Shown: positions 1-64,000 of the stretch, piece after piece
Layout: each line of letters begins with the position of its first letter
How positions within the stretch are numbered: the first letter of the stretch is position 1
Source: Rhodobacterales bacterium
GTDB lineage: Bacteria > Pseudomonadota > Alphaproteobacteria > Rhodobacterales > Rhodobacteraceae
NCBI GenBank assembly: GCA_002747325.1
Contig: PDOZ01000032.1
Location: forward strand, 6,962-70,961
Direction: 5' to 3'
DNA length: 64,000 nucleotides
Notes under the pieces: model-generated
The model's input: only the letters and a program-made list of their open reading frames with translations
Database searches by the model: none
What the model was told of the DNA's origin: nothing
Position numbers and translations under genes: made by a program

Positions 1-522
1 CGCGCTGATGATCTCTCCGGTCAGGCACATCTGCATGGCGCGAAACTTGCCCACCGCGCGCACAAGGCGCTGGGTTCCGCCCGCGCCGGGCATGATGCCG
101 ACGCGCACCTCCGGCTGCCCCAGTTTTGCGCCCCGCCCCACGACCGTAATGTCGCAATGCATCGCCAGTTCCATTCCGCCGCCGAGCGCAAAGCCGTTTA
201 CCGCCGCAATCACGGGCAGCGGACAATCACCAACGGCGGCCCAGAGGCGCTCCGTATGGCGGTGATACATTTCAACCGCCGACAGCGTGGACATATCGGC
301 GATATCCGCCCCGGCGGCGAAACTGGTCTCGTCCCCGGTCAAGACCACGCAACGCAGGTCTTTATCCTCGGTGAAGCCCTGAAAAATCCCGGCCAGCTTC
401 TGCCGAATTTCCAGATCCAGCGCATTGCGGACCTCGGGCCGGTTAAGGCGCACAACGGCAATACCGGGCTCGGGCCGCTCAAGCAGCACGCTCTCCCCCC
501 GTGGGGTCTGCGTCGCCGTCAT
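1..522 (-). CDS. Enoyl-CoA hydratase/isomerase (crotonase) family protein, N-terminal part only (C-terminus lies beyond window start)
   Basis: Not in the ORF track because it runs off the edge. My translation of the minus strand from ATG 522-520 gives [36 protein letters not shown]...VIAAVNGFALGGGMELAMHCD...GIMPGAGGTQRL, which are crotonase-fold motifs. The ATG overlaps the TGA of the upstream thiolase gene (ATGA). Confidence 0.85.
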   Translation of the reverse strand, partial: MTATQTPRGESVLLERPEPGIAVVRLNRPEVRNALDLEIRQKLAGIFQGFTEDKDLRCVVLTGDETSFAAGADIADMSTLSAVEMYHRHTERLWAAVGDCPLPVIAAVNGFALGGGMELAMHCDITVVGRGAKLGQPEVRVGIMPGAGGTQRLVRAVGKFRAMQMCLTGEIISA

Positions 523-1721
523 GGCTGCACCAGCACGGCCGCAACGCCCTGTCCCACGCCAACACACATGGTGCAAAGCGCCGTCTTATGCCCCTTTGCC
601 TGCATCTCCAGCGCTGCCGTCAGGGCCAGCCGGGTACCCGACATGCCCAGCGGATGACCCAGCGCAATCGCCCCCCCGTTAGGGTTCACATGCTCGGCGT
701 CATCGGGCAGGCCCAGTTCGCGCAAAACGGCAAGCGCCTGCGCCGCGAAGGCCTCGTTCAACTCGATCAGATCCATGTCGCCGATATCCATCCCCAGATT
801 GTCCAGCAGCTTGCGGCTGGCCGGCACCGGACCGATCCCCATGAGCCGAGGCGAAACCCCGGCGCTCGCCATGCCCGCAACGCGCGCGATCGGGGTCAGC
901 CCGTAGCGCTCCACCGCCGCGCCAGACGCCACCAGCACCGCCGCCGCACCATCGTTGACGCCCGACGCATTGCCCGCCGTCACCGTGCCGTTCTCCCGAA
1001 ACGGGGTTTTCAGAGCGGCAAGTTTGTCCAGCGATGTCACGCGGGGATGCTCATCGGCCTCGACCAGAACTGTCTCGCGCCGCGATAGCGGCACGCTGAT
1101 CGGGGTGATCTCCGCAGCAAACCGCCCCACCGCCTGCGCGGCGGCATAACGCTCCTGACTGCGCATGGCGAAAGCGTCCTGATCCACCCGCTTGATCCCG
1201 AAATGCTCGGCCACGTTCTCGCCGGTCTCGGGCATGGAATCGATGCCATACTGCTTCGCCAGCGCCTTGTTTACGAACCGCCAGCCAATCGTAGTGTCAT
1301 AAATCTCCGCCCGGCGCGAAAAGGGCGCGTCGGCCTTCGGCATGACCAATGGCGCGCGGGACATGGATTCCACCCCGCCCGCCAACACTACCTCAGCTTC
1401 GCCGGTGCGAATGGCGCGCGCCGCCAGTCCGACCGCATCCAGCCCCGAGCCGCAGAGCCGGTTTACCGTCATCCCCGGCACCGTTTCCGGCAATCCCGCC
1501 AGCAACACCGCCATACGGGCCACGTTGCGATTGTCCTCTCCCGCCTGATTGGCGCAACCGAGATAAACCTCGTCCACCGCGTCAGGCGGCAGGTCCGGCA
1601 CCTGCGCCATCACGGCCCGCAACACATGCGCCGCCATATCGTCGGGCCGCACGCGGGCCAGCGCCCCGCCATAGCGACCGATGGGCGTGCGTGTTCCTGC
1701 ACAGATATAAGCGTCGGTCAT
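519..1721 (-). CDS. Acetyl-CoA C-acyltransferase / 3-ketoacyl-CoA thiolase (PcaF/PaaJ-like)
   Basis: ORF 519..1733. N-terminus [19 protein letters not shown] and C-terminus [20 protein letters not shown]...CVGVGQG are thiolase signatures. I prefer ATG at 1721 over the GTG at 1733. Confidence 0.92.
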
Positions 1722-1729
1722 GGCGTGTC

Positions 1730-2539
1730 TCACAACGGCGATTCAGGGTTGAAATCGGGGCGGCGCTTCTCCTTGAGCGAGGCCAGACCCTCCTGCACAT
1801 CCGGGCCGTTGAAGCCCATGAACTCAAGGGCGAGCGAGGTGTCAAAGGTCGGGCCCGCCTGCCGCAGCCAGTTGTTGAGCGCATATTTGGTGAAGCGCAC
1901 CGCAGAGGGCGACCCCTTGGACAGTTTCACCGCCACTTCAAGCGCCTTGTCATGCAAATCGCCCGGCTCGGTGCAAAGCGAAACCAGACCAATGCGCTCC
2001 GCCTCTTCGCCACTGACAGGCTCACACAGCATCAGGTAATACTTCGACTTTGCCAGACCGCACAGCAGGGGCCAGACGATGGCCGCATGGTCTCCCGCCG
2101 CGACGCCCAGCCGGGTATGCCCGTCGATGATGCGCGCGGTCTTGCTGGCAATGGAAACATCCGCCAGCAACCCGGCGACCAGACCCGCCCCCACGGACGG
2201 ACCTTCCATCGCGGAAACGATGGGCTTGGAACAGTTAATCACGTTGTAAACCAGGTCGCGAGCTTCCTTCCAGACACGGGTCAGGGTCTCGAAATCCTGC
2301 GTCATGTCACGGACCAGCTCCAGATCGCCGCCGCCGGAAAACGCATCCCCTGCCCCGCGGATGATGGCCACACTGACATTCGGATCGGCATCAATGTCGC
2401 GCCATACTCGCGTCAACTCGCCATGCATCTGCGCATCAGCCGCATTCATCCGGCCGGGGTTTTCCATCGTGATCCGCAGAACCCGCTCGGCTGGCCAGTC
2501 GAATTTCAGCTTTTCGTAACTTGCATAGCGATCGGTCAT
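1730..2539 (-). CDS. Enoyl-CoA hydratase/isomerase family protein
   Basis: 269-aa ORF with crotonase-type motifs ([25 protein letters not shown]). It overlaps its neighbours by 4 nt on both sides, indicating an operon. Confidence 0.85.
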
Positions 2540-4065
2540 ATTTTCTTCTCCTTGTCACTCCAGAACGGCTCCCGCAGGAGGTTCTTCTGTATTTTTCCGA
2601 TGGGCGTCTTGGGAAAGTCGCGCACAAATTCCACATGCCGGGGCCGCTTGAACCGGGCAAGCTGGCTGGCACAATGCGCCACCAGCGTTTCCTCATCGAG
2701 ACTCTCTCCCGCCTTCAGCACCACGAAAGCCGCGGGCACCTCGCCCCATGTGTCATCCGGGATGCCGAACACGGCGCATTCCGCAACCTCGCTGCGGGCA
2801 TAGATCACATCTTCGATCTCTTTCGGATAGATATTTTCCCCGCCCGAGATAATCATGTCCTTGGACCGATCCACCAGCGTGATGAACCCGTCCTCGTCAA
2901 TCGTGCCGACATCGCCGGTCTCGGCCCAGCCATTGTTCCAGAATTTGGCGGTCTGTTCCGGCTCGTTGTAATATTCCAGCATGATATTATCGCCGCGCGA
3001 GACAATTTCCCCAATCTCACCGGGCTGAACCCGCTCGCCCTGCGCATTCACCACCGCCACATCGACGTTGTAACACTGGCGCCCGATCGACCCGAGTTTT
3101 TCGGGCAGATACCAATGGCGCAGGGAGGTCAGAACGCCCATTTCGGACTGACCGTAAATCTGGGTCAGCGCCACGTCGGGCAGCTTTTCCAGCAGGCTCC
3201 GCTGCACCCAGTCCGGCATCGGCGCCCCCGCGAAGGACGCCTTTTTCCAGCTGGCATAATGCTGCGCGGCGAACCCTTCGTCGCTGACAACCTGCGCCAG
3301 CTGCGTCGGCACGGCAAAAACCGCAGTCATGCCCGTATCGCGCACCATTTCGGCAAAGCCTTCAACCGACCACTTGCTCAGCAAGGTTGTGGTCGCCCCG
3401 GCCAGAATGGCGGGCTGAAACATGATGTTGAGCGCGGCGACATGGAACATCGGCGACACGATACCGACCACGTCCCGCTCGTCGATGGCCTCTTCGACCA
3501 TCACCGTATGGGCGGTGACGCAGCGGTTTCGGTGGCTGCATAGAACACCTTTGGGCCGCCCCGTCGTGCCGCCGGTATAGGTCATGCAGAAGGGATCATC
3601 CTCGGCCAGATCCACAGCGGGCGCGGTCGCATCGCCCGCCGCGACAAAGTCGTCAAAGTTTTCATCCTCGCCGCCGCCGCCAATGCGCACGAGCTTGCGC
3701 AGTTTGGGCAAACGGTCCCGCACCGCCGCAACCTTCTCCGCAAAGACATCTTCGTAAATCAGATATTCGACATCGGCCTTGTTCAGCACATAAACCAACT
3801 CATCGGGGGCATAGAGCACCGAGACATTCACAATCACACAGCCGGACCGCGCCACGCCGAAAAAGGCGATGCCATATTCCGTCCGGTTGCGGCACAGCAT
3901 CCCCACCTTGGCGGCCTTTGGCAATCCATCACGGATCAGCCGGTTGGCCAGACGGTTTGCCGCAACGTCCAGTGCCCGGTAGCTGAGCGATGTGCCTTCC
4001 CACAGGATTGCAGGCTTGTCGGGAAACCGCTCCGCCGAACGCCTGAGCATATCACCTGTCAACAT
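2536..4065 (-). CDS. AMP-dependent acyl-CoA synthetase/ligase
   Basis: AMP-binding motifs [12 protein letters not shown] and [32 protein letters not shown] moved the start to ATG 4065 (MLTGDML...) because a GGGGGGA Shine-Dalgarno lies about 7 nt upstream. Confidence 0.9.
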
Positions 4066-4147
4066 TTCGGATCCCCCCGGCCTGATGGCAAAACACACTT
4101 CTTCCTATCGACATGCTTTGATCGGGGCATTATATGCAATGGTAGAT

Positions 4148-4166
4148 TGCAGAATTAAGTTCTGCA
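4148..4166. promoter_or_regulatory. Inverted repeat TGCAGAA-N5-TTCTGCA in the divergent ligase/iclR promoter region (candidate IclR operator)
   Basis: Read directly: tgcagaattaagttctgca has 7-bp perfect arms. It lies between the divergent starts at 4065 (-) and 4210 (+). Confidence 0.35.
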
Positions 4167-4173
4167 CAGCGGA

Positions 4174-4197
4174 ATTTTATACGGGATTTTATACGGG
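4174..4197. repeat. Perfect tandem duplication of the 12-mer ATTTTATACGGG
   Basis: Read directly: attttatacggg attttatacggg at 4174-4185 and 4186-4197. The second copy ends 12 nt before the iclR GTG start. Confidence 0.8.
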
Positions 4198-4209
4198 GGA
4201 GAAAATCGG

Positions 4210-4950
4210 GTGGCAGAAGGAGACAGGCAATTTGTCGATGCCTTAGCGCGCGGTCTGGCGATACTGGAATGCCTGTCGCGGTCGCATCAGCCTATCGGGA
4301 ACCGGGCCATTTCGGAGGCGGTCGGGCTGGCCCCGTCAACGGTCAGCCGCCTGACCCATACGCTTTGTGTGCTGGGATATATCCGCCCGGCGGCGAATAG
4401 CCGTGCCTATGAGCTGACACCGAAAAATCTCGCGCTGGGATACCCCGTTCTGGCGGGGCTGAGCCTGATCGACAGGTTGCGCCCCAGCCTTGAGGAGATC
4501 AGCAAGGCGACCGGCGAAACGGCGGCTTTGGCGATCCGCGACGGGTTTCATATTTCTTTCGTGTCCGTGGTGCATGGCACCAATATGGTCGCCGTTCGGT
4601 TGGCTACCGGCGGGCGGCTGCGGATGCAGGAATCGGCGGCGGGAATTGCGCTGGTGGCGGCGATGGAGGAAAAAGAGCGGCGCATGGTGGCGGGTCGGCT
4701 GCGTGCCAACATGACCCGTCATGGCCAGGACCCCAAACTCTTCGATGCCGCGCTGGAGGATTGCCTGAACCGCGGGGTTGCGGTCATTCGCAATTCGTGG
4801 CGCGAGGGGGTTGGCGGCGTGGCGGTTCCGATCTCGCACCAGACCGAAACCGCCGCCCTGACCATTCCCGTTGCCACCGGCAGCGTTTCGGAAGACGACA
4901 TGCGCGGCCGACTGGCCGATCTGTTGCAGGAGAAGGCGCGGGCCTACTGA
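4210..4950 (+). CDS. IclR family transcriptional regulator
   Basis: 246-aa ORF with an N-terminal winged HTH (IGNRAISEAVGLAPSTVSRLTHTL) and an IclR-type effector domain. It is divergent from an acyl-CoA catabolic operon. GTG start. Confidence 0.88.
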   Translation: MAEGDRQFVDALARGLAILECLSRSHQPIGNRAISEAVGLAPSTVSRLTHTLCVLGYIRPAANSRAYELTPKNLALGYPVLAGLSLIDRLRPSLEEISKATGETAALAIRDGFHISFVSVVHGTNMVAVRLATGGRLRMQESAAGIALVAAMEEKERRMVAGRLRANMTRHGQDPKLFDAALEDCLNRGVAVIRNSWREGVGGVAVPISHQTETAALTIPVATGSVSEDDMRGRLADLLQEKARAY

Positions 4951-4971
4951 CCGATCCGCGCCGCTCCCCGG

Positions 4972-6468
4972 TTACTGCGCCAGAGCCGACAGCCCAAGCT
5001 GCGCGCGCCGTCGCAACCACCCGCTGGGCCGGTAGCGATCATCGCCCGTAAGGCGCTGAATTACTTGCAGGATTTCGTAGGCGCGCTCAACGCCGATATC
5101 GTCGGTCATCGCCAGCGGCCCCACCGGATAATTCAGCCCCAGCCGCATGGCGGTGTCGATTCCGTCCGGCGAGGCGAGCCCCATTTGCGCCATTTCGCAC
5201 CCCAGATTGCATACCATCAGCGCAATCCGCTGCCCGATGAAGCCCGGCGAATCCGCAATGGCCGTAACCGCCCGCGACGCGGCCAGCAGGGACACCACCC
5301 CGCCGCGAATCGCCTCATCAACATCGGGCGGCGTCATCACCGTGACCCTTTTTGACAAATCCCCCAGCGGGTCGATCGCCACCAGACGTTTGTGATCCAG
5401 CCCGGTGCGGGCAGCAAAGGCGGCACAATCCTCCCCCAGCAGGCCGACCACAATTGGCGCCGCGCCATCATCGGCCTCCAGCACAACCGCGTTGCACGCC
5501 CGGACCAGCTCCCGCACTTCCCCGTGACCTTCGGGCACGAAAACCCGCGTCGCAGGGGCGGCGTCGCTCGTTGCGTCCGGCGAAGGCCGCCCGGCCCCTT
5601 CCGCATAGTCAAAAAAACCGCGCCCCGTTTTGCGGCCAAGCTGTTTCGTGTCCAGCATGTATTTATGCCGCGTGGTGGAGCGCAAGCGCGGGTCTCCAAA
5701 CATGGCCTCATGCACGAAGGCGCTGACCGGGTAGTTCACGTCGATCCCCGTCAGGTCCATCAGTTCAAATGGCCCCATGCGGAAGCCGAAACAATCGCGC
5801 ATGACCGCATCGACCTGAGCAGGCGTCGCCACCCGTTCCTGAAGGATCGCCAGCGCTTCCGTCGGATAGGCCCGCCCGCCAAAATTCACCAGAAAGCCCG
5901 GCGTATCCGTCACCTCAATCGGCGTGCGGCCCATGGTTTCGGCCAACGCGATCAAGCGTGCGATCACGTCGCTGCTTGTATCCGGCCCCGCAATGACCTC
6001 GACCAGACGCATGAGCGGCACGGGGTTGAAAAAATGCATCCCCGCGACGCGGTCCTTGCGCGTCAGCCCCGCCGCAATGGCGCCGATGGGCAGGGAAGAG
6101 GTGTTGGTCGCCAGAATGCACTCGTCCGACACGATACCTTCCAGCGCCGCAAAAACCGCGACCTTGGCCTCCAGCTTCTCAACGATCGCTTCAATCACCA
6201 CGCTGGCCGGAGCGAGGTCTTCCAGAGCGTTGGCCACCTCCAGCCGCCCGGCCGCCTGTTGCGCCGCCTCCGCCGTCAGCTTGCCCTTATCCACCAGCCG
6301 CGTCAGCCGCCTGAAGATACCATCTCGTGCCGCGCTGGCCGCCCCGTCGCCAATATCGAACAGGCGCGCCGTCAAGCCGTTCTGCACCAAGACCTGCGCG
6401 ATACCCGCCCCCATGGCCCCCGCGCCCACAACGCCAATGATGGCATCCGTCGTCACCTCGTTTTTCAT
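4972..6468 (-). CDS. 3-hydroxyacyl-CoA dehydrogenase (NAD-binding domain plus duplicated C-terminal domain)
   Basis: Rossmann motif IGVVGAGAMGAGIA and the HFFNPVPLMRLVE motif. Start set at ATG 6468 (MKNEV...) with GAGGAGG upstream. Confidence 0.9.
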   Translation of the reverse strand: MKNEVTTDAIIGVVGAGAMGAGIAQVLVQNGLTARLFDIGDGAASAARDGIFRRLTRLVDKGKLTAEAAQQAAGRLEVANALEDLAPASVVIEAIVEKLEAKVAVFAALEGIVSDECILATNTSSLPIGAIAAGLTRKDRVAGMHFFNPVPLMRLVEVIAGPDTSSDVIARLIALAETMGRTPIEVTDTPGFLVNFGGRAYPTEALAILQERVATPAQVDAVMRDCFGFRMGPFELMDLTGIDVNYPVSAFVHEAMFGDPRLRSTTRHKYMLDTKQLGRKTGRGFFDYAEGAGRPSPDATSDAAPATRVFVPEGHGEVRELVRACNAVVLEADDGAAPIVVGLLGEDCAAFAARTGLDHKRLVAIDPLGDLSKRVTVMTPPDVDEAIRGGVVSLLAASRAVTAIADSPGFIGQRIALMVCNLGCEMAQMGLASPDGIDTAMRLGLNYPVGPLAMTDDIGVERAYEILQVIQRLTGDDRYRPSGWLRRRAQLGLSALAQ

Positions 6469-6749
6469 CTGCCCCTCCTCGTCAGTATCGGCGCCCCACG
6501 ACGACCACAACAGCGCAGCACAATGCCGCCGGTATCCTTAGAAGACGTGCCGGCACATCCGATGTAAAGCCTTCAGAACCGATATGAATTGCGCTCTGCG
6601 GAATTTGTGTCTGCGCCTCGGATCAGGACGGGCCACGCCTCAGACGCCAGAGCAGCTGGGTAAATTTGCACAACCAACAAGACCCGGACCCAAAAGTGCG
6701 CGGATGCAAACATTCCCGGTGGGGAGTTGATCTTGCGGCGGTTAGGATC

Positions 6750-6770
6750 GTAGTGGCGCTCCGGGGAGGA
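6750..6770 (-). repeat. Partial copy (20 of 21 nt) of the 3' end of the adjacent tRNA-Arg gene
   Basis: gtagtggcgctccggggagga at 6750-6770 versus gtagtggcgctctggggagga at 6842-6862. They are in direct orientation with starts 92 nt apart. Confidence 0.8.
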
Positions 6771-6845
6771 CCATTGGAAACCAAAGCGAAACAGCTTCCG
6801 ACTTAACTCAGAAGTCTTTGATCTTAAACAGGTTTTTGGTGGTAG

Positions 6846-6922
6846 TGGCGCTCTGGGGAGGATTCGAACCCCCGACCCCTTGATTCGTAGTCAAGTACTC
6901 TATCCAGCTGAGCTACCAGAGC
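6846..6922 (-). tRNA. tRNA-Arg (anticodon ACG)
   Basis: Reverse complement is GCTCTGGTAGCTCAGCTGGATAGAGTACTTGACTACGAATCAAGGGGTCGGGGGTTCGAATCCTCCCCAGAGCGCCA. It folds as a cloverleaf: 7-bp acceptor stem, anticodon stem CTTGA/TCAAG with loop CTACGAA, a TTCGAAT T-loop and an encoded CCA. Confidence 0.92.
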
Positions 6923-7076
6923 GCGGTGGCGGGGATGTAGCCTTCTGCGCCGGGGGATGCAAGGGGGAAAATGCAACTTTTCCCGGAACATGGGTTTTCG
7001 CCCCGATCCGCTCTCGCCTCTGGACCTCCCCGCGCCCTGCACATAGAGTCCCGGCAACGAGGAAAGGGAGGCTACC

Positions 7077-7949
7077 ATGGCGACCGGCAGCAATATCCGC
7101 ACTTATTTCGAAGGCCGCTGGCATGACGGCGATGTGTCGGTGATGCGCGCCGCCGATAACGGCGCCTGGCTGGGCACCAATGTGTTCGACGGAGCGCGGC
7201 TGTTTGATGGGATGACGCCGGATCTGGATAAGCACCTCGCGCGGGTCAATGCCTCGGCTGAGGCGCTGATGATCACGCCAACCATGAGCGTGGCGGAGAT
7301 GATGGAGATCACCCGCGAGGGGCTGGCTGCCTATGCCCCCGGCGCGGCGGTCTATATCCGCCCGATGTATTGGGCGATTGACGGGGGCGAAGGCGCGATC
7401 CTGCCCGCGGAAGGTTCGACCGGCTTTGCCATCAGCCTCGAGGAAATCCCCATGCCCGCACCAGACGCCGCCGCGACCCTGACCCGAACCCGCTTCCGCC
7501 GCCCGACGCTGGAAAACGCGGTGGTCAATGCCAAGGCGGGCTGCCTCTATCCCAACAACATGCGCATGCTGGCCGAAGCCCGTGCGCGCGGCTTTTCCAA
7601 TGCGCTATCCTGCGACGCGGCGGGCAATGTGGCCGAAACCGCCACTGCCAACGCCTTTCTGGTCAAGGATGGGGAGGTGTTCACCCCCATCGCCAACGGC
7701 ACCTTCCTCGCTGGCATCACCCGCGCCCGGCATATCGAAAACCTGCGCGCCGATGGCATCCGGGTGCATGAAGCCGTGCTGACCTACGCCGACTTTGAAA
7801 CCGCGGATGAGGTCTTCCTCTCCGGCAACATGGCCAAGGTCACGCCGGTTTCGCGCTTCGATGACCGTGAATACGAGATTGGGCCGATGACCGAACGGGT
7901 GCGCGCGCTGTATTGGGACTGGGCGGCGAGCGATCACGCAAAGCCGTAG
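7077..7949 (+). CDS. Branched-chain amino acid aminotransferase (PLP fold type IV)
   Basis: 290-aa ORF. Length and motifs (NAKAGCLYPNNM, ETATANAFLV, FLSGNMAKVTPV) fit class IV aminotransferases. Confidence 0.82.
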   Translation: MATGSNIRTYFEGRWHDGDVSVMRAADNGAWLGTNVFDGARLFDGMTPDLDKHLARVNASAEALMITPTMSVAEMMEITREGLAAYAPGAAVYIRPMYWAIDGGEGAILPAEGSTGFAISLEEIPMPAPDAAATLTRTRFRRPTLENAVVNAKAGCLYPNNMRMLAEARARGFSNALSCDAAGNVAETATANAFLVKDGEVFTPIANGTFLAGITRARHIENLRADGIRVHEAVLTYADFETADEVFLSGNMAKVTPVSRFDDREYEIGPMTERVRALYWDWAASDHAKP

Positions 7950-8008
7950 AGCAAAGCCGTAGACATTCGGGGGACTTCCGGGCACACTGAAAGCAACGGG
8001 AGGATGAT

Positions 8009-8464
8009 ATGCGGACATTTCTGGTGGTGCTGGACGACAGCAAGGAATGCCTCAACGCCATGCGCTTTGCCGCCATGCGGGCCGAACATACCGGCGGGTC
8101 GGTGGAAATTCTGTCGGTGATCCCGCCGGAGGAGTTCAACCACTGGATCGGTGTCAGCTCCATCATGCGCGAGGAGGCCCGTGAGCGCATCGAGGCGCAT
8201 TATCAGGTCTTCGCGACGTGGATGCGGTCAAAACATGGGGTGGACCCGGAACTGGTGATCCGGGAAGGCTACCCGGTGGAGGAAATCCTCGCACGGGTGA
8301 ACGAAAACCCGGAAATCGGCGTGCTGGTGCTGGGCGCAGGAGCTGGGCGACGCGGGCCGGGGCCGATCATCACCGAAATGATGCGTAGCGCAGGCTCCCT
8401 GCCAATCCCGATGACCATCGTGCCGGTCGAACTATCGAAAGAACGCCTGCAAAAGATCACCTGA
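8009..8464 (+). CDS. Universal stress protein (UspA family)
   Basis: 151-aa ORF with the MRTFLVVLDDSKE start and a VLVLGAG...G-rich ATP-binding loop typical of the Usp fold. Confidence 0.82.
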   Translation: MRTFLVVLDDSKECLNAMRFAAMRAEHTGGSVEILSVIPPEEFNHWIGVSSIMREEARERIEAHYQVFATWMRSKHGVDPELVIREGYPVEEILARVNENPEIGVLVLGAGAGRRGPGPIITEMMRSAGSLPIPMTIVPVELSKERLQKIT

Positions 8465-9105
8465 TGCAGCGGCAGATCCTTCCCTGGTTTCTCGCCGCGC
8501 TCCTCCTGCTCGCCGCCGCCTTTTATGGTCTGACCCGCACGATGACGCCGCTGATCGGCTACATTCTGGCGCTGGCGCTCTATTGGCTGATCCTCACCGC
8601 GCTGATCCTGCGTTTCAAAGACAGCCGCAGCTTCACCAGCCTGCTGCACAGCCGCCCCGCGCCGCTGATCTTGCATATCGGGCTGATGCTATTGCTGCTT
8701 GCGCTGGCGACGGTCAGCATCCCCATGGTTCTGGCCGCACCGCCCAGCGCCGCGCTGATCAGCGTTGCCATTATCGCCGCCCTGATCAACGGCACGCTGG
8801 AAGAGACCTTCTGGCGCGGGGTGGCGCTGCCGCCCGGCCCCGTCCGCGCGCCGGATTTCGCCGCCAATCTGATCCTCTTCACTCTCTGGCACGTCACCAC
8901 CCTGTTCGCCACCGGCATCATCCGCCCCGGCGCGGACAGCCTCAGCAGCCATGCCACCTCCATGCTCACAGGCGCGTTTGTGCTGGGCCTCATCGCGCTC
9001 GGGCTGCGGCACTGGAGCAGCGGGGCGGGGCTGGCGGCGCGGCTGCATGTCGGGGTCAACCTACTCGCCTTCACCGCGCTTGCCGCCACCAACCCCCTGC
9101 CCTGA
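8464..9105 (+). CDS. CPBP family intramembrane glutamic endopeptidase (CAAX protease-like)
   Basis: Polytopic membrane ORF with the EExxxR motif (LEETFWRG) and a downstream LWH histidine motif. Its start shares a nucleotide with the usp stop codon. Confidence 0.78.
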   Translation: MQRQILPWFLAALLLLAAAFYGLTRTMTPLIGYILALALYWLILTALILRFKDSRSFTSLLHSRPAPLILHIGLMLLLLALATVSIPMVLAAPPSAALISVAIIAALINGTLEETFWRGVALPPGPVRAPDFAANLILFTLWHVTTLFATGIIRPGADSLSSHATSMLTGAFVLGLIALGLRHWSSGAGLAARLHVGVNLLAFTALAATNPLP

Positions 9106-9159
9106 ACTTGACTCGCCGCCACTTCGGTCGCATATGAAAGGCCAATGAAAGGTGCGCCC

Positions 9160-9717
9160 ATGTTCATCCAGACCGAGACAACCCCGAACCCCGCAACGCT
9201 GAAATTCCTGCCCGGCCGTGAAGTGCTGGATATGGGCACGGCGGATTTCCCCAGCCGGGACGCCGCCGCCAAATCGCCGCTGGCGCTGCGGCTCTTTGCC
9301 GTGGCCGGAGTTGAGGGCGTGTTTCTGGGCCACGATTTCATCACCGTGACCAAGGCAGAGGCGCAGAACTGGGACGACATGAAGCCCGCTCTGCTCGGCG
9401 CCATCATGGAGCATTTCCAGTCCGGTGATGCGGTCCTGTCCGGCGACCGCGACGCGGCCCATGCGGAACATACCGGCGAGGACGAGGAAATCGTCAACCA
9501 GATCAAAGACCTGCTCGATACCCGCGTGCGTCCCGCCGTGGCGCAGGATGGCGGCGACATCACCTTCCACGGCTTCGATCGCGGCGTGGTGTATCTGCAC
9601 ATGCAGGGCGCTTGCGCCGGTTGCCCCTCCTCGACCCTGACGCTGAAAATGGGCATCGAGAACCTGTTGCGCCACTATATCCCGGAAGTCACCGAGGTGC
9701 GGCCCGTTGCCATCTGA
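9160..9717 (+). CDS. NifU/Nfu-type Fe-S cluster scaffold protein (Nfu_N plus NifU C-terminal CxxC domain)
   Basis: MFIQTETTPNPATLKFLPG N-terminus and the C-terminal GACAGCPSS motif. I chose ATG 9160 rather than the ORF-track ATG 9145. Confidence 0.85.
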   Translation: MFIQTETTPNPATLKFLPGREVLDMGTADFPSRDAAAKSPLALRLFAVAGVEGVFLGHDFITVTKAEAQNWDDMKPALLGAIMEHFQSGDAVLSGDRDAAHAEHTGEDEEIVNQIKDLLDTRVRPAVAQDGGDITFHGFDRGVVYLHMQGACAGCPSSTLTLKMGIENLLRHYIPEVTEVRPVAI

Positions 9718-10300
9718 GCCGCTGATCCTCGCTTTCGACACCTCGGCCGCGCATTGTGCGGCCGTTTTGTTGCAGGGCGACAGGCTGCGCAGCGCCCGCT
9801 TCGCGGAAATGGCGCGCGGACAGGCGGAGGCGCTGTTTCCCATGCTGGAAGCGGTTCTGGCCGAAGCCGGGGCGGGCTGGTCCGATCTCGACGCCATCGC
9901 GGTCGGCATCGGGCCGGGCAACTTCACCGGGCTGCGCATCGCGGTTTCCGCCGCGCGCGGGTTGGCGCTTTCCACCGGCAAACCCGCCATCGGCGTATCG
10001 GCGCTGGAAGTGCAGGCGGACAGCCCCCCCTGCCTCGCCAGCCTCGACGCCAAACGCGGTCGCCATTACGTTCAGGCCTTCCCGGACGGCACCCCGCAAA
10101 TGACGGAAAACCTTGAGGATTTTTGCCCGGACCTGCCCCGCGCGCAGCCCGTTCCGCCGCAGGAAATAGCAGAAAAAATCGCCCGCCTTGCGGCCCAAAA
10201 GCTCACCAGCGGCGGACCCTTCGCGCGCCCAGCGCCGCTCTATATCCGCGCCGCCGACGCCGCCCCGCCGCGCGATCCGGCGCCCGTGATTCTCGACTGA
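9707..10300 (+). CDS. tsaB: tRNA threonylcarbamoyladenosine (t6A) biosynthesis protein TsaB
   Basis: ILAFDTSAAHCAAVLL...AVGIGPGNFTGLRIAVSAARGLA is the typical TsaB/YeaZ core. It is followed by rimI as in many bacteria. Confidence 0.85.
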   Translation: MPSEPLILAFDTSAAHCAAVLLQGDRLRSARFAEMARGQAEALFPMLEAVLAEAGAGWSDLDAIAVGIGPGNFTGLRIAVSAARGLALSTGKPAIGVSALEVQADSPPCLASLDAKRGRHYVQAFPDGTPQMTENLEDFCPDLPRAQPVPPQEIAEKIARLAAQKLTSGGPFARPAPLYIRAADAAPPRDPAPVILD

Positions 10301-10301
10301 C

Positions 10302-10706
10302 ATGCCCGATTACGCCCGCCTCGCCGCCCTGCACACGGACGCCTTCACGCGCGGCTGGAGCGCGCAGGAAATCGAGGCGCTGGCGACCGGCCCCGGCGGC
10401 TTCCTCATCGACGCCCCCCGAGGCTTCACCCTCGGGCGCAGCATCGCGGGCGAGGCGGAACTGCTGACCATCGTCGTGGACAAATCCGCGCGCGGCACCG
10501 GCGCGGGCAAGGCGCTGCTCGCCGCATTTGAAACCCGCGCCGCGCAAACCGGCGCCAACACCCTGTTCCTCGAAGTCGCTGCCGACAACACCCCCGCCCT
10601 CGCGCTCTACCGCGGCCAAGGCTGGCAGCAAACCGGCCTGCGCAAAGCCTATTACCCCCGCCCAACCGGCCCCGTCGATGCGCTTTTGTTGCGCAAAAGC
10701 ACCTAG
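10302..10706 (+). CDS. rimI: Ribosomal-protein-alanine N-acetyltransferase (GNAT)
   Basis: GNAT acetyl-CoA motif (VVDKSARGTGAGKALL) and the conserved position immediately after tsaB. Confidence 0.78.
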   Translation: MPDYARLAALHTDAFTRGWSAQEIEALATGPGGFLIDAPRGFTLGRSIAGEAELLTIVVDKSARGTGAGKALLAAFETRAAQTGANTLFLEVAADNTPALALYRGQGWQQTGLRKAYYPRPTGPVDALLLRKST

Positions 10707-10739
10707 ACAAGCGCCCCCGGATAGCGCAAACCCATAGAC

Positions 10740-11654
10740 ATGCAGATTTACCTGCCGATTGCCGAAGTATCCGTGAACGCCTTCCTGCTCCTCGGGCTGG
10801 GGGGCATCGTTGGTGTGCTTTCGGGCATGTTCGGCGTCGGTGGTGGCTTTTTGATGACGCCGCTGCTGTTCTTCATCGGCATTCCCCCGGCGGTCGCGGT
10901 GGCCACGGAAGCGAACCAGATCGTCGCCTCCTCGCTCTCCGGCGTGCTGGCGCATCTGAAACGACGAACCGTCGACATCAAGATGGGAGTCGTCTTGCAA
11001 ATCGGCGGCCTCATTGGCGCGGCGCTGGGCATTCAACTGTTCAATTTCCTGCGCGAAATCGGGCAAGTCGACCTGCTGGTCAAACTGTCCTACATCGTTT
11101 TCCTCGGCATCGTCGGCTCGCTGATGTTCATCGAAAGTCTGCGCTCGATCCTGAAATCGCGCGGCGGCACCGCCCCGCCCACGCGGCGCAAGCATACATG
11201 GGTGCATAACCTGCCCTTCAAGATGAAATTCCGCGCCTCCGGCCTCTATATCTCGGTGATCCCACCGATCATGGTCGGGGTGCTGGTCGGTATTCTGGCG
11301 GCAATCATGGGGGTCGGCGGCGGCTTCATCATGGTGCCCGCCATGATCTATATCCTTGGAATGCCGACGAAAGTTGTTGTCGGCACCTCGCTGTTCCAGA
11401 TCATCCTGACCACCGCCTTCACCACCCTGATGCACGCCACAACCAACTACACGGTCGACGTGGCCCTCGCGGTTCTGCTGCTGGTTGGCGGGGTGATCGG
11501 CGCACAAATCGGCACCCGTATCGGCGTCAAGATGAAGGCCGAACAACTGCGCGTTCTGCTGGCGCTGATGGTGATGGCGGTCTGCGGCAAGCTGGCGCTG
11601 GACCTGCTGATCATGCCGTCCGAGCTGTTCTCCATCGGCGAAGGGGGGCACTGA
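10740..11654 (+). CDS. TauE/SafE (DUF81) family anion exporter-like membrane protein
   Basis: 304-aa polytopic membrane protein with duplicated G-rich helices (GVGGGFLMTPLL / GVGGGFIMVPAM). Confidence 0.85.
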   Translation: MQIYLPIAEVSVNAFLLLGLGGIVGVLSGMFGVGGGFLMTPLLFFIGIPPAVAVATEANQIVASSLSGVLAHLKRRTVDIKMGVVLQIGGLIGAALGIQLFNFLREIGQVDLLVKLSYIVFLGIVGSLMFIESLRSILKSRGGTAPPTRRKHTWVHNLPFKMKFRASGLYISVIPPIMVGVLVGILAAIMGVGGGFIMVPAMIYILGMPTKVVVGTSLFQIILTTAFTTLMHATTNYTVDVALAVLLLVGGVIGAQIGTRIGVKMKAEQLRVLLALMVMAVCGKLALDLLIMPSELFSIGEGGH

Positions 11655-11655
11655 G

Positions 11656-12420
11656 ATGCGCCTGTTCGCCTTCCTTCTCCCCCTGCTCCTGCTCATCGCC
11701 CCGGCGCGCGCCGACGAGCGCATCGTCGCCGGAATGAGCCAAAACCGGGTCTCGATCACCGCTACGTTCGATGGCTCCGAAATCCTGATCTTTGGCGCGG
11801 TAAAACGCGAAAGCCCACCGCCCGACAGCGATTTGCAGGTGGCCATCGTGATCGAAGGCCCGTCTGGCCCCGTCACCGTGCGCAAGAAGGATCAGCGGTT
11901 AGGCATTTGGGTTAATACCGAAGCAGTCGAGATCGAAACCGCACCGAGCTTTTACGCCGTTGCGACCTCCGCGCCCCTGAACGAGGTTATCACTCCAAGT
12001 CAGGACCTGCGCCATCACATCACCATCCCCCGCGCCATCCGCCTGCGTCATGGCGGAGCGGGGATTGTCGGGGCGGAGGCTTTCACCACCGCCCTGATCC
12101 GCATTCGCAGCAATTCCGGGCTGTATAAGATCGAGGAAGGCGCGGTCGATCTGCGGCAGGACACCCTGTTTTCCACCCGCATCTCCCTGCCCTCCAACCT
12201 CACCGAAGGCGATTACCGCGCCCGCATTTACCTGACCCGCGCAGGCAAGGTGATCTCGGCTTATCAGACAGAAATCGACGTGAAAAAGGTTGGGCTGGAA
12301 CGCTGGCTTTACCGCCTAGCGCATGATCACGCCCTGCTCTACGGGCTGATGTCGCTGGCCATCGCCATTGCCGCCGGCTGGGCGGCTTCGAGCTTCTTCC
12401 GCTATTTCCTGAAAAGTTAA
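11656..12420 (+). CDS. Alphaproteobacterial TIGR02186-type (Alph_Pro_TM) membrane protein
   Basis: 254-aa ORF with an N-terminal signal peptide and a C-terminal TM helix, starting 2 nt after the TauE stop. The family name is recalled from this characteristic pairing and was not searched. Confidence 0.65.
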   Translation: MRLFAFLLPLLLLIAPARADERIVAGMSQNRVSITATFDGSEILIFGAVKRESPPPDSDLQVAIVIEGPSGPVTVRKKDQRLGIWVNTEAVEIETAPSFYAVATSAPLNEVITPSQDLRHHITIPRAIRLRHGGAGIVGAEAFTTALIRIRSNSGLYKIEEGAVDLRQDTLFSTRISLPSNLTEGDYRARIYLTRAGKVISAYQTEIDVKKVGLERWLYRLAHDHALLYGLMSLAIAIAAGWAASSFFRYFLKS

Positions 12421-12425
12421 AGCCT

Positions 12426-13952
12426 TCAGGCTTCCCCCGCCTCAAGGCTTAGCGGTGCCGGTTTCGCCCGCAAATCCGCGGTGCTCAACTCCTCCTGCGG
12501 CCGCGACAGCGCATAGCGCGTGACCCAATGCAAGCGCTGTTCGGCCCGCGTGATCGCGACATAGGCAAGGCGTTTCCAAAGCGGCAGCCCGGCCTCCATC
12601 CGCCCCATCCGCGCCGCCGCCCAGATGTCGGGGGCAAAGACCTGAACGTCCGGCCACTGGCTGCCCTGCGCCTTATGGATCGTAACCGCCGCGCCGTGCA
12701 GAAACGACGCACCCATGGTCGCAGCGAAGGGGATGAACGGCTCTTCCTCGTCGGGCCGCTCGATCTTCACGATTGAGGCGACCGAGATCTGCGGATCCTC
12801 TGCGCCGAAAATATGCACCCGCGAAAAACCGGGCCGCCGCCCCTCGCCGAGAAACACCCCCTGCGCACCTTTGATCAGCCCCTTGGCCTCCAGCTCAATG
12901 CGTCGCTTGCGGTGTTTGAGCGGCAATTCGATCCCGTCGCACAGAAGCGGCTCACCGGGCAAAAGCGCCTCTTCCGGCGCGCCATGCGCCGCGCGAAAGG
13001 CATGGATCAAACGAATGCGGGTCTTGTTGCGCCAGACCAGAACCGGGCTGCGCGCCATCATATCCGCATTGACCCGCGGGGCGAGAATAACCCGGTCGTC
13101 GCGCGCCGCCGCCTCGCGAACCATCGCCTCGAAGCCTTCAAAGGTCAGGCGTTCATCGGCCAGCGCATGGGCCAGATCAAGGATCGGATTGTCGGTTTCC
13201 TGCCGATGCACCCGGTGCAATTCGCATTTTCGTCCCGCCTCGAACCCGTCAAACACCATTTCGCCGGACTGGCCCACCGGAGCAAGCTGCGCGGGATCGC
13301 CGAACAGCACCAGCGTAGGGAAAATCTCCTGCAAATCCTCGAACTGGCTCTTGTCGAGCATGGAACTTTCATCGACGAAACCAATGTCGAGCGGGTCGTC
13401 GCGGCGCTTCCATCCGGTAATGAAATCCGAACCGCGCAACCCCGCCGCCGCCAGCGCGCCCGGCACGGATTTTTGCGCCTGATAGAAAGCATAGGCCCGG
13501 TCCAGCGCCTCTTCCGTCATGCCCTCGACCTCGGGGCGTTCGCCCTTGCCGGCGAGCCACTCGGCGATGGCCTCAAATTCCGGCGCGTAGACCGGGGTGT
13601 AGAGGATGCGATGGATCGTGGTGGCGGGAACGCCGCGGGCGCGCAGAACCGAAGCGGCCTTGTTGGTCGGGGCCAGCACGGCGAGCGAGCGGCTTTCGCG
13701 CTTGCGGCGGCTTTCATAATCGCCGGTGACGATCTCCGCCCCGGCTTCCTCGACCGCGCGGGTCATCTCCGCCAACAGCAAGGTCTTGCCCGACCCCGCC
13801 TTGCCCACAACCGCCATCGCGCCGCTGTCGCGGCTGGGCTGCGGCAGGCACAGACCATCCTCCAGCGAAATACCACTGGCCTTTAACAGATCGGAAACCC
13901 GATCCCAGGCCTCCGCCTGATCCTCTGAAAGTTCGAAACGCTCCACACCCAT
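12426..13952 (-). CDS. RecD/PIF1-like superfamily-1 DNA helicase (AAA_30 plus UvrD_C_2 type)
   Basis: Walker A VVGKAGSGKTLL, Walker B FVDESSMLD, and the C-terminal TIHKAQGSQW...YVAITRA helicase motifs. Confidence 0.85.
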   Translation of the reverse strand: MGVERFELSEDQAEAWDRVSDLLKASGISLEDGLCLPQPSRDSGAMAVVGKAGSGKTLLLAEMTRAVEEAGAEIVTGDYESRRKRESRSLAVLAPTNKAASVLRARGVPATTIHRILYTPVYAPEFEAIAEWLAGKGERPEVEGMTEEALDRAYAFYQAQKSVPGALAAAGLRGSDFITGWKRRDDPLDIGFVDESSMLDKSQFEDLQEIFPTLVLFGDPAQLAPVGQSGEMVFDGFEAGRKCELHRVHRQETDNPILDLAHALADERLTFEGFEAMVREAAARDDRVILAPRVNADMMARSPVLVWRNKTRIRLIHAFRAAHGAPEEALLPGEPLLCDGIELPLKHRKRRIELEAKGLIKGAQGVFLGEGRRPGFSRVHIFGAEDPQISVASIVKIERPDEEEPFIPFAATMGASFLHGAAVTIHKAQGSQWPDVQVFAPDIWAAARMGRMEAGLPLWKRLAYVAITRAEQRLHWVTRYALSRPQEELSTADLRAKPAPLSLEAGEA

Positions 13953-13993
13953 GCGCCGACCCTACAGCGGCTCGGCACAGGATTGAAGCGGCT

Positions 13994-14641
13994 TCAGGCG
14001 GTTTTTGCCAGCCCCGGCGCGGCGTTTCCGGCCAGCGAGAGGGAATAGTTCAGCCACGACTTGCTCACCTCGCGCGTCACGCCGACCCGCTCCAGCGTCG
14101 GCTCAAACGCCTCCTCGTGCATCCGCCACAACCCGGCGCCAATCCGGTCCTTGCCCTCGCCGGCATAGCCCAGCACTTCCGGCTCCAGCCCCATCAAACG
14201 GTAAATCCGCTGCATACGCGCGTCGAACACGCCAACGAAATATTTCAGCCCAAACGCCTCCATCAATTCCCCCGCGCCCAGCGCAAGCGCGGCAGAAACC
14301 CGGCGGTCCGCATTGGGCGAGAGGCAAAACCGGGTGCATTCCCAGATGAACGGGCTTTCGATTCGCTCGCCGCCATTGAGGAAGGCGAAATGGTCATTAA
14401 CCATGGTGTCGCCGGTGGTCGGCAAGAACCGCATAGAGCCGCCATGCCGCCCGTCCGGCATTTCCCAAATGACATAAAGCGGGTTCAGATCGTCATATTC
14501 GTCGCGCTCTTCCCCATGTTCATTAACCTTAACGTCCTCCCATTTCAGGCGGCGAACAAACTGATCCGCCCGATCCAGAAACATGGTTTTGGACAACAGG
14601 GGAAAATGCTTGAGATCGTTTGCGTAAATGTAGCGCAGCAT
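13994..14641 (-). CDS. luxI: Acyl-homoserine-lactone synthase (LuxI family)
   Basis: MLRYIYANDL...FLDRADQFVRRLKWE...DEYDDLNPLYVIW...GGSMRFLPTTG...FIWECTRFCL are LuxI-family signatures. Start set at ATG 14641 with AAGGAG upstream. Confidence 0.9.
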   Translation of the reverse strand: MLRYIYANDLKHFPLLSKTMFLDRADQFVRRLKWEDVKVNEHGEERDEYDDLNPLYVIWEMPDGRHGGSMRFLPTTGDTMVNDHFAFLNGGERIESPFIWECTRFCLSPNADRRVSAALALGAGELMEAFGLKYFVGVFDARMQRIYRLMGLEPEVLGYAGEGKDRIGAGLWRMHEEAFEPTLERVGVTREVSKSWLNYSLSLAGNAAPGLAKTA

Positions 14642-14718
14642 GGGGGACTCCTTCTTCGATTCACGGTTCAATACAACCCAAAATGGTTAACTCTTTGCTA
14701 ACAAGAGCGAGAAGAATC

Positions 14719-14743
14719 TAATTTTAACTAATTATTAAAATTA
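14719..14743. promoter_or_regulatory. 25-nt AT-only near-perfect palindrome TAATTTTAA-C-TAATTA-TTAAAATTA between luxR and luxI
   Basis: Read directly. The 9-bp arms are perfect reverse complements and the core TAATTA is itself palindromic. It lies 78-102 nt upstream of the luxI start in a 22% GC stretch (13 G/C in 14701-14760). Confidence 0.5.
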
Positions 14744-14784
14744 AAAACAATCATAAGTAGAGCCTTGAAGGAAGGAACGCGACG

Positions 14785-15498
14785 TCAAACGATAACCGCG
14801 CCTGTAGAAAGCGCGCGGGCAACGGCATGAGTGGTGTTCATGGCACCAAGTTTATGGCGGGCGCTTTCGATATACACCCTAAGCGTGTGCTCGGAAATCG
14901 CCAGCGTCTGCGCCGCCTGCGACCGGCTCATACCCTGCGCAAGACAACGCATGGCATCAAGTTCGCGCGGCGAAAGGTTCGGCTGCAAAATCGGCCCCTC
15001 AAACTCTTCGAACAGCAACGCTTTCTTGTTGAATTCATGCGCCAGAAGCACCAGTTCATGTCCATTTTTGTCGATAAACGCCGCCCAATCCGCATCCTCC
15101 GCCGTGTCATTCAACGTGAACACCGCGAATTGTCCGTTGGGGCCGCGCACCGGAACGGAATAGCCCTGATTACCAACCCCATGCGCCAGCGCATCACGCC
15201 ACATTTCCTGCGCCGCTTTCGACGACCAATCCAGCTCTTTCCACGACACCGGGGTAAAGCGCTGGAAACACCCGAAAATCACCGGGTCCATACGCAGGTA
15301 ATCCATCTCCAGATAGCGATCGACCCAATCGCCCGAATAGGTGCCCGCGCCGAAGCGCTCCCCGTTGGAATTTACCCAATGATAGACCACATGCGACACG
15401 CCATAATAATCGCGGGTGCGCTCGGTCGCGCTTTGAAACGCCTCAAGCGTGTCAGCGCGCTGCAAAAAGCTGAGTAACGTTTCCAGTTTGTCTTTCAT
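14785..15498 (-). CDS. luxR: LuxR family transcriptional regulator (autoinducer-binding domain plus C-terminal HTH)
   Basis: 237-aa ORF with an N-terminal autoinducer-binding-type region (YLRMDPVI, GYSVPVRGPNGQFAVF) and the C-terminal LSPRELDAMRCLAQGMSRSQAAQTLAISEHTLRVYIESARHKLG HTH. It sits directly upstream of luxI. Confidence 0.9.
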   Translation of the reverse strand: MKDKLETLLSFLQRADTLEAFQSATERTRDYYGVSHVVYHWVNSNGERFGAGTYSGDWVDRYLEMDYLRMDPVIFGCFQRFTPVSWKELDWSSKAAQEMWRDALAHGVGNQGYSVPVRGPNGQFAVFTLNDTAEDADWAAFIDKNGHELVLLAHEFNKKALLFEEFEGPILQPNLSPRELDAMRCLAQGMSRSQAAQTLAISEHTLRVYIESARHKLGAMNTTHAVARALSTGAVIV

Positions 15499-15670
15499 CC
15501 CCAGCCGCCATCAGCCCCATTCGCGCGGAGGAGACAACTTCTGTCGAACTGATCTCTGCAAGCGCCGTAAGCGCCGCATCCTCCAGCGCCAGCGCGGTTT
15601 CCTGCATATCGTTCAACTCAGCATACGTCTTCAAGTCCGCAAGAACATCAATGATCCAATTGTTCGCCAT
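15452..15670 (-). CDS. Small hypothetical protein (72 aa) immediately upstream of, and overlapping, luxR
   Basis: C-terminal part of ORF 15452..16102: MANNWIIDVLADLKTYAELNDMQETALALEDAALTALAEISSTEVV..., predicted helical. It overlaps the luxR start by 47 nt. I recognise no family and coding status is unproven. Confidence 0.4.
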   Translation of the reverse strand: MANNWIIDVLADLKTYAELNDMQETALALEDAALTALAEISSTEVVSSARMGLMAAGDERQTGNVTQLFAAR

Positions 15671-15894
15671 GTAAAGCTCCATATGTCTTAAGGCAGCGGG
15701 CATCCTTATAATGAAAGGGTTTTTTTCTGCTCCACCCTTTGATCTCCCCATAAATCGCGAGGCGGGAAGCCAAAAGACGCTTGAAAAATCACACCCTGAC
15801 GCGCCGGAATGTCCGATATGCCGATGATTCGTTCCTACGAACGCATTGCGAACATTCACACGCAAATATGTTAAATTTTTGCAAACACCAGAAC

Positions 15895-15925
15895 AAAAAA
15901 GGGGCAGACCCGAAAGTCCGCCCCC
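15895..15925 (-). terminator. Rho-independent terminator of ccr
   Basis: Minus strand reads GGGGGCGGAC-TTTC-GGGTCTGCCCC followed by TTTTTT, beginning about 22 nt after the ccr stop. Confidence 0.75.
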
Positions 15926-15947
15926 ATTTCCATGCATATCGAAAGCG

Positions 15948-17228
15948 TCAGCTATCCAGCGCTTCCTCGAAGGTGCGCAGCCCGGTTTTCGGCGCCTGCA
16001 CCAGCACGGCCATGTTGCCCGGCTTGTGTTCGTTGCGATACATTTTCGTATGCGCCTTGGCGATTTCCGCCCAGGGGAACACTTCCGACATGCAGGGATC
16101 AAGGCGGCGCTCGACCATCAGCTTGTTGGCGGCAGCGGCCTGTTTCAGATGAGCGAAATGCGAGCCTTGCAGGCGCTTCTGGTGCATCCAGACGTAACGC
16201 ACGTCGAAGGTGCAGTTAAAGCCCGTGGTGCCGGCACAGATCACCACCATACCGCCTTTTTTACAGACGAAGCTGGAGACCGGGAAGGTCGCCTCGCCGG
16301 GATGTTCGAACACGATGTCGACATTGTTGCCCTTGCCGGTAATGTCCCAGATCGCCTTGCCGAAGCGGCGAGCTTCCTTGAACCATTCGTTATATTCCGG
16401 CGTGTTCACCGTCGGCAGTTGCCCCCAGCAGCTGAAGTCCTTGCGGTTGATCACGCCCTTGGCGCCAAGGCCCATGACGAAATCGCGTTTGTCCTCATCC
16501 GAGATCACGCCGATAGCGTTGGCGCCTGCGGCATTGGCGAGCTGGATGGCGTAAGAGCCGAGGCCGCCGGAAGCGCCCCAGACCAGCACGTTCTGCCCCG
16601 GCTTCAACTCATGCGGGTGATGGCCGAACAGCATCCGGTAAGCGGTGGCGAGCGTCAGGGTGTAACAGGCGCTTTCTTCCCAGGTCAGGTGCTTCGGGCG
16701 CGGCAGGAGCTGTTGCGCCTGCACATTGGTGAACTGCGCGAAGGAACCATCGGGGGTTTCGTAGCCCCAGATACGCTGGGTCGGGGAATACATCGGGTCG
16801 CCACCGTTGCATTCCTCGTCATCGCCATCGTCCTGATTACAGTGGATCACCACCTCGTCGCCGACTTTCCAGTTCCGCACCTTGTCGCCCACGGCCCAGA
16901 CGATGCCCGACGCATCGGAACCGGCGATGTGATACGGGGCGCCATGCCCGTCAAACGGCGAGATCGGCACGCCCAGCCCGGCCCAGATGCCGTTATAGTT
17001 CACCCCCGCAGCCATCACGAGAACCAGCACTTCGTGGCTGTCCAGCACAGGCGTATCCACCACCTCAACCTGCATCGCCTGTTCCGGCTCTCCATGCCGC
17101 TCGCGGCGGATAGCCCAGGCATACATTTTCTCCGGCACATAACCTAAAGGCGGGAATTCCCCGATTTCGTAGAGATCTTTCTTCGGCGCGTCATATTCGG
17201 CAATCGCCGTGTCCGTATCGAGAGCCAT
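15948..17228 (-). CDS. ccr: Crotonyl-CoA carboxylase/reductase
   Basis: 426-aa MDR-family ORF with the characteristic Ccr N-terminus (KDLYEIGEFPPLGYVPEKMYAWAIRRERHGEP) and IHCNQDDGDDEECNGGDPM insert. It neighbours ecm. Confidence 0.93.
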   Translation of the reverse strand: MALDTDTAIAEYDAPKKDLYEIGEFPPLGYVPEKMYAWAIRRERHGEPEQAMQVEVVDTPVLDSHEVLVLVMAAGVNYNGIWAGLGVPISPFDGHGAPYHIAGSDASGIVWAVGDKVRNWKVGDEVVIHCNQDDGDDEECNGGDPMYSPTQRIWGYETPDGSFAQFTNVQAQQLLPRPKHLTWEESACYTLTLATAYRMLFGHHPHELKPGQNVLVWGASGGLGSYAIQLANAAGANAIGVISDEDKRDFVMGLGAKGVINRKDFSCWGQLPTVNTPEYNEWFKEARRFGKAIWDITGKGNNVDIVFEHPGEATFPVSSFVCKKGGMVVICAGTTGFNCTFDVRYVWMHQKRLQGSHFAHLKQAAAANKLMVERRLDPCMSEVFPWAEIAKAHTKMYRNEHKPGNMAVLVQAPKTGLRTFEEALDS

Positions 17229-17256
17229 CTTGGCCTCCTAAAGCTGAATCCTTGTG

Positions 17257-17275
17257 CTGCGATGCAGAATCGCAG
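17257..17275. promoter_or_regulatory. Inverted repeat CTGCGAT-N5-ATCGCAG 29-47 nt upstream of the ccr start (candidate operator)
   Basis: Read directly: ctgcgatgcagaatcgcag has 7-bp perfect arms. No U-tract follows on either strand. Confidence 0.3.
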
Positions 17276-17340
17276 ATGCCCTCGGAGCATTACGAATCCG
17301 CCCGCAAGATTGCAACCGGATTTATCTCATTTTTGTAATT

Positions 17341-18750
17341 TTATGTCGCAACGTCAAGCACAGACCCGCCCGAAAGCGCGGGGGACAGATGCGCAATCGA
17401 GTTGGCATAGAAGTCCAGCACCGGGCGGTCCGGGGCATGGACCCGGTAGCGCCCGTCTTCACAGATCAGGATGCCGCGCCCTTCCAGCAGACGCAACCCC
17501 GTGCGCGCCGCCTCGTCCAGATCGCCGTCCGGCACATGCACCTGCGCCCCGCGACCCTCAAGCTCCGCGACCAACTCCCGGAAACGCTGCACGATCTCCG
17601 CCTCGCTGCGCCCCTCCGCTTCATGCAGGATCGCCGCAACAAGGGGCACCGGCAGGACCGGAACCACTGCCCGGATGCGCCCCATCAGCTCCGCCCCCAG
17701 CGCCTGCGTCAGCTTCGCCGGATCGCCGGTAAAGCCCGCCCGAAACTCCGCCAGCGAAACCGGCGCGCCCAAACTGACCGAAGCATAGCCAAAGCGATGG
17801 AACCGCCCGGTGAGGCGCTCAAAGATGTGCTTGCCGATATGGCGCGAAAGAACGCCCATCCGCAGCCGGAACTTGCGCTCGCCCTTAATATCTGCGGCAA
17901 CCAGAACCCGATCCTCCAGCACCCGGTCGTAGTTTATCGCCACCGGGATAAAGACCACATCCGGCCCGCGCGCCGGGTCATAGCCCTCAACCATGTAATT
18001 GAGCAGCCCCAACCGCGCTTCGCCCACCGCCCCGTTCAGGCTCAACCCGCCTTCCGGGAACACCGCCTGCGTCACACCGCCCGCAGTCGCCTTCTGCACA
18101 TAACGCGCCAGCACCTTGCGATAGAGCGCATTGCGCGAACGGCGTCGGATGAAATACGCCCCCATGGCCCGGATCAACCCGCGCAACGGCCAGCGCCGCG
18201 CCCATTCGCCCACCGCATAGGAGAGATGCGAGCGGTCCGAGGCGAGCCACGTCACGAGGAAATAGTCTATGTTTGAACGGTGGTTCATCACGAATACCAC
18301 CGTCGCCGCCTTGTCGATCTTCTCCAGCGGCGAATCGGCAAAAGCGTCAACCTGCACCTTGTAAAATCCGCGCGAAATCCGCTTGGTCAGCCATCGGGCA
18401 AAACCGAAATAGGCAAAGGCAGAAAAGCGCGGTACGATCTCGCGGGCATAACGACGCGCCTGTTCAAACGCCACTTCGCGCGGAATACCCTCGGCTTCCG
18501 CATGTGCTGCCACCGCCTCCAGCACCTCCCCGTCATAGGACAACTCCTGAATCATGTCGTAGCGCCGCGCCAGCTTGAACGGCTCGATCGGGCGCACCAG
18601 CCGCTTGTTCAGCTCCGCCACCGCCCGCTCCGCCCGTTTGCGGAAAAACCAGCGCACGGAGGGAAACAGGAAATGCGAGGCGAAGGTCACGAGCGCAAAC
18701 GCCAGAATGAGAAGAAGCGCCCAGAGGGGCAATGTAACGCTTTGAGTCAT
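17341..18750 (-). CDS. Glycerolipid acyltransferase (PlsB/PlsC-like, HX4D family) with N-terminal TM helix
   Basis: HX4D motif FVMNHRSNIDYFLV and FPEGGLSLNG acyltransferase motif III. 469 aa. Confidence 0.8.
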   Translation of the reverse strand: MTQSVTLPLWALLLILAFALVTFASHFLFPSVRWFFRKRAERAVAELNKRLVRPIEPFKLARRYDMIQELSYDGEVLEAVAAHAEAEGIPREVAFEQARRYAREIVPRFSAFAYFGFARWLTKRISRGFYKVQVDAFADSPLEKIDKAATVVFVMNHRSNIDYFLVTWLASDRSHLSYAVGEWARRWPLRGLIRAMGAYFIRRRSRNALYRKVLARYVQKATAGGVTQAVFPEGGLSLNGAVGEARLGLLNYMVEGYDPARGPDVVFIPVAINYDRVLEDRVLVAADIKGERKFRLRMGVLSRHIGKHIFERLTGRFHRFGYASVSLGAPVSLAEFRAGFTGDPAKLTQALGAELMGRIRAVVPVLPVPLVAAILHEAEGRSEAEIVQRFRELVAELEGRGAQVHVPDGDLDEAARTGLRLLEGRGILICEDGRYRVHAPDRPVLDFYANSIAHLSPALSGGSVLDVAT

Positions 18751-18926
18751 CTGGTAAAAATCTCACCAAAACCCGCCGGGGTCCAGCGACAATTTTGCGC
18801 AGGGTTCAGGGGCCGTGCCGGTGATAAAATCGCTTCACGCCGAAACTAAATAACCCCGCCAACCGGGGTTGCGCAACTTTGTTGCTTTTGCGACAATGCT
18901 GCGGTGCAACATAAAGCGAGTCGATC

Positions 18927-20951
18927 ATGACGGATCAAGCAAAGCCAGCCACTGCCGAAAAAACGGCCGGGGAAACAGCCGGGAAGCCTGAGCGCACGAA
19001 GGATCGTCCCTGGCTCTTTCGGACCTATGCGGGTCATTCCACCGCAAAGGCCTCCAACGCGCTGTATCGCACCAACCTCGCCAAGGGCCAGACCGGCCTT
19101 TCCGTCGCCTTCGACCTGCCAACGCAGACCGGCTATGACAGCGACCACAAGCTCTCGCGCGGCGAGGTCGGTAAGGTCGGCGTGCCGGTGGCGCATCTGG
19201 GCGACATGCGGATGCTGTTCGACGAGATCCCGCTTGAGAAGATGAACACCTCGATGACGATCAACGCCACCGCGCCGTGGCTGTTGTCGCTTTACATCGC
19301 CGTGGCCGAAGAACAGGGCGCCGATGTGTCGAAGCTTCAGGGCACGGTGCAGAACGATCTGATCAAGGAATACCTGTCGCGCGGCACCTATGTCTGCCCG
19401 CCCGCCCCCTCGCTGCGCATGATTACCGATGTCGCCGCCTATACCCGCGAACACCTGCCGAAATGGAACCCGATGAACGTCTGTTCCTACCATTTGCAGG
19501 AAGCGGGCGCGACGCCGGAAGAGGAGCTGGCCTTCGCACTGGCCACCGCCATCGCCGTGCTGGACGACCTGAAGAACAAGGTGCCGGAGGAGGCGTTCCC
19601 GCAGATGGTCGGGCGGATTTCTTTCTTCGTCAACGCGGGCATCCGCTTCGTCACCGAGATGTGCAAGATGCGCGCCTTTGTCGAGCTTTGGGACGAGATC
19701 ACGCAGGAACGTTATGGCATCGAAGACCCGAAATTCCGCCGGTTCCGCTATGGGGTGCAGGTCAACTCGCTGGGCCTGACCGAGCAGCAGCCGGAGAATA
19801 ACGTCTATCGCATCCTGATCGAAATGCTGGCCGTGACCCTGTCGAAGAAGGCCCGTGCCCGCGCGGTGCAGTTGCCCGCCTGGAACGAGGCGCTTGGCCT
19901 GCCGCGCCCGTGGGACCAGCAATGGTCGCTGCGGATGCAACAGATCATGGCCTACGAGACCGACCTGCTGGAATATGACGACCTGTTCGACAACAACCCC
20001 GCCGTTGAGCGCAAGGTTGCGAGCCTGAAGGAAGGCGCGCGCGCCGAACTGGCACAGATCGACAGCATGGGCGGCGCCATCGAGTCGATTGATTACATGA
20101 AGTCGCGGCTGGTGGAATCCAACGCCGAACGCATCAACCGCATCGAGATCGGCGAGACCACCGTCGTCGGCGTCAACCGCTGGACCGAAGCCGCCCCCTC
20201 CCCGCTGACCTCCGGCCCGGAAGCCATCATGGTCGCCGACCCGGCAGCGGAAGCGGATCAGATCGCGCGGCTGGAGAAATGGCGCGAGACCCGCGACACG
20301 GCGGCGGTTGAAGCGGCGCTGGCGGAATTGCAGGACGCGGCGCGCAGCGGCACCAACATCATGCCCGCCTCGATCAAGGCGGCCAAGGCCGGTGCCACGA
20401 CCGGCGAATGGGGCGACGCGGTGCGCGCCATTTTCGGCCAGTATCGCGGCCCGACCGGCGTTTCCGTCAACCCGTCGAACCGCACCGAGGGGCTGGACGA
20501 AATCCGCGCCCGCGTCGATGCGGTGTCGGATAAACTCGGTCGCCGCCTGAATTTCCTCGTCGGCAAGCCCGGCCTGGACGGCCATTCCAACGGCGCCGAA
20601 CAGATCGCCGCCCGCGCCCGCGATTGCGGCATGGACATCACCTATGACGGCATCCGCCTGACGCCGGAAGAGATCGTTGCCTCGGCGAAGGAGCAGCGCG
20701 CCCATGTGGTCGGGCTGTCAATCCTGTCCGGCAGCCATGTGCCGCTGGTAGAAGAGCTGATGGACCGGATGCGCGAAGCGGGGCTGGCCCATGTGCCGGT
20801 CGTGGTCGGGGGCATCATCCCGGACGACGACGCCACCCGCCTGCTCGGCTACGGCGTCGCGCGGGTCTATACGCCGAAGGATTTCGAACTGAACGTGATC
20901 ATGGACGATATCGTGACGCTGGCAGACCCGGCGACGCTCGCCGCCGAGTAA
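18927..20951 (+). CDS. ecm: Ethylmalonyl-CoA mutase (MeaA; B12-dependent acyl-CoA mutase with fused B12-binding domain)
   Basis: 674-aa ORF with a methylmalonyl-CoA-mutase-type catalytic barrel (FRTYAGHSTA...) and a C-terminal B12-binding domain (GLDGHSNGAEQIA...VVVGGIIP). Genomic context with ccr. Confidence 0.9.
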   Translation: MTDQAKPATAEKTAGETAGKPERTKDRPWLFRTYAGHSTAKASNALYRTNLAKGQTGLSVAFDLPTQTGYDSDHKLSRGEVGKVGVPVAHLGDMRMLFDEIPLEKMNTSMTINATAPWLLSLYIAVAEEQGADVSKLQGTVQNDLIKEYLSRGTYVCPPAPSLRMITDVAAYTREHLPKWNPMNVCSYHLQEAGATPEEELAFALATAIAVLDDLKNKVPEEAFPQMVGRISFFVNAGIRFVTEMCKMRAFVELWDEITQERYGIEDPKFRRFRYGVQVNSLGLTEQQPENNVYRILIEMLAVTLSKKARARAVQLPAWNEALGLPRPWDQQWSLRMQQIMAYETDLLEYDDLFDNNPAVERKVASLKEGARAELAQIDSMGGAIESIDYMKSRLVESNAERINRIEIGETTVVGVNRWTEAAPSPLTSGPEAIMVADPAAEADQIARLEKWRETRDTAAVEAALAELQDAARSGTNIMPASIKAAKAGATTGEWGDAVRAIFGQYRGPTGVSVNPSNRTEGLDEIRARVDAVSDKLGRRLNFLVGKPGLDGHSNGAEQIAARARDCGMDITYDGIRLTPEEIVASAKEQRAHVVGLSILSGSHVPLVEELMDRMREAGLAHVPVVVGGIIPDDDATRLLGYGVARVYTPKDFELNVIMDDIVTLADPATLAAE

Positions 20952-20954
20952 GCG

Positions 20955-21482
20955 TTATTCGAAGACGTCGACCAGTTCGAAATAGGTATAGCTCTGGGCG
21001 ATATGACCCATGTCGCCCTTGATGAACCGGGGGTCTTTCGGCAGGCAGCCGATGCCGCAGATCTGACTCAGCACCATGTCTTCGGTATCAATATACCACA
21101 GCCGCCCGCCCGGCGTCGCGACCCAGCCGTCGATCCCCTCGGCCTCGTCGCCCTCAATATCATCCACTGAAGGCACCTCGTTGTAATAGCTCGTCGAGAA
21201 CGCGCCGTGGGTGTGATAGGAGGCCGTAATCACCTCGATATTGGTCGGATCGTCGGACATGCAGCTATCCTTGTCACCGCGCGTCGGCTCGGAAGCGACC
21301 AGCTTCCCCGCCTTGTCAAAACCAATATAGCCGCAATACTCGACCCCATCGCGAATTGACGTCGGATTAAGTTGGGCAAAAAGCTGCTTAACCAACTGGA
21401 TTTCATTGGTCGCTTGCGCCAAGACTACGTTAGGAAACGCACAAAGGGCGATGAGCCCGAGGGTGGTTTTGCAAAAGAGCAT
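20955..21482 (-). CDS. Secreted DUF4329-like protein
   Basis: Only the last 175 aa of ORF 20955..22046 are credible: signal peptide [23 protein letters not shown], then [22 protein letters not shown]...[11 protein letters not shown]. The upstream part of the ORF is antisense to deoD. Confidence 0.7.
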
Positions 21483-21527
21483 ATGAATCTCCACTGTGAG
21501 GCTGCCCATGAAATAGGGAGGAAAGCC

Positions 21528-22235
21528 ATGACTGTCCATATCGGAGCCAAACCGGGCCAGATTGCCGAAACCGTATTGATGCCGGGCGACCCGTATCGCG
21601 CGAAGTGGATCGCAGAGACCTTCATTGAAAATGCAGAACTGGTCAACGAAGTGCGCGGGATGCTGGGCTATACCGGCACCTGGAAAGGCAACCGCGTCAC
21701 TGTTCATGGCTCCGGCATGGGCATGCCCTCCTTCTCGATCTACGCCAACGAGCTGATCCGCGATTACGGCGCCAAAACCCTGATCCGCATCGGTTCTGCC
21801 GGAGCGATGCAGGAGAAGGTCAAGGTGCGCGACGTGGTGCTGGCCATGACCGCCTCGACCCTCTCGACCCCCTCGCGTGGCATTTTCCGCGAGTTGAACT
21901 TCGCGCCCTGCGCCGATTACGGCCTGCTCAAAGCGGCGCATGACGCGGCACTGGCGAAAAAGCTCGCGCCCCATGTCGGCGGCATTTACTCCTCGGATGT
22001 GTTCTACGACGAGCGCCCCGACCTCACCGAACAGATGACCCGCCACGGCGTGCTGGCGGTCGAGATGGAAGCCGCCGAGCTATACAACCTCGCCGCCCGC
22101 TACGGCGTGCGCGCGCTGGCGGTGCTGACCATTTCCGACCACCTGCTGACCGGCGAAGCGCTGCCCTCCGATCAGCGCGAGCGCAGCTTCGGCGACATGG
22201 TGGAAATCGCTCTGGAGGCCGCGTTCAGCGTGTGA
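21528..22235 (+). CDS. deoD: Purine-nucleoside phosphorylase, DeoD type
   Basis: [32 protein letters not shown]...[15 protein letters not shown]...[12 protein letters not shown] 21528 is preceded by GGGAGG. Confidence 0.9.
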
Positions 22236-22240
22236 TCCCC

Positions 22241-23173
22241 ATGCCCAAATACAGTGCTCTGGCCCTGCTCCCCCTGCTCGCCGCCTGCACCGCACCGGCG
22301 AATGTCGAACGGGTGCGGGAATTTGCAGCACGTCAGGATCCGGCCACCTTCACCTGTTGCGAAAAGCCGGAAAAGAGCTATCCGAAACCGCTGGTCGATG
22401 CGGCGCTCGCATTCACAGTGCAGTTTGCAGACGAAATGTTTGCTCTGCGCGATATGATATATGGCTCCAGCGGGGATGGGACGGCCAAAGTACCGGGCAA
22501 ACTGGCCGACAAGCCGGGGGCCTACGAAGCGGTAACCTCCCGCTTGCGGCCGATGGATCTGGCGCTTCTGGCGAATAAAAGCCATATCGGCGGCAATATC
22601 GTGCCTGGGCGCTTCACGCATATGCTTGTCTATCTCGGAAGCGAGGCGGAATTGCGGGCGGCGGGGCTTTGGAACCTGCCGGAACTGGTGCCGTTGCACC
22701 CCCGCATCCGCAACGGGGAGCATTTTCTGGAGGCGCTCTATCCGGTGGTCGATCTGTCACCCCCCTCCGATGTGCTGCGAACCGATGGCGTCTTCCTGAT
22801 CCACCCCGACCTGACGCTAGCGCAAAAGCGGCGGGGTCTCACCGCCATGCTGGCCCGGATGGGAGACCCGTTCGACTATTCGTTCGACAATGCAAGTGAT
22901 GATGCGGTGAGTTGCACCGAACTGGTTGGCAAGGCGCTGCCAGAGCTGGGCTTTACGGAACGCACCGCCTTTGGCCGCAAGGTGTTTTTCCCCGATGACG
23001 TTGCCGCGCAGACCATTCGCGGGGGCGAAGGGCTGCACTTTCTGGGCTATGTTCATGGCACCGACACGGGATATGAGGTCCGCGGCATTCGCTCCGCCAT
23101 GGCCGATATTACGGCCTATTGGGGCGGGCAGTTTGAGCGCGAGGCGCGGGAAGCCACAGCAATCGGCAAATAA
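22241..23173 (+). CDS. Lipoprotein, possible permuted papain-like (YiiX/NlpC-P60 superfamily) hydrolase
   Basis: Lipobox LLPLLAAC. A His-containing segment (GRFTHMLVYLG) and a later Cys (VSCTELVGKAL) resemble permuted papain-fold enzymes. The family call is tentative. Confidence 0.6.
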   Translation: MPKYSALALLPLLAACTAPANVERVREFAARQDPATFTCCEKPEKSYPKPLVDAALAFTVQFADEMFALRDMIYGSSGDGTAKVPGKLADKPGAYEAVTSRLRPMDLALLANKSHIGGNIVPGRFTHMLVYLGSEAELRAAGLWNLPELVPLHPRIRNGEHFLEALYPVVDLSPPSDVLRTDGVFLIHPDLTLAQKRRGLTAMLARMGDPFDYSFDNASDDAVSCTELVGKALPELGFTERTAFGRKVFFPDDVAAQTIRGGEGLHFLGYVHGTDTGYEVRGIRSAMADITAYWGGQFEREAREATAIGK

Positions 23174-23183
23174 CCCCAGACTC

Positions 23184-23211
23184 AAAAAACCCCGCCGAAG
23201 CGGGGTTTTTT
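23184..23211. terminator. Bidirectional rho-independent terminator
   Basis: AAAAAACCCCGC-CGAA-GCGGGGTTTTTT lies between the convergent genes ending at 23173 (+) and 23232 (-). Confidence 0.88.
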
Positions 23212-23231
23212 ATTCTCTTCTTACCGCTCTT

Positions 23232-24170
23232 CTACCGATCCTTCGGATCAAATGCGTCGCGCAGACCATCACCGATGAAGAAGAAACAGAAGATGGTCAC
23301 AACGAAGAAGCCCAGCGGGAAAGCCAACTGCCAGAGCGTACCATATTGCATGGTCTTCACCCCTTCCGAGATCAATGCGCCCCAGGAGGTTTTCGGATCC
23401 TGCACGCCCAGCCCGAGGAAGGAGATAAAGCTCTCCGTCAGGATCATCGCGGGCACCAGAAGCGTTGCGTAAACGATGACCACACCAAGCAGGTTGGGCA
23501 CGATATGGCGCCAGATGATGGTGAAGGTCGGAACCCCGGTCGCCACCGCCGCTTCGATAAATTCCTTGTTCTTGATCGACAGTGTCTGCCCGCGCGCGAT
23601 CCGGCTCATATCGAGCCATGCAGTCAGGCCAATACCAACGAAGATCATAATAACCGAACGCCCAAAGACCACGAGCAGCAGAATCAGCACGAACATGTAA
23701 GGGATCGACATGGCGATATCGACGAAGCGCATCATGAAGCTGTCGACCCGCCCGCCGAGATACCCGGCCACGGCACCATAGACCGTGCCGACAATCACCG
23801 CGATCAGCGCACCAACCACGCCGACCATCAGCGAGATTTGCGTGCCCTGCACCACGCGGGAATACAGGTCGCGGCCGTTATCGTCGAAGCCGAAATAGTG
23901 CCGGCTGACGATGCTGGGATGGCCCAGCTCTTTCGCGTTGCCCAGCACGTTCCAGTCGATGGTTTCATTGTCCCACGGCGTGATTAAATGCCCGAGAAAG
24001 GCGAACGCCATAATCAGGATCAGAACAACCAACGAAGCCATCGCCGCCTTGTTGGACACGAAACGGTGTCGCGCATCGGCCCAGAGTGAGCGGCCATGAA
24101 CCGCCGCCATCCGCTCCGCCACGTCGGCGGTCTTCTTCTGCTGGAAGGGTTGTGCAAGTTTATCAGTCAT
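23232..24170 (-). CDS. Oligopeptide/dipeptide ABC transporter permease (OppC/DppC-like)
   Basis: Polytopic permease with the N-terminal OppC-type extension. Start set at ATG 24170 (MTDKLAQPF...). Confidence 0.88.
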   Translation of the reverse strand: MTDKLAQPFQQKKTADVAERMAAVHGRSLWADARHRFVSNKAAMASLVVLILIMAFAFLGHLITPWDNETIDWNVLGNAKELGHPSIVSRHYFGFDDNGRDLYSRVVQGTQISLMVGVVGALIAVIVGTVYGAVAGYLGGRVDSFMMRFVDIAMSIPYMFVLILLLVVFGRSVIMIFVGIGLTAWLDMSRIARGQTLSIKNKEFIEAAVATGVPTFTIIWRHIVPNLLGVVIVYATLLVPAMILTESFISFLGLGVQDPKTSWGALISEGVKTMQYGTLWQLAFPLGFFVVTIFCFFFIGDGLRDAFDPKDR

Positions 24171-24177
24171 AGCGCCC

Positions 24178-25101
24178 TCACAGCCGGATTTTCGGGTCGA
24201 TCCACGCATAGAGGATATCGACGATCATATTGAACAGAATGGTGAGCGAGCCGAGCAGAACCGTCAGCCCCATCATCACCGCGTAATCCCGGTTCTGAGC
24301 GGCGTTCACATAAAACAGGCCCACACCACCGGTAGAAAAAATCGAGTCAATAACAAATGACCCGGTAACCATGCCCACCAACGCCGGGCCGAGATAGGAC
24401 ACGACCGGCAGCAGCGTCGGCTTCAATGCGTGGCGCCAGATCACATACCGCTCCGGCAGCCCCTTGGCACGCGCGGTGCGAATGAAATTCGAACGCAGCA
24501 CCTCCAGCATCGACGAGCGGGTCAGACGCGCAATCGAAGCCATATAGGAGGTCGACAACGCGATCACCGGCATGACGAGATACTGCCATTGCCCACCGTT
24601 CCAGCCGCCGCCCGGCAAAAGTTGCAAGCTATGGGTAAAAAGCAAAATCAGCAGCGGCGCCATGACGAAGTTCGGCAGAACCTGCGCGCCGATGGTGATG
24701 CCCACGGCGAGGTAATCAAGCCAGGTATTCTGACGGATCGCCGCCGCGATGCCCAGCGAAACCCCCGCTACGATGGCCACAATGAAGGAAATACCGCCAT
24801 ACAGCATGGTCACGGGGAAACCCTGCGCGATGATGTCGTTCACCGTGCGGTCTTTATACTTGTAAGACGGGCCGAAATCGAACTGGGTCACAATGCCGCC
24901 GATATAATCGAACAGCTGTTTCCAGAGCGGTTGATTGAGGCCGTATTTCGCCTCGATATTGGCCAGAACCTGCGGCGGCAGGGGTCGTTCCGAAGTGAAA
25001 GGGCCGCCCGGTGCCATCTGCATCAGAAAGAAAGATGCGATGAGCAGGAGCAGCAAGGTCGGGATCGCAACGGCGATCCTGCGAATGATAAAGCCAAGCA
25101 T
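24178..25101 (-). CDS. Oligopeptide/dipeptide ABC transporter permease (OppB/DppB-like)
   Basis: MLGFIIRRIAVAIPTLLLL...YGLNQPLWKQ and the EAA-like loop IRTARAKGL. Confidence 0.9.
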   Translation of the reverse strand: MLGFIIRRIAVAIPTLLLLLIASFFLMQMAPGGPFTSERPLPPQVLANIEAKYGLNQPLWKQLFDYIGGIVTQFDFGPSYKYKDRTVNDIIAQGFPVTMLYGGISFIVAIVAGVSLGIAAAIRQNTWLDYLAVGITIGAQVLPNFVMAPLLILLFTHSLQLLPGGGWNGGQWQYLVMPVIALSTSYMASIARLTRSSMLEVLRSNFIRTARAKGLPERYVIWRHALKPTLLPVVSYLGPALVGMVTGSFVIDSIFSTGGVGLFYVNAAQNRDYAVMMGLTVLLGSLTILFNMIVDILYAWIDPKIRL

Positions 25102-25261
25102 AAAGTTCCCCCCGTGTTGTGGCGTATCCCGACACCGGATCTTGCAAACGGGCCGCGCGGCCCACTGCTACCATTGATCCGACCCCGGTCGGAAAACGCG
25201 TCACGTCAGTGAAGTGGTGGGACGCCGCGGACCTCCGCAACGCCCCTGTTTGTCAGAGCGG

Positions 25262-26887
25262 TTACTGGGCGACCTTATAGAGGTCTTTCGAATACCAGTT
25301 CTGCTCCACGTTCTGCACCGGCCAGGAACCAACCAGCTCCGGGTTCATCATGAACACGTTGGTGTAATGATAGAGCGGGATGATCGGCATATCATGCGCG
25401 ATGATCTCTTCCACCAGAGTGTAGTTCGGCTGCGGGTTGTCCATGGTCTTGGCTTCCGCGAGCAGAGCATCCACCTTCTCGGAGGAATACTTCGCATCGT
25501 TGTAGCCGGAACCGGAGGACACGAGGTCGAGGAAGGTCGATGCTTCGTTGTAGTCACCACACCAACCTGCGCGGGCAATCTCATAATCCTGATTGCCGCG
25601 GGTCTCCAGGAAGGTCTTCCATTCCTGATTTTCCAGCGTCACATTCACGCCCAGAGCCTGCTTCCACATCTGTGCAACCGCGATGGCAACTTTCTTGTGG
25701 CCTTCGGAGGTGTTGTAGAGAACGGTGATGTCGAGCGGGTTGTCCTTGCCGTAACCGGCTTCCGCCATCAGTTCAACCGCCTTCGCGGTGCGCTCTTCCT
25801 GCGTCCAGGTCGCGTAGTCGATCGACGGCACGGTGAAGTTCGCCGTTGCAGCCGGGGTGAAGGTGTAGGCCGGGAACTGACCGCCCTGCGTGACCTTCTC
25901 GACGATGATGTTACGGTTAACCGCATAGGAAAGCGCCTGACGGACGCGAACGTCTTTCAGGAATTCCGGTGCGCTGTCGCTCATGTTGATCGTGTAGTAA
26001 TAGGAACACAGACGCGGGAAGGCGATGGCCTGATCCGGGTATTCCTTCGACAGGGACGGGAACTGGCCGGTCGGCACTTCGGTGCGGTCCAGCTCGCCCG
26101 CGAGGTAACGGGTCAGGGCCACGTTCTCATCGTTGATCACCAGCGAAGTGACTTTCTCGATGATGGTGCCTTCGTTGTCCCAATACATCGGGTTGCGCTC
26201 ACGCACGAGGCGTTCCTGCGGCACATGCTCGGTCAGAACATAAGCGCCGTTGCCGACGAAGTTCTCCGGCTTGGTCCAGTCGGAACCATGCGCGTCGATC
26301 ACCCATTTCGGCGACGGGAAGGTCGAGCTGTGAGTCGTGGTCAGCACGAAGTAAGGCAGCGGCTTTTCGAGGGTCACAACCAGAGTGTGATCGTCCTTGG
26401 CCATCACGCCCAGCTCTTCCGTCGGCAAATCGCCCGCCATCACGCCAGCAGCGTTCTTCAGGCCCATGACCTCGATATACCACTGATAGGGGGACGCAGT
26501 TTCCGGGTCTGCGAGGCGGCGCCAGGCGTAGACGAAATCACCGGCGGTCACCGGCTTGCCGTCGGACCACTTGGCGTTGTCACGCAGATTGAAGGTGTAG
26601 GTCAGCTTGTCGTCGGACACGGTGTAGTCCAGCGCCACGCCCGGCACGAGGTTGCCGTCGGCATCCTGATTGAACAGGCCTTCGAACAGGTCGCGGACGA
26701 TCTCGGAACCGGACACGTCTTCAACGATCTGCGGGTCCACCGAGCTGTGCTCGTCCAGAACGCGGTAGGTAAAGGTCTGGTCATCGGCCAGCGCCGCGCC
26801 GGTCTCCGGGTGGGTGCCAGCAGCAAGCGCCGGGGATGCCAGCGCGAAGGCCGAGGCCATCAGGACCGATTTGGTGGTGAATTTCAT
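25262..26887 (-). CDS. Peptide ABC transporter substrate-binding protein (family 5, OppA-like)
   Basis: 541-aa ORF with a signal peptide (MKFTTKSVLMASAFALASPALA) and a family-5 SBP core. GAGGAG Shine-Dalgarno upstream. Confidence 0.9.
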   Translation of the reverse strand: MKFTTKSVLMASAFALASPALAAGTHPETGAALADDQTFTYRVLDEHSSVDPQIVEDVSGSEIVRDLFEGLFNQDADGNLVPGVALDYTVSDDKLTYTFNLRDNAKWSDGKPVTAGDFVYAWRRLADPETASPYQWYIEVMGLKNAAGVMAGDLPTEELGVMAKDDHTLVVTLEKPLPYFVLTTTHSSTFPSPKWVIDAHGSDWTKPENFVGNGAYVLTEHVPQERLVRERNPMYWDNEGTIIEKVTSLVINDENVALTRYLAGELDRTEVPTGQFPSLSKEYPDQAIAFPRLCSYYYTINMSDSAPEFLKDVRVRQALSYAVNRNIIVEKVTQGGQFPAYTFTPAATANFTVPSIDYATWTQEERTAKAVELMAEAGYGKDNPLDITVLYNTSEGHKKVAIAVAQMWKQALGVNVTLENQEWKTFLETRGNQDYEIARAGWCGDYNEASTFLDLVSSGSGYNDAKYSSEKVDALLAEAKTMDNPQPNYTLVEEIIAHDMPIIPLYHYTNVFMMNPELVGSWPVQNVEQNWYSKDLYKVAQ

Positions 26888-26974
26888 AAAGGTGACTCCT
26901 CACTATTTTCAGGGTCACGCGCACATGGGACTCCCCCCAACCCGGAACTGAGCAGACTCAGCCGGGCCGCACGC

Positions 26975-26998
26975 GGATAAGGCAGTTTACCCTTATCC
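26975..26998. promoter_or_regulatory. Inverted repeat GGATAAGG-N8-CCTTATCC upstream of the opp operon
   Basis: Read directly. It has 8-bp perfect arms and lies 88-111 nt upstream of the oppA-like start. Confidence 0.3.
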
Positions 26999-27225
26999 AT
27001 ACAATTTTCACAATCCTTTCATGCCGGAAAAGGCTTAACCCCCCGGCAGGAGCAAAAACTTAGGGGTTTTGGCCCGTTGTGATACTTTTATTGCCGGAAC
27101 GCACCGCCCTGCGACATCGAATCGCATTTGCGGGGCGGACAGGTTTTACCAAATGGTCAATCTTGCCATTTGCGCCGCCCCGTGCGAGGGTTTCGCGGAT
27201 AAGTGGTAACAGCTTGGAGGCATCT

Positions 27226-28230
27226 GTGCAGACCGAAACAAAGACGAGCCAGACGGAGAGCCGCAGCGCCGGGTTGCCGCAGACGCTGGCCCCGCGCAAT
27301 CCAGGGATGGCACTGGATATGGATTGGGTCATGAGCGCGGCTGCCAACACCTCCGCCATCGAGCGCCGCGCCGCCAGCATCGGCGCGCGTCGTTCGGTCA
27401 AGGGGCCGTATCAGGCCGCGTGGCTGGCCAAGGCCATTACGCTGATCGACCTGACCACCCTGTCGGGCGATGACACGCCGGGCCGGGTGCGCCGCCTTTG
27501 CGCCAAGGCCCGCCATCCGCTGCGCGCCGATCTGGCGGAGGCGATCGGGCTGGACGGGCTGACCACCGGCGCGGTCTGCGTCTATCACGACATGGTGCCC
27601 ACCGCCGCCGCCGCGCTCGCGGGGTCCGGGGTTCCGGTCGCCGCCGTATCGACCGGCTTTCCCGCCGGGCTGTCGCCCTTTTCCCTGCGCGTGGCCGAGA
27701 TCGGCGAGAGCGTGCGGGCCGGGGCGGATGAGATCGACATCGTGATTTCGCGCCGCCATGTGCTGACCGGCAACTGGCAGGCGCTTTATGACGAGATGAA
27801 AACCTTCCGCGAAGCCTGCGGCCCGGCGCATGTTAAAGCCATTCTGGCCACCGGCGAACTGGGGTCGCTGCGCAATGTCGCCCGCGCCTCGCTGATCTGC
27901 ATGATGGCGGGGGCGGATTTCATCAAGACCTCCACCGGCAAGGAAAGCGTCAACGCCACCCTGCCGGTCTCCCTGACCATGATGCGCGCCATCCGCGACT
28001 ATCACGAACGCACCGGGCAGATGGTCGGCTACAAGCCCGCCGGCGGCATTTCCAAGGCCAAAGACGCGCTGACCTATCTCGCGCTGCTGAAAGAAGAGCT
28101 GGGCGATGCCTGGCTCTCGCCGCACTATTTCCGCTTCGGCGCCTCGTCACTTCTGGGCGATATCGAGCGGCAAATCGAGCATTTCGTCACCGGCCACTAT
28201 TCCGCCGCCCACCGGCACGCACTGGGGTAA
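27226..28230 (+). CDS. deoC: Deoxyribose-phosphate aldolase (long form)
   Basis: LIDLTTLSGDDT...EIDIVISR...ADFIKTSTGK (Schiff-base Lys context)...GYKPAGGI. I prefer the GTG 27226 start, 5 nt after GGAGG, over the ORF-track ATG 27079. Confidence 0.86.
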   Translation: MQTETKTSQTESRSAGLPQTLAPRNPGMALDMDWVMSAAANTSAIERRAASIGARRSVKGPYQAAWLAKAITLIDLTTLSGDDTPGRVRRLCAKARHPLRADLAEAIGLDGLTTGAVCVYHDMVPTAAAALAGSGVPVAAVSTGFPAGLSPFSLRVAEIGESVRAGADEIDIVISRRHVLTGNWQALYDEMKTFREACGPAHVKAILATGELGSLRNVARASLICMMAGADFIKTSTGKESVNATLPVSLTMMRAIRDYHERTGQMVGYKPAGGISKAKDALTYLALLKEELGDAWLSPHYFRFGASSLLGDIERQIEHFVTGHYSAAHRHALG

Positions 28231-28234
28231 AGAC

Positions 28235-30601
28235 ATGAACATCAAGGATATTTTCGAAAACATGGACTACGGCACCGCCCCCGAAAGCGCCAGCGAGGCC
28301 CGCGACTGGATTGCGGCGAAAGGCCCGTTTGGCCACTTCATCGGCGGCGCAATGACCGCCCCCGCCGCGACCTTCGCCACGCGCAACCCCGCCACCGGCG
28401 AAGAGCTGGCGCAGATCTCGCAGGGCAGCGCCAAGGATATCGACCGCGCGGTGAAAGCCGCCCGGCGCGCGCAGAAGGGTTGGGCCGCGTTGTCCGGTCA
28501 TGCCCGCGCCCGGTTCCTCTATGCCATCGCCCGGCTGGTGCAAAAACACGCCCGGCTGTTCGCGGTGCTGGAAAGTCTGGACAATGGAAAGCCGATCCGC
28601 GAGGCGCGCGATGTCGATATCCCGCTGGTAGCGCGGCATTTTTATTACCACGCGGGCATGGCGCAGCTATCGGACAGCGAGCTTCAGGGCCGCGAACCGC
28701 TCGGCGTTGCCGGGCAGATCATCCCGTGGAATTTCCCGCTGCTGATGCTGGCGTGGAAGGTCGCGCCCGCCATTGCGATGGGCAACACGGTGGTGCTGAA
28801 ACCGGCGGAGTTTACCTCCCTGACCGCCCTGCTTTTCGCGCAGATCTGCACCGAGGCCGGGCTGCCCGCAGGCGTGGTCAACATCGTCACCGGCGACGGC
28901 GAAACCGGCGCGGCGCTGACCGCGCATGAGGGCATCGACAAGATCGCCTTCACCGGCTCGACCGAGGTTGGCCGCCTCATCCGCCGCGCCACCGCCGGGC
29001 GGGGCGTTTCCCTGACCCTCGAACTGGGTGGCAAGTCGCCCTACATCGTGTTCGACGACGCCGATCTCGACAGTGCGGTTGAGGGGCTGGTCGATGCGAT
29101 CTGGTTCAATCAGGGGCAGGTCTGCTGCGCCGGCTCGCGGCTTTTGGTGCAGGAAGGCATCGAAACGCGGTTTCTCGACAAGCTGAAGGCGCGGATGGCG
29201 AAGTTGCGCGTGGGTGATCCGCTGGACAAGTCGGTGGATGTGGGTGCGGTGGTCGATCCGAGCCAGCTCGAGACCATCACCCGCATGGTGGCGGAAGGCG
29301 GCGCGGAGGGCGAGGTGTATCAAGCCCCCGGCGCCCTGCCCGAAACGGGCTGTTTTTACCCCCCGACCCTGATCACCGGGCTCGGTTCCTCCGCCCGGCT
29401 GATGCAGGAAGAAATCTTCGGCCCGGTGCTGGTTGCCATGTCGTTTCGCACCCCGGCGGAGGCGGTGGCGCTGGCCAATAACAGCCGCTACGGGCTGGCC
29501 GCCACGGTCTGGTCGGAAAACATCAACCTCGCGCTGGACATCGCGCCGAAACTGGCGGCGGGCGTGGTCTGGATCAACGGCACCAATATGTTCGACGCCG
29601 CCGCGGGCTTTGGCGGCGTGCGCGAAAGCGGCTTTGGGCGCGAAGGTGGCTGGGAGGGGCTGGAGGCCTATACCAAGCCGCGCGCCAAGGGGCGCAAAAA
29701 CCCGGCCATCGCGCCGGTTGCGCCCGCCAAAGCGCCCGATGCGCCAGACCTCGACCGCACCGCTAAGCTCTTCATCGGCGGCAAGCAAACCCGCCCCGAT
29801 GGGGGCTATTCGCAGCCGGTTTATGCCCCCAAAGGCGCGCTCATCGGCCATATGGGCATCGCCGGGCGCAAGGATCTGCGCAACGCGGTGGAAGCGGCGC
29901 GCAAGGCCAGCGGCTGGTCCGCCGCCACCGCCCATCTGCGGGCGCAAATCCTGTTCTACATCGCGGAAAACCTCTCCGCCCGCGCTGGGGAATTTGCCAC
30001 GCGCATAGATCAGATGACGGGCAAGAAGGGCGGCGCGGAGGAAGTTGAACGCGCCATCGACCGGCTGTTCAGCTACGGCGCCTGGGCCGACAAGCTCGAC
30101 GGCGCGGCCAAGCCGGTGCCCCTGCGCGGGGTGGCGCTGGCGATGCACGAGCCGGTCGGCGTTATCGGCGCGCTGGCCCCAGATGAATTGCCGCTGTTGG
30201 GGCTGGTCTCGCTGATCGCGCCGGCCATCGCCATGGGCAACCGCATGGTGATCGGCGCTTCGCAGCCCTACCCCCTCGCCGCCACCGATTTCTATCAGGT
30301 GTTGGAAACGTCTGACCTGCCGGGCGGCGTAGTGAATATCCTGACCGGCCCGCATGAGGGGTTCGCCAAGGCGATGGCGGGGCATCTCGATGTGGACGCG
30401 GTGTGGAACTTCTCGTCCGCCGGGCTGGACACCATGATCGAGACCGAAAGCGCGGGCAACCTGAAGCGGGTCTGGGGCGGCGCCATGCCGGACTGGATGA
30501 CCCCGGAGGGCGAGGGCCGCGCCATTCTTGCGCAGGCGACGGAGATCAAGACGACGTGGATCCCCTATGGCGAGGGGATGTGGAACGGGTCTTCGTATTA
30601 G
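28235..30601 (+). CDS. Aldehyde dehydrogenase fused to a second, truncated ALDH-like module (788 aa)
   Basis: The first 480 aa form a complete ALDH (WNFPLLM, ELGGKSP, QGQVCCAGSR). After a Pro/Ala linker, residues from about 511 repeat an ALDH NAD-binding-type half (LFIGGKQ...ALAPDELPLLG...VWNFSSAG) without a catalytic Cys. Start at ATG 28235, 4 nt after the deoC stop. Confidence 0.86.
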   Translation: MNIKDIFENMDYGTAPESASEARDWIAAKGPFGHFIGGAMTAPAATFATRNPATGEELAQISQGSAKDIDRAVKAARRAQKGWAALSGHARARFLYAIARLVQKHARLFAVLESLDNGKPIREARDVDIPLVARHFYYHAGMAQLSDSELQGREPLGVAGQIIPWNFPLLMLAWKVAPAIAMGNTVVLKPAEFTSLTALLFAQICTEAGLPAGVVNIVTGDGETGAALTAHEGIDKIAFTGSTEVGRLIRRATAGRGVSLTLELGGKSPYIVFDDADLDSAVEGLVDAIWFNQGQVCCAGSRLLVQEGIETRFLDKLKARMAKLRVGDPLDKSVDVGAVVDPSQLETITRMVAEGGAEGEVYQAPGALPETGCFYPPTLITGLGSSARLMQEEIFGPVLVAMSFRTPAEAVALANNSRYGLAATVWSENINLALDIAPKLAAGVVWINGTNMFDAAAGFGGVRESGFGREGGWEGLEAYTKPRAKGRKNPAIAPVAPAKAPDAPDLDRTAKLFIGGKQTRPDGGYSQPVYAPKGALIGHMGIAGRKDLRNAVEAARKASGWSAATAHLRAQILFYIAENLSARAGEFATRIDQMTGKKGGAEEVERAIDRLFSYGAWADKLDGAAKPVPLRGVALAMHEPVGVIGALAPDELPLLGLVSLIAPAIAMGNRMVIGASQPYPLAATDFYQVLETSDLPGGVVNILTGPHEGFAKAMAGHLDVDAVWNFSSAGLDTMIETESAGNLKRVWGGAMPDWMTPEGEGRAILAQATEIKTTWIPYGEGMWNGSSY

Positions 30602-30622
30602 AGTTTAGTCGCACCGGCCTCT

Positions 30623-30644
30623 TGCCCGGCGGCATCGCCGGGCA
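30623..30644. terminator. GC-rich hairpin between convergent genes (possible terminator)
   Basis: TGCCCGGCG-GCAT-CGCCGGGCA has a 9-bp stem. A second GC hairpin follows. There is no clear U-tract. Confidence 0.35.
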
Positions 30645-30736
30645 GCGCCCGACCGCCCCCACCGGGCGGGCGCTTCTCGCCCACCCGTGCGGCCGGGCAC
30701 TGCCCTCTGAACAGGACAAATACCCGTAAAACGGCC

Positions 30737-32017
30737 CTACCCCAACAACTCCTCCAGCACCAACGCCATCACCTTGGCGCTGTCCACCATATCCTCAACC
30801 CCGATCCACTCATCCGGCTGATGCGCCAAATCCAGCACCCCCGGCCCATAGGCGATGCAATTCTTCAGCCGCCCGATGCGGTCGATATGCTTCTGATCAT
30901 ACGTTCCCGGCGACACGACAAATTCCGGCGCCGCGCCCAGAACCTTCTCAATCGCCGCCGCCGTTGACCGCACCACCGGCGCATCCTCGTCGGTCATGGA
31001 CGGGATCACCTCGTGCAACTCGCGCACCTCATAAGAGAAGCCCGGCCGCTCGACGCGGATTTTCTCCAGCATTTCAGACACTTCGCGTTTCACATCCTCA
31101 ATGCTTTCCTCCAGCAGGAACCGCCGGTCCAACACGATGCGGCACCGATCCGCCACGCAGGGCGCCGGGAACCCATTAAAGCCCGGCGCCATTTCCGGCT
31201 CGCCGCCATGAATGGAATTGATGTTGAGCGTCGATTGCCGCGCGCCTTCGGGCACCACCGGCATCTCGGTGCGTTTGCTGGCCAGAAGCGGCAACAGGTG
31301 ATGCTCGATCTGCTCCAGCACCGCGCCCATATGGTTAATCGCGCTATCGCCCAGAAACGGCATCGAACCATGCGCAATGCGCCCGTGGGTCTCGATTTCC
31401 GCCCACCAAACCCCGCGATGACCAAGGCAAATCCGGTCCTTGTTGAGCGGCTCCGGGATGATGACATGCTGCACCCGGTCCGGGCTGAAATAGCCTTGCT
31501 CGGCCAGATAAGCCACCCCGCCATACCCACCGCTCTCCTCGTCTGCGGTGGCGGAAATCTCGATGGCGCCGGCAAAATCGGGACACGCGGCGATGAAGGC
31601 TTCCGCCGCAATCACCGCCGTGGCAATGCCGCCCTTCATGTCACAAGCGCCGCGCCCGTAAATCCGGCCCCCGTCCAACTCGCCGCCAAACGGATCGCGG
31701 GTCCAGCCATTGCCGACCTCAACCACGTCATGATGGCCGTTGAAATGCACACATTCGCCGGGCCGCACCCCCTCGAACCGCGCCACCATATTCCAGCGCG
31801 GATATTGCGGCCCATCGCCGGGCGCCCCCTCGGCGCGGATATATTCCACCGACCAGCCGGTTTCCTCCAGCCGCGCCCCGAGCCAGTCGCAAACCTCGCG
31901 GTATTTATGCCCCGGCGGGTTCAGGGTCGGGATGCGGATCAATCCCTGCGTCAACTCAATCAGCGCTGTCCGCCGCGCCTCGATCTCTGCGGTAATCTGG
32001 TGTGCTACATCTTTCAT
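30737..32017 (-). CDS. M20 family metallopeptidase (ArgE/DapE/ACY1-like deacylase)
   Basis: 426-aa ORF with FNGHHDVV, GRGACDMKGG and ADEESGG metal-ligand motifs. Confidence 0.85.
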   Translation of the reverse strand: MKDVAHQITAEIEARRTALIELTQGLIRIPTLNPPGHKYREVCDWLGARLEETGWSVEYIRAEGAPGDGPQYPRWNMVARFEGVRPGECVHFNGHHDVVEVGNGWTRDPFGGELDGGRIYGRGACDMKGGIATAVIAAEAFIAACPDFAGAIEISATADEESGGYGGVAYLAEQGYFSPDRVQHVIIPEPLNKDRICLGHRGVWWAEIETHGRIAHGSMPFLGDSAINHMGAVLEQIEHHLLPLLASKRTEMPVVPEGARQSTLNINSIHGGEPEMAPGFNGFPAPCVADRCRIVLDRRFLLEESIEDVKREVSEMLEKIRVERPGFSYEVRELHEVIPSMTDEDAPVVRSTAAAIEKVLGAAPEFVVSPGTYDQKHIDRIGRLKNCIAYGPGVLDLAHQPDEWIGVEDMVDSAKVMALVLEELLG

Positions 32018-32046
32018 ACCCCGACGCTAGGCAAGCCGCGCCCTTC

Positions 32047-32074
32047 GCGCAAGCCTTGGCGCGCAAGCCTTGGC
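32047..32074. repeat. Perfect tandem duplication of the 14-mer GCGCAAGCCTTGGC
   Basis: Read directly at 32047-32060 and 32061-32074, in the region between the M20 gene start and the 32175 operon. Confidence 0.8.
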
Positions 32075-32112
32075 GAGAAAAACCCGGCGGGCGGGCGGTT
32101 TTTGCTGCCAAA

Positions 32113-32143
32113 TCTTTGAAATCGCGCTAACGTGGCCCATATC
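32113..32143 (+). promoter_or_regulatory. Sigma-32 (RpoH)-like promoter motif TCTTTGAA-N14-GCCCATATC
   Basis: It has the same architecture as the motif upstream of hsp20 in this window (CCCTTGAA-N14-CCCTAGATA) and resembles the classical CCCTTGAA-N13-15-CCCCATNTA consensus. It ends 31 nt before ATG 32175. Confidence 0.35.
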
Positions 32144-32174
32144 ATGTTACACGGCTTTACTTTGAGGGGGAAAA

Positions 32175-33254
32175 ATGGCGCAGACGTTCGAACAGCAAAT
32201 CGAGGCCAGCCAGAAGCAGGTCGCCGACGCGCAGGCAAAAATCGCGGAACTGACCACGCGTATTGAAACCACGCGCGCCAAGCTGGATTCCGGCGAGGAT
32301 GTGACCATCGACATCGAAAACGCCACCCTTGAGGACGTCGACGCCCATACCAAGGTGATGAACGCCAATATCGCCGAACTGATCATGGGGCTGGACGACG
32401 TAACCGCCGGATTTTCCAAAGATTTTGACGAGATACGCAACAAGACGGCGTGGGAAAGCTTCGTCGGCATTTTCTCCAAAGGCAAGTCGGAAAGCCTGCG
32501 TCAGGAACGGATGCGCACCGCGTCGATTGACGACAAATTGCAGGATCTGATCGGCAAATCCGACGTGATCGTAAACCTGTTGCAGGGCCAGCTTGCGATG
32601 CTGGAGCAGCAGAAAACCAAGGTGGAAGAAAACCTGAGCCTGACGCTGGACGACCGGGAAATGACCGTCGCGGAGCTGGAAAGCCTGCGCGCTGAGATCA
32701 AGGCGATGGACCCGCAGATCATCGAGCTGGAAAACCGCATCGCCTCGACGACGGACGCCGCCGAGCGCACCAAGCTGGAGACCGAACTGGCGGAAATCAA
32801 CGGTCGGTTCAACGAATTGGTGCAGCAGGAACAGGTCAAACTTGCGCGTTCGCAGACGCTGGAACGCTATATCGAGAAGGGCAAGACCTGGGTCGACAGC
32901 CTGCAAAATCAGGCGGCAACGCAGATGGTGCTGATCAACAAGCTGGAAACCGACACCAAGCAGCGGGTCGTGCTGTATGACGCCCTGTTGAAGTCGCTCA
33001 AAACCGCGCAGCAACAGGACATCGCGCACCGGATCAACGAGATCGGCGTCGAGACCGACAAGGAAGCGCAGGCGGCAATGGCGGCGATCGGCACCGCGAC
33101 CAATCAGAAGATGGCCGACATGATGGAAGCGCATGAGGAACACATGGTCTTCGCCCGCGACGTGCTGGAAGCCAAGGCGCGTGCCGACGAACGCTTCGCC
33201 CGCCGCTTCGCCGAGATCGTAGAGAAGCACGACAAGAATCTCTATGGGGCGTAA
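32175..33254 (+). CDS. Long coiled-coil protein, TelA (toxic anion resistance)/PspA-like
   Basis: 359 aa, rich in E/K/Q/L/A with long heptad-like stretches (LEQQKTKVEENLSL..., ELESLRAEIKAM..., ELAEINGRFNELVQQEQVKLARSQTLERYIEKGK). The segment FVGIFSKGKSESLRQERMRTASIDDKLQDLIGKSDVIVNLL recalls the TelA N-terminal core. No TM helix or signal peptide. The family call is tentative. Confidence 0.55.
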   Translation: MAQTFEQQIEASQKQVADAQAKIAELTTRIETTRAKLDSGEDVTIDIENATLEDVDAHTKVMNANIAELIMGLDDVTAGFSKDFDEIRNKTAWESFVGIFSKGKSESLRQERMRTASIDDKLQDLIGKSDVIVNLLQGQLAMLEQQKTKVEENLSLTLDDREMTVAELESLRAEIKAMDPQIIELENRIASTTDAAERTKLETELAEINGRFNELVQQEQVKLARSQTLERYIEKGKTWVDSLQNQAATQMVLINKLETDTKQRVVLYDALLKSLKTAQQQDIAHRINEIGVETDKEAQAAMAAIGTATNQKMADMMEAHEEHMVFARDVLEAKARADERFARRFAEIVEKHDKNLYGA

Positions 33255-33289
33255 CAGGAGCCGGTGGATGAACGGGAAGGAACAGCCCC

Positions 33290-34432
33290 ATGCCCGCCGG
33301 TGAGACCCGCCCGGAAAGCACGAAGGGTGCGCACCTGAGCGAGTCATCCGTTTCCCGGCGCTACTTCGCCAAATTCGCGGCGATCACGGACCATCTGGGC
33401 CGGGTGGCGGCGATGATGGAAGCGGAGGGGGCGTTCAGCCGCGAGGAGGTGGAAATCCTCGCGCGCTATATCCTTGCGCTGCGCTTCACCTTCCGCGCTC
33501 TGGGTTACAAATACCATATGTCCGGCCTGGCGGAAAACAGCGGGCGCATCGCCATTGACCGCACCGACAGCGGCTTTCCGGTCCATGCCGAACTGTTGCA
33601 AATGGCGGCGGATGCGGCGCAGGCGAGCAAGCACCTGAAACACAGCAAACCGCCCGCGGAGTTGAAAGCGGAGATGGTGCGGCGCATCGTCGGCGATCTC
33701 GAACACCCGACGCGGCTGCAATACGCCCTCTCGCAGCGGCTCTATTACGAGGAAATCGCCCGTGGCGATCTGTTCTGGCCGCAAATGGACCCGGACGCGC
33801 TGTGGCTTGGCAACGAGGAACGCGCGGGCACCTTGCGGCGGCGCTATCTCGTGCATTGGGCCGTCTATGACAGCGGACTGAACGTGCCGACCATTTATCT
33901 GATGGAGGTCGAGGATACGGGCAAAATCGCCCTGCCGCGCGACGAAAACCGCTGGCCGGAAGTGCAGACGCATCTGATGGCGCAGGCGGTGGCGGGGCTG
34001 AAACTTGTCACCATCGCCTCCGGGTTTGACAAGGATTTCGACCACTTACACCCCAAGACCCTGCGCCGCATCCATATCGGCCCGATGTATAGCCACAGCT
34101 ACACGCAGCAAAGCGGCCCGATCCGCGACGTGTTAGACAAAGCGCGCGCGCCGGAAGGGGAGGATTGGGCGCTGGCCTGGACGGTCGAGGCGCTGGAAAG
34201 CGCGTCGGTAACGCTGGAAAAATCCGGCTGGTTCAGCTCGGTTGAGCGCGAGATTTTCGCCATTGATCCACTGTCGGCGCAGAGCGTCGAGACCGGGGCG
34301 ACCCGCATCGAACGCGCCCTGATCCTGCCGCAGCGCCCGTATCAGGTTCTGGCGGAACAAGACCCGCCGGGTTTTCGGGGCTTGCGTAAATTCGTTGTCA
34401 GCCCGTCCGGCCGCGTCCTTTCTTATCGTTGA
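33290..34432 (+). CDS. Hypothetical protein (380 aa), no recognisable domain
   Basis: Good coding look (GC3-rich, GGAAGGA upstream of the ATG) and an operon position between the coiled-coil and AAA genes. I recognise no motifs. Confidence 0.7.
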   Translation: MPAGETRPESTKGAHLSESSVSRRYFAKFAAITDHLGRVAAMMEAEGAFSREEVEILARYILALRFTFRALGYKYHMSGLAENSGRIAIDRTDSGFPVHAELLQMAADAAQASKHLKHSKPPAELKAEMVRRIVGDLEHPTRLQYALSQRLYYEEIARGDLFWPQMDPDALWLGNEERAGTLRRRYLVHWAVYDSGLNVPTIYLMEVEDTGKIALPRDENRWPEVQTHLMAQAVAGLKLVTIASGFDKDFDHLHPKTLRRIHIGPMYSHSYTQQSGPIRDVLDKARAPEGEDWALAWTVEALESASVTLEKSGWFSSVEREIFAIDPLSAQSVETGATRIERALILPQRPYQVLAEQDPPGFRGLRKFVVSPSGRVLSYR

Positions 34433-34447
34433 ATTTCAGGGGGTTAT

Positions 34448-36391
34448 ATGTCCACACCGGGAAATCTGATCGAACTGCGCGAAGAGAAAATCCGCGCGCA
34501 TTACGGCACGGCGGAAGGCATGCTCGACGGGTTCGACCACACGCCACGCCTCGCCAAACCGCGCGTGGAAGAAGCAGGCGCGCCGCGCGAACGCTCCCCC
34601 GGCATCCCCCGCGCCCGCCGCTTTCGCTCCACCACCCCCGGCCTCGTCACCCGTAGCACCGCCCGCCCCGAGGGGGTGCATCTCGGCGCGCGCATCGAGG
34701 CCGCCGACGCGGACGATCCCCTGATTTCCCCCGCGCAGGCCAGCGCGCTTTTTGCCCTGCGCCGCGCTTTGGCCATCGCGCTGGCCATCGCGGAGAATTA
34801 CGCCGAGCAAACCGGGCTGGAAGAGTTGAAAAAGCAAAATCTGGGCCACGCCCTGCCCGACAGCGCGCGCGCCAAATTCACCGAGCTTCTGACCGCCGAA
34901 GCCCTGATCGGCCTCGCCGCTTTCGCCAATGCCGCCGGGTTCCTGACCGCACCGCTGGCGGGGGAAACCAACGTCGAGATCGGCGCCATCGAAGAGGTGC
35001 TGACCGACAACCTTCCCCTCGCCTTGCACGGCGCGCTGTGGGAACTGGATCAGGTGTTGGCGACCCATGCCAACAGCCCCGAAACCTGCCTCGCCAGCAT
35101 CGCCGCGTTCAGCGAACAACTGATGGAAAAGGTCGCCCTGCGCGCGGGCAATACCCCCCGGCTCGATGCCTTCACCGCCTCCTCCATCCGCATCGAGGCG
35201 GACGACCTGACCATCGCCGGCTTTGCCCCCTCCCGCAAAGCGCGCGGCACCGCCCTGACCATGCAATTCAAGGCGCCGCATGAGGTCGTGGGCAACCATA
35301 TCGCCAAGTATCAGGCGATGAAGCTGGCCAAGATGCTGATGGCCTATGATTTCGAGCGCAAGCTCAACCCCTTCGCCGAAATGGGCGGCTTCATCTTCAC
35401 CTTCATGGGCGACGGCGCGCCGGGCACCGGCAAGACCACCCTGATCCAGATGATGGCCGGGCTGATCCACGGCTATTGCGAAAACGCGGGCTACCCCTTC
35501 CGCTACCAGAACTTCGGCATCGACAATATCGACAGCTATCAGGGCAAATCCGGCCAGAACGCAAAAGCCTTTATCAACAACGTGTTAGACCCCAATGTCA
35601 TCGGCTTTGGCACGGTGGACGACATCGACCAGATCGCGGGCAAACGTGGCGACCGGCAAAGCTCGGCGGGGCAACAGGAGGTCACGGCGGTGCTGATGGA
35701 AGCCTTCGCCGGGGCCAATACCGTCGTGCGTGGCAACGCCACGTTTGGCATGTTTTCCAACTACCCGGAGAATGTCGACGACGCGCTGCGCCAACGCGCC
35801 GGGGCACGCTTCCTTGTCGACGGCCCGCAAACCCGCGACGATTATATCGACATTTTAGCCCTCCTGATGGGCAAAAACCACGACATCCCGCTGGGCGATC
35901 ACGCGCTGTACGCCGCGCAACAGATCGAAAAGGCGGTGGCGCAGAGTTTCGAAAGCCACGCCCGCCCGAAAGAAGCCGCCCTGCTCAAGGTTTACGATCA
36001 GGTTTCCGGCGAACTCGGCCCCCTCGACACCCTCGCCAAACTCGGCACCTACCTGAAACGCATTCAGGAAGTCGACCACCGCTTCACCGGCCGTGCCATC
36101 AAGAACATCACCGACGCGATCAAGGTCCGCGCGATGGATTTTGAACTGCCGGACGAGTGGATGGAAGACCCCGACCGCTTCCTGTTCAAACCGTATGACG
36201 AGAAAAAAGGCATGATCGGAGAGTTGCGCCGCAAAATCACGCTGGACATGGTGCTACAGGAAATCAACCGCTACGCCGACAGCGAATTCCGCTACGCCAA
36301 CAAATCCGACGAAGCCGCCATCGCCAAAATGGTGCGCGACTTCGGCCTGACAGAAGAGGCCAAGCGGCGGTATCTGGAGGGGAAAGGGTGA
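34448..36391 (+). CDS. Classic-clade AAA+ ATPase with about 310-aa unknown N-terminal region and about 170-aa C-terminal extension
   Basis: Walker A GAPGTGKT (nt 35414-35437), Walker B FGTVDDID (VDDID at nt 35615-35629), and a sensor-1/second-region-of-homology-like FSNYPENVDDALRQRAGARF. AGGGGG Shine-Dalgarno upstream. Confidence 0.85.
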   Translation: MSTPGNLIELREEKIRAHYGTAEGMLDGFDHTPRLAKPRVEEAGAPRERSPGIPRARRFRSTTPGLVTRSTARPEGVHLGARIEAADADDPLISPAQASALFALRRALAIALAIAENYAEQTGLEELKKQNLGHALPDSARAKFTELLTAEALIGLAAFANAAGFLTAPLAGETNVEIGAIEEVLTDNLPLALHGALWELDQVLATHANSPETCLASIAAFSEQLMEKVALRAGNTPRLDAFTASSIRIEADDLTIAGFAPSRKARGTALTMQFKAPHEVVGNHIAKYQAMKLAKMLMAYDFERKLNPFAEMGGFIFTFMGDGAPGTGKTTLIQMMAGLIHGYCENAGYPFRYQNFGIDNIDSYQGKSGQNAKAFINNVLDPNVIGFGTVDDIDQIAGKRGDRQSSAGQQEVTAVLMEAFAGANTVVRGNATFGMFSNYPENVDDALRQRAGARFLVDGPQTRDDYIDILALLMGKNHDIPLGDHALYAAQQIEKAVAQSFESHARPKEAALLKVYDQVSGELGPLDTLAKLGTYLKRIQEVDHRFTGRAIKNITDAIKVRAMDFELPDEWMEDPDRFLFKPYDEKKGMIGELRRKITLDMVLQEINRYADSEFRYANKSDEAAIAKMVRDFGLTEEAKRRYLEGKG

Positions 36392-37296
36392 TGGAAAGAC
36401 GATTTGTTATTAAACCGGAAGGATCTCCCGATTTTCCCGGGATGATGTTTGTAACATTAAAAGCACTCAAAAAACTCGGTGGGTCTGCAAGAAACCAAGA
36501 GTTAGATGAAGCAGTCGTAGAACTCGAAGGTGTGTCCGAAGAAGAGCAATCATTTATGATGTCCGGCAAGAACAGCAGCCAGCCGCGACTGAACTATTAT
36601 CTGGCATGGGCAAGAACTTATCTAAAAAAGGCCGACCTAATCGAAAACTCCCAACGTGCCGTTTGGTCGCTTACAGATAGGGGAAAAGAACATCAAAGTC
36701 TTAAAAAACTGACCAACTTATATGACAGCACCGAAAAGGAGCGCTCGAAAAAACGACGTGCCGCCCAACAAAGTCAATCCGACCCGACGCAAAACGATCA
36801 GCCTTTCGATGCACCGGATGAGGAAGCGGCGACCGATGAAAACTGGCGTGAAAAGCTTCTTAGCGTATTGCGCGCAATGGATCCCAGCGCATTTGAACGC
36901 CTGAGCCAGAAACTTCTGCGCGAAGCTGGCTTTATCAAGGTGGAAGTGCGCGGAAAGAGTGGGGATGGCGGCATTGACGGTGTTGGTGTTTTGCGGATGA
37001 ACCTCGTGTCCTTTCAGGTGTTTTTCCAATGCAAACGCTATAAGGGCAGCGTCAGTTCCGGGGAAATTCGCGACTTTCGCGGTGCCATGATTGGCCGCGC
37101 GGACAAGGGGTTATTCATCACTACGGGAACCTTCACCGCTCAGGCTCGGAGCGAAGCCACGCGCGACGGTGCATCCACCATCGATCTGATCGACGGCGAA
37201 GCATTCTGCGATTTGCTCAAGGCAAATAACTTGGGCGTGGCAACAGAAATGATTGAGCGTGTCTCAATTAATGAAGCTTGGTTTGGAGCGGTTTGA
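36391..37296 (+). CDS. mrr: Mrr-family restriction endonuclease (Mrr_N winged helix plus PD-(D/E)xK Mrr_cat)
   Basis: N-terminus FPGMMFVTLKALKKLGGSARNQELDEAV...RLNYYLAWARTYLKKADLIEN...WSLTDRG (Mrr_N) and catalytic region GDGGIDGVGV...FQVFFQCKRYKG (D...QxK). The ATG overlaps the AAA stop by 1 nt (TGATG). GC is visibly lower than in the neighbours. Confidence 0.85.
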   Translation: MERRFVIKPEGSPDFPGMMFVTLKALKKLGGSARNQELDEAVVELEGVSEEEQSFMMSGKNSSQPRLNYYLAWARTYLKKADLIENSQRAVWSLTDRGKEHQSLKKLTNLYDSTEKERSKKRRAAQQSQSDPTQNDQPFDAPDEEAATDENWREKLLSVLRAMDPSAFERLSQKLLREAGFIKVEVRGKSGDGGIDGVGVLRMNLVSFQVFFQCKRYKGSVSSGEIRDFRGAMIGRADKGLFITTGTFTAQARSEATRDGASTIDLIDGEAFCDLLKANNLGVATEMIERVSINEAWFGAV

Positions 37297-37297
37297 C

Positions 37298-38638
37298 ATG
37301 AAACGTCTAATCGAACGCGGGCTGATGTTTGGCAACCTGATCCGGGTGGACAGTCCGGCTTTGGTGGGGCGCTATAACCGGGCGTTGGAGAAGCTCACCG
37401 GCAAGCGCACCGGGTTGCAGGCCTTTCATATCGACATTTCCGGCTACTCTTACGAGATGGGCGAGGAATTGGGGGATCATCTTTATCTCAACCCCAACGG
37501 CGTCAACCGGATGTTCATCCTGCTCACCACCGAACAGAAGCGCGCGCCTTTGCTCAACGCGCAATTCTCCACTTCGCGCGGAATTTTGCGCCAGTTCATT
37601 GAGGAAAACGAAGCCAAGCTGTTTGCCCTGACCGCGCATGACGCTGTAGCCGGGGAGTTGGACAATTCGGTATTTCGGGCCGACAGCCCGGCGCGACTGT
37701 TTGACATTCGTCGCATCACGATCGAGGCGGATACCACGCAGTCGCATGTCGAGAACGCCCGCAAGCTGGCGGAGAAGATCGAGACCTTTACCAGCGCCGA
37801 AAATGCGTGGTTCGATGAAGCACTGATCGACGAAATGATTGCGTTGGCGCGCGAAACCGGCGACGTAACGCGCCACCCGATCGACCTCGCACGGCCCACC
37901 TATGAGCAGGGCAATTTCTGGACCGCGCATTTTGGCGGCATTTATGTTTTCCGCGATGTGGACCGCCCCGCCGCGATTACCGTGCGCGACAAGGCATCGC
38001 TGTCGCCCATGCCGATTGACACGCTCGACCTGAGCGAGCGCAACGCCATCGCTGCCTTTCTCGACCGCAACGACCTCGTGGAACCGATCATCAAGGCGCG
38101 CGGCGTCGATGGGGCGGCGATCCTGCGGCAAAAGATGGATTTCATCCTTGTCGATGCGGCGACGCGGGCGGGGCTGGACATTCCCGGTTTCGACAGCCGC
38201 TCGCTGCACCGCTTGGCCACCCGCATGGGCCGCGCCCTGCCCGAAAGCTTCATCCAGCTGAACGCCCTCGTGCGTTGGGCGCTTAACGGGGGCAAATGGC
38301 CGCGCATCACCTCCAAAAGCCCGGCCTATTTCTACACCCTGCGCGCCCGCGCCGATCACCCGGACCGCGATCTGATTAACCAGCTTCTCACTGAGCTGTC
38401 CCCCGCCGACATCCGGCAACTCTTCATCACCCACAAACAAGCCTTCTACCGCGCCTATGCCAGCTGGCCCGAGCGCAAGAAAAGCTATGTTGCCGATTTC
38501 CTGCACCATGATTACATGGCAAACAAGGCAGGCGCGCGCGAGGCGCTGTTCGGCGGCAAACCAACCCCGCCGGAACGCGATCTGGTCGACCTCGTTGGCC
38601 CGTGGGGTGCCTTCAAACGCCGCGACCGCGACAGATAG
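37298..38638 (+). CDS. Hypothetical protein (446 aa), no recognisable domain
   Basis: ATG 37298 lies 1 nt after the mrr stop, and the high-GC codon usage matches the flanking genes. I recognise no catalytic motifs. Confidence 0.7.
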   Translation: MKRLIERGLMFGNLIRVDSPALVGRYNRALEKLTGKRTGLQAFHIDISGYSYEMGEELGDHLYLNPNGVNRMFILLTTEQKRAPLLNAQFSTSRGILRQFIEENEAKLFALTAHDAVAGELDNSVFRADSPARLFDIRRITIEADTTQSHVENARKLAEKIETFTSAENAWFDEALIDEMIALARETGDVTRHPIDLARPTYEQGNFWTAHFGGIYVFRDVDRPAAITVRDKASLSPMPIDTLDLSERNAIAAFLDRNDLVEPIIKARGVDGAAILRQKMDFILVDAATRAGLDIPGFDSRSLHRLATRMGRALPESFIQLNALVRWALNGGKWPRITSKSPAYFYTLRARADHPDRDLINQLLTELSPADIRQLFITHKQAFYRAYASWPERKKSYVADFLHHDYMANKAGAREALFGGKPTPPERDLVDLVGPWGAFKRRDRDR

Positions 38639-38646
38639 GAGCAAAC

Positions 38647-38913
38647 ATGCATTTCGTCAGACTGATTATCTTCGGCGGCCTTGCCCTGTCGGTAGTGTTC
38701 TTCGCCGCCTCGTGGTTTTTCCGCTCGACCCGCCGCGAGGCGCTGGAAAAGGAATGGGACGCCGACCACCCCGACGGGGACGAGGCGGATCGGGACGCCT
38801 TCGTCGAGGCAGGCATCGCCGAATATAACGCCGGCATCGTGCCCAAGCTCCTCTGGCTGATCTACATCCTCCCCGGCCTGTTCATCCTTTACACCCTGAT
38901 CACAACCAACTGA
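38647..38913 (+). CDS. Small membrane protein (88 aa, two predicted TM helices)
   Basis: MHFVRLIIFGGLALSVVFFAASWFF...acidic loop...LLWLIYILPGLFILYTLI. AGGAG lies 6 nt upstream and the start is 8 nt after the previous stop. Confidence 0.65.
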   Translation: MHFVRLIIFGGLALSVVFFAASWFFRSTRREALEKEWDADHPDGDEADRDAFVEAGIAEYNAGIVPKLLWLIYILPGLFILYTLITTN

Positions 38914-38921
38914 GACCCGCC

Positions 38922-39602
38922 ATGCGCATCTTTCGCAACACCTTACTCACCGTCTTCGCCCTGCTGGCATTCGGCTTTTTTCATTATGTGCTGCCGCAAC
39001 ACGACGTGGCCCGCATCACCGGCACCGAGATCATCCGCATGGATTTCTCCGGCTGGAACCGCATCTTCTTCGCCCGTTCTGACAGCGGCAACAGCGAGCT
39101 GACCACCCGCGACATCCGCCTCGTCAATGCGGTGAAGAAAAAGACCTGGATCTGGGGCTTTTTCCAGCGCGACAGCGAAGAGGTAATGGTTTACCGCAAC
39201 GAGGACACCGGCTGGATCTGGCCGCCCTATTTCAAGTTCGACAGTTCCGATTTGCAGGCACAGGCACTGGCCAACCTGTCCACGCCGGAGAAAGAACAAT
39301 GGGTCGTCATTACCCATTACGGCTGGCGCAACCGCTTCTTCACCATCTACCCGAACGTGGTCGGTATCCGTCCGGTCGATGGGCCGGATGTGCGGGTAAT
39401 CCCTTGGTTCAACATCATTTTCTTCGTGTCCCTCGCCTTTGTCCTCCTGTTCATCCGGGCGCTCTGGATACAATTTCGCGAGCGCAAGATCGACCCGGCG
39501 CTGGAGGATACCCGCGACGCATGGGAGAAGGTCGATGCCTATGCGGACGAAAAACGCGGGCGGTTTTCGCGCTGGCTCGATACGTGGCGCAGCAAGAAGT
39601 GA
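38922..39602 (+). CDS. DUF1523-like membrane-anchored protein
   Basis: 226 aa with an N-terminal TM helix (LLTVFALLAFGFFHYVL), an aromatic-rich middle (WIWGFFQRD, WIWPPYFKFD) and a C-terminal TM helix. The family name is recalled and was not searched. Confidence 0.65.
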   Translation: MRIFRNTLLTVFALLAFGFFHYVLPQHDVARITGTEIIRMDFSGWNRIFFARSDSGNSELTTRDIRLVNAVKKKTWIWGFFQRDSEEVMVYRNEDTGWIWPPYFKFDSSDLQAQALANLSTPEKEQWVVITHYGWRNRFFTIYPNVVGIRPVDGPDVRVIPWFNIIFFVSLAFVLLFIRALWIQFRERKIDPALEDTRDAWEKVDAYADEKRGRFSRWLDTWRSKK

Positions 39603-39693
39603 GGCAGGGCGCCGGTTTTTCCTTGCACTGAGGCCCGTTCGCGGGCTTCAATGACATACCCCGCGCCAAAAGCGGGGAACAGGAGGGAGATCC

Positions 39694-41160
39694 ATGAACA
39701 AGCTCAAGCTCGCCGCCGCCGTGCTGGCACTCACCGCCGGCACCGCCATGGCAAAGGACACACTAAGCGTCGGTATGGTGCTGGAACCGCCAAACCTTGA
39801 TCCGACCGCCGGGGCCGCTGCCGCCATTGACGAGATCGTTTACGCCAACGTCTTTGAGGGGCTGACCCGCTTTGGCCCGGATGGCGCCGTGCTGCCCGCG
39901 CTGGCGCATCATTGGGAAGTGTCCGAAGATGGGCTGATCTATACGTTCCATCTGGAGAGGGGTGTCACCTTCCATGACGGCACGGACATGAACGCCGCGG
40001 ACGTGGTGTTCAGCCTCGACCGCGCCCGTGCGGAAGGTTCGACCAACGCGCAAAAGCCGCTCTTTGCCGGGATCGAGAAGGTGGAAGCGATCGACCCGCT
40101 GACGGTTCAGGTCACGCTGTCTGAACCGAACGGCAATTTCCTCTTCAACATGGCCTGGGGCGATGCCGTCATCGTCGGCGAGGAGAGCATCGCGGAAGCC
40201 GCGACGCATCCGGTCGGCACCGGCCCCTTCGCCTTCACCGAATGGGTTGGCGGCGATCACGTCACCCTGACGCGCTCGGACAGCTATTGGGGCGATGCCC
40301 CGGCGCTGGCTTCCGCCACCTTCAAATTCATCTCGGACCCGAACGCCGCTTTCGCCGCGCTGATGGCGGGCGATGTCGACGCTTTCCCGAACTTCCCGGC
40401 GCCTGAAACGCTGGCACAGTTTGAAAACAACCCGATGTTCAAGGTGATTCGCGGCTCGACCGAGGGCGAAACCATCCTCACCATGAACAACAAATCCGGC
40501 ATTCTGACGGATGTGCGGGTGCGTGAGGCCATCGCCCATGCAATCAACCGCGCCGAGATCATCGACGGGGCCATGTTCGGTTTCGGCACCCCGATCGGCA
40601 CCCATTTCCCGCCGCATCACCCCGATTACGTCGACCTGACCGGCCTGTCCGAATATGACCCGGCGAAGTCGAAAGCACTTCTGGCCGAAGCCGGTGCGGA
40701 AGGCGAAACCCTGCGCCTCGCCCTGCCGCCCGCGCCCTATGCCCGCCGGGGCGGCGAGATCATCGCCTCGCAACTGCGCGCCGTGGGCCTGAAGGTTGAG
40801 GTGAGCAATGTCGAATGGGCGCAGTGGATCGAACAGGTGTTCAAGGGCAAGGATTTTGACCTGACCATCGTCAGCCACACCGAACCCGCCGACATCAACA
40901 CCTATGCCAACCCGGATTACTATTACCAGTATGACAACCCGGAGCTGCAAGCGTTGATCGCCAAACTGGCCGTAACCTCCGACCCGGCCAAGCGCTCGGC
41001 GCTCAACAAGGAAGCGCAGGAAATCATCGCGCGCGACTATGTGAACGGCTTCCTGTTCCAGCTCGCCAAAACCGGCGTCGCCAACGCGAAGGTGAACGGC
41101 CTCTGGGCCAACGCGCCGACACAGGCCAACGACCTGACCGGCGTATCCTGGGCCGACTGA
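39694..41160 (+). CDS. ABC transporter substrate-binding protein (family 5, peptide/nickel/opine type)
   Basis: Signal peptide MNKLKLAAAVLALTAGTAMA followed by a family-5 SBP core (488 aa). Confidence 0.88.
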   Translation: MNKLKLAAAVLALTAGTAMAKDTLSVGMVLEPPNLDPTAGAAAAIDEIVYANVFEGLTRFGPDGAVLPALAHHWEVSEDGLIYTFHLERGVTFHDGTDMNAADVVFSLDRARAEGSTNAQKPLFAGIEKVEAIDPLTVQVTLSEPNGNFLFNMAWGDAVIVGEESIAEAATHPVGTGPFAFTEWVGGDHVTLTRSDSYWGDAPALASATFKFISDPNAAFAALMAGDVDAFPNFPAPETLAQFENNPMFKVIRGSTEGETILTMNNKSGILTDVRVREAIAHAINRAEIIDGAMFGFGTPIGTHFPPHHPDYVDLTGLSEYDPAKSKALLAEAGAEGETLRLALPPAPYARRGGEIIASQLRAVGLKVEVSNVEWAQWIEQVFKGKDFDLTIVSHTEPADINTYANPDYYYQYDNPELQALIAKLAVTSDPAKRSALNKEAQEIIARDYVNGFLFQLAKTGVANAKVNGLWANAPTQANDLTGVSWAD

Positions 41161-41177
41161 ACCTGATAAACCCCACC

Positions 41178-41205
41178 AAAAGGGCGCCCCACGGCGCCCT
41201 TTTTT
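41178..41205 (+). terminator. Rho-independent terminator/attenuator after the SBP gene
   Basis: AAAAGGGCGCC-CCAC-GGCGCCC followed by TTTTTT, 18 nt after the stop. The permease genes follow about 150 nt later. Confidence 0.8.
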
Positions 41206-41356
41206 GTGCCCACGCCCCGCAAAAGCGCGCCCGGCTCGCCCATAGCGGGAAAACCGACACCGCATTCGCGTTCTTTCTCCCCGCATCTCCCTGATTTCAA
41301 ACCAAATCCGTGGCTTTTTGTTGCAGGTTAAATCCTTTTCGCCGTAGGCTTCCCTT

Positions 41357-42304
41357 ATGTTGCGTTTCGCTCTGACCCGCGCGGCCTCTCTGGCCCTTAG
41401 CCTTGCTGTCGCCTCGGTGGTGATCTTCGCGGCGATTGAGGTCGTGCCCGGCGATCCGGCGAGCTTCATGCTCGGTCTGAACGCGACCGATGAGGCCGTG
41501 GCCGCGCTGTCCAAAGAGCTGGGCCTCGATGGCAGTCTGGTCTCGCGCTATTTCAACTGGATCGGCGGCATGTTGACCGGCGATTTCGGCACGTCTTATA
41601 CCTACCGCAAGCCCGTCGCCGAACTGGTTTCGCAGCGCGTTGCGGTGTCGCTGCCCCTCGCCCTCTATGCCCTCGCCCTTTCGACCCTGATCGCCCTGCC
41701 CATCGGCCTGATCGCCGCCGCCCGGCGCGGCAGGGCCACCGATTACACCATCATGGGCGCGACCCAGCTTGGCATTGCGGTGCCGAATTTCTGGTTCGCC
41801 ATGCTGCTGGTGCTGCTCTTCGCGGTCAAGCTGCGCTGGTTCTCAGCGGGCGGCTTTCCCGGCTGGGACGCCGGGTTCCTGCCCGCGATGAAGGCCCTGA
41901 CCCTGCCCGCCATCGCGCTCGCCCTGCCACAAGCCTCGATCCTCGCGCGCGTGCTGCGTTCCGCCGTGATCGACACCCTGTCGCAGGATTACATCCGCAC
42001 CGCCCGCGCCAAGGGGCTGACCCGCCAGCAAGCCACCACCCGCCACGCGCTGCAAAACGCCCTGATCCCGGTCCTGACCATCATCGGCATGCAGTTCTCC
42101 TTCCTGCTCGCCGGGGCCATCATCATTGAAAACGTTTTCTTCCTGCCCGGCCTCGGACGGCTGGTGTTTCAGGCCATCACTCAACGCGACCTGATCGTGG
42201 TTGAAAGCCTCGTCATGCTGCTGGTCTTCGCGGTGATCCTCGTCACCTTCCTCGTCGACATCGCCTATGCCGCGGTCGACCCACGCCTGAGGAAACGCGC
42301 ATGA
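41357..42304 (+). CDS. ABC transporter permease (DppB-like)
   Basis: MLRFALTRAASLALSL...LGLDGSLVSRYFNWIGGML...YIRTARAKGL. Confidence 0.88.
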   Translation: MLRFALTRAASLALSLAVASVVIFAAIEVVPGDPASFMLGLNATDEAVAALSKELGLDGSLVSRYFNWIGGMLTGDFGTSYTYRKPVAELVSQRVAVSLPLALYALALSTLIALPIGLIAAARRGRATDYTIMGATQLGIAVPNFWFAMLLVLLFAVKLRWFSAGGFPGWDAGFLPAMKALTLPAIALALPQASILARVLRSAVIDTLSQDYIRTARAKGLTRQQATTRHALQNALIPVLTIIGMQFSFLLAGAIIIENVFFLPGLGRLVFQAITQRDLIVVESLVMLLVFAVILVTFLVDIAYAAVDPRLRKRA

Positions 42305-43122
42305 ACTGGCCGCTTTCGCTCAAGATCGGCGCCGCGCTGGCCCTGTTCTTCCTCGCCGCCGCCGGGTTGAGTTTCCTGTGGACGCCGCATGACACCACCG
42401 CGCTGATCATCGCTGACAAGCTGCAAGGCCCGTCGCTGAAATACCCGCTGGGCACCGACCATTTCGGCCGCGACACACTCTCCATGCTGATGGTCGGCGC
42501 GCGCACCTCGATTGCGGTGGCGCTGGTGGCGGTCGGGGTTGGTATGGGGCTGGGCGTGCCGCTGGGACTGATGGCCGCCGCCAACCGGGGCGGCTGGCTC
42601 GACGAGTTGATCATGCGTGGCAACGACCTGATCTTCGCCTTCCCCTCGCTGGTCATCGCCATCCTGATCACCGCCACTTTCGGCCCCTCCGCCGTCAATG
42701 CCATCCTCGCCATCGGCATTTTCAACATCCCCGTTTTCGCCCGCGTCACCCGCGGCGCGGCGCTATCGATCTGGACGCTGGATTACATCCTCGCCGCGCG
42801 GGTTTCGGGCAAGGGCAAGCTGCGCATTTCTGTCGAACACATCTTACCTAACGTATTGAATTTGCTCATTGTTCAGGGCACGATCCAGTTCTCTCTGGGC
42901 ATTCTGGCGGAAGCGGCGCTGTCCTATGTCGGCCTCGGCGCACAGCCGCCACTGGCCTCTTGGGGGCGGATGCTGGCGGAGGCGCAAACCATGATTTTCA
43001 TCGCGCCACGCCTCGCCCTGCTCCCCGGTTTCGCCATCATCGCCATGGTTCTGGGCCTCAACCTGATGGGCGACGGGCTGCGCGACCTTCTGGACCCACG
43101 CGTGCGGAGGGATCGCGGATGA
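42301..43122 (+). CDS. ABC transporter permease (DppC-like)
   Basis: 273-aa polytopic ORF that overlaps both neighbours by 4 nt. Confidence 0.88.
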   Translation: MNWPLSLKIGAALALFFLAAAGLSFLWTPHDTTALIIADKLQGPSLKYPLGTDHFGRDTLSMLMVGARTSIAVALVAVGVGMGLGVPLGLMAAANRGGWLDELIMRGNDLIFAFPSLVIAILITATFGPSAVNAILAIGIFNIPVFARVTRGAALSIWTLDYILAARVSGKGKLRISVEHILPNVLNLLIVQGTIQFSLGILAEAALSYVGLGAQPPLASWGRMLAEAQTMIFIAPRLALLPGFAIIAMVLGLNLMGDGLRDLLDPRVRRDRG

Positions 43123-44711
43123 TCGAGACCCGAAACCTCTCCATGACGATCCACGGCATCCCGGTGCTGCACGATGTCGACCTTACAATCGCGCCGGGCA
43201 AGATCACCGGGCTGGTGGGTGAAAGCGGTTCGGGCAAGTCGATGACCGCGCTGGCCATCATGGGGCTGGCGCCGCGCGGAGCGAAGATTTCCGGCGAAGT
43301 GCTGCTGGACGGGGAGGATCTGACCCAGCGCTCGGAAAAGGAGTATTGTGACCTGCGCGGCAACCGGATCGGCATGATTTTTCAGGAGCCGATGACGGCG
43401 CTCAATCCGGTGCAGCCGATTGGAAAACAGGTGGCGGAAACCCTGCTCGTGCATGGCAAGGCGGGCCGCGCGGAGGCGATGGAAATCGCGGCGCAAAAGC
43501 TGGCGCGCGTTGGGCTGCCGCCGGAGAAGGTGCCGCTAAGCCGCTATCCGCATGAACTGTCCGGCGGGCAACGCCAGCGTGTCGCCATCGCCATGGCCAT
43601 CGCCCTGCACCCGGAACTTCTGATCGCCGACGAGCCGACCACCGCGCTCGATGTCACGACGCAGGCGCAGATCCTCGACCTGTTGCGCGAACTGGTCGCC
43701 GAGGAGGGCATGTCGCTGCTGCTGATCACCCATGACCTCGCGGTGGTGGCGCAAATGGCCGATCATGTCGCGGTGATGCAGCGCGGCGAGATTGTCGAAC
43801 AGGCGCCGACCGAGACCCTGTTTTGCAACATGCAGCACCCTTACACACGCGCGTTGCTGGAAGCGTCGGGGCATCAACCCGCCGGGGTTGACGCGCCGCA
43901 AAAAGCGCCGCTGCTCTCAGTAGAAAACGCTGTGCGCGAATACCGCACCGCCCGCCCGACGCCCTTCTCTCCGCCGGGGCGCTTCCGCGCGGTTAACCAG
44001 GTTTCCTTCGAGATTGGCAGCGGCGAAAGCGTTGGGCTGGTAGGGGAAAGCGGCTGCGGCAAGTCGACCCTGACCCGCGCCCTGCTCGGGCTGGAAGCGG
44101 TGCAAAGCGGGCGCATCCGTTTTCGCGGCGAAGAGATGCGCCCTGGCGTCGATCCGGCGGTGCGGGCGGGAATCCAGGTGGTGTTTCAGGACCCCTACGG
44201 TTCCTTCAACCCGCGCTGGCAGGTCGGCAAACTGGTCTCCGAACCGTTTCACCTGCTGGCCCAGCGCCCGGCGGATTGGCGCGACCGGGTCGCGCAAGCC
44301 CTTGAAGAGGTTGGCATTTCCCCGGACGCCATCAATCGTTACCCGCATGAGTTTTCCGGCGGTCAACGCCAGCGCATCGCCATTGCCCGCGCCCTGATCC
44401 TGCGCCCGGACCTGATCATTCTCGATGAAGCGGTCTCCGCCCTCGACGTGTCGATCCGCGCGCAAATTCTTGACCTGTTGGCCGACCTGCGCGCCCGCCA
44501 TCACATGGCCTATCTGTTCATCTCACACGACCTTTCCGTCGTGCGCCGTGTCACCGACCGGGTGCTGGTCATGCGCGCGGGCGAGATTGTGGAGCGCGGC
44601 GAAACCGAGGCGGTGTTTACCAACCCGACCCACGAATACACGCAAAGCCTGATCGAGGCGACGCCGGAAATTCCGGCGGATTGGAGGAAAGATGCAAGAC
44701 CTGTGGTTTGA
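43119..44711 (+). CDS. Fused double ATP-binding-cassette protein (DppD/DppF-like)
   Basis: Two ABC modules with Walker A GESGSGKS and GESGCGKS and signatures LSGGQRQR and FSGGQRQR. Start at ATG 43119 (MIETRNL), which overlaps the previous stop (ATGA). Confidence 0.92.
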
Positions 44712-46137
44712 CCCGTCGGAAGTGTTCATCGGCGGCGCATGGCGCGCGGCGCAGGGCGGCACCCTGCCGCTGGAAAACCCGTCCGATGGCCGCGAAATCG
44801 GCCGCATCGCGCGAGGCAATGCAGCAGATATTGACGCGGCGGTGCGCGCGGCGCAGGCGGCGATGGAGGGCGAATGGGGGCACATGACGGCGCTGGAACG
44901 CGGCCGCATCCTCGCGCGCATCGGGCAGTTGGTGACGGAGCGCGTTGAAGAGCTGGCGCGGCTGGAAGCGGCGGATGTTGGTAAACCGCTGACGCAGGCG
45001 CGCGCCGATGCGGTGGCCCTTGCGCGCTACCTTGAATTTTACGCCGGCGCGGCGGACAAAATCACCGGCGAGACCATCCCCTATCAGGCGGGCTACACCG
45101 TATTAACCCTGCGCGAGCCGCATGGCGTCACCGGGCACATCATCCCGTGGAATTACCCCATGCAGATCATCGGGCGTTCCATCGGCGCGGCGTTAACCAT
45201 GGGCAACGCCACGGTGCTGAAACCGGCAGAAGAAGCCTGCCTCACCGCACTGGCCTTCGCCCGGATCGCCGAGGAAGCGGGCCTGCCGCCGGGGGCGCTC
45301 AACGTGGTGCCCGGACGGGGGGCGGAAGCGGGCGCGGCCCTCGCGGCGCATCCCGGCATTAACCATATTTCCTTCACCGGATCGGTCGGCGTCGGCGCGC
45401 TGGTGCAACAGACGGCGGGGGCGAATGTGGTGCCGGTAACGCTGGAACTGGGCGGCAAATCCCCGCAGATCGTGTTCGACGATGCAAATCTCGACGCGGC
45501 CCTGCCCTTCCTCGTCGGCGCCTGCATTCAAAACGCGGGGCAGACCTGTTCCGCCTCTTCGCGCGTTCTGGTGCAGCGCGGGGTCTATGAGGAAATAAAG
45601 ACAAGGATGTCAGAGAGTTACGCAGGCATGGTCTCCGCCCCGGCCATGGCGGATGCCAATCTCGGCCCGCTGATTTCCGCCAAGCAAAAAGCCACGGTCG
45701 AAGCCTATCTGGACGCAGGCAAAGACCTGACCCTCGCCGCGCAGGGCAGCATCGCCCCGGACGCCCCCAATGGCGGCCATTACGTCCCCGCCACCCTGTT
45801 TGCCGACGTTCCGCCGGAGCATAAACTGGCGCAGGAAGAGATCTTCGGCCCGGTGCAAGTGTTAATCCCTTTCGACACGGAGGCGGACGCGCTGCGCATC
45901 GCCAATGGCACCGATTACGGCCTCGTCGCCGCCGTCTGGACCGAAAACGGCGCGCGGCAAATGCGCATGGCCCGCACCCTGCGCGCCGGGCAGGTCTTCG
46001 TTAACAATTACGGCGCGGGCGGCGGGGTTGAACTGCCCTTCGGCGGCACCGGAAAATCCGGCCACGGCCGCGAAAAAGGGTTTGAGGCGCTTTATGGCTT
46101 CTCGTCCCTGAAAACCATCGCCATTAACCACGGATAA
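44692..46137 (+). CDS. NAD(P)-dependent aldehyde dehydrogenase
   Basis: 481 aa with WNYPMQI, ELGGKSP and GQTCSASSR (catalytic Cys). Confidence 0.9.
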   Translation: MQDLWFDPSEVFIGGAWRAAQGGTLPLENPSDGREIGRIARGNAADIDAAVRAAQAAMEGEWGHMTALERGRILARIGQLVTERVEELARLEAADVGKPLTQARADAVALARYLEFYAGAADKITGETIPYQAGYTVLTLREPHGVTGHIIPWNYPMQIIGRSIGAALTMGNATVLKPAEEACLTALAFARIAEEAGLPPGALNVVPGRGAEAGAALAAHPGINHISFTGSVGVGALVQQTAGANVVPVTLELGGKSPQIVFDDANLDAALPFLVGACIQNAGQTCSASSRVLVQRGVYEEIKTRMSESYAGMVSAPAMADANLGPLISAKQKATVEAYLDAGKDLTLAAQGSIAPDAPNGGHYVPATLFADVPPEHKLAQEEIFGPVQVLIPFDTEADALRIANGTDYGLVAAVWTENGARQMRMARTLRAGQVFVNNYGAGGGVELPFGGTGKSGHGREKGFEALYGFSSLKTIAINHG

Positions 46138-46161
46138 CCCGGCTCGATTGGGAGGAAACGC

Positions 46162-46902
46162 ATGCGACTTACAGGAAAAACCGCCATCGTCACCGGCGCG
46201 GCTTCGGGCTTTGGCGCGGGGATTGCGCGCAAATTTGCCGCCGAGGGGGCGAAGGTCTGCGTGGCGGATATTAACCTTAACGCAGCGCAGGAAATTGCGC
46301 AGGAAATTGGCGGCATTGCGGTCGAGGTCGATGTGGCCAGCGCGGCTTCGGTCGCGGCGCTGGCGGACACCGCGTTGCCCGAACTGGGGGGGCTGGACAT
46401 TCTGGTGAACAATGCCGGGGTGACGCACCTTCCCGGCCCGATGGAAGAGATCAGCGAGGCGGATTTCGACCGGGTGTTAATGGTTAACACGAAATCGGTT
46501 TACCTCACCGCCCGCGCCTTCCTGCCCGCCCTGCGCGCCCGCGGGCAAGGCGCCATCCTCAACGTCGCCTCAACCGCGGGACTGTCGCCGCGCCCGCGTT
46601 TGAGCTGGTATAACGCCTCCAAAGGCTGGATGATCACCGCGACCAAATCCATGGCGGTGGAACTAGCCCCGGAGCAAATCCGGGTCAACGCCATCGCGCC
46701 GGTGGCCGGCGAAACCCCGCTGCTCAAGAGTTTCATGGGCGAGGACACGCCGGAAATCCGCGCCAAATTCCTCTCCACCATCCCCATCGGCCGTTTTTCC
46801 ACCCCCGAAGACATGGGCAACGCCGCCGCGTTCCTGTGTTCGGACGAGGCCAGCATGGTGACGGGCGTGGTGATGGAAGTCGATGGTGGGCGCTGTATCT
46901 AA
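46162..46902 (+). CDS. SDR family oxidoreductase
   Basis: TGAASGFGAGIA cofactor motif, NNAG, and the YNASKGW catalytic Tyr/Lys. Confidence 0.9.
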   Translation: MRLTGKTAIVTGAASGFGAGIARKFAAEGAKVCVADINLNAAQEIAQEIGGIAVEVDVASAASVAALADTALPELGGLDILVNNAGVTHLPGPMEEISEADFDRVLMVNTKSVYLTARAFLPALRARGQGAILNVASTAGLSPRPRLSWYNASKGWMITATKSMAVELAPEQIRVNAIAPVAGETPLLKSFMGEDTPEIRAKFLSTIPIGRFSTPEDMGNAAAFLCSDEASMVTGVVMEVDGGRCI

Positions 46903-46911
46903 GGAATTGAT

Positions 46912-47901
46912 ATGAAAGCAGGAAATCGCAATCTGATCACCGATGTTGCCGGGCTGAAAGTCGGCAATGCCTCCGATGAAACGATCAAGACCGGCGCCAC
47001 GGTGCTGATCGGGGACGCGCCCTTTACCGCCGCGCTGCACATCATGGGCGGCGCACCGGGCACGCGCGAGAGCGACCTGCTGGCGCCCGACAAGTTGGTG
47101 CAGGAGGTGGACGCGCTGGTGCTGTCGGGCGGCTCGGCCTTTGGCCTCGATGCGGCCTCCGGCGTGGCGGATGCGTTGCGCGCGGCGGGACGCGGATTTG
47201 AGGTTCTCGGCCAAAATGTGCCGATCGTGCCGGGAGCGATCTGCTTCGATCTGTTCAATGGCGGCGACAAGAACTGGAAAGAAAATCCGTATAAGCGCCT
47301 TGGGGCGGAGGCACTGGCGGCGGCGGCGGAGAGCTTCGACATCGGCAGCCACGGCGCGGGCACCGGCGCCACCCTGCCGGGGATAAAGGGCGGCTTGGGA
47401 TCGGCCTCGACCGTGCTGGAAAATGGCGTCACGGTCGGCGCGCTGGTCGTGGTGAACGCGGTCGGGTCTGTCACCGGGCCGGACGGGCGTTTCTTCGCCG
47501 CACCTTGGGAATTTGACAATGAATTTGGGGGTTTAGGGCCGGTTCAGGACTTCGACCCACAGGCCGAACCCATAACCAAATTCGGCCCGCGCGAGGCCAC
47601 CACCATCGCCATCATCGCCACCGATGCCGCCCTGACCCAAGCACAGGCCACCCGCCTCGCCACCGCCGCGCATGACGGCATGGCCCGCGCCATCGTGCCC
47701 AGCCACACCCCCTATGACGGCGACCTGATCTTCGCCGCCGCGACCGGCAAAAAGCCCCTGACCGACCCGGAACGCGACCCGCTTCTTCTCGGCCACGCCG
47801 CCGCGCTCACCCTGTCACGCGCCATTGCCCGCGGGGTGTATGCGGCCCGCCCCGCCCCCGGCGACCTCTTTCCCAGTTGGAACACTTGCGTTGCGCCCTA
47901 A
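46912..47901 (+). CDS. P1 family peptidase (DmpA/BapA-type, S58 aminopeptidase)
   Basis: NLITDVAGLKVGN...ALVLSGGSAFGLDAASGV... and GAGTGAT are characteristic of DmpA-like Ntn hydrolases. Confidence 0.82.
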   Translation: MKAGNRNLITDVAGLKVGNASDETIKTGATVLIGDAPFTAALHIMGGAPGTRESDLLAPDKLVQEVDALVLSGGSAFGLDAASGVADALRAAGRGFEVLGQNVPIVPGAICFDLFNGGDKNWKENPYKRLGAEALAAAAESFDIGSHGAGTGATLPGIKGGLGSASTVLENGVTVGALVVVNAVGSVTGPDGRFFAAPWEFDNEFGGLGPVQDFDPQAEPITKFGPREATTIAIIATDAALTQAQATRLATAAHDGMARAIVPSHTPYDGDLIFAAATGKKPLTDPERDPLLLGHAAALTLSRAIARGVYAARPAPGDLFPSWNTCVAP

Positions 47902-47940
47902 ACCGTGTCTCTACTACGGCAAAATCTCAAGGAGACTACC

Positions 47941-48492
47941 ATGAACCGTTTCGCCGCAATTATCGCCGCCGCACTGATCGCCACGCCCGCACTGGCCGAC
48001 GACGTTACCGACACGCTCGAAAGCGCGCTGGAAGCGTATCAGAGTGGCGACATTGCCGGGGCGCTCGACGAACTGGATTTCGCCAAGAGCCTGTTGCAGG
48101 AACTGAACGCCGATGCGCTGACCTCCTTCCTGCCCCCCGCGCCCAAGGGCTGGACCCGCGAGATCGTTGAGGGCGACGGGCCGGGCCTTGCGCTGCTCGG
48201 CGGTGGCGCCAGCGCGGAGGCAAAATACACCCGTGGCGACGATACGCTGACCGTGCAGATCATGGCCGATAATCCGCTGGTAACCACCATGTCCGGCATT
48301 TTGTCCAACGCCTCGATGCTGGGGCTGAAGGTCAAGCGCATCGGGCGGGAAAAATTCATGCTGAACGATGGCGAGCTGACCGGCCTGATCGACAAGCGCA
48401 TTCTTGTGACCGCGTCCGGCGGAACCATCGACGAAATGGCCGCCTTGCTTGAAGGGATCGACTTCAAAAAGCTGGCCGATTTCGGGAATTAA
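47941..48492 (+). CDS. Secreted hypothetical protein (183 aa)
   Basis: ATG 47941 is preceded by AAGGAG. Signal peptide MNRFAAIIAAALIATPALA. I recognise no family. Confidence 0.65.
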   Translation: MNRFAAIIAAALIATPALADDVTDTLESALEAYQSGDIAGALDELDFAKSLLQELNADALTSFLPPAPKGWTREIVEGDGPGLALLGGGASAEAKYTRGDDTLTVQIMADNPLVTTMSGILSNASMLGLKVKRIGREKFMLNDGELTGLIDKRILVTASGGTIDEMAALLEGIDFKKLADFGN

Positions 48493-49445
48493 CGCTTTTC
48501 GGCGCAGAAGGTGATGTCCGTTGGCCCGTAGGGGTAGCAACGGCGGGGACCGAGGGCGATGGGGGCGGTTTGCAGGCCGTTGATGGTCGGCTCCGGCCCG
48601 TCGCTCAGGTCAAAGACATGGCCGCCCTCCATGGCGTAGCGCGTTGGACAGCCGGGATCGGTGCAGGTCTGGATCACCCGGCACGGGCCCTGGCGCAACG
48701 CGCGGCCCGCTTTCAGCAGGACGCAGGTTGCGCTTTGCTCCGGCGTTGGGGCGCCGGTTTCGGGCGTGGCGGCATACTGCGCCAACGCCTCTTCGGACCA
48801 CGGCGCATCGGCAAAGCATAACATCTCGCCGCTATCCTCGGAGGTCACGCAGCCGTCCTTTTCCTCCGCCGCCGCCCCGTTCAGCGCGTGCCAGCCCGGC
48901 GCGGAATAAATCCCGTCCTCGCGCCCACTGGCCCAGACCACCTGCGTGATACATTCATTCTCGCCCTTGGTATTTTTCACGCAAGAGGCCGTGCGTGCGC
49001 AGGGGCCATGGTCGGCCAGCGCGCCTTCGATCACCATCAGGCAATGCCCCCGCTTGCCGCCCTGCGGCAGCGCGCGCGGCGTCGCGGCGGGCGTTGGCGC
49101 GGCGGCGCCCGGTGCGTAAAGGCAAATGCGTTCCTGATCGGCGCGGGTGCGAAAGCACTTGCCCGCCTCCGCTTCGATTTCATCCGCCGCCAGCCCGTTG
49201 ACCGCCCCGCTCGCCGGATCGACGGTAAACTTCGACCCGTTGCGCACCTCCACCCGCCAGATCGCCGCTTCCGGCCGGATCACGCAGGGCTGGTAAAAGT
49301 CCCAGCCGGGATGGGCCGGGTGACGGTATTCGCAGGTGGCCGAAACCGGCTGTTCGGGCGCGGTGGCCGGATCGAACGCGGGTAAATCCTGCGCGGCAAG
49401 CGGGGTGGCGATGAGGGCGGAGAGGATCAGGGACAGAATGCGCAT
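48489..49445 (-). CDS. Secreted Cys-rich protein built from three related modules
   Basis: Signal peptide MRILSLILSALIATPLAAQ. Three segments share the pattern xC-x13-15-PC...NG...C-x9-10-C and are joined by Pro/Ala/Thr linkers. 16 Cys in total. Confidence 0.7.
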   Translation of the reverse strand: MRILSLILSALIATPLAAQDLPAFDPATAPEQPVSATCEYRHPAHPGWDFYQPCVIRPEAAIWRVEVRNGSKFTVDPASGAVNGLAADEIEAEAGKCFRTRADQERICLYAPGAAAPTPAATPRALPQGGKRGHCLMVIEGALADHGPCARTASCVKNTKGENECITQVVWASGREDGIYSAPGWHALNGAAAEEKDGCVTSEDSGEMLCFADAPWSEEALAQYAATPETGAPTPEQSATCVLLKAGRALRQGPCRVIQTCTDPGCPTRYAMEGGHVFDLSDGPEPTINGLQTAPIALGPRRCYPYGPTDITFCAEKR

Positions 49446-49760
49446 GGCGGGAAAGTCTCGCTATGGGGCGGGTTTGTCAATTGTTATAACGTGACTATCA
49501 GCACCACGAATTTGCCCGGCGGCACCGCCGGGCTGCGCCTGCCTGCCCCCCGGCAAGCGCAAACAGTCTTTCAATACATTGATCGGTAACGAGTTGCTCA
49601 AAACCACATGCAAACGTCCACGATTGCGCAAGCGCCTACCCAGGCAGGCGCAGCCCTCCGCGACGAAACCAAATCGCATTATTTCAAAGCCCCAACGCGC
49701 TTGCATTTACCCCGCGATCAACGCACACCTAATCAAACCGACCATACACAGGAGCGAGAC

Positions 49761-51239
49761 ATGGCCACGCACGCAACCGATTTGGCAAAACTTCTGCAAG
49801 ACCCCAGCCTGTTGGCGACGAAAGCCTATGTTGCCGGGGAATGGATCGACGCGGATAGCGGCGCGACCTATCCCGTGCGCAACCCCGCGCGCGGCGATGT
49901 GATCTGCGAGGTGGCCGATCTTGGGCGCGAAGAGACCGCCCGCGCCATTGCCGCCGCCGCAGCCGCGCAGAAGGAGTGGCAGGCGCGCACCGCCAAGGAC
50001 CGCGCCGGGGTGCTGCGCCGCTGGTTCGATCTGATGATGCAAAATCAGGGCGACCTCGCCGCCATCCTGACCGCCGAAATGGGCAAGCCGCTGGCCGAGG
50101 CGATGGGCGAGATTGCCTATGGCGCGAGCTTCATCGAGTGGTTCGCGGAAGAGGGCAAACGCGTTTATGGCGAAACCATTCCGGGGCATCAGCCGGACAA
50201 ACGCCTGATGGTGATCCGCCAGCCGGTCGGCGTTGTCGGCTCCATCACGCCGTGGAATTTCCCCAACGCGATGATCACCCGCAAATGCGGTCCGGCGCTG
50301 GCAGCGGGTTGCGGCTTTGTCGCCAAACCAGCGGGCGAAACCCCGCTTTCGGCGCTGGCGCTGGCGGTGCTGGCGGAACGTGCGGGGCTTCCTGCCGGGC
50401 TGTTCAACGTCGTGCCTTCGTCGCGCTCGTCCGTCATCGGCAAGGAGTTCTCCGAAAACCCCACCGTGCGCAAAATCACCTTCACCGGCTCGACGGAAGT
50501 CGGGCGCATCCTGCTGCGGCAAGCGGCGGATCAGGTGAAGAAAGTGTCGATGGAGCTGGGCGGCAACGCGCCGTTCATCGTGTTTGATGACGCCGATCTG
50601 GACGCCGCGGTCGAGGGCGCCATCGCCTGCAAATTCCGCAATAACGGCCAGACCTGCGTCTGCGCCAACCGGATTTATGTGCAGGAAGGGGTCTATGACG
50701 CCTTCGCTGAAAAGCTGACCAAAGCGGTCGCGGCGCTGCCGGTGGGCGACGGGTTGGCGGAGGGCACGGCGCTCGGACCGCTGGTCTCGGAAGCGGCGGT
50801 TGCGAAGGTCGAAGAACACGTTGCCGACGCCAAAGCCAAAGGCGCGGAGGTGGTCCTCGGCGGGCAACGCCACGCGCTCGGCGGGTTGTTCTATGAGCCG
50901 ACCATCGTCACCGGCGCTACCTGCGAGATGGATTTCGCCACGGACGAGACCTTCGGCCCGCTGGCCCCGCTCTTCTCCTTCAAGGACGAAGCGGACGTGA
51001 TCCAACAGGCCAACGACACCATTTTCGGCCTCGCCTCCTATTTCTACGCCGCCAATCTCAGCCGGGTCTACCGCGTCGCGGAAGCACTGGAATATGGCAT
51101 CGTCGGGGTCAATACCGGCATCATCTCAACAGAAGTCGCCCCCTTCGGCGGGGTCAAACAATCCGGCACCGGCCGCGAAGGCTCGCGCCACGGCATCGAG
51201 GATTATCTGGAGATGAAATACATCTGCCTCAGCATCTGA
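49761..51239 (+). CDS. gabD: Succinate-semialdehyde dehydrogenase
   Basis: 492 aa with YVAGEWIDADSG, ITPWNFPNAMITRK, ELGGNAP and NNGQTCVCANR. Start at ATG 49761 after AGGAG. Confidence 0.86.
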   Translation: MATHATDLAKLLQDPSLLATKAYVAGEWIDADSGATYPVRNPARGDVICEVADLGREETARAIAAAAAAQKEWQARTAKDRAGVLRRWFDLMMQNQGDLAAILTAEMGKPLAEAMGEIAYGASFIEWFAEEGKRVYGETIPGHQPDKRLMVIRQPVGVVGSITPWNFPNAMITRKCGPALAAGCGFVAKPAGETPLSALALAVLAERAGLPAGLFNVVPSSRSSVIGKEFSENPTVRKITFTGSTEVGRILLRQAADQVKKVSMELGGNAPFIVFDDADLDAAVEGAIACKFRNNGQTCVCANRIYVQEGVYDAFAEKLTKAVAALPVGDGLAEGTALGPLVSEAAVAKVEEHVADAKAKGAEVVLGGQRHALGGLFYEPTIVTGATCEMDFATDETFGPLAPLFSFKDEADVIQQANDTIFGLASYFYAANLSRVYRVAEALEYGIVGVNTGIISTEVAPFGGVKQSGTGREGSRHGIEDYLEMKYICLSI

Positions 51240-51304
51240 CCGGCGCTTTTCCGCTTGACCCCACCGCCGCGCACCCCTACCCCTGTCGCGCTCCCTCGGG
51301 GGCA

Positions 51305-51435
51305 CATTCTCAGGGCGGGGCGAAATTCCCCACCGGCGGTATGGGGAAACCCGAGCCCGCGAGCGGCCCGCAAGGGTGTCAGCAGATCCGGTGAGAAGCC
51401 GGAGCCGACGGTTACAGTCCGGATGAAAGAGAATG
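51305..51435 (+). promoter_or_regulatory. FMN riboswitch (RFN element)
   Basis: CAUUCUCAGGGCGGGGCGAAAUUCCCCACCGGCGGUA...GAGCCCGCGAGCG...GUCAGCAGAUCCGGUGAGAAGCCGGAGCCGACGGUUACAGUCCGGAUGAAAGAGAAUG matches the conserved RFN core. P1 is closed by CATTCTC/GAGAATG. Confidence 0.9.
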
Positions 51436-51534
51436 GAGGGCAGGCCCGTGCGCCTGTCCATCCGATCTGCCTTGAGCGAACGCATAAGGTGCGTCGCCGC
51501 GTAACGCGATGCGCTCAGGAGAAAGGATGGACTT

Positions 51535-52392
51535 ATGTTTCGCTCACCACAATTAACCGGCGCCGCGCTGATGGTCGCCGCCGGGTTCTGCTTTGCGCTG
51601 GTCAATACGCTGGTGCAGGGTGCTACGATGGGGCGCGGCGCGGCTTCTACCGCCGTCACCTTCTGGCAATACCTCATTGCGCTGCTGCTGTATCTGCCTT
51701 GGACCTGGCGGCATCGCACCGCCGTTTTCGCCACCAAACACCCGTATCTGCAAGTTTTGCGCGTCGTGCTTGGCGCGATCGGGGTGCAGTTCTGGGCCTA
51801 TGGTCTGGCCCATGTCGAGATCTGGCAGGCCATCGCGCTGATCCTGCTGTCGCCCTTCTTTGTCACCATCGGCGCCTGGGCCGTCCTGCGCGAGAAAGTC
51901 ACACCCGCCCGCTGGCTCGCGGTGATCGTCGGCATGATTGGCGGGGCCATCATCCTTGAGCCGTGGTCGGAGAGCTTCACCCTCTATGCGTTGCTGCCGG
52001 TTACCGCCGCCGCCTTCTGGGCCGCGTCGTCGGTAGTCACCAAGCATCTGACGCATGAGGACACGCCCGAAACCATCACGATTTACCTGCTCCTGCTGCT
52101 GACCCCGATCAACGGCGTTCTGGGCGTCGGCACCGACATCGCCCTGCCGACCAACGCCATCTGGCTCGTTGCAGCGGCGGGTCTGGCTACCGCCGCCGCG
52201 CAACACGCGCTGGCGCGGGCCTATTCGCTGGCCGATGCCGCTTTCCTGCAACCGTTCGACCACCTGAAACTGGTGTTCAATGTCACGCTGGGCTTTGCGG
52301 TATTTGGCTTTGCGCCGAGCGGGTCGATGTGGCTCGGGGCGGCGATCATCATCGCGGCGTCCCTGACCCTGATGCGTCTGGAACGCGATTAA
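51535..52392 (+). CDS. EamA/DMT family transporter, probable riboflavin importer (RibN-like)
   Basis: 285-aa, 10-TM-type duplicated EamA protein located directly downstream of the FMN riboswitch. Confidence 0.75.
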   Translation: MFRSPQLTGAALMVAAGFCFALVNTLVQGATMGRGAASTAVTFWQYLIALLLYLPWTWRHRTAVFATKHPYLQVLRVVLGAIGVQFWAYGLAHVEIWQAIALILLSPFFVTIGAWAVLREKVTPARWLAVIVGMIGGAIILEPWSESFTLYALLPVTAAAFWAASSVVTKHLTHEDTPETITIYLLLLLTPINGVLGVGTDIALPTNAIWLVAAAGLATAAAQHALARAYSLADAAFLQPFDHLKLVFNVTLGFAVFGFAPSGSMWLGAAIIIAASLTLMRLERD

Positions 52393-52399
52393 GAAAGTA

Positions 52400-52422
52400 G
52401 GCCGGGGGAACGCCCCCCGGCC
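52400..52422. terminator. GC hairpin between convergent transporter and hsp20 genes
   Basis: GGCCGGGGG-AACGC-CCCCCGGCC. No U-tract, so terminator function is uncertain. Confidence 0.4.
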
Positions 52423-52429
52423 CAAGCAT

Positions 52430-52879
52430 TCAGGCTTCAATCGCCTTGGTATCCTTGCCGGACCCAATCTCGATACGGCGCGGTTTCAGTGCTTCCGGCA
52501 CTTCGCGGGCCAGATCGACATGCAGCATACCGTTCTCATGCGCAGCGCCAATCACGCGCACATGCTCGGCAAGCTGGAACCGGCGCTGGAACGCGCGGGT
52601 GGCGATGCCACGATGCAGGTAATTGCGCTCGCCTTCTTCGCCAGCCTTCTTGGCCGAAATGATCAACGCGCTCTCGCGGACCTCGACCTCCAACTCGCTT
52701 TCCGAAAACCCGGCCACGGCGACGGAGATCCGCCAAGCATCATCGCCGGTTTTCTCAATGTTATAAGGGGGATAGCTTTCGCGCGACGCGTCAGACGTAA
52801 AAGCGCGGTCCATCATCTCAGCAAGCTGATCGAAGCCGACCGTGGCGCGGTAAAGCGGGGAAAAATCAATGTTACGCAT
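52430..52879 (-). CDS. Small heat-shock protein (Hsp20/IbpA family)
   Basis: 149 aa with PPYNIEKTGDDAWRISVAVAGF...LHRGIATRAFQRRFQLAEHV...NGMLHVDL, an alpha-crystallin domain. Confidence 0.9.
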   Translation of the reverse strand: MRNIDFSPLYRATVGFDQLAEMMDRAFTSDASRESYPPYNIEKTGDDAWRISVAVAGFSESELEVEVRESALIISAKKAGEEGERNYLHRGIATRAFQRRFQLAEHVRVIGAAHENGMLHVDLAREVPEALKPRRIEIGSGKDTKAIEA

Positions 52880-52962
52880 GGGATAACCTCCGTTGAGCGT
52901 TTCCTGTGTTTGCCTTCCTGACGGACAGGCGGTTGCGGGCCCGAATACGGCGCCCTACAGAA

Positions 52963-52993
52963 TATCTAGGGAAGGTTTTTCGCGCTTCAAGGG
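52963..52993 (-). promoter_or_regulatory. Sigma-32 (RpoH)-type promoter of hsp20
   Basis: Minus strand reads CCCTTGAA-GCGCGAAAAACCTT-CCCTAGATA, against the classical CCCTTGAA-N13-15-CCCCATNTA consensus. The -35 element overlaps the stop codon of the upstream protease gene. Confidence 0.5.
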
Positions 52994-53778
52994 CGCACGA
53001 ATTTCGCGCCCGTTCCGTTGCGCTCCGCCGTGTCGCCGGGCCGGATGCCGGAGAAAACCCCGTCCGAAGAGCGCGCCAGAAGCGCCTGCAATTCCCGCAG
53101 GGGCCGGATTAGCGAGGTGCCGAGCGAAACCTTTTCACCCCCCGCCATCGCCTTGGCCGAGACCACGGAAACAATGCGCGCCGTGCCGGTGGAGAGGTCA
53201 AAAACCGGCGCGCCGGAGGAACCGAAATCCACGTCGCAATCCAGCACCAACGTCCCATCACGGCGCCCTAAAACGTGGCAAACATTCTGCAAGGAAGGCC
53301 GCTCCGCCCGGTCATGGGCATAGGACACGACCCCCACTTCCGCGCCGCGCGGCGGCAGGGCGGCTGTGGCAAACGGCATCACCCGCGTGTTGCGGATCGG
53401 ACGGTCCAGCTCGATCAGGGCAAGGTCCAGCGCCCGCTCCTCTTCGCCGTTGGCCTCAAAACGCGGATGCACCACCGCCCGTCTGGCACCGCGATAAGCC
53501 ACCGCCCGCCCGTTGCGCCAGCCAGCGAGAAACTCGATATCCTCAACCCGCACCCGCACGCCGGTCTCTTTGTCATACAAGCAATGCCCCGCCGTCAGCA
53601 CCAGCCGATCCGAGATCAGCGCCCCGGTGCAAAAACTCTGTTGGCCGAAGTTGAGCCGCCCGACCGCTTCCCATCCCCGGCTGTCATCGCCGGTCAGCAA
53701 AGTAGTCAGCGCGCCCTGCCCCATCGCCACGACCGGCGACAAGCAAAACAGCACGAGCATGACAACGACTCGAAACAT
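52987..53778 (-). CDS. Secreted trypsin-like serine protease (S1 family)
   Basis: Signal peptide MFRVVVMLVLFCLSPVVAMG. Catalytic His in LTAGHCL and catalytic Ser in DFGSSGAPVF. Confidence 0.8.
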   Translation of the reverse strand: MFRVVVMLVLFCLSPVVAMGQGALTTLLTGDDSRGWEAVGRLNFGQQSFCTGALISDRLVLTAGHCLYDKETGVRVRVEDIEFLAGWRNGRAVAYRGARRAVVHPRFEANGEEERALDLALIELDRPIRNTRVMPFATAALPPRGAEVGVVSYAHDRAERPSLQNVCHVLGRRDGTLVLDCDVDFGSSGAPVFDLSTGTARIVSVVSAKAMAGGEKVSLGTSLIRPLRELQALLARSSDGVFSGIRPGDTAERNGTGAKFVRP

Positions 53779-53926
53779 ACGCCCTCCACACGACAGAATC
53801 GGGCTTTTAGCCCCCGCCTCTTCGGCTATCAACACGTTTGGGCGAGATTATGGCAAACGCGCATAAAACACCACCGGATGCGGCGGGGAACTTGCCGCGC
53901 GCCGGGATTGCCCGCATATTCCCCCC

Positions 53927-54511
53927 ATGAACGACACAACACCCAAACCCGAAAACCTCGCCGCCGCCGCCAAATCGGCGGGCAAGAAGGGGCCGCCGCC
54001 GGTGCATCTTTGGAACCCGCCCTTTTGCGGCGATCTCGATATGCGAATCGCCCGCGATGGCACTTGGTTTTATCTCGGCACCCCGATGGGACGGTTTGAA
54101 CTGGTCAAACTGTTCTCGTCGATTTTGCGCAAGGATGGCGACAAGTATTTCCTCGTCACCCCGGTGGAAAAGGTCGGCATCGTGGTCGATGACGCGCCCT
54201 TCGTGGCGACGGATTTCACCGTATCAGACCGCGGCGCGGATCAGATTCTGACCTTCACCACCCATGTGGGCGACGAAGCACAGGCCGGGCCGGAGCATCC
54301 GATTCGCGTCACGCGCGACCCGGAGACCGGCGAACCCTCGCCCTATATCCACATCCGCGCCAATCTCGAAGCGCTGATCGACCGCAAGAGTTTCTACCGA
54401 CTGGTCGATCTGGGCGAAACCGCCGAGATGGATGGCGAAAGCTGGTTCGGCGTCCGCTCCGGTGGTGTGTTCTTCCCCATCATTCCCGCCGCCGAACTGC
54501 CGGAAAGCTGA
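53927..54511 (+). CDS. DUF1285 domain protein
   Basis: PPVHLWNPPFCGDLDMRIARDGTWFYLGTPMGRFELVKLFSSILRKDGDKYFLVTPVEK is the typical DUF1285 core as I recall it. Confidence 0.72.
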   Translation: MNDTTPKPENLAAAAKSAGKKGPPPVHLWNPPFCGDLDMRIARDGTWFYLGTPMGRFELVKLFSSILRKDGDKYFLVTPVEKVGIVVDDAPFVATDFTVSDRGADQILTFTTHVGDEAQAGPEHPIRVTRDPETGEPSPYIHIRANLEALIDRKSFYRLVDLGETAEMDGESWFGVRSGGVFFPIIPAAELPES

Positions 54512-54514
54512 TCC

Positions 54515-55270
54515 ATGCCCAAATTCGCCGCCAACCTGACGAAAATGTTTCGCGAACTGCCCTTTCTCGACCGTTTCGACGCGGCGGCGGATGCGGGATT
54601 TCAGGGCGTCGAAGTGTTCTTCCCCTATGACGACGCGGCGACGGAACTGACCCGCCGCATGGGCCGCAACGCGCTGGTTATGGTGCTGATCAACTGCCCG
54701 CCGCCCAACTGGGCCGGGGGCAGCCGGGGCTTTGCCGCCGTGCCCGGCACCGAAGCACGCTTTCAATACGATTTCCGCCGCTCGCTGCGCTACGCTCAGG
54801 CGCTCGGGGCCAAACATCTGAACCTGATGACCGGCAAGGCCGAGGGGGCGGCGGCGCGCGAAACGCTGGTGGAGAACCTGAAATGGGCGGTAACGCAGGC
54901 GCCGGAGATGAGCCTGACGCTGGAACCGATCAACCCCGACGACATGCCCGGCTATTTCCTCAACGATTTCGGGCAGACGCTGGACATTCTCGACGAGGTC
55001 GGCGCGCGTAACCTGCGCCTGCAACTCGATATGTATCACGCCCAGAAGATCACCGGCGACGCTTTCGTCACATGGGAAGCGCACCGCGACCGCATCGCCC
55101 ATATTCAGATCGCAGGTTACCCCGACCGCGCCGAGCCCCTGCGCGGCGACATCGACTACCCCGCCTTCTTCGCCGCCCTTGATGAAAGCGGCTATCGCGG
55201 CTGGGTCTCAGCGGAATACACGCCAAAGGGGCGCACGGAAGATGGGCTGTCCTGGCTCGCATCCTCCTGA
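54515..55270 (+). CDS. Hydroxypyruvate isomerase family (xylose-isomerase-like TIM barrel; Hyi/OtnI-like)
   Basis: MPKFAANLTKMFRELPFLDRFDAAADAGFQGVE...LTLEPIN...LQLDMYHAQ...GHIQIAG-type motifs. Confidence 0.8.
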   Translation: MPKFAANLTKMFRELPFLDRFDAAADAGFQGVEVFFPYDDAATELTRRMGRNALVMVLINCPPPNWAGGSRGFAAVPGTEARFQYDFRRSLRYAQALGAKHLNLMTGKAEGAAARETLVENLKWAVTQAPEMSLTLEPINPDDMPGYFLNDFGQTLDILDEVGARNLRLQLDMYHAQKITGDAFVTWEAHRDRIAHIQIAGYPDRAEPLRGDIDYPAFFAALDESGYRGWVSAEYTPKGRTEDGLSWLASS

Positions 55271-55333
55271 CACCACGCTGTCAGCAGGGGGGTGTTACAC
55301 CGCAAGGGTCAACGCGAAAAAGGAGCAACGAAA

Positions 55334-55702
55334 ATGACCCAACCCATTGTTTGCTGGACAGAAATTCCGGTAACGGACCTTGAGACTTCGGTGAAATTCT
55401 ACAACGCGGTCTTTGGCTGGAAGATGGAAATTGACAAGAGCGGCCCCAACCCGATGGCCGTGTTCGCCAATTCTTCCGACAGCGCGGGCGGGAATCTTTA
55501 TCCCGGCAAACCGGCGCAGAACGGCGAAGGCCCGACCGCCCATATCGCCGTGCCGGGCAAGCTGGAAGAGGCGATGGAACGGCTGACCAAAGCGGGCGGG
55601 GAAACCGTTTTTGGCCCGATCGAAATGCCCTTTGGCCGCTTCACATACGCCAAAGACCTCGACGGCAATTCCATCGGTCTTTTTGAACCGGCGGCCGCCT
55701 GA
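55334..55702 (+). CDS. VOC (glyoxalase/bleomycin-resistance) family protein
   Basis: 122 aa with WTEIPVTDLETSVKFYNAVFGW...KDLDGNSIGLFEP. AGGAG upstream of ATG 55334. Confidence 0.8.
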   Translation: MTQPIVCWTEIPVTDLETSVKFYNAVFGWKMEIDKSGPNPMAVFANSSDSAGGNLYPGKPAQNGEGPTAHIAVPGKLEEAMERLTKAGGETVFGPIEMPFGRFTYAKDLDGNSIGLFEPAAA

Positions 55703-56388
55703 TGCGCCGCGCCGACCGCCTGTTTCAAATCGTGCAGCACCTGCGCGGCGGGCGGTTGGTAACGGCGCAAACGCTGGCGGAGGAACTTGAGGTTTCCACC
55801 CGCACCATCTACCGCGACATCGCGGATCTGATCGGCTCCGGCGTGCCCGTTGAGGGCGAAGCCGGGGTCGGTTACGTCATGCGGCAGGGCTTCGATCTGC
55901 CGCCCCTGATGTTCACCGCCGAAGAGGTCACGGCCCTTGTGGCGGGCGCGCGGCTGACGCAGCTTCTGGGCGGGATCGAACTGGCCAATGCGGCGGCGGA
56001 AGCGCTGGTCAAGATCGAAACCATCCTGCCCGAAACCCTGCGCCAGCGCGCCACAGCCGTGCCAATCCACGCCATTGATTTTGGCAATATGTCCCCGGAA
56101 GAGCGCGCCCGGTTTGATGTTATCGAAGCCGCCTGTCGCGACCACAAACGCCTGCGTTTCGATTACATCGACGCGGCGGGCGCCCACAGCCAACGGGAGG
56201 TGCGCCCGCTGGGGCTGCATTTCTGGGGCAGGGTCTGGACGCTGGCGACATGGTGCGAATTGCGCGACGATTTCCGCAGTTTCCGCCTCGACCGCATGTC
56301 GGCGCTGCAAACCGGCGCGACCTTCCGTCTGGAAAAGGGCAAGACCCTGCAAGATCTCTACGCGCGCGAAAGCGCCTGCCTCAAATAA
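55702..56388 (+). CDS. YafY family transcriptional regulator (HTH plus WYL domain)
   Basis: MRRADRLFQIVQHLRGGRLVTAQTLAEELEVSTRTIYRDIADL... followed by a WYL-type C-terminal domain. Confidence 0.85.
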   Translation: MRRADRLFQIVQHLRGGRLVTAQTLAEELEVSTRTIYRDIADLIGSGVPVEGEAGVGYVMRQGFDLPPLMFTAEEVTALVAGARLTQLLGGIELANAAAEALVKIETILPETLRQRATAVPIHAIDFGNMSPEERARFDVIEAACRDHKRLRFDYIDAAGAHSQREVRPLGLHFWGRVWTLATWCELRDDFRSFRLDRMSALQTGATFRLEKGKTLQDLYARESACLK

Positions 56389-57373
56389 ACCCGCGCGCCT
56401 GAAACAGCGCCCGCAGGTCGGTATCGGCGCGCGGGCCGACATGCCGGATCACCTCCAGCGCGACCGCGCAGCCCATCTCCCCCGCCCGGCGCAAATCTGC
56501 GCCCGTGGCCAGCCCATAGAGGAACCCGGCGGCGAACCCATCGCCCGCGCCCGTCGCATCCACCGGCACGATGCTTTCCACCGGCACGTCGACCTGCTCG
56601 CCGCCCGACAGGATACTGACCCCGTCGCCGGAACGGGTGCAGACCACCAGCGGGCAAATCTCACCCGTGCGTGCCAAAGCCTCGCGCCAGTCGCTGCCCG
56701 GCCAAAGCGCTTCGATTTCTTTTTCGTTGCCAATGACATAATCCAGCTCGCCTTCGATCAGGCGCCGGAAATCGTCGCGGTGGCGCTCGACGCAGAACGG
56801 GTCGGAAATGGCGATCCCCGCCTTGCCGCCCGCCGCCCGGCAGGCCCGCGCCATGCGCTCGAACGCCGCCTTGCCCTTGTCCTTGTCGAACAGGTAGCCC
56901 TCAAGGAAAACGATCTCCGCCTGCGCCGCGATGGCTTCGTCAACATCCTCCGGTCCCAACTCGGCGGAAATGCCCAGATAGGTGTTCATCGAGCGCTCCC
57001 CGTCCGGCGACACGAAAATCATCGAGCGCGACGTCGGCAAGTCCGCCCCCGGCACCGGCGGATTGAGAAAGCGCGTGCCGTCCATCTCCATGGTTTCGGC
57101 ATAAAACCGGCCCAGCGCATCGTCGCGCACCCGCCCGACAAAGCCCGTCTTCAGCCCGAGATTACCGATCCCCGCCAGCGTATTGGCCACCGAACCGCCC
57201 GCCGCCTGTTTGCGGTTTTCCATCGCGCTATAAAGCAGCTCCGCCCGCTCGCGTTCGACCAGTTGCATGATCCCCTTCTCGATCCCCATCAGGTCAAGAA
57301 AGCTGTCATCCGCAAGGCTCAACACATCCACAATCGCGTTGCCGATACCGACCACCTGAAATTTCTTGCTCAT
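56381..57373 (-). CDS. Adenosine kinase / PfkB family carbohydrate kinase
   Basis: VVGIGNAIVDVL..., GGSVANT and DATGAGDGFAAGFLYG PfkB signatures. Confidence 0.8.
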   Translation of the reverse strand: MSKKFQVVGIGNAIVDVLSLADDSFLDLMGIEKGIMQLVERERAELLYSAMENRKQAAGGSVANTLAGIGNLGLKTGFVGRVRDDALGRFYAETMEMDGTRFLNPPVPGADLPTSRSMIFVSPDGERSMNTYLGISAELGPEDVDEAIAAQAEIVFLEGYLFDKDKGKAAFERMARACRAAGGKAGIAISDPFCVERHRDDFRRLIEGELDYVIGNEKEIEALWPGSDWREALARTGEICPLVVCTRSGDGVSILSGGEQVDVPVESIVPVDATGAGDGFAAGFLYGLATGADLRRAGEMGCAVALEVIRHVGPRADTDLRALFQARGFI

Positions 57374-58014
57374 ACGGTTTTTTCCTCAAAGTCACACAGA
57401 TCCCGGATCACGCAGGTCGGGCAGGCCGGTTTGCGTGCCTTGCATGTATAGCGTCCATGCAGGATTAGCCAATGGTGCGCGTGGCGCTGAAATTCGACCG
57501 GGACATTGTCCTCAATGGCGCGTTCGACCGTCAGAACATCTTTGCCGGCGGCAATCCCGGTGCGGTTGCCAACGCGAAACACATGGGTATCGACCGCCTG
57601 CGCCGGATGGCCGAACCAGATCGACAGCACCACATTCGCCGTCTTGCGCCCCACCCCCGGCAGGCTTTCCAGCGCCGCGCGCGACGAGGGCACTTCACCG
57701 CCGTATTCCTCGACCAGAATACGGCTCAGTTTGATCACGTTCTTCGCCTTTTGCCGGTAAAGCCCGATGGTGCGGATATGTTCGATCAGCCCCGCCTCGC
57801 CGAGCGCCAGCATCTCCTCGGGCGTCGAGACCTGCGCAAACAGCGCCTTGGTCGCCCGGTTCACGCCAATATCGGTCGCCTGCGCCGACAGCGCCACCGC
57901 CACAACCAGCGTATAGGCGTTGGTATAGTCCAACTCGCCGCGCGGTTCGGGGGTCTGTTCCTCGAAGCGGCGAAAGATCTGGCGGAGGCGTTGATATCCC
58001 AGTTGCTTGACCAT
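57370..58014 (-). CDS. nth: Endonuclease III
   Basis: HhH motif LPGVGRKTANVVL, catalytic region VDTHVFRV, and the 4Fe-4S ligands CKARKPACPTCVIRDLC. Start at ATG 58014. Confidence 0.92.
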   Translation of the reverse strand: MVKQLGYQRLRQIFRRFEEQTPEPRGELDYTNAYTLVVAVALSAQATDIGVNRATKALFAQVSTPEEMLALGEAGLIEHIRTIGLYRQKAKNVIKLSRILVEEYGGEVPSSRAALESLPGVGRKTANVVLSIWFGHPAQAVDTHVFRVGNRTGIAAGKDVLTVERAIEDNVPVEFQRHAHHWLILHGRYTCKARKPACPTCVIRDLCDFEEKTV

Positions 58015-58120
58015 GCGCCCTATATCGACGCTGCGGCGCGGCTCGGCAAGCGGATTGCGCATAAAACGGGTCGCCAAGCGGGGCGGGCTGGGCCATGGTG
58101 GGCCGAAAAGTGGGGGGCGT

Positions 58121-58957
58121 ATGCGCGACGAGAACAGCTATCACTATCAGGTCATCCGCCGGGCGATTGACGAGATCGACGCGGCGGGCGGGCAGACCTT
58201 GCCGCTGAGCGTGCTGGCGGAGCGGCTCGACCTGTCGCCCGCGCATCTGCAACGGGTGTTTTCCCGCTGGGTCGGCGTGTCGCCCAAGCGCTACCAGCAA
58301 TACCTGACCCTCGATCACGCCAAGTCCCTGCTCGCCACCCACCACAGCACCCTCGACACCGCGCAGAGCCTCGGCCTGTCCGGCTCCGGGCGGTTGCACG
58401 ATCTGTTTCTGCGCTGGGAGGCCATGTCGCCGGGGCAGTTCGCGCGGGCGGGCGAAGGGCTGACTATCCGCACCGGCTGGTTTGACAGCCCCTTTGGCGA
58501 GATGCTGGCGATGGGTACGGATATTGGCCTTTGCGGCTTGGGCTTCGCTTCCGAGACGGGTCGCGAGGCCACCTTCGACGACCTGCGCGCCCGCTGGCCC
58601 AAAGCAGAGTTCATCGAGGATCGCGCCGCACTCGCCCCTTGGGTCACCGCTGCGCTGAACCAATCGGGCGATGCGCGGCTGCATCTGCTGGGCGGTCCGT
58701 TTCAGATCAAGGTCTGGGAAGCGTTGCTGGCCATCCCCTCCGGGCAGGTCACGACCTATTCCGACATCGCCCAACATATCGGTTCGCCGCGTGCCGTGCG
58801 CGCCGTAGGCACCGCCGTAGGCCGCAACCCGGTCTCGTGGCTCATCCCCTGTCACCGCGTTCTGCGCAAATCCGGCGAGTTGGGCGGATACCATTGGGGA
58901 TTGCCGGTCAAACGCGCTCTGCTGGCATGGGAAACGGCGCGCAACGAGAGCCAATAA
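58121..58957 (+). CDS. AraC-type HTH fused to methylated-DNA-[protein]-cysteine S-methyltransferase (Ada/Ogt-like)
   Basis: AraC-type HTH (LAERLDLSPAHLQRVFSRWVGVSPKRY) and the C-terminal MGMT active site LIPCHRV. It is divergent from nth. Confidence 0.85.
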   Translation: MRDENSYHYQVIRRAIDEIDAAGGQTLPLSVLAERLDLSPAHLQRVFSRWVGVSPKRYQQYLTLDHAKSLLATHHSTLDTAQSLGLSGSGRLHDLFLRWEAMSPGQFARAGEGLTIRTGWFDSPFGEMLAMGTDIGLCGLGFASETGREATFDDLRARWPKAEFIEDRAALAPWVTAALNQSGDARLHLLGGPFQIKVWEALLAIPSGQVTTYSDIAQHIGSPRAVRAVGTAVGRNPVSWLIPCHRVLRKSGELGGYHWGLPVKRALLAWETARNESQ

Positions 58958-59040
58958 GCAAAGCTTCGCCGGGTTTCGCCTGTGGCATTTTTCCGTTCCG
59001 CACACTGGCAGAATCGGTTAAGCTGCGCGTGAATTCATCA

Positions 59041-59685
59041 ATGAGGTTTATCATGACTGTTCTGCGCCCCGTTCTGTTCATTCCCCTTTCCGCCGCCCTG
59101 TTGCTCGCCGGTTGCGACACGATGGGCCAGCGTCAGGCCGCCGGTACCGGCGTCGGCGCTGCTGCGGGCGGTCTTCTCGGCGGTCTGCTGAGCAAAAATG
59201 CGGGCGGCGCGGCGGTTGGCGCGGTTGCTGGCGGCATTATCGGCGGCGCCATCGGGCAGGAGCTGGACAAGCAGGCGGGCGAGCTGCGCGCAGGCTTTGG
59301 CGACAACCGCATCGGCGTGGTCAATACCGGCAAGAGCCTTGTTGTCACCATGCCGCAGGACATTCTCTTCGCCACGGGCAGCGCCCGGCTTTCCGGTGGT
59401 CTGACCGCCGATCTGCGGGTTCTGGCTGCGCATCTGAAGAAATACCCGAACTCGACCGTGCAGGTCATCGGCCACACCGACAATGTCGGCGCCGCCGCTT
59501 ATAACCTGAACCTGTCGCGCCAGCGCGCTGCGGCGGTGTCCGGGGTTCTGGTCTCCAACGGCGTTCCCGCCTCGCGCCTCGCCACCGTCGGTCGCGGCGA
59601 AGATCAGCCGGTCGCCTCGAACCTGACCGCCGCTGGCCGGGCACAGAACCGCCGGGTCGAGATCATCATCCTCCCGAACGTCTGA
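59041..59685 (+). CDS. OmpA family lipoprotein with Gly-rich (glycine-zipper) N-terminal segment
   Basis: Lipobox LLLAGC and a GxxxG-rich stretch. OmpA_C motifs FATGSARL...GHTDNVGAAAYNLNLSRQRAAAV...NRRVEI. Confidence 0.85.
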   Translation: MRFIMTVLRPVLFIPLSAALLLAGCDTMGQRQAAGTGVGAAAGGLLGGLLSKNAGGAAVGAVAGGIIGGAIGQELDKQAGELRAGFGDNRIGVVNTGKSLVVTMPQDILFATGSARLSGGLTADLRVLAAHLKKYPNSTVQVIGHTDNVGAAAYNLNLSRQRAAAVSGVLVSNGVPASRLATVGRGEDQPVASNLTAAGRAQNRRVEIIILPNV

Positions 59686-59687
59686 TT

Positions 59688-60404
59688 TCAGACACGACGG
59701 AAGGTAAGATAATGCGCTGTGCGGCCTTCGCGCAGCGCTTTTTGCTCGTAGCGGGTGGAAATCCAGTCGCCCCACGGTTCACGCCAGTCCTGCGCCGTTT
59801 CGGCCAGCCATTCAAACCCCGCGCGCGGCACTTCTTCCAACGTCTGACGCACATAATCCGGGATGTCGGTCGCCACGCGGAACTCGGCGCCGGGTTTCAG
59901 CACGCGAGCCAGCGGCGTGAGGTATTCCGGGGTGACAAAACGGCGGCGGTGGTGGCGCTTTTTCGGCCACGGGTCCGGGTAGAGTAGAAACGCTTTAGAA
60001 ATCGACTCGTCCGGCAACACATCAAACAGATCGCGCACATCGCCGGGATGCACCGCGAGGTTGGTCACCCCCGCCTTGCGAATTTTACCGAGCAGCATGG
60101 CGACGCCGTTGATATAAGGCTCACAGCCGATGATGCCGATGTCGGAGTTGAGCGCCGCCTGATGCACCAGATGCTCGCCGCCACCAAACCCGGTTTCCAG
60201 CCAGACCTCCTTGCCGCCAAACAGCGCCTCAAGGTCCAGTGGCACCCGCTCCGGGTTCTCCTCCCAGCCGACCTTGCCGGGGCTCAGCCCCGCAAGGTCT
60301 TCCTCAAGATAAGCCTGCTGACTGTCGCGCAGCCCCTTGCCCTTCAGGCGGCCGTAAAAGTTGCGATACGGCGCGCCGGATTTATGCATTTTTTCATCGG
60401 TCAT
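59688..60404 (-). CDS. trmB: tRNA (guanine46-N7)-methyltransferase
   Basis: LETGFGGGEHLVHQA...FLLYPDPWPKKRHHRRRFV is the TrmB signature. Confidence 0.9.
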   Translation of the reverse strand: MTDEKMHKSGAPYRNFYGRLKGKGLRDSQQAYLEEDLAGLSPGKVGWEENPERVPLDLEALFGGKEVWLETGFGGGEHLVHQAALNSDIGIIGCEPYINGVAMLLGKIRKAGVTNLAVHPGDVRDLFDVLPDESISKAFLLYPDPWPKKRHHRRRFVTPEYLTPLARVLKPGAEFRVATDIPDYVRQTLEEVPRAGFEWLAETAQDWREPWGDWISTRYEQKALREGRTAHYLTFRRV

Positions 60405-60433
60405 GCGGGGCTTTTAAGGCCTCGCGCCCCGGA

Positions 60434-61615
60434 TCACAACGCCGCCTTGAACGCCTCGGTCAGATCGGTGCGCTCCCAGCTGAAATGCCCCTCATCGGTC
60501 GGTCGGCGCCCGAAATGGCCATAGGCGGCGGTGCGCTGATAGATCGGCTTGTTGAGGCCAAGATGGGTGCGGATGCCGCGCGGGGTCAGGTCCATCACCC
60601 GGCCCGCCGCGCGTTCGATCTCGGCATCCGGCACTTCGCCGGTGCCATGCGTATCGACATAGATCGACAGCGGCTGCGCCACACCAATGGCATAGGAAAG
60701 CTGCAAGGTGCAGCGCGCAGCCAGCCCGGCGGCAACGATGTTTTTCGCCAGATAGCGCGCGGCATAGGCGGCGGAACGGTCAACCTTGGTCGGGTCTTTG
60801 CCGGAAAACGCCCCGCCCCCATGCGGCGCGGCGCCGCCATAGGTATCCACGATGATTTTGCGCCCGGTCAGCCCGGCATCGCCATCCGGCCCGCCAATGA
60901 CGAATTTGCCGGTCGGGTTGACGTGCCAGACGGTTTCCGGCGTGACCCAGCCTTCCGGCAGCGTTTCCACGATATAGCCCTCAATGCGGGCGCGCACGTC
61001 TGCCGGGGTCATGTCCGCGTCGAGATGCTGGGTCGACAGCACGATCTGATCCACCCCAACCGGCTTGCCGCCCTCATAGCGCACGGAAAGCTGGCTCTTG
61101 GCGTCCGGCCCCATCCAGCCCTCGGTCCCGTCCTTGCGCAGCTCCGCCAGACGGCGCAACACCGCGTGCGAATACTGGATCGGGGCGGGCATGAGGGCGT
61201 CGGTTTCGTTGGTGGCATAGCCGAACATGATACCCTGATCGCCCGCGCCCTCTTCCTTATGCTCGGAAGCATCCACCCCCTGCGCGATATGCGCCGATTG
61301 CTTGTGCAGGAAATTCGACACATTCAGGGTCTTCCAATGGAACTTGTCCTGCTCATAGCCAATATCGCGCACGCAGTCGCGCACGATGCCCTCGACCTTC
61401 TCCATATACTCGCCAAGCCGCGCCTGATCCGACAGGCCCACCTCGCCGCCAACAAATACATGATCGGTCGTGGCAAAAGTTTCGCAAGCGACCCGCGCTT
61501 CCGGCTCCTCGCGCAAAAACGCATCCAGAACCGCGTCTGAAATCCGGTCGCACAACTTATCCGGGTGCCCCTCGGACACGGATTCAGAGGTGAAGATGTA
61601 GTTGTTTCTGGACAT
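60434..61615 (-). CDS. metK: S-adenosylmethionine synthase
   Basis: [16 protein letters not shown]..., [12 protein letters not shown] and [16 protein letters not shown] are canonical MetK motifs. Confidence 0.95.
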
Positions 61616-61620
61616 GGGGT

Positions 61621-61670
61621 CGCTCCGTTAGAAAAAATAGCCCCGCCACGTCAGGAAGCCGTTGTGGCAG
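61621..61670 (-). promoter_or_regulatory. Probable SAM/SAH riboswitch in the metK leader
   Basis: The leader RNA CUGCCAC-AACGGCUUCCUGAC-GUGGCGG forms a hairpin. The loop segment GCUUC can pair with the downstream Shine-Dalgarno GGAGC (H-type pseudoknot), which lies 8 nt before the AUG. This class is reported upstream of metK in Rhodobacterales. I matched it from memory of the motif, not with a covariance model. Confidence 0.55.
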
Positions 61671-61705
61671 TTGGTGGCCCTCCTTACGCCTGCCCGCGGG
61701 CGGCG

Positions 61706-63136
61706 TCAATGCGTTGGGCGCGATACCGGGCGGGGAAGCGCGATCAGTACGACGCACAGCGCGGCCAGCAGCACCAGAAGCGGCGCGTTGCCCCAGCGGG
61801 AAAACAGGGTTGGCGGCAGCGCGCCGGGCAGGGCCGCGTCAAGATGGCCCGCCGTATTCAGCGGCAGATGCGCCAGAACCCGCCCGCGCGCGTCGATCAC
61901 GGCGGAAATGCCCGTATTAGCGGCGCGCAGGAAGGGTAAGCCCTGCTCAATGGCGCGGAAACGGGCTTGCGCGAGATGTTGCTGTGGGCCGGACCGCGTG
62001 CCGAACCACGCATCGTTGGTGGCCTGCAAAATCCAATCCGCCCGCCCGGCAAACGCCGCCAGATCACGCGGAAAAATCGCCTCGTAACAGATCAGCGGTA
62101 AGGCGCGGCCCAACCCGCCGGGCAAATCCATCAACGCCGCCCCCTGCCCGCTCGAATAGCCGAACCCGTCGCGCACCGCGAGGCCGCGTATGCCAAGCCG
62201 GCCCAGCGCATCGCCAAAGGGCACATATTCACCAAACGGCACCGTATGGCGCTTGTCATAGACCTGCTCCGAGCCCAAGAGCGCCATGGAATTGTAAAAC
62301 CGCGTTCCCTGCATGCGCCGCGTGCCGACGATGACCGGCACCCCCGCCGCCGCCCGCACCCGCGCCTCCAATTCCGGCGCGTGGCCCAGAAGGCTCGGCA
62401 GCGCGGTCTCCGGCCAGACCACCAGATCGCGCGGCCCCGGCGCGGCGCTCAGTTCCAGCGCGCGGTTGAAAAACACCGGCATCCATTCGCGATCCCACTT
62501 TTTCGCCTGTTCCGCATTGGGCTGGATCAGGCGCACAATCTGCCCCGTATCGGGCGGGGTGGCACTGTTGCGCGCGGGCAAGGCGGCATTGACCAACAGC
62601 ACAAGCGCCGCGATCCAGCGCCGCGTGATCAGCTGGGAAGCGGCGAAAAACAGCACCGCGCTCAGGCCCAGAACCCCAATGAAAGCCGCCGCCTGCGCCA
62701 GTGGCGTGTCGATCAGAACCTGCCCCGGCGCGGCCCAAGGCAAGCCGGTGAACAGCCAGTGCCGCGCCCATTCCGCCAGCGATAAAAACAGCGGCGCGGC
62801 GAGGGCATAGGGGCGCAAAACGCGGCGCGCCAGAGCGACCGGCACGGCCCAGAACAGCGCCATCCCCGCCGCCATGCCGGCAAGCGCAAACGGCGCCATC
62901 CAGCCGTGGCGCGCGGCATCGACCAAAAACGGCTCGACGATCCAGCTCATCGCGGTGGCGAAATACCCGGTGCCCAGCGCCAACGCAGACCAAAAGGCCG
63001 CACGCGGAGTCGGCGCACGCGCACCGGACCACAAAAGCACGATCAGCACCATAAAGGTCAGGGGATACAGCCCCCAAGGGGCGTGGCCCAAACCGCCCGC
63101 CGCGCCGAGCAAAAACCGCGCAGCAAAGCCGATCAT
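61706..63136 (-). CDS. lnt: Apolipoprotein N-acyltransferase
   Basis: Multi-TM N-terminus plus a nitrilase-fold C-terminal domain with VWPETA and the catalytic Cys in LICYEAIFP. Confidence 0.9.
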   Translation of the reverse strand: MIGFAARFLLGAAGGLGHAPWGLYPLTFMVLIVLLWSGARAPTPRAAFWSALALGTGYFATAMSWIVEPFLVDAARHGWMAPFALAGMAAGMALFWAVPVALARRVLRPYALAAPLFLSLAEWARHWLFTGLPWAAPGQVLIDTPLAQAAAFIGVLGLSAVLFFAASQLITRRWIAALVLLVNAALPARNSATPPDTGQIVRLIQPNAEQAKKWDREWMPVFFNRALELSAAPGPRDLVVWPETALPSLLGHAPELEARVRAAAGVPVIVGTRRMQGTRFYNSMALLGSEQVYDKRHTVPFGEYVPFGDALGRLGIRGLAVRDGFGYSSGQGAALMDLPGGLGRALPLICYEAIFPRDLAAFAGRADWILQATNDAWFGTRSGPQQHLAQARFRAIEQGLPFLRAANTGISAVIDARGRVLAHLPLNTAGHLDAALPGALPPTLFSRWGNAPLLVLLAALCVVLIALPRPVSRPTH

Positions 63137-64000
63137 TCGGCAGCACCGGAGGCAGCAAAGCGCACGCGCAACCGCTTGATGCGGCGCGGATCGGCATCGA
63201 CCACCTCAAATTCCGGCCCATGCGGATGGCGGATCACCTCGCCGCGCGCCGGCACATGCCCCGCCAGCATGAAGACCAACCCGCCCAGCGTGCCGAACTC
63301 GTCGTCATCCTCGTCAAACCCGCGCAGCGACAAGCCGGTTTCCGCCTCGAATTCCTCCAGCGGTGTGCGGCTTTCAGCCAGATAACAGCCCGGCTTTTCG
63401 CAGACAAACAACGCCCCTTCCTCAAGGTCGTGTTCGTCCTCGATCTCGCCAATCACCTGTTCGACCAGATCTTCCAGCGTCACCAGCCCGTCAACGCCGC
63501 CATATTCGTCGATCACCAGCGCCATATGCATCCGCTCCGCCTGCATCTTTTGCAGCAAAACGCCGATCGGCATGGAGGGCGGCGCGAAGAGTAGCGGACG
63601 CAGCAGGCTTTTGAGCGCATAGGGCGCGCCCTCGCGGTTGAAGCCGTGCGACAGAGCGAAATCCTTCAGATGCACGAAGCCGACCGGATTATCGAGGGTG
63701 CCATCAAACACTGGCAGGCGGCTCAGGCCGGAACCGCGAAACACCTCGACCAGATCGGCCTGCGTGGTCTCAAGCGGCACCGCGACAATCTCCGCCTTCG
63801 GGATCATCACATCCTCAAGGCTCAACCGGCGCAGGTTCAACATACCATGCTGCGGCAGGCCCGCTTCCGGGGCCACCTCGCGCGCCTCTTTCGGCCCCGC
63901 CTCTCCCGCATCCGCCGGGCTGAGCGCGCCAATGAGGCGCGTGAACAAGCCGCTTTTCTCCTGCGATTTATCCGGCGAACTGGACGGGTCTCCCGCCTCT
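63133..64000 (-). CDS. CBS-domain plus CorC_HlyC hemolysin-like/Mg-Co efflux protein (CorC/TlyC), N-terminus beyond window end
   Basis: CBS pair (VMIPKAEIVAV...LPVFDGTLDNPVGFVHLKD...) and a CorC_HlyC C-terminal domain. The reading frame stays open upstream of the TTG at 63948 to the window edge (...EAGDPSSSPDKSQEKSGLFTRL...). Its stop overlaps the lnt start. Confidence 0.85.
   Translation of the reverse strand, partial: EAGDPSSSPDKSQEKSGLFTRLIGALSPADAGEAGPKEAREVAPEAGLPQHGMLNLRRLSLEDVMIPKAEIVAVPLETTQADLVEVFRGSGLSRLPVFDGTLDNPVGFVHLKDFALSHGFNREGAPYALKSLLRPLLFAPPSMPIGVLLQKMQAERMHMALVIDEYGGVDGLVTLEDLVEQVIGEIEDEHDLEEGALFVCEKPGCYLAESRTPLEEFEAETGLSLRGFDEDDDEFGTLGGLVFMLAGHVPARGEVIRHPHGPEFEVVDADPRRIKRLRVRFAASGAAE

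Follow-up and report, generated by a model that had tools for sequence, protein, structure and literature searches.

A conserved six-gene AAA+ operon of marine Rhodobacterales, here with a foreign Mrr nuclease gene

The locus and its genes

A stretch of 64,000 nucleotides from a Rhodobacterales bacterium (the window) contains seven closely packed open reading frames on the same strand, at 32175–39602 (+). These genes, and a promoter-like element ahead of them, are:

Promoter-like element: 32116–32143 (+), TTGAAA-N14-CCCATATC, recognised from the sequence and a pattern scan
G1: 32175–33254 (+), 359 aa, soluble all-helical coiled-coil protein of an orphan family
G2: 33290–34432 (+), 380 aa, soluble orphan protein
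G3: 34448–36391 (+), 647 aa, divergent classic-clade AAA+ ATPase (PF00004)
G4: 36391–37296 (+), 301 aa, Mrr-type (type IV) restriction endonuclease
G5: 37298–38638 (+), 446 aa, DUF6638 protein (PF20343)
G6: 38647–38913 (+), 88 aa, two hydrophobic segments and an acidic loop
G7: 38922–39602 (+), 226 aa, DUF1523 protein (PF07509)

The intergenic distances from G1 to G7 are 35 nt, 15 nt, a 1-nt overlap, 1 nt, 8 nt and 8 nt; coordinates and gaps are exactly those given in a preliminary description of this DNA. Most of the seven starts are preceded by Shine-Dalgarno-like purine runs, and G4 has an alternative GTG start at 36388. The locus comprises six conserved genes (G1, G2, G3, G5, G6 and G7) and one passenger, the Mrr gene.

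Conservation of the block

Across 80 comparison loci the order G1-G2-G3-slot-G5-G6-G7 is kept wherever the contig is complete. Identity within the block is highest for G1 (69–82%); it is 70–77% for G3, 50–76% for G5 and 51–69% for G2, and G6 is fast-evolving (29–60%). Flanks containing an M20 peptidase and an SBP are common to several genera, which argues for vertical descent. The six-gene operon is conserved across marine Rhodobacterales and vertically inherited, with a foreign passenger carried in the window. The preliminary description had proposed a tightly coupled operon that corresponds to no named system, and had asked whether its genes co-occur in relatives. Six of the seven genes are co-conserved and do not resolve into a set of housekeeping families, and no named system emerged from Pfam, NCBIfam, PADLOC, PHROGs, the PDB or the literature searched; in particular, PADLOC models match none of the core genes.

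A four-gene core, G1-G2-AAA-DUF6638, is also found in Mesorhizobium, Sinorhizobium, Vibrio megaplasmids and Pseudoalteromonas, and it is intact even where G1 identity drops to 30–47%. Mesorhizobium and Sinorhizobium have flanks in common, with a choline/OpuAC-type ABC transporter upstream and fhs downstream. The genes are linked by order and spacing only, and in other lineages G6 and G7 are replaced by DUF2333 or absent, as would be expected if the locus were not one functional unit but a chance adjacency or merely a common transcript. This explanation is strongly disfavoured, as the core keeps its four genes together in unchanged order over G1 identities of 30% to 80%, in two proteobacterial classes and between several unrelated sets of flanking genes.

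The neighbours of the distant cores bear on another proposal, that the genes form a nucleic-acid or replicon-maintenance module acting on DNA or the chromosome. Such a module would explain both the DNA-metabolism neighbours and the tolerance of nuclease insertions. In three loci mfd lies directly downstream and an RNase H family gene upstream; a LigA-type ligase gene immediately precedes the core in Pseudoalteromonas and is found about 8 kb upstream of it in a deep-branching relative (L088), which also has a PIF1 helicase and a topoisomerase nearby; and a thymidine kinase gene lies upstream in S. meliloti. However, the three loci with mfd and RNase H lie on Vibrio-type replicon backbones that are related to one another, and therefore count as one observation. 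Pfam and NCBIfam reveal no recognisable DNA-binding or nuclease domain in the core proteins, and in Rhodobacterales the operon is flanked by metabolic genes (M20 peptidase, ABC transporters, lipid genes). A nucleic-acid or replicon-maintenance function is considered improbable.

The Mrr gene and the hypervariable slot

G4 was described at the outset as an Mrr-type nuclease, and it does contain full Mrr_N and Mrr_cat domains (E 3e-19 and 1.5e-30), matches the PADLOC models mREase_IV/PDC-S02 (E 1e-28 to 1e-29) and retains an intact GDGGIDG...FFQCKRY motif, with the D...QxK signature of Mrr type IV restriction endonucleases. Unlike a stand-alone Mrr, it is embedded in an unrelated operon, with a 1-nt overlap upstream and a 1-nt gap downstream. 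Its GC content is 0.50, and its GC3 is 0.51 compared to 0.77–0.83 in the neighbouring genes. Mrr is present in only 2 of 73 loci (the window and the 72 comparison loci with both G3 and G5); among all 80 comparison loci the one other copy, 61% identical, is in L028. G4 is horizontally acquired cargo in a variable slot and not a core component, contrary to the earlier view of Mrr as part of the system. The suggestion that the ATPase controls a nuclease effector does not, therefore, describe the ancestral logic of the operon.

The slot at the AAA/DUF6638 junction varies in length between 5 and 4324 nt (median 760 nt); the G1|G2 and G2|G3 junctions are less variable. The preliminary description had asked whether this slot is empty or differently filled in other genomes, and both states occur. 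In three Rhodobacterales loci it spans at most 82 nt and has no called gene, and in all the distant cores the junction measures 70–240 nt, which indicates that the core functions without a slot gene. Its contents elsewhere include orphan genes and genes for small membrane proteins, HNH and AbiJ-like proteins, among others; in S. meliloti a small endonuclease gene is found there together with an IS. The slot genes that were checked adjoin the flanking core genes. Slot proteins are 27–39% identical where the G3 proteins are 95–97% identical, and they are never more alike than the core proteins. Evolution or turnover of slot genes is much faster than that of the core.

The locus resembles defence islands and hot-spots that lie between conserved core genes, and defence systems with modular effectors such as CBASS and Lamassu, in having a sharply bounded, low-GC variable segment between conserved genes. 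This segment encodes nucleases, small TM proteins and a large number of orphans, and its content changes from one close relative to another. Unlike defence islands, the slot lies inside an operon, its inserts are co-oriented, many beginning at the AAA stop codon, and its flanks are an uncharacterised co-inherited module. Co-oriented, abutting slot genes with rapid turnover are equally expected if the slot genes are functional modules of the system.

These features raise the question of whether the operon is a defence platform, in which the G1-G2-AAA-DUF6638 core would sense infection or control activation and the slot genes (for small TM proteins, Mrr, HNH, an AbiJ-like protein or a hydrolase) would be exchangeable effectors of abortive infection. 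For the window, this would mean that the Mrr nuclease is licensed by the AAA+ core. TM proteins, nucleases and hydrolases are the usual alternative effectors in CBASS or Lamassu, and the mix in the slot resembles that palette. Conflict-type domains encoded in the slots include Mrr, HNH, AbiJ_NTD4, DUF2971, a TRADD-N-associated 2-TM domain and PADLOC PDC-S31; in Mesorhizobium, Fic occupies the G2|G3 junction, with a ParE-like gene downstream. Hyper-divergent slot proteins between near-identical cores, and a patchy distribution outside Alphaproteobacteria (Vibrio megaplasmids, and Pseudoalteromonas beside a Ter cluster), are consistent with this proposal too. Nevertheless, the core is about 70–80% identical across genera and is more conserved, widespread and syntenic than defence systems usually are. 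In addition to the lack of PADLOC matches in the core and the gene-free slots, some slots contain up to eight ORFs and insertions occur at three junctions, which is island-like and does not suggest a single effector position. About 90% of the large slot proteins lack a recognisable domain, and copies on phage or viral contigs were not found. On balance, a defence platform appears less likely than a stress-linked function, and is the most serious of the alternatives.

The AAA+ ATPase and its putative partners

G3 contains a single ATPase domain at about residues 300–560 (PF00004, E 1.3e-10). The 250 N-terminal residues are poorly conserved, while the C-terminal extension is conserved. The AAA motifs first noted in G3 are present and the numbering of the Walker A lysine, K329, is correct. 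Invariant features include Walker A (GDGxPGTGKT), a pore loop (DS[YF]QG), Walker B (GFGT[IV]DDID, with DD and not DE), the sensor-1 asparagine N438, the SRH arginines R448, R450 and R454, and a lid motif (FTGRAIKN); the invariance of these elements speaks for a competent ATPase. Relatives of G3 are encoded in at least 587 species genomes.

Classic-clade AAA+ remodellers with dedicated partners include Vps4/ESCRT-III, NSF/SNAP/SNARE, Cdc48 and EccA of type VII secretion. G3 shares with them a single PF00004 domain, Walker A, an aromatic pore loop, the second region of homology and a classic lid, and it is encoded beside a long helical-hairpin protein and two candidate adaptors. It differs from them in its Walker B and in having no recognisable MIT, TPR or N-domain; its PDB matches are weak (E 1e-3 to 0.3) and scattered over classic-clade subfamilies with no preference among them.

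The G1 family has 315 representatives at 50% clustering. The AF2 model of G1 (pLDDT 71) has a long hairpin formed by helices H119–191 and H195–285, and Foldseek returns weak, generic long-helix matches. No Pfam or PDB relationship was found for this protein. It was initially described as TelA/PspA-like, and its conserved-block order does recall TelA by eye, an impression only. However, none of 41 diverse family members matches PF04012, PF03357 or PF05816 with a cut-off as loose as E <= 1, hhalign of the family profile against the validated E. coli PspA gives a probability of 0.7%, and PspA, Vipp1 and ESCRT-III/CHMP entries, many of which are in the PDB, are absent from the top 50 Foldseek matches. 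The label was not borne out, as no relationship of G1 to PspA, ESCRT-III or TelA was detectable.

It had been suggested that the operon follows the logic of PspA/ESCRT-III and Vps4. In its strict form, this would make G1 a genuine PspA/IM30/ESCRT-III (or TelA) superfamily protein, with G3 as its Vps4-type disassemblase. The combination of a helical hairpin protein, a classic AAA+ ATPase and small membrane proteins is similar, and the promoter has a stress-type look. Against this stand the G1 results, which did not reveal SNARE homology in any test either, and those for G3. Pfam detects no MIT domain in G3, and its match to Vps4 (E 0.03) is no closer than its matches to VAT, Cdc48, Rpt, Yme1 or katanin. 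True homology of this kind is highly improbable. In the Psp (phage-shock) and Lia envelope-stress modules, too, small membrane proteins and a soluble coiled-coil protein share a stress-type operon, and an AAA+ protein is involved. PspF, the AAA+ protein of Psp, is a sigma-54 activator, in contrast to the classic-clade G3; moreover, G1 fails the PspA sequence and profile tests, and G2 and DUF6638 have no Psp counterpart.

G2 has no match in Pfam, NCBIfam, PADLOC, PHROG or the PDB; its conserved motifs include SGFP, LQxALSQRLYY, HWAxYD and LHPK..RR..GP. G5, at first thought to lack any recognised motif, is in fact a full-length DUF6638 protein (PF20343, E 2e-224). It has no PDB match by sequence, and its AF2 model (pLDDT 70, with the C-terminal half above 85) has no fold match in the PDB or BFVD. 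DUF6638 is not mentioned in the literature searched. No paralogy was detected between G2 and G5. G5 is a soluble orphan fold and the fourth core member.

Membrane partners and the upstream element

The predicted small membrane proteins are borne out by two hydrophobic segments in each of G6 and G7, and G7 is, as proposed, a DUF1523 protein (PF07509, E 1.9e-61). Its N-terminal TM segment is followed by a conserved domain of ~130 aa and then by another TM segment, and its C-terminal tail is basic; alignment reveals the motifs YRNEDTGW.WPPYFKFD and HYGWRN in the conserved domain, and no PDB relative was found. Downstream of the core, Rhodobacterales and L088 encode a 2-TM protein (75 aa in the G6 position of L088) and a DUF1523 membrane protein; rhizobia encode DUF2333 there, which has two TM segments. 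The core's membrane partners are recurrent yet swappable. In Vibrio-type loci mfd lies directly 3' of DUF6638, with no membrane partner at that place; the membrane link is thus not universal.

TTGAAA-N14-CCCATATC is part of a conserved upstream element, GATGTAAAT-N5-TAACAT-xCCCCATAT, which in relatives overlaps an inverted repeat. Of 78 upstream regions, 37 contain a relaxed -35/-10 pattern, which is found in 0.8% of shuffles; for the inverted repeat, ATGTAA-N-TTACAT, the corresponding figures are 50% and 0.4%. The -10 box CCCCATAT is conserved in most relatives, where the -35 is TGTAAA and not TTG. A TTG is reported to be essential for R. sphaeroides RpoH (PMC3441632). The original sigma-32-like designation fits the window's own clade and, in most relatives, the -10 box alone. 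The assignment to RpoH is putative, and the overlapping palindrome may instead be an operator. The promoter in Vibrio-type loci is sigma-70-like in appearance.

A possible remodelling machine

The favoured interpretation, offered tentatively, is that the operon encodes a stress-linked, membrane-tethered AAA+ machine that remodels G1 assemblies, and that it serves as a landing pad for accessory and defence genes. G3 would form a hexamer and, by means of its conserved Tyr/Phe pore loop and its arginine fingers, would thread a protein substrate or remodel it. The likeliest client would be a putative assembly of G1, whose coiled-coil sequence is extremely conserved. Adaptor or co-factor roles may fall to G2 and DUF6638, and G6 and G7 would tether the machine to the inner membrane via the basic cytoplasmic tail of G7. 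Transcription would start from the conserved promoter with its sigma-32-type -10 box. Genes inserted in the slots would ride on the operon transcript, so that the Mrr of this bacterium would act as an independent restriction enzyme and not as the effector of the system.

Organisation of the operon

The seven open reading frames (ORFs) described for this operon all lie on the + strand, and an ORF listing with translation confirmed their coordinates and spacing.

Table. Genes of the operon, in window coordinates
G1: 32175-33254, + strand, coiled-coil protein (ORF listing, translation)
G2: 33290-34432, + strand, orphan protein (ORF listing, translation)
G3: 34448-36391, + strand, AAA+ ATPase (ORF listing, translation; PF00004, E 1.3e-10)
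G4: 36391-37296, + strand, Mrr protein (Mrr_N PF14338, E 3e-19; Mrr_cat PF04471, E 1.5e-30)
G5: 37298-38638, + strand, DUF6638 protein (PF20343, E 2e-224, profile positions 1-439 of 439)
G6: 38647-38913, + strand, two-TM protein (ORF listing, translation)
G7: 38922-39602, + strand, DUF1523 protein (PF07509, E 1.9e-61, profile positions 1-176 of 176)

The intergenic spacing from G1 to G7 is 35, 15, -1, 1, 8 and 8 nt, and most ORF starts carry a purine-rich ribosome-binding sequence upstream. The flanks are unrelated to the operon: an M20 peptidase gene lies upstream on the opposite strand, and an SBP_bac_5 ABC-transporter operon lies downstream. Elsewhere in the window, a LuxI-type autoinducer synthase (13994-14671, - strand) and a LuxR-type regulator (14785-15498, - strand) occupy a segment of GC 0.55 inside a low-GC patch at 14-16 kb, adjoining a RecD/TraA-like AAA_30/UvrD_C_2 helicase (12426-13952); this stretch, too, may have been acquired. 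An 831-aa ORF (28106-30601, + strand) has an aldehyde dehydrogenase domain at residues 88-525 only, with around 300 C-terminal residues beyond it that match no family, and a 363-aa protein (20955-22046, - strand) has a DUF4329 domain at its C-terminus.

Scans of all seven proteins against Pfam, NCBIfam, PADLOC and PHROGs identify AAA, Mrr, DUF6638 and DUF1523 only; apart from Mrr, no gene gains anything from NCBIfam, PADLOC or PHROGs. G2 and G6 have no Pfam match and G1 gives only coiled-coil noise. G5, which carried no label in the preliminary description, is a full-length member of DUF6638, and G7 is a full-length DUF1523 protein, each scoring above the gathering threshold; both families are uncharacterised. 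G7 combines two TM segments with a conserved domain in the middle and a basic tail, and its PDB search returned nothing specific. Neither G2 nor G5 has a sequence relative in the PDB, and Foldseek finds no similar fold, in either the PDB or BFVD, for the confident C-terminal half of the predicted AF2 model of G5. On comparison, the two were rejected as paralogues of one another. The PADLOC-DB v2 models give no hits for G2, G5, G6 or G7, coiled-coil noise for G1 (JetC, LmuB) and weak TRIP13 and IetA matches for G3 (E >= 7e-4), leaving Mrr as the sole genuine match among the seven; the core proteins match no known anti-phage defence system in this collection. DUF6638 is not mentioned in the literature searched, where DUF1523 and DUF2333 receive incidental mentions only. 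The view that no named system fits stands: no library, structure database or paper searched assigns the core to one.

Co-inheritance in Rhodobacterales

A scan with G3, using one genome per species, yielded at least 600 candidate stretches, of which at least 587 encode a relative. An exact-sequence look-up of the window's own G3 returned no record. Synteny was compared in the best 80 loci of these at least 587 relatives. Almost all come from Rhodobacterales genera, including Maritimibacter, Aliiroseovarius, Phaeobacter, Leisingera, Shimia, Ruegeria, Marivita, Yoonia, Amylibacter, Tabrizicola and Paenirhodobacter; a few carry the labels Hyphomonadaceae, Litorimonas or Halomonas. In tblastn searches of these 80 loci with the window proteins, the order G1-G2-G3-gap-G5-G6-G7 is found in every sufficiently long contig, with identities to the window of 69-82% for G1, 70-77% for G3, 51-69% for G2, 50-76% for G5, 38-76% for G7 and 29-60% for G6. 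The M20 and SBP flanks are common to several genera and differ in others; together with the preserved gene order, this indicates that the block persists or moves as a unit. The claim of co-inheritance is therefore upheld, in the best 80 loci, for six of the seven genes, the exception being Mrr.

One locus (L019; CP022737.1, labelled Halomonas ventosae NRS2HaP1) contains the whole Rhodobacterales-type block despite its gammaproteobacterial label. Its G3 and G1 are 72% and 71% identical to those of the window and the segment between its AAA and DUF6638 genes is essentially empty (11 nt), which suggests mislabelling or contamination, or else recent transfer.

The four-gene core in distant bacteria

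An exhaustive search for relatives of G1 yields only 315 representative clusters, down to 25-30% identity, with named members in Mesorhizobium, Pseudoalteromonas and alphaproteobacterial MAGs. Distant loci bearing such genes have the following order.

Table. Distant loci with the G1-G2-AAA-DUF6638 unit
L083, contig matching the Mesorhizobium G1 cluster: G1-G2-(Fic)-AAA-DUF6638-DUF2333-66 aa-ParE-like
L085, contig with the Pseudoalteromonas sp. OFAV1 G1: ligase, then G1-G2-AAA-DUF6638, near TerB/TerD/PRTase/StiP genes
L087, L089 and L090, two metagenome contigs and a V. parahaemolyticus 0.88-Mb replicon: RNase H ... G1-G2-AAA-DUF6638-mfd
L088, no taxon label: G1-G2-AAA-DUF6638-75 aa (2-TM)-DUF1523
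L091, S. meliloti: tdk, then G1-G2-AAA-(endonuclease + ISRm16)-DUF6638-DUF2333-fhs

Since it is kept in these distant loci, G1-G2-AAA-DUF6638 is an invariant unit: a co-inherited core of four genes, extended to six in Rhodobacterales. The core is often followed by a membrane protein, either DUF1523 with a small two-TM protein or the two-TM DUF2333; Vibrio-type loci have no membrane protein after DUF6638. A DNA-related role of the module is suggested only by its neighbours in a few of the distant loci. An origin of the core in phage or mobile genetic elements (MGEs) was rejected, as DUF6638 has no copy in phage records or IMG/VR viral contigs.

In V. parahaemolyticus and V. vulnificus, replicons of around 0.9 Mb with a plasmid annotation carry a DUF6638 gene. 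In the former species (L090; NZ_CP062152.1, 882 kb), the core is flanked by an RNase H family gene on one side and a copy of mfd on the other, and the metagenome contigs L087 and L089 share this backbone, including a conserved protein of around 280 aa upstream of G1. In L085/L086 (1-15774; metagenome contigs with the Pseudoalteromonas sp. OFAV1 G1), the core is directly downstream of an NAD-dependent ligase-type gene and at most around 9 kb from a Ter-type cluster (TerB, TerD, PRTase_2/TRSP, StiP/PELOTA_1); a LigA-type gene lies around 8 kb upstream of the core in L088. Proximity to the ligase and Ter genes could reflect a functional link or coincidence.

The core junctions are insertion-prone outside Rhodobacterales too. 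In S. meliloti Ak57 (L091; CP090106.1, 7060-8805), the AAA and DUF6638 genes are separated by genes for a 134-aa 'endonuclease domain-containing protein' and for an ISRm16 transposase. The metagenome contig L083 has a Fic gene between G2 and AAA and a ParE-like gene after DUF2333. Rhizobial junctions thus also draw selfish or defence genes.

G1 and G3

G3 is a bona fide, very divergent classic-clade AAA+ protein, and it looks competent by its motifs. It has Walker A and B, pore loop 1, sensor 1, the arginine fingers of the SRH and a helical lid, and its PF00004 match is above the gathering score. These motifs are invariant among 10 sequences, the most distant of them 45% identical: Walker A GDGxPGTGKT, pore loop DS[YF]QG, Walker B GFGT[IV]DDID (with DD in place of DE), sensor-1 N438, R448, R450 and R454, and the lid motif FTGRAIKN. 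The N-terminal 250 residues are weakly conserved and contain no domain recognised by Pfam. Its relatives in the PDB are weak (E only 1e-3 to 0.3) and scattered over VAT/Cdc48, Yme1, Rpt, Pex6, katanin, Vps4, Msp1 and EccA1. The preliminary description had likened the pairing of G1 with G3 to that of PspA or ESCRT-III with Vps4. G3 was rejected as a Vps4/meiotic-clade ATPase, since Pfam finds no MIT domain in it and Vps4 (E of around 0.03) is outscored by VAT, Yme1, Rpt and Pex6.

The G1 half of that comparison fares no better. The AF2 model of G1 (pLDDT 71) is all-helical with a long hairpin, and residues 217-300 are conserved on essentially all helix faces. Neither PF04012 (PspA_IM30) nor PF03357 (Snf7) gives a hit at E <= 1 in G1 and 40 diverse relatives, and when the family profile is aligned by hhalign with E. 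coli PspA, using a comparison sequence validated against 4WHE and Vipp1 entries, the probability is 0.7%. A profile search of PDB sequences recovers generic coiled coils only. On these grounds G1 was rejected as a PspA/IM30/ESCRT-III protein at the level of sequence and profile. The ESCRT-III fold consists of an alpha1-alpha2/3 hairpin and, after it, alpha4-alpha5; the G1 model does have a long hairpin, but with Foldseek it finds nothing at E <= 1e-3, and no PspA, Vipp1 or CHMP/ESCRT-III entry is among its top 50 hits, at a model pLDDT of only 71. Homology of G1 and G3 to the PspA/ESCRT-III/Vps4 systems is disfavoured by direct tests. The TelA-like label (toxic anion resistance) finds no Pfam signal: PF05816 is absent from the hits of G1 and from the 25 most frequent Pfam families listed for 41 family members.

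Weak Foldseek hits of G1 include SMC/Rad50 arms, chemoreceptor hairpins and ClyA-type toxins, the last with E 2e-3 to 5e-2 and TM 0.2-0.48. Members of the ClyA family combine an elongated helical bundle with a hydrophobic beta-tongue or helical membrane-insertion segment, whereas G1 has no hydrophobic segment; it was therefore rejected as an alpha-pore-forming toxin of this family, the fold resemblance being weak.

The variable slot and its Mrr passenger

The preliminary description had asked whether the space between the AAA and DUF6638 genes, the slot, is empty or differently filled elsewhere, and this is so. From the G3 stop to the G5 start, the distance ranges from 5 to 4324 nt (median 760 nt); the G1|G2 and G2|G3 gaps span 21-1109 nt and 12-1599 nt. 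Three loci have a slot of at most 82 nt with no called gene. Slot genes are nearly all on the operon strand, many begin at the G3 stop codon, and in the loci checked the last one ends at the G5 start. Most have a GC of 0.40-0.57 vs 0.54-0.67 for the core, though a few slots are at or above core GC (e.g. L024, L041 and L044). Their products are mostly small proteins of 2-4 TM segments (around 100-170 aa) or proteins of 250-345 aa, and group into a few very divergent families, of which family A has no Pfam match. Only a handful of the 44 larger slot proteins match Pfam or PADLOC; one each has Mrr, AbiJ_NTD4, HNH, DUF2971, a TRADD-N-associated 2-TM domain, an alpha/beta hydrolase, a thioredoxin-like domain, HATPase_c_2 and PDC-S31. 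Slot proteins are 27-39% identical between genomes whose G3 proteins are 95-97% identical, and in none of the genome pairs compared is a slot protein more similar than the core. The slot is thus hypervariable within an otherwise conserved operon.

In the window the slot holds G4, which has the two parts that define a type IV Mrr: an Mrr_N winged helix and an Mrr_cat PD-(D/E)xK domain with its catalytic residues. The catalytic motif GDGGIDG...FFQCKRY is intact, the full stand-alone architecture is present, and PADLOC mREase_IV is matched at E 7e-28. The gene is foreign in composition (GC 0.50, GC3 0.51, with neighbours at GC3 0.77-0.83), and a homologue occurs in only one of the best 80 comparison loci (L028, Pseudoruegeria; 61% identity). 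Mrr is best read as an independent, predicted type IV restriction gene that landed inside the operon, a passenger and not a seventh member of the system as originally described.

The main rival to treating slot genes as passengers casts the core as a control platform with the slot genes for exchangeable effectors. Such an arrangement would suit the co-orientation of slot genes, their abutment on conserved neighbours, the conflict-type domains among them and their fast turnover, but it sits poorly with the strong vertical conservation of the core, with an ancestrally absent slot gene, with slots that have no gene or several, and with the absence of a PADLOC signal; we regard it as unlikely.

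The upstream element

A promoter-like site, TTGAAA-N14-CCCATATC, lies upstream of G1 at 32116-32143. Upstream regions of relatives have GATGTAAAT-N5-TAACAT-xCCCCATAT in common, around 30-40 nt before the start codon of G1. A relaxed promoter pattern is found in 37 of 78 upstream regions vs 0.8% of shuffles, and the inverted repeat ATGTAA-N-TTACAT in 50% vs 0.4%. The element itself is real. In many Rhodobacterales, a near-perfect 21-bp palindrome, GATGTAAA-N5-TTTACATC, overlaps the -35 box and spacer; it maps to 32113-32147 in the window, where the copy is degenerate (TTGAAATCGCGCTAAC), and to the same position in L001, L014, L020, L025, L036 and others. It may be an operator for a dimeric regulator.

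Of the proposed sigma-32-like promoter, part holds. The window has both TTGAAA and a sigma-32-like -10 box, whose spacing fits the R. sphaeroides RpoH promoters listed in PMC3441632. Around half of the relatives keep this -10 box. At -35, however, most of them read TGTAAA, with TGT in place of the TTG that is reported to be essential for R. sphaeroides RpoH (PMC3441632). Because the strict sigma-32 regex TTG-N16-19-CYATNT matched only 5 of 78 upstream regions, the RpoH claim is weakened: as judged from the motifs, the assignment is plausible for the clade of the window but, taken generally, unproven. The promoters of Vibrio-type loci are close to the sigma-70 consensus. In R. sphaeroides, two neighbouring genes with a predicted RpoH promoter belong to the RpoHI/RpoHII regulon (PMC3441632 supplement): RSP_0151, a conserved hypothetical gene, and RSP_0152, which encodes an AAA family ATPase. 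These may be candidate G2/G3 orthologues or a MoxR-type pair.

Possible function and significance

The core is co-inherited, membrane partners recur beside it, the upstream element is conserved, and the hypervariable slot holds a foreign Mrr. From this a tentative overall picture can be drawn, to which we give somewhat less than an even chance. The operon would be under stress control; G3 would act on G1 assemblies at the inner membrane and remodel them, with G2 and G5 as its co-factors; and slot genes such as Mrr would be hitch-hikers. That G1 is the client of G3 is the more doubtful part.

A bolder proposal, which we think improbable, is that the core is an AAA+-driven control platform of a new kind, which has become a fixed part of the core genome in Rhodobacterales and rhizobia and gates interchangeable toxic or defensive modules. 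These would be small membrane proteins, Mrr, HNH, AbiJ-like and Fic proteins, swapped cassette-fashion at defined intra-operon slots. If true, the platform would be a chromosomal, vertically inherited effector socket against phage or MGEs.

We rate the core as a categorically new gene system: nothing at the locus is familiar except the AAA+ domain and the passenger Mrr. It may also be another example of an AAA+ remodeller plus client. The slot offers a clean natural system for studying accessory and defence gene exchange and hitch-hiking expression on a conserved transcript, and a place to mine new small membrane effectors. At least 587 species-level genomes of the marine Roseobacter/Paracoccaceae group, which is ecologically dominant, carry the module, as do model rhizobia (S. 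meliloti, Mesorhizobium), and it is more strongly constrained than the greater part of the proteome. Yet for three of the four core proteins, no relative has a known function or structure. Genetically tractable hosts are available, among them Phaeobacter inhibens, Ruegeria and S. meliloti, and the function, once worked out, would explain what three orphan families and a deep-branching lineage of classic AAA+ proteins do.

Follow-up and report, generated by a model that had tools for sequence, protein, structure and literature searches.

The Mrr-family nuclease gene studied here is low in GC content and lies exactly between two high-GC genes of a Rhodobacterales operon, which raises the question of how such a gene came to occupy this position and whether it serves its neighbors. 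We analyzed it in the 64,000-nucleotide stretch of DNA that contains it (the window). The original prediction had offered two accounts, a recently acquired effector filling a variable slot of a defense system, or a stand-alone type IV restriction gene riding on a stress-induced transcript. The answer that we favor, with somewhat more confidence than doubt, is a stand-alone Mrr, coupled to translation of an AAA ATPase gene and carried as cargo of a long-lived hotspot, free of mobility genes, within a conserved gene cluster.

A complete Mrr nuclease with a solitary gene

The window gene codes for a full-length Mrr-family type IV restriction endonuclease in which both domains and the catalytic motifs are present (Table 1). 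The GDGGIDG and FQCKR motifs are found and the D...QxK site is intact; D196 (codon 36976-36978) and Q213, C214, and K215 (codons 37027-37035) are invariant across 27 homologues, and the D...QxK residues align with the VQAKR motif of EcoKMrr. The PADLOC model mREase_IV matches the protein (E = 6.8e-28), and BLASTP aligns its residues 25-298 with residues 18-303 of EcoKMrr (E = 1e-18).

EcoKMrr consists of a winged-helix domain and an Mrr-cat domain with a PD-QxK site, and is sensitized by G6mANTC methylation (M.HhaII) (PMC12707154). The window protein has the same two-domain build, a similar size (301 versus 304 aa), and a near full-length alignment to it. Both genes are solitary, with no methyltransferase partner adjoining; among the cluster genes and the nearest flanking genes scanned (30.7 to 42.3 kb) there is no methyltransferase family match, and the immediate neighbors of the window gene code for the AAA ATPase and a DUF6638 protein. 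Both also lie in a variable region between conserved anchors, which in Escherichia coli is the immigration control region (PMC12707154). The two proteins share only 25% identity, however, and EcoKMrr is not embedded in an operon by start/stop overlaps. Alphaproteobacteria methylate the G6mANTC site with CcrM, so the window Mrr, if active, would have to differ in specificity from EcoKMrr. As an enzyme, the window Mrr is an unremarkable addition to a known family. Judged from its sequence, it is complete and is predicted to be an active, stand-alone, modification-dependent (type IV) restriction enzyme that works independently of the AAA protein, with an N-terminal winged helix that would recognize modified DNA and a C-terminal PD-QxK nuclease that would cleave it.

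Table 1. Features of the cluster and its Mrr cargo gene (window coordinates)
Feature	Position	Strand	Remarks
Sigma-70-like promoter candidate (TTGAAA, 18 nt spacer, TATCAT)	32116..32145	+	Upstream of coiled-coil gene
Conserved 359-aa coiled-coil protein, first cluster gene	32175..33254	+	74-83% identity in 80 relatives
Conserved 380-aa protein	33290..34432	+	AF2 model pLDDT 85, pTM 0.84 (confident)
647-aa classical AAA ATPase	34448..36391	+	PF00004, E = 1.3e-10
Mrr-family type IV restriction endonuclease gene, 301 aa	36391..37296	+	Low-GC cargo gene; alternative GTG start at 36388
Mrr_N winged-helix DNA-recognition domain, residues 17-100	36439..36690	+	Pfam PF14338, E = 3e-19, above gathering score
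Mrr_cat PD-(D/E)xK nuclease domain, residues 160-276	36868..37218	+	Pfam PF04471, E = 1.5e-30
DUF6638 protein, 446 aa, downstream slot anchor	37298..38638	+	PF20343, E = 2e-224
Conserved 88-aa membrane protein gene	38647..38913	+	Read from sequence
DUF1523 protein, last conserved cluster gene	38922..39602	+	PF07509, E = 1.9e-61

Low GC content is a stable property of the gene

The base counts that first drew attention to the gene were reproduced: its first 200 nt contain 90 G/C (0.45), and the 90 nt upstream, at the end of the AAA gene, contain 55 (0.61). Over its full length the gene has a GC content of 0.500 and a GC3 of 0.510, whereas GC3 among the neighbors spans 0.77-0.85, with values of 0.803, 0.785, and 0.812 for the upstream coiled-coil, 380-aa protein, and AAA genes, and 0.772, 0.793, and 0.804 for the downstream DUF6638, DUF1523, and SBP5 genes. 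In a 300-nt sliding scan, GC content is 0.58-0.72 upstream, falls to a trough of 0.447 at 36400-36699, and is again at least 0.60 by 37600. Among 49 gene calls in the window, made by a crude, ORF-based procedure, the Mrr gene ranks lowest in GC, GC3, and a CAI-like score (0.535 versus 0.714 +/- 0.074). The gene is therefore a compositional outlier, as had been proposed. Over 13 distinct loci with an Mrr gene at this position (the window and 12 others), Mrr GC3 nevertheless follows that of the flanks (r = 0.89) at a constant deficit of 0.30 +/- 0.03, so that the low GC content is a stable property of the gene and not a sign of recent arrival.

The surrounding cluster is conserved and syntenic

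The Mrr gene interrupts a cluster with the order coiled-coil protein, 380-aa protein, AAA, DUF6638, 88-aa protein, and DUF1523, which is conserved, together with its gene order, across at least 581 species genomes and reaches Litorimonas. The 80 closest relatives share the local synteny, with an M20 peptidase gene upstream and DUF1523 and SBP5 genes downstream, at graded identities; DUF1523 is downstream in all 80. The DUF6638-to-DUF1523 interval is constant at ~270 nt over 89 loci, and an 87-91-aa counterpart of the 88-aa gene is called in loci L001, L082-L084, L088, and L170-L175. The distances of AAA and DUF6638 proteins co-vary (rho = 0.78). We read the cluster as a conserved, vertically inherited six-gene unit.

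The coiled-coil protein has no Pfam family and gives generic coiled-coil matches alone. Searches of Pfam, NCBIfam, PADLOC, and PHROG gave no match for the 380-aa protein, whose AF2 model likewise lacks a significant fold match in PDB or in the viral library BFVD. The closest solved relatives of the AAA protein are the Yme1 i-AAA ATPase domain and FIGL1. DUF6638 has 2915 homologues, but its AF2 model (pLDDT 68) gives no fold match and our literature search found no mention of the family. PADLOC returns weak, generic matches alone for the conserved proteins (E of 1e-4 to 1e-3; JetC and LmuB for the coiled coil and TRIP13 for AAA) and none for the 380-aa, DUF6638, and DUF1523 proteins. PHROG matches are generic, and no phage affinity of the cluster is detectable.

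The AAA-DUF6638 interval is a variable slot

We surveyed the slot in 83 loci having both AAA and DUF6638 flanks. The interval has a median of 772 nt (range, 2-2942 nt), and its gene content differs between the same two anchors from one relative to another, in agreement with the variable slot originally suggested. It is filled in 79 loci, with low-GC3 cargo in 56, small membrane ORFs alone in 17, and other contents in 6, and is essentially empty in 4. The low-GC3 cargo genes are unrelated, and the plus-strand slot ORFs, a set that consists partly of alternative-frame ORFs, form 66 similarity groups, 50 of them singletons. Usually the slot holds one gene, within at most 2.9 kb, and the cargo is always co-oriented with the flanks. 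Annotated cargo includes Mrr, DUF559, and DUF2971/PDC-S31, together with weak DUF5677-like and weak DrmA-N-terminus-like matches; the PADLOC models matched are mREase_IV, PDC-S02, PDC-S31, and, weakly, DrmA. Most cargo representatives have no family assigned and no recognizable defense annotation. We note that the small membrane ORFs found alone in 17 slots could themselves be effectors.

Two pairs of loci illustrate how slot and flanks part company. L020 and L030 have 98% identical cargo between flanks of 84-91% identity, whereas L018 and L021 have flanks of 92-95% identity and cargo of 45%, and these contrasts point to turnover and exchange in the slot. No integrase, transposase, repeat, or tRNA gene was found at the window cluster or at related loci with annotated neighbors, and the earlier observation that direct repeats and mobility genes are lacking around the Mrr gene holds. 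Among Mrr-bearing loci, the slot-proximal flanks show no significantly greater similarity (P = 0.25). The slot may be pictured as a long-lived cargo hotspot without mobility genes that holds another low-GC gene in most species, with Mrr as one recurrent lineage of occupants. Some lines would have retained that lineage by descent, most would have lost it or had it replaced, and now and then it would have been exchanged from one line to another.

Cargo usually abuts both flanks and is probably expressed with the operon

The junctions of the Mrr gene are as exact as first described: the AAA stop codon TGA (36389-36391) shares its A with the Mrr ATG at 36391 (TGATG), and the Mrr stop (37294-37296) is followed by one C and the DUF6638 ATG at 37298. 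With the alternative start, the overlap with the AAA stop would be GTGA. An assembly artifact was considered and rejected, because the order AAA-Mrr-DUF6638 is also present in the complete genomes of Phaeobacter piscinae and Roseovarius phycicola. In nearly every case, start/stop overlaps tie the slot cargo to its two flanks. Of 83 loci, 75 have an ORF following AAA that overlaps the AAA stop codon, and at 65 of 87 loci the last slot ORF terminates within the ATGA at which DUF6638 starts. Locus L041, whose slot is empty, shows an ATGA overlap of AAA with DUF6638 itself. The spacer between Mrr and the DUF6638 start is -1 to +3 nt in 10 of the 11 Mrr-adjacent junctions read, the exception being Sulfitobacter with 131 nt. 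The AAA 3' end, which encodes KRRYLEGKG and the stop and contains a Shine-Dalgarno-like GGAGGGG at 36376-36382, is conserved at the nucleotide level across the 83 loci.

A scan of 31900-39800 placed its best promoter candidate (10/12 matches, a consensus match only) ahead of the first cluster gene and no promoter-like site directly upstream of Mrr. From this anatomy, transcription of Mrr most likely starts at the candidate promoter ahead of the coiled-coil gene, and its translation is most likely coupled to that of AAA, whose conserved 3' end would supply the Shine-Dalgarno sequence and the overlapping stop. The suggestion of a stress-induced transcript gained no support, as the single promoter candidate found is sigma-70-like and nothing points to induction. 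A stand-alone type IV gene riding on the operon transcript is otherwise the best-fitting of the accounts first offered, without the stress component.

Distribution and origin of the Mrr lineage

In-slot Mrr genes occur in named genera including Tateyamaria, Phaeobacter, Roseovarius, Shimia, Sulfitobacter, and Litorimonas, and the window Mrr is 58-65% identical to the Mrrs of the same lineage in the 12 other loci. Among the 80 closest species loci, a single one has Mrr in the slot and the other 79 lack it there, so that a same-position gene in all relatives with a congruent phylogeny, which would have spoken for ancient vertical inheritance, is not what is found. The window Mrr has a mean identity of 64.8% to in-slot Mrrs versus 59.2% to those outside the slot, and monophyly of the in-slot group is weakly supported, with a neighbor-joining bootstrap of 42% when the window sequence is left out and 25% when it is included. 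All 7 of the lineage's Mrrs examined in Rhodobacterales or Litorimonas genomes occupy the slot, and so close an association may reflect a functional link with the AAA/DUF6638 module. A 61%-identical Mrr lies between dapB and nth in Sphingopyxis, and AAA and DUF6638 genes are absent from the neighborhood of many relatives at 54-62% identity.

Import from a lower-GC donor, recent enough that composition has had too little time to ameliorate, would fit a GC3 of 0.51 between flanks at ~0.80, the lowest in the window, as well as the absence of Mrr from nearly all of the closest slots and the cassette exchange seen for other cargo in L020 and L030. We regard it as very unlikely. There is no close donor, the best non-self match among 5.8 billion proteins being 65% identical; the GC3 deficit is the same in 13 hosts and Mrr GC3 tracks the host, where a shared recent donor would give the reverse; both junctions are polished; and the window Mrr shows a loose grouping with the slot lineage. 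The claim of a recent acquisition is not supported, and Mrr looks like a long-standing passenger of the slot. An Mrr that was ancestral in the cluster, inherited strictly vertically since before the Rhodobacterales/Litorimonas split and then independently lost or replaced in most lines, is improbable too. Position and junction style are alike in distant genera, in-slot Mrr identities (59-76%) are comparable to those of AAA (69-80%) and DUF6638 (51-71%), the in-slot Mrrs tend to group together in trees, and their GC3 follows the host. Mrr distances, however, correlate weakly with flank distances (rho = 0.34-0.39, versus 0.78 between the flanks), and Litorimonas, the outgroup by DUF6638 (51-56%), does not take that place by Mrr (61-70%). 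In locus L002, whose flanks are closest (DUF6638, 77%), the Mrr is 62% identical, no nearer than those of distant genera. The distribution is also very patchy, and the GC3 deficit persists although synonymous sites must be saturated at such divergences.

The cluster could alternatively be an immune system, with AAA, DUF6638, and their partners as a fixed sensing or activating module, interchangeable effectors in the slot such as Mrr, a DUF559 nuclease, DUF2971, and membrane/coiled-coil proteins, and an Mrr that acts only with the AAA module; this we consider unlikely. The high occupancy of the slot agrees with it, as do the co-orientation of the cargo and its presumed translational coupling at both ends, the presence of nucleases and membrane-spanning proteins (types known as abortive-infection effectors), the PADLOC matches of some cargo, and the 7-of-7 association of the Mrr lineage with the slot. 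Known defense systems, however, have a patchy, mobile distribution, and this cluster is syntenic out to Litorimonas. Its conserved proteins give weak, generic PADLOC matches, and slots exist that are empty or hold small membrane ORFs alone. Mrr has a sensor domain of its own, and the same lineage is found without the cluster, as in Sphingopyxis. The strong covariation of AAA with DUF6638 is not matched by either with Mrr. The evidence on synteny, empty slots, PADLOC matches, and cluster-free Mrrs likewise gives no support to the effector role first proposed, and a stand-alone Mrr carried as hotspot cargo fits better.

Comparison with other variable loci

The enteric immigration control region (yjiA-yjiN) and the core defense hotspots of Pseudomonas aeruginosa resemble the slot in having variable, partly defense-related content between conserved anchors. 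Mrr turns up often in the E. coli region, at 22% of loci (PMC12707154), and the P. aeruginosa hotspots are likewise flanked by core genes (PMC10250203). In contrast to both, the AAA-DUF6638 slot is inside an operon, is at most 2.9 kb long and usually one gene in size, has cargo that is always co-oriented, nearly always stop/start-fused, and free of integrases, transposases, and repeats, and carries mostly genes without recognizable defense annotation. Integron cassettes are likewise promoterless, unrelated single genes in one orientation behind an upstream promoter, but there is no integrase gene in the window or in annotated related loci, and there is no room for attC sites because the cargo ORFs abut the flanking codons directly.

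CBASS, Lamassu, and Avs have swappable effectors and are themselves patchy and mobile. They share with the cluster a conserved ATPase module beside a position holding nucleases or membrane proteins, but the cluster is syntenic across an order, occurs without cargo, and matches no known model. In the hotspots of P2 phages and P4 satellites that Rousset et al. reportedly described in 2022, conserved genes frame short, variable, low-GC anti-phage cassettes, which are proposed to exchange through homologous recombination in the flanks. Here the frame is instead a chromosomal cluster with no detectable phage affinity, whose 380-aa protein has no viral fold match.

A bolder reading, which we think rather unlikely, is that the cluster is an undescribed, vertically inherited platform of marine Alphaproteobacteria with a junction of AAA and DUF6638 that docks interchangeable single-gene cassettes; in its strongest version it would be a core-genome immune system that uses the docked effector. 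The AAA 3' end (Shine-Dalgarno sequence and stop) and the ATGA start of DUF6638 would then keep docked and downstream genes expressed, and cassettes would move by homologous recombination in the conserved flanks, possibly via gene transfer agents. The heads of these agents package about 4 kb, a capacity that would fit the 2.9-kb ceiling on slot size.

For the favored stand-alone Mrr carried as hotspot cargo, it is the setting that is unusual: an accessory, partly defense-type hotspot, free of mobility genes, inside a conserved operon, taking unrelated genes at codon-exact, apparently translationally coupled junctions throughout an order of bacteria that abound in the sea. Should this be confirmed, the slot would offer a compact natural setting for studying how genes that lack promoters can be recruited and swapped with no integrase involved and why accessory genes hold a fixed GC3 deficit relative to the host over long periods, as well as a way into the role of the AAA/DUF6638 cluster. 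Reading the AAA-DUF6638 interval is a simple way to find new candidate defense genes in Roseobacter-group genomes. The window Mrr itself forms a long branch in the tree, which may reflect relaxed constraint.

The mrr gene and its composition

The low-GC ORF between the AAA ATPase and DUF6638 genes is genuine and intact, and by every sequence criterion tested it is a member of the Mrr family, because the domains, the PADLOC match, the alignment with EcoKMrr, and the invariant catalytic signature all agree. The window protein matches the Mrr_N winged-helix domain (E = 3e-19), the Mrr_cat PD-(D/E)xK nuclease domain (E = 1.5e-30), and the PADLOC model of type IV methyl-directed restriction enzymes, and it aligns nearly full length with EcoKMrr of Escherichia coli K-12 (25% identity, E = 1e-18). 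The catalytic signature GDGGIDG ... FQCKR (D196, Q213, K215) shows no variation across 27 aligned homologues, whose C-terminal halves are near-identical. The enzyme itself is an ordinary one, a new member of the Mrr family.

CcrM puts the G6mANTC mark throughout alphaproteobacterial genomes. Because methylation of this same site triggers EcoKMrr (PMC12707154), we infer that the window Mrr must either have a specificity unlike that of EcoKMrr or be held inactive. EcoKMrr combines a winged helix and an Mrr-cat domain with a PD-QxK site, targets DNA with 6mA or 5mC in certain contexts, and is regulated through a tetramer-dimer switch (PMC12707154).

The hand counts behind the original prediction are reproduced (90 G/C in the first 200 nt of mrr and 55 G/C in the 90 nt upstream), and the compositional outlier that it described holds over the full-length gene, which has a GC of 0.50 and a GC3 of 0.51, compared with a GC3 of 0.77 to 0.85 for five other cluster genes, the upstream M20 peptidase gene, and the downstream transport genes. 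The 300-nt GC profile has a minimum of 0.447 in a dip confined to mrr, and the gene ranks lowest in GC, GC3, and a codon-adaptation-like score among the 49 ORF-based gene calls of the window. The junctions are as tight and exact as had been proposed: the mrr start and the AAA stop share one base (TGATG), an alternative GTG start at 36388 would give a GTGA overlap with AAA, and the DUF6638 ATG begins one base after the end of mrr. Also as proposed, the region has no mobility genes, and a search around mrr finds no meaningful direct or inverted repeats bracketing the gene. The sole similarity between this cargo gene and its downstream anchor, DUF6638, is a 14-nt near-repeat, CGGG(A/C)TGATGTTTG (36438-36451 and 37318-37331), which is probably due to chance; both copies lie within coding regions, about 20 to 50 nt inside the 5' ends, and read PGMMF in Mrr and RGLMFG in DUF6638.

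The conserved gene cluster

The gene cluster that contains mrr is co-oriented and tightly packed. Its sole promoter-like site is a sigma-70-like candidate upstream of the first (coiled-coil) gene, and the promoter search gives nothing beyond it and no sign of the stress-induced transcript of the original prediction.

Genes of the cluster in the window
Gene product	Coordinates	Strand	Remarks
Coiled-coil protein, 359 aa	32175-33254	+	Generic matches only
380-aa protein	33290-34432	+	No family
AAA ATPase, 647 aa	34448-36391	+	Classical clade
Mrr	36391-37296	+	Mrr_N and Mrr_cat
DUF6638 protein	37298-38638	+	
88-aa membrane protein	38647-38913	+	Small, conserved
DUF1523 protein	38922-39602	+	

Searches of the conserved proteins against Pfam (at relaxed thresholds too), NCBIfam, PADLOC, and PHROGs yield nothing beyond a generic AAA domain and noise from coiled coils. 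The nearest solved relatives of the AAA domain in a PDB sequence search are Yme1 and FIGL1. DUF6638 has no PDB match by sequence, and for its mediocre AF2 model (pLDDT 68) a Foldseek search of PDB and BFVD gives nothing significant. The AlphaFold model of the 380-aa protein is confident (pLDDT 85, pTM 0.84), predicting long beta-hairpin sheets that come after a helical bundle at the N terminus, and because Foldseek finds nothing significant in PDB or among the viral structures of BFVD, this may be an undescribed fold. The gene for the 88-aa membrane protein is present in all relatives, at constant spacing between the DUF6638 and DUF1523 genes. In the literature search, DUF6638 is mentioned by no paper, titles and abstracts retrieved for DUF1523 hold nothing relevant, and the work found on Mrr in Rhodobacteraceae or on operon-internal hotspots is limited to general studies of defense islands.

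A hypervariable slot between the AAA and DUF6638 genes

The window comes from a Rhodobacterales MAG, whose closest sequenced relatives are Sinisalibacter and Maritimibacter, at ∼77% protein identity. In a scan at one genome per species, at least 581 genomes carry the DUF6638 gene, and we analyzed the best 80 loci. Cluster order is identical in all of these that have enough flanking sequence, and Mrr is missing from 79 of the 80. The AAA-to-DUF6638 interval, here termed the slot, is the most variable of the cluster, ranging from 2 to 2942 nt (median, 772; 84 junctions measured); the interval between the gene for the 380-aa protein (unk380) and AAA has a median of 66 nt, and that between DUF6638 and DUF1523 is constant at ∼270 nt. 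Of 83 classified loci, 56 carry low-GC3 cargo (an ORF of at least 120 aa with a GC3 at least 0.15 under that of the flanks), 17 have small multi-pass membrane ORFs alone, mostly host-like in GC3, 6 have other content, and 4 are essentially empty. The slot ORFs on the plus strand form 66 similarity groups, of which 50 are singletons, although some ORFs are alternative-frame artifacts. An apparent cargo family with 12 members (cluster 1) was rejected because it stems from a small membrane ORF read in an alternative frame. The few annotated cargo genes code for DUF559 endonucleases, a DUF2971/PDC-S31 protein, and proteins with weak DUF5677-like and weak DrmA N-terminus matches; the majority have no annotation, and in many of them membrane segments occur together with coiled-coil segments.

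Turnover is fast. In two Aliiroseovarius species the cargo is 45% identical over a fragment, with flanks that are 92 to 95% identical. The variability and turnover across loci thus make the variable slot of the original prediction real. An identical DUF6638 protein is found on 13 contigs; among those listed, two cover the slot and have the same content, and two end before it.

We also note that Aliiroseovarius salicola and A. crassostreae (loci L020 and L030) share a 344-aa cargo protein with a weak DrmA N-terminus match that is 98% identical, while the AAA and DUF6638 flanks are 91% and 84% identical, which indicates a recent cassette exchange into the same slot. DUF559 endonuclease-like genes occupy the largest slots (loci L046, L053, and L039), which reach up to 2.9 kb; the genes lie within GC-rich repetitive DNA that translates into PPPSPPHKGEGS-like strings and may be a repeat element.

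Junctions of the slot

Across genera, the AAA gene keeps a conserved nucleotide sequence at its 3' end, aagcggcggtatctggaggggaaggggTGA (encoding KRRYLEGKG*), which carries a Shine-Dalgarno-like GGAGG. The next ORF starts with a GTGA/ATGA overlap in 70 of 83 loci and with a one-base, TGATG-type stop/start overlap in 5 more. DUF6638, on the far side of the slot, begins with ATGA, and in 65 of 87 loci the final slot ORF ends within this overlap. Of 11 junctions read in which Mrr directly precedes DUF6638, 10 have a spacer of -1 to +3 nt, the exception being Sulfitobacter (131 nt). In locus L041, where the slot is empty, AAA and DUF6638 overlap each other by ATGA. No repeats, attC-like sites, or mobility genes are found at the slot. 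With start/stop overlaps at both ends, unrelated cargo families are fitted into what is putatively the translational-coupling chain of the operon, and this anatomy argues for selection over time on inserted genes rather than for raw recent insertions.

Age and descent of the slot-associated Mrr

The sole protein identical to the window Mrr comes from the same MAG and metagenome, and the best non-identical match among 5.8 billion proteins has 65% identity. Every one of the best homologues from Rhodobacterales and related genomes that was located is encoded in the same slot, with carriers in Tateyamaria, Phaeobacter piscinae (CP010656), Roseovarius phycicola (CP146069), Shimia thalassica, Sulfitobacter mediterraneus, MAG J128, and Litorimonas haliclonae, the last a non-Rhodobacterales alphaproteobacterium with the whole cluster. 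The same arrangement is seen in five metagenome contigs in which Mrr adjoins AAA or DUF6638 (58 to 64% identity to the window protein). Relatives in other contexts are 54 to 62% identical. Among them is a 61%-identical Mrr in Sphingopyxis (L086/L087, 7279-9572), encoded between the housekeeping genes dapB and nth with a 4-nt overlap with dapB and a GC of 0.54 versus 0.66 for the host; a tight seat inside core-gene strings is thus not limited to the AAA-DUF6638 slot.

The GC3 of mrr is below that of its flanks by 0.23 to 0.36 (mean, 0.30; standard deviation, 0.03) in all 13 in-slot loci, and it follows host GC3 closely (r = 0.89, p = 5e-5), which is not how a gene newly arrived from a single low-GC source would behave. 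This deficit is a stable feature of Mrr cargo, and it is gene-specific rather than positional, since the small membrane ORFs of the slot are mostly host-like. The recent acquisition suggested by the low GC is therefore not borne out, given the distance to the closest non-self match and a deficit that is constant and tracks the host.

Across nine loci whose flanks are complete, AAA distances correlate strongly with DUF6638 distances (rho = 0.78), and the correlation of Mrr with flank distances is weak (rho = 0.34 to 0.39). Litorimonas is a clear outgroup for DUF6638 (51 to 56%) but not for Mrr (61 to 70%), and at L002, where the flanks are closest (DUF6638 77%), Mrr is only 62% identical. A neighbor-joining tree without the Shimia and Sulfitobacter Mrrs unites the ten in-slot Mrrs other than that of the window in 42% of bootstraps; the window Mrr has a long branch, with a mean identity of 64.8% to in-slot and 59.2% to out-of-slot relatives. 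Slot-proximal flank similarity in Mrr-bearing loci is not significantly raised at these divergences (residual +0.006, permutation p = 0.25). The most economical reading of these comparisons is a slot-associated Mrr lineage of long standing, whose history would combine descent with frequent loss or replacement and with occasional exchange.

The contig with the identical Mrr (L001, PDWJ01038646.1) has a shortened DUF6638 gene of 391 aa (1553-2728), 85% identical to the window protein over the alignment; strain variation, a frameshift, or an assembly error could explain the shortening.

Effector or passenger

If the cluster were a defense system, Mrr could be a dependent effector of its AAA module, in line with the effector role first proposed, and the slot is almost always occupied, its cargo types are similar to effectors, and the Mrr lineage is strikingly faithful to it. 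However, conservation and synteny of the cluster extend across an order and beyond, the cluster occurs with the slot empty, and it matches no defense model beyond weak generic matches; Mrr, moreover, has its own sensor domain, and its lineage is also found without the cluster. We thus consider a dependent effector unlikely and lean toward Mrr as a stand-alone passenger. The interpretation in the original prediction is supported in its variable slot and compositional outlier and not in its recent acquisition, effector role, or stress induction.

More interesting than Mrr itself is the hypervariable slot with its predicted translational coupling, which is undescribed as far as the searchable literature shows. 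Its nearest parallels are core-gene-flanked defense hotspots such as those of Pseudomonas and the enteric immigration control region (yjiA-yjiN), in which Mrr is present in 22% of loci (PMC12707154). Unlike these, the slot lies within an operon, is very small, carries no mobility genes, and is strictly co-oriented, with codon-exact junctions on either side. As with integron cassettes, the cargo is predicted to be promoterless and expressed from upstream, although the slot has neither integrase nor attC.

A second, weaker variable site is the junction between the coiled-coil and unk380 genes, which ranges from -12 to 772 nt (n = 76) and is at least 300 nt in 28. It is variable in relatives L037, L040, L066, L069, L071, L082, and L083, with small ORFs of GC3 0.57 to 0.59 in L082 and L083; in the window the spacer is only 35 nt (33255-33289).
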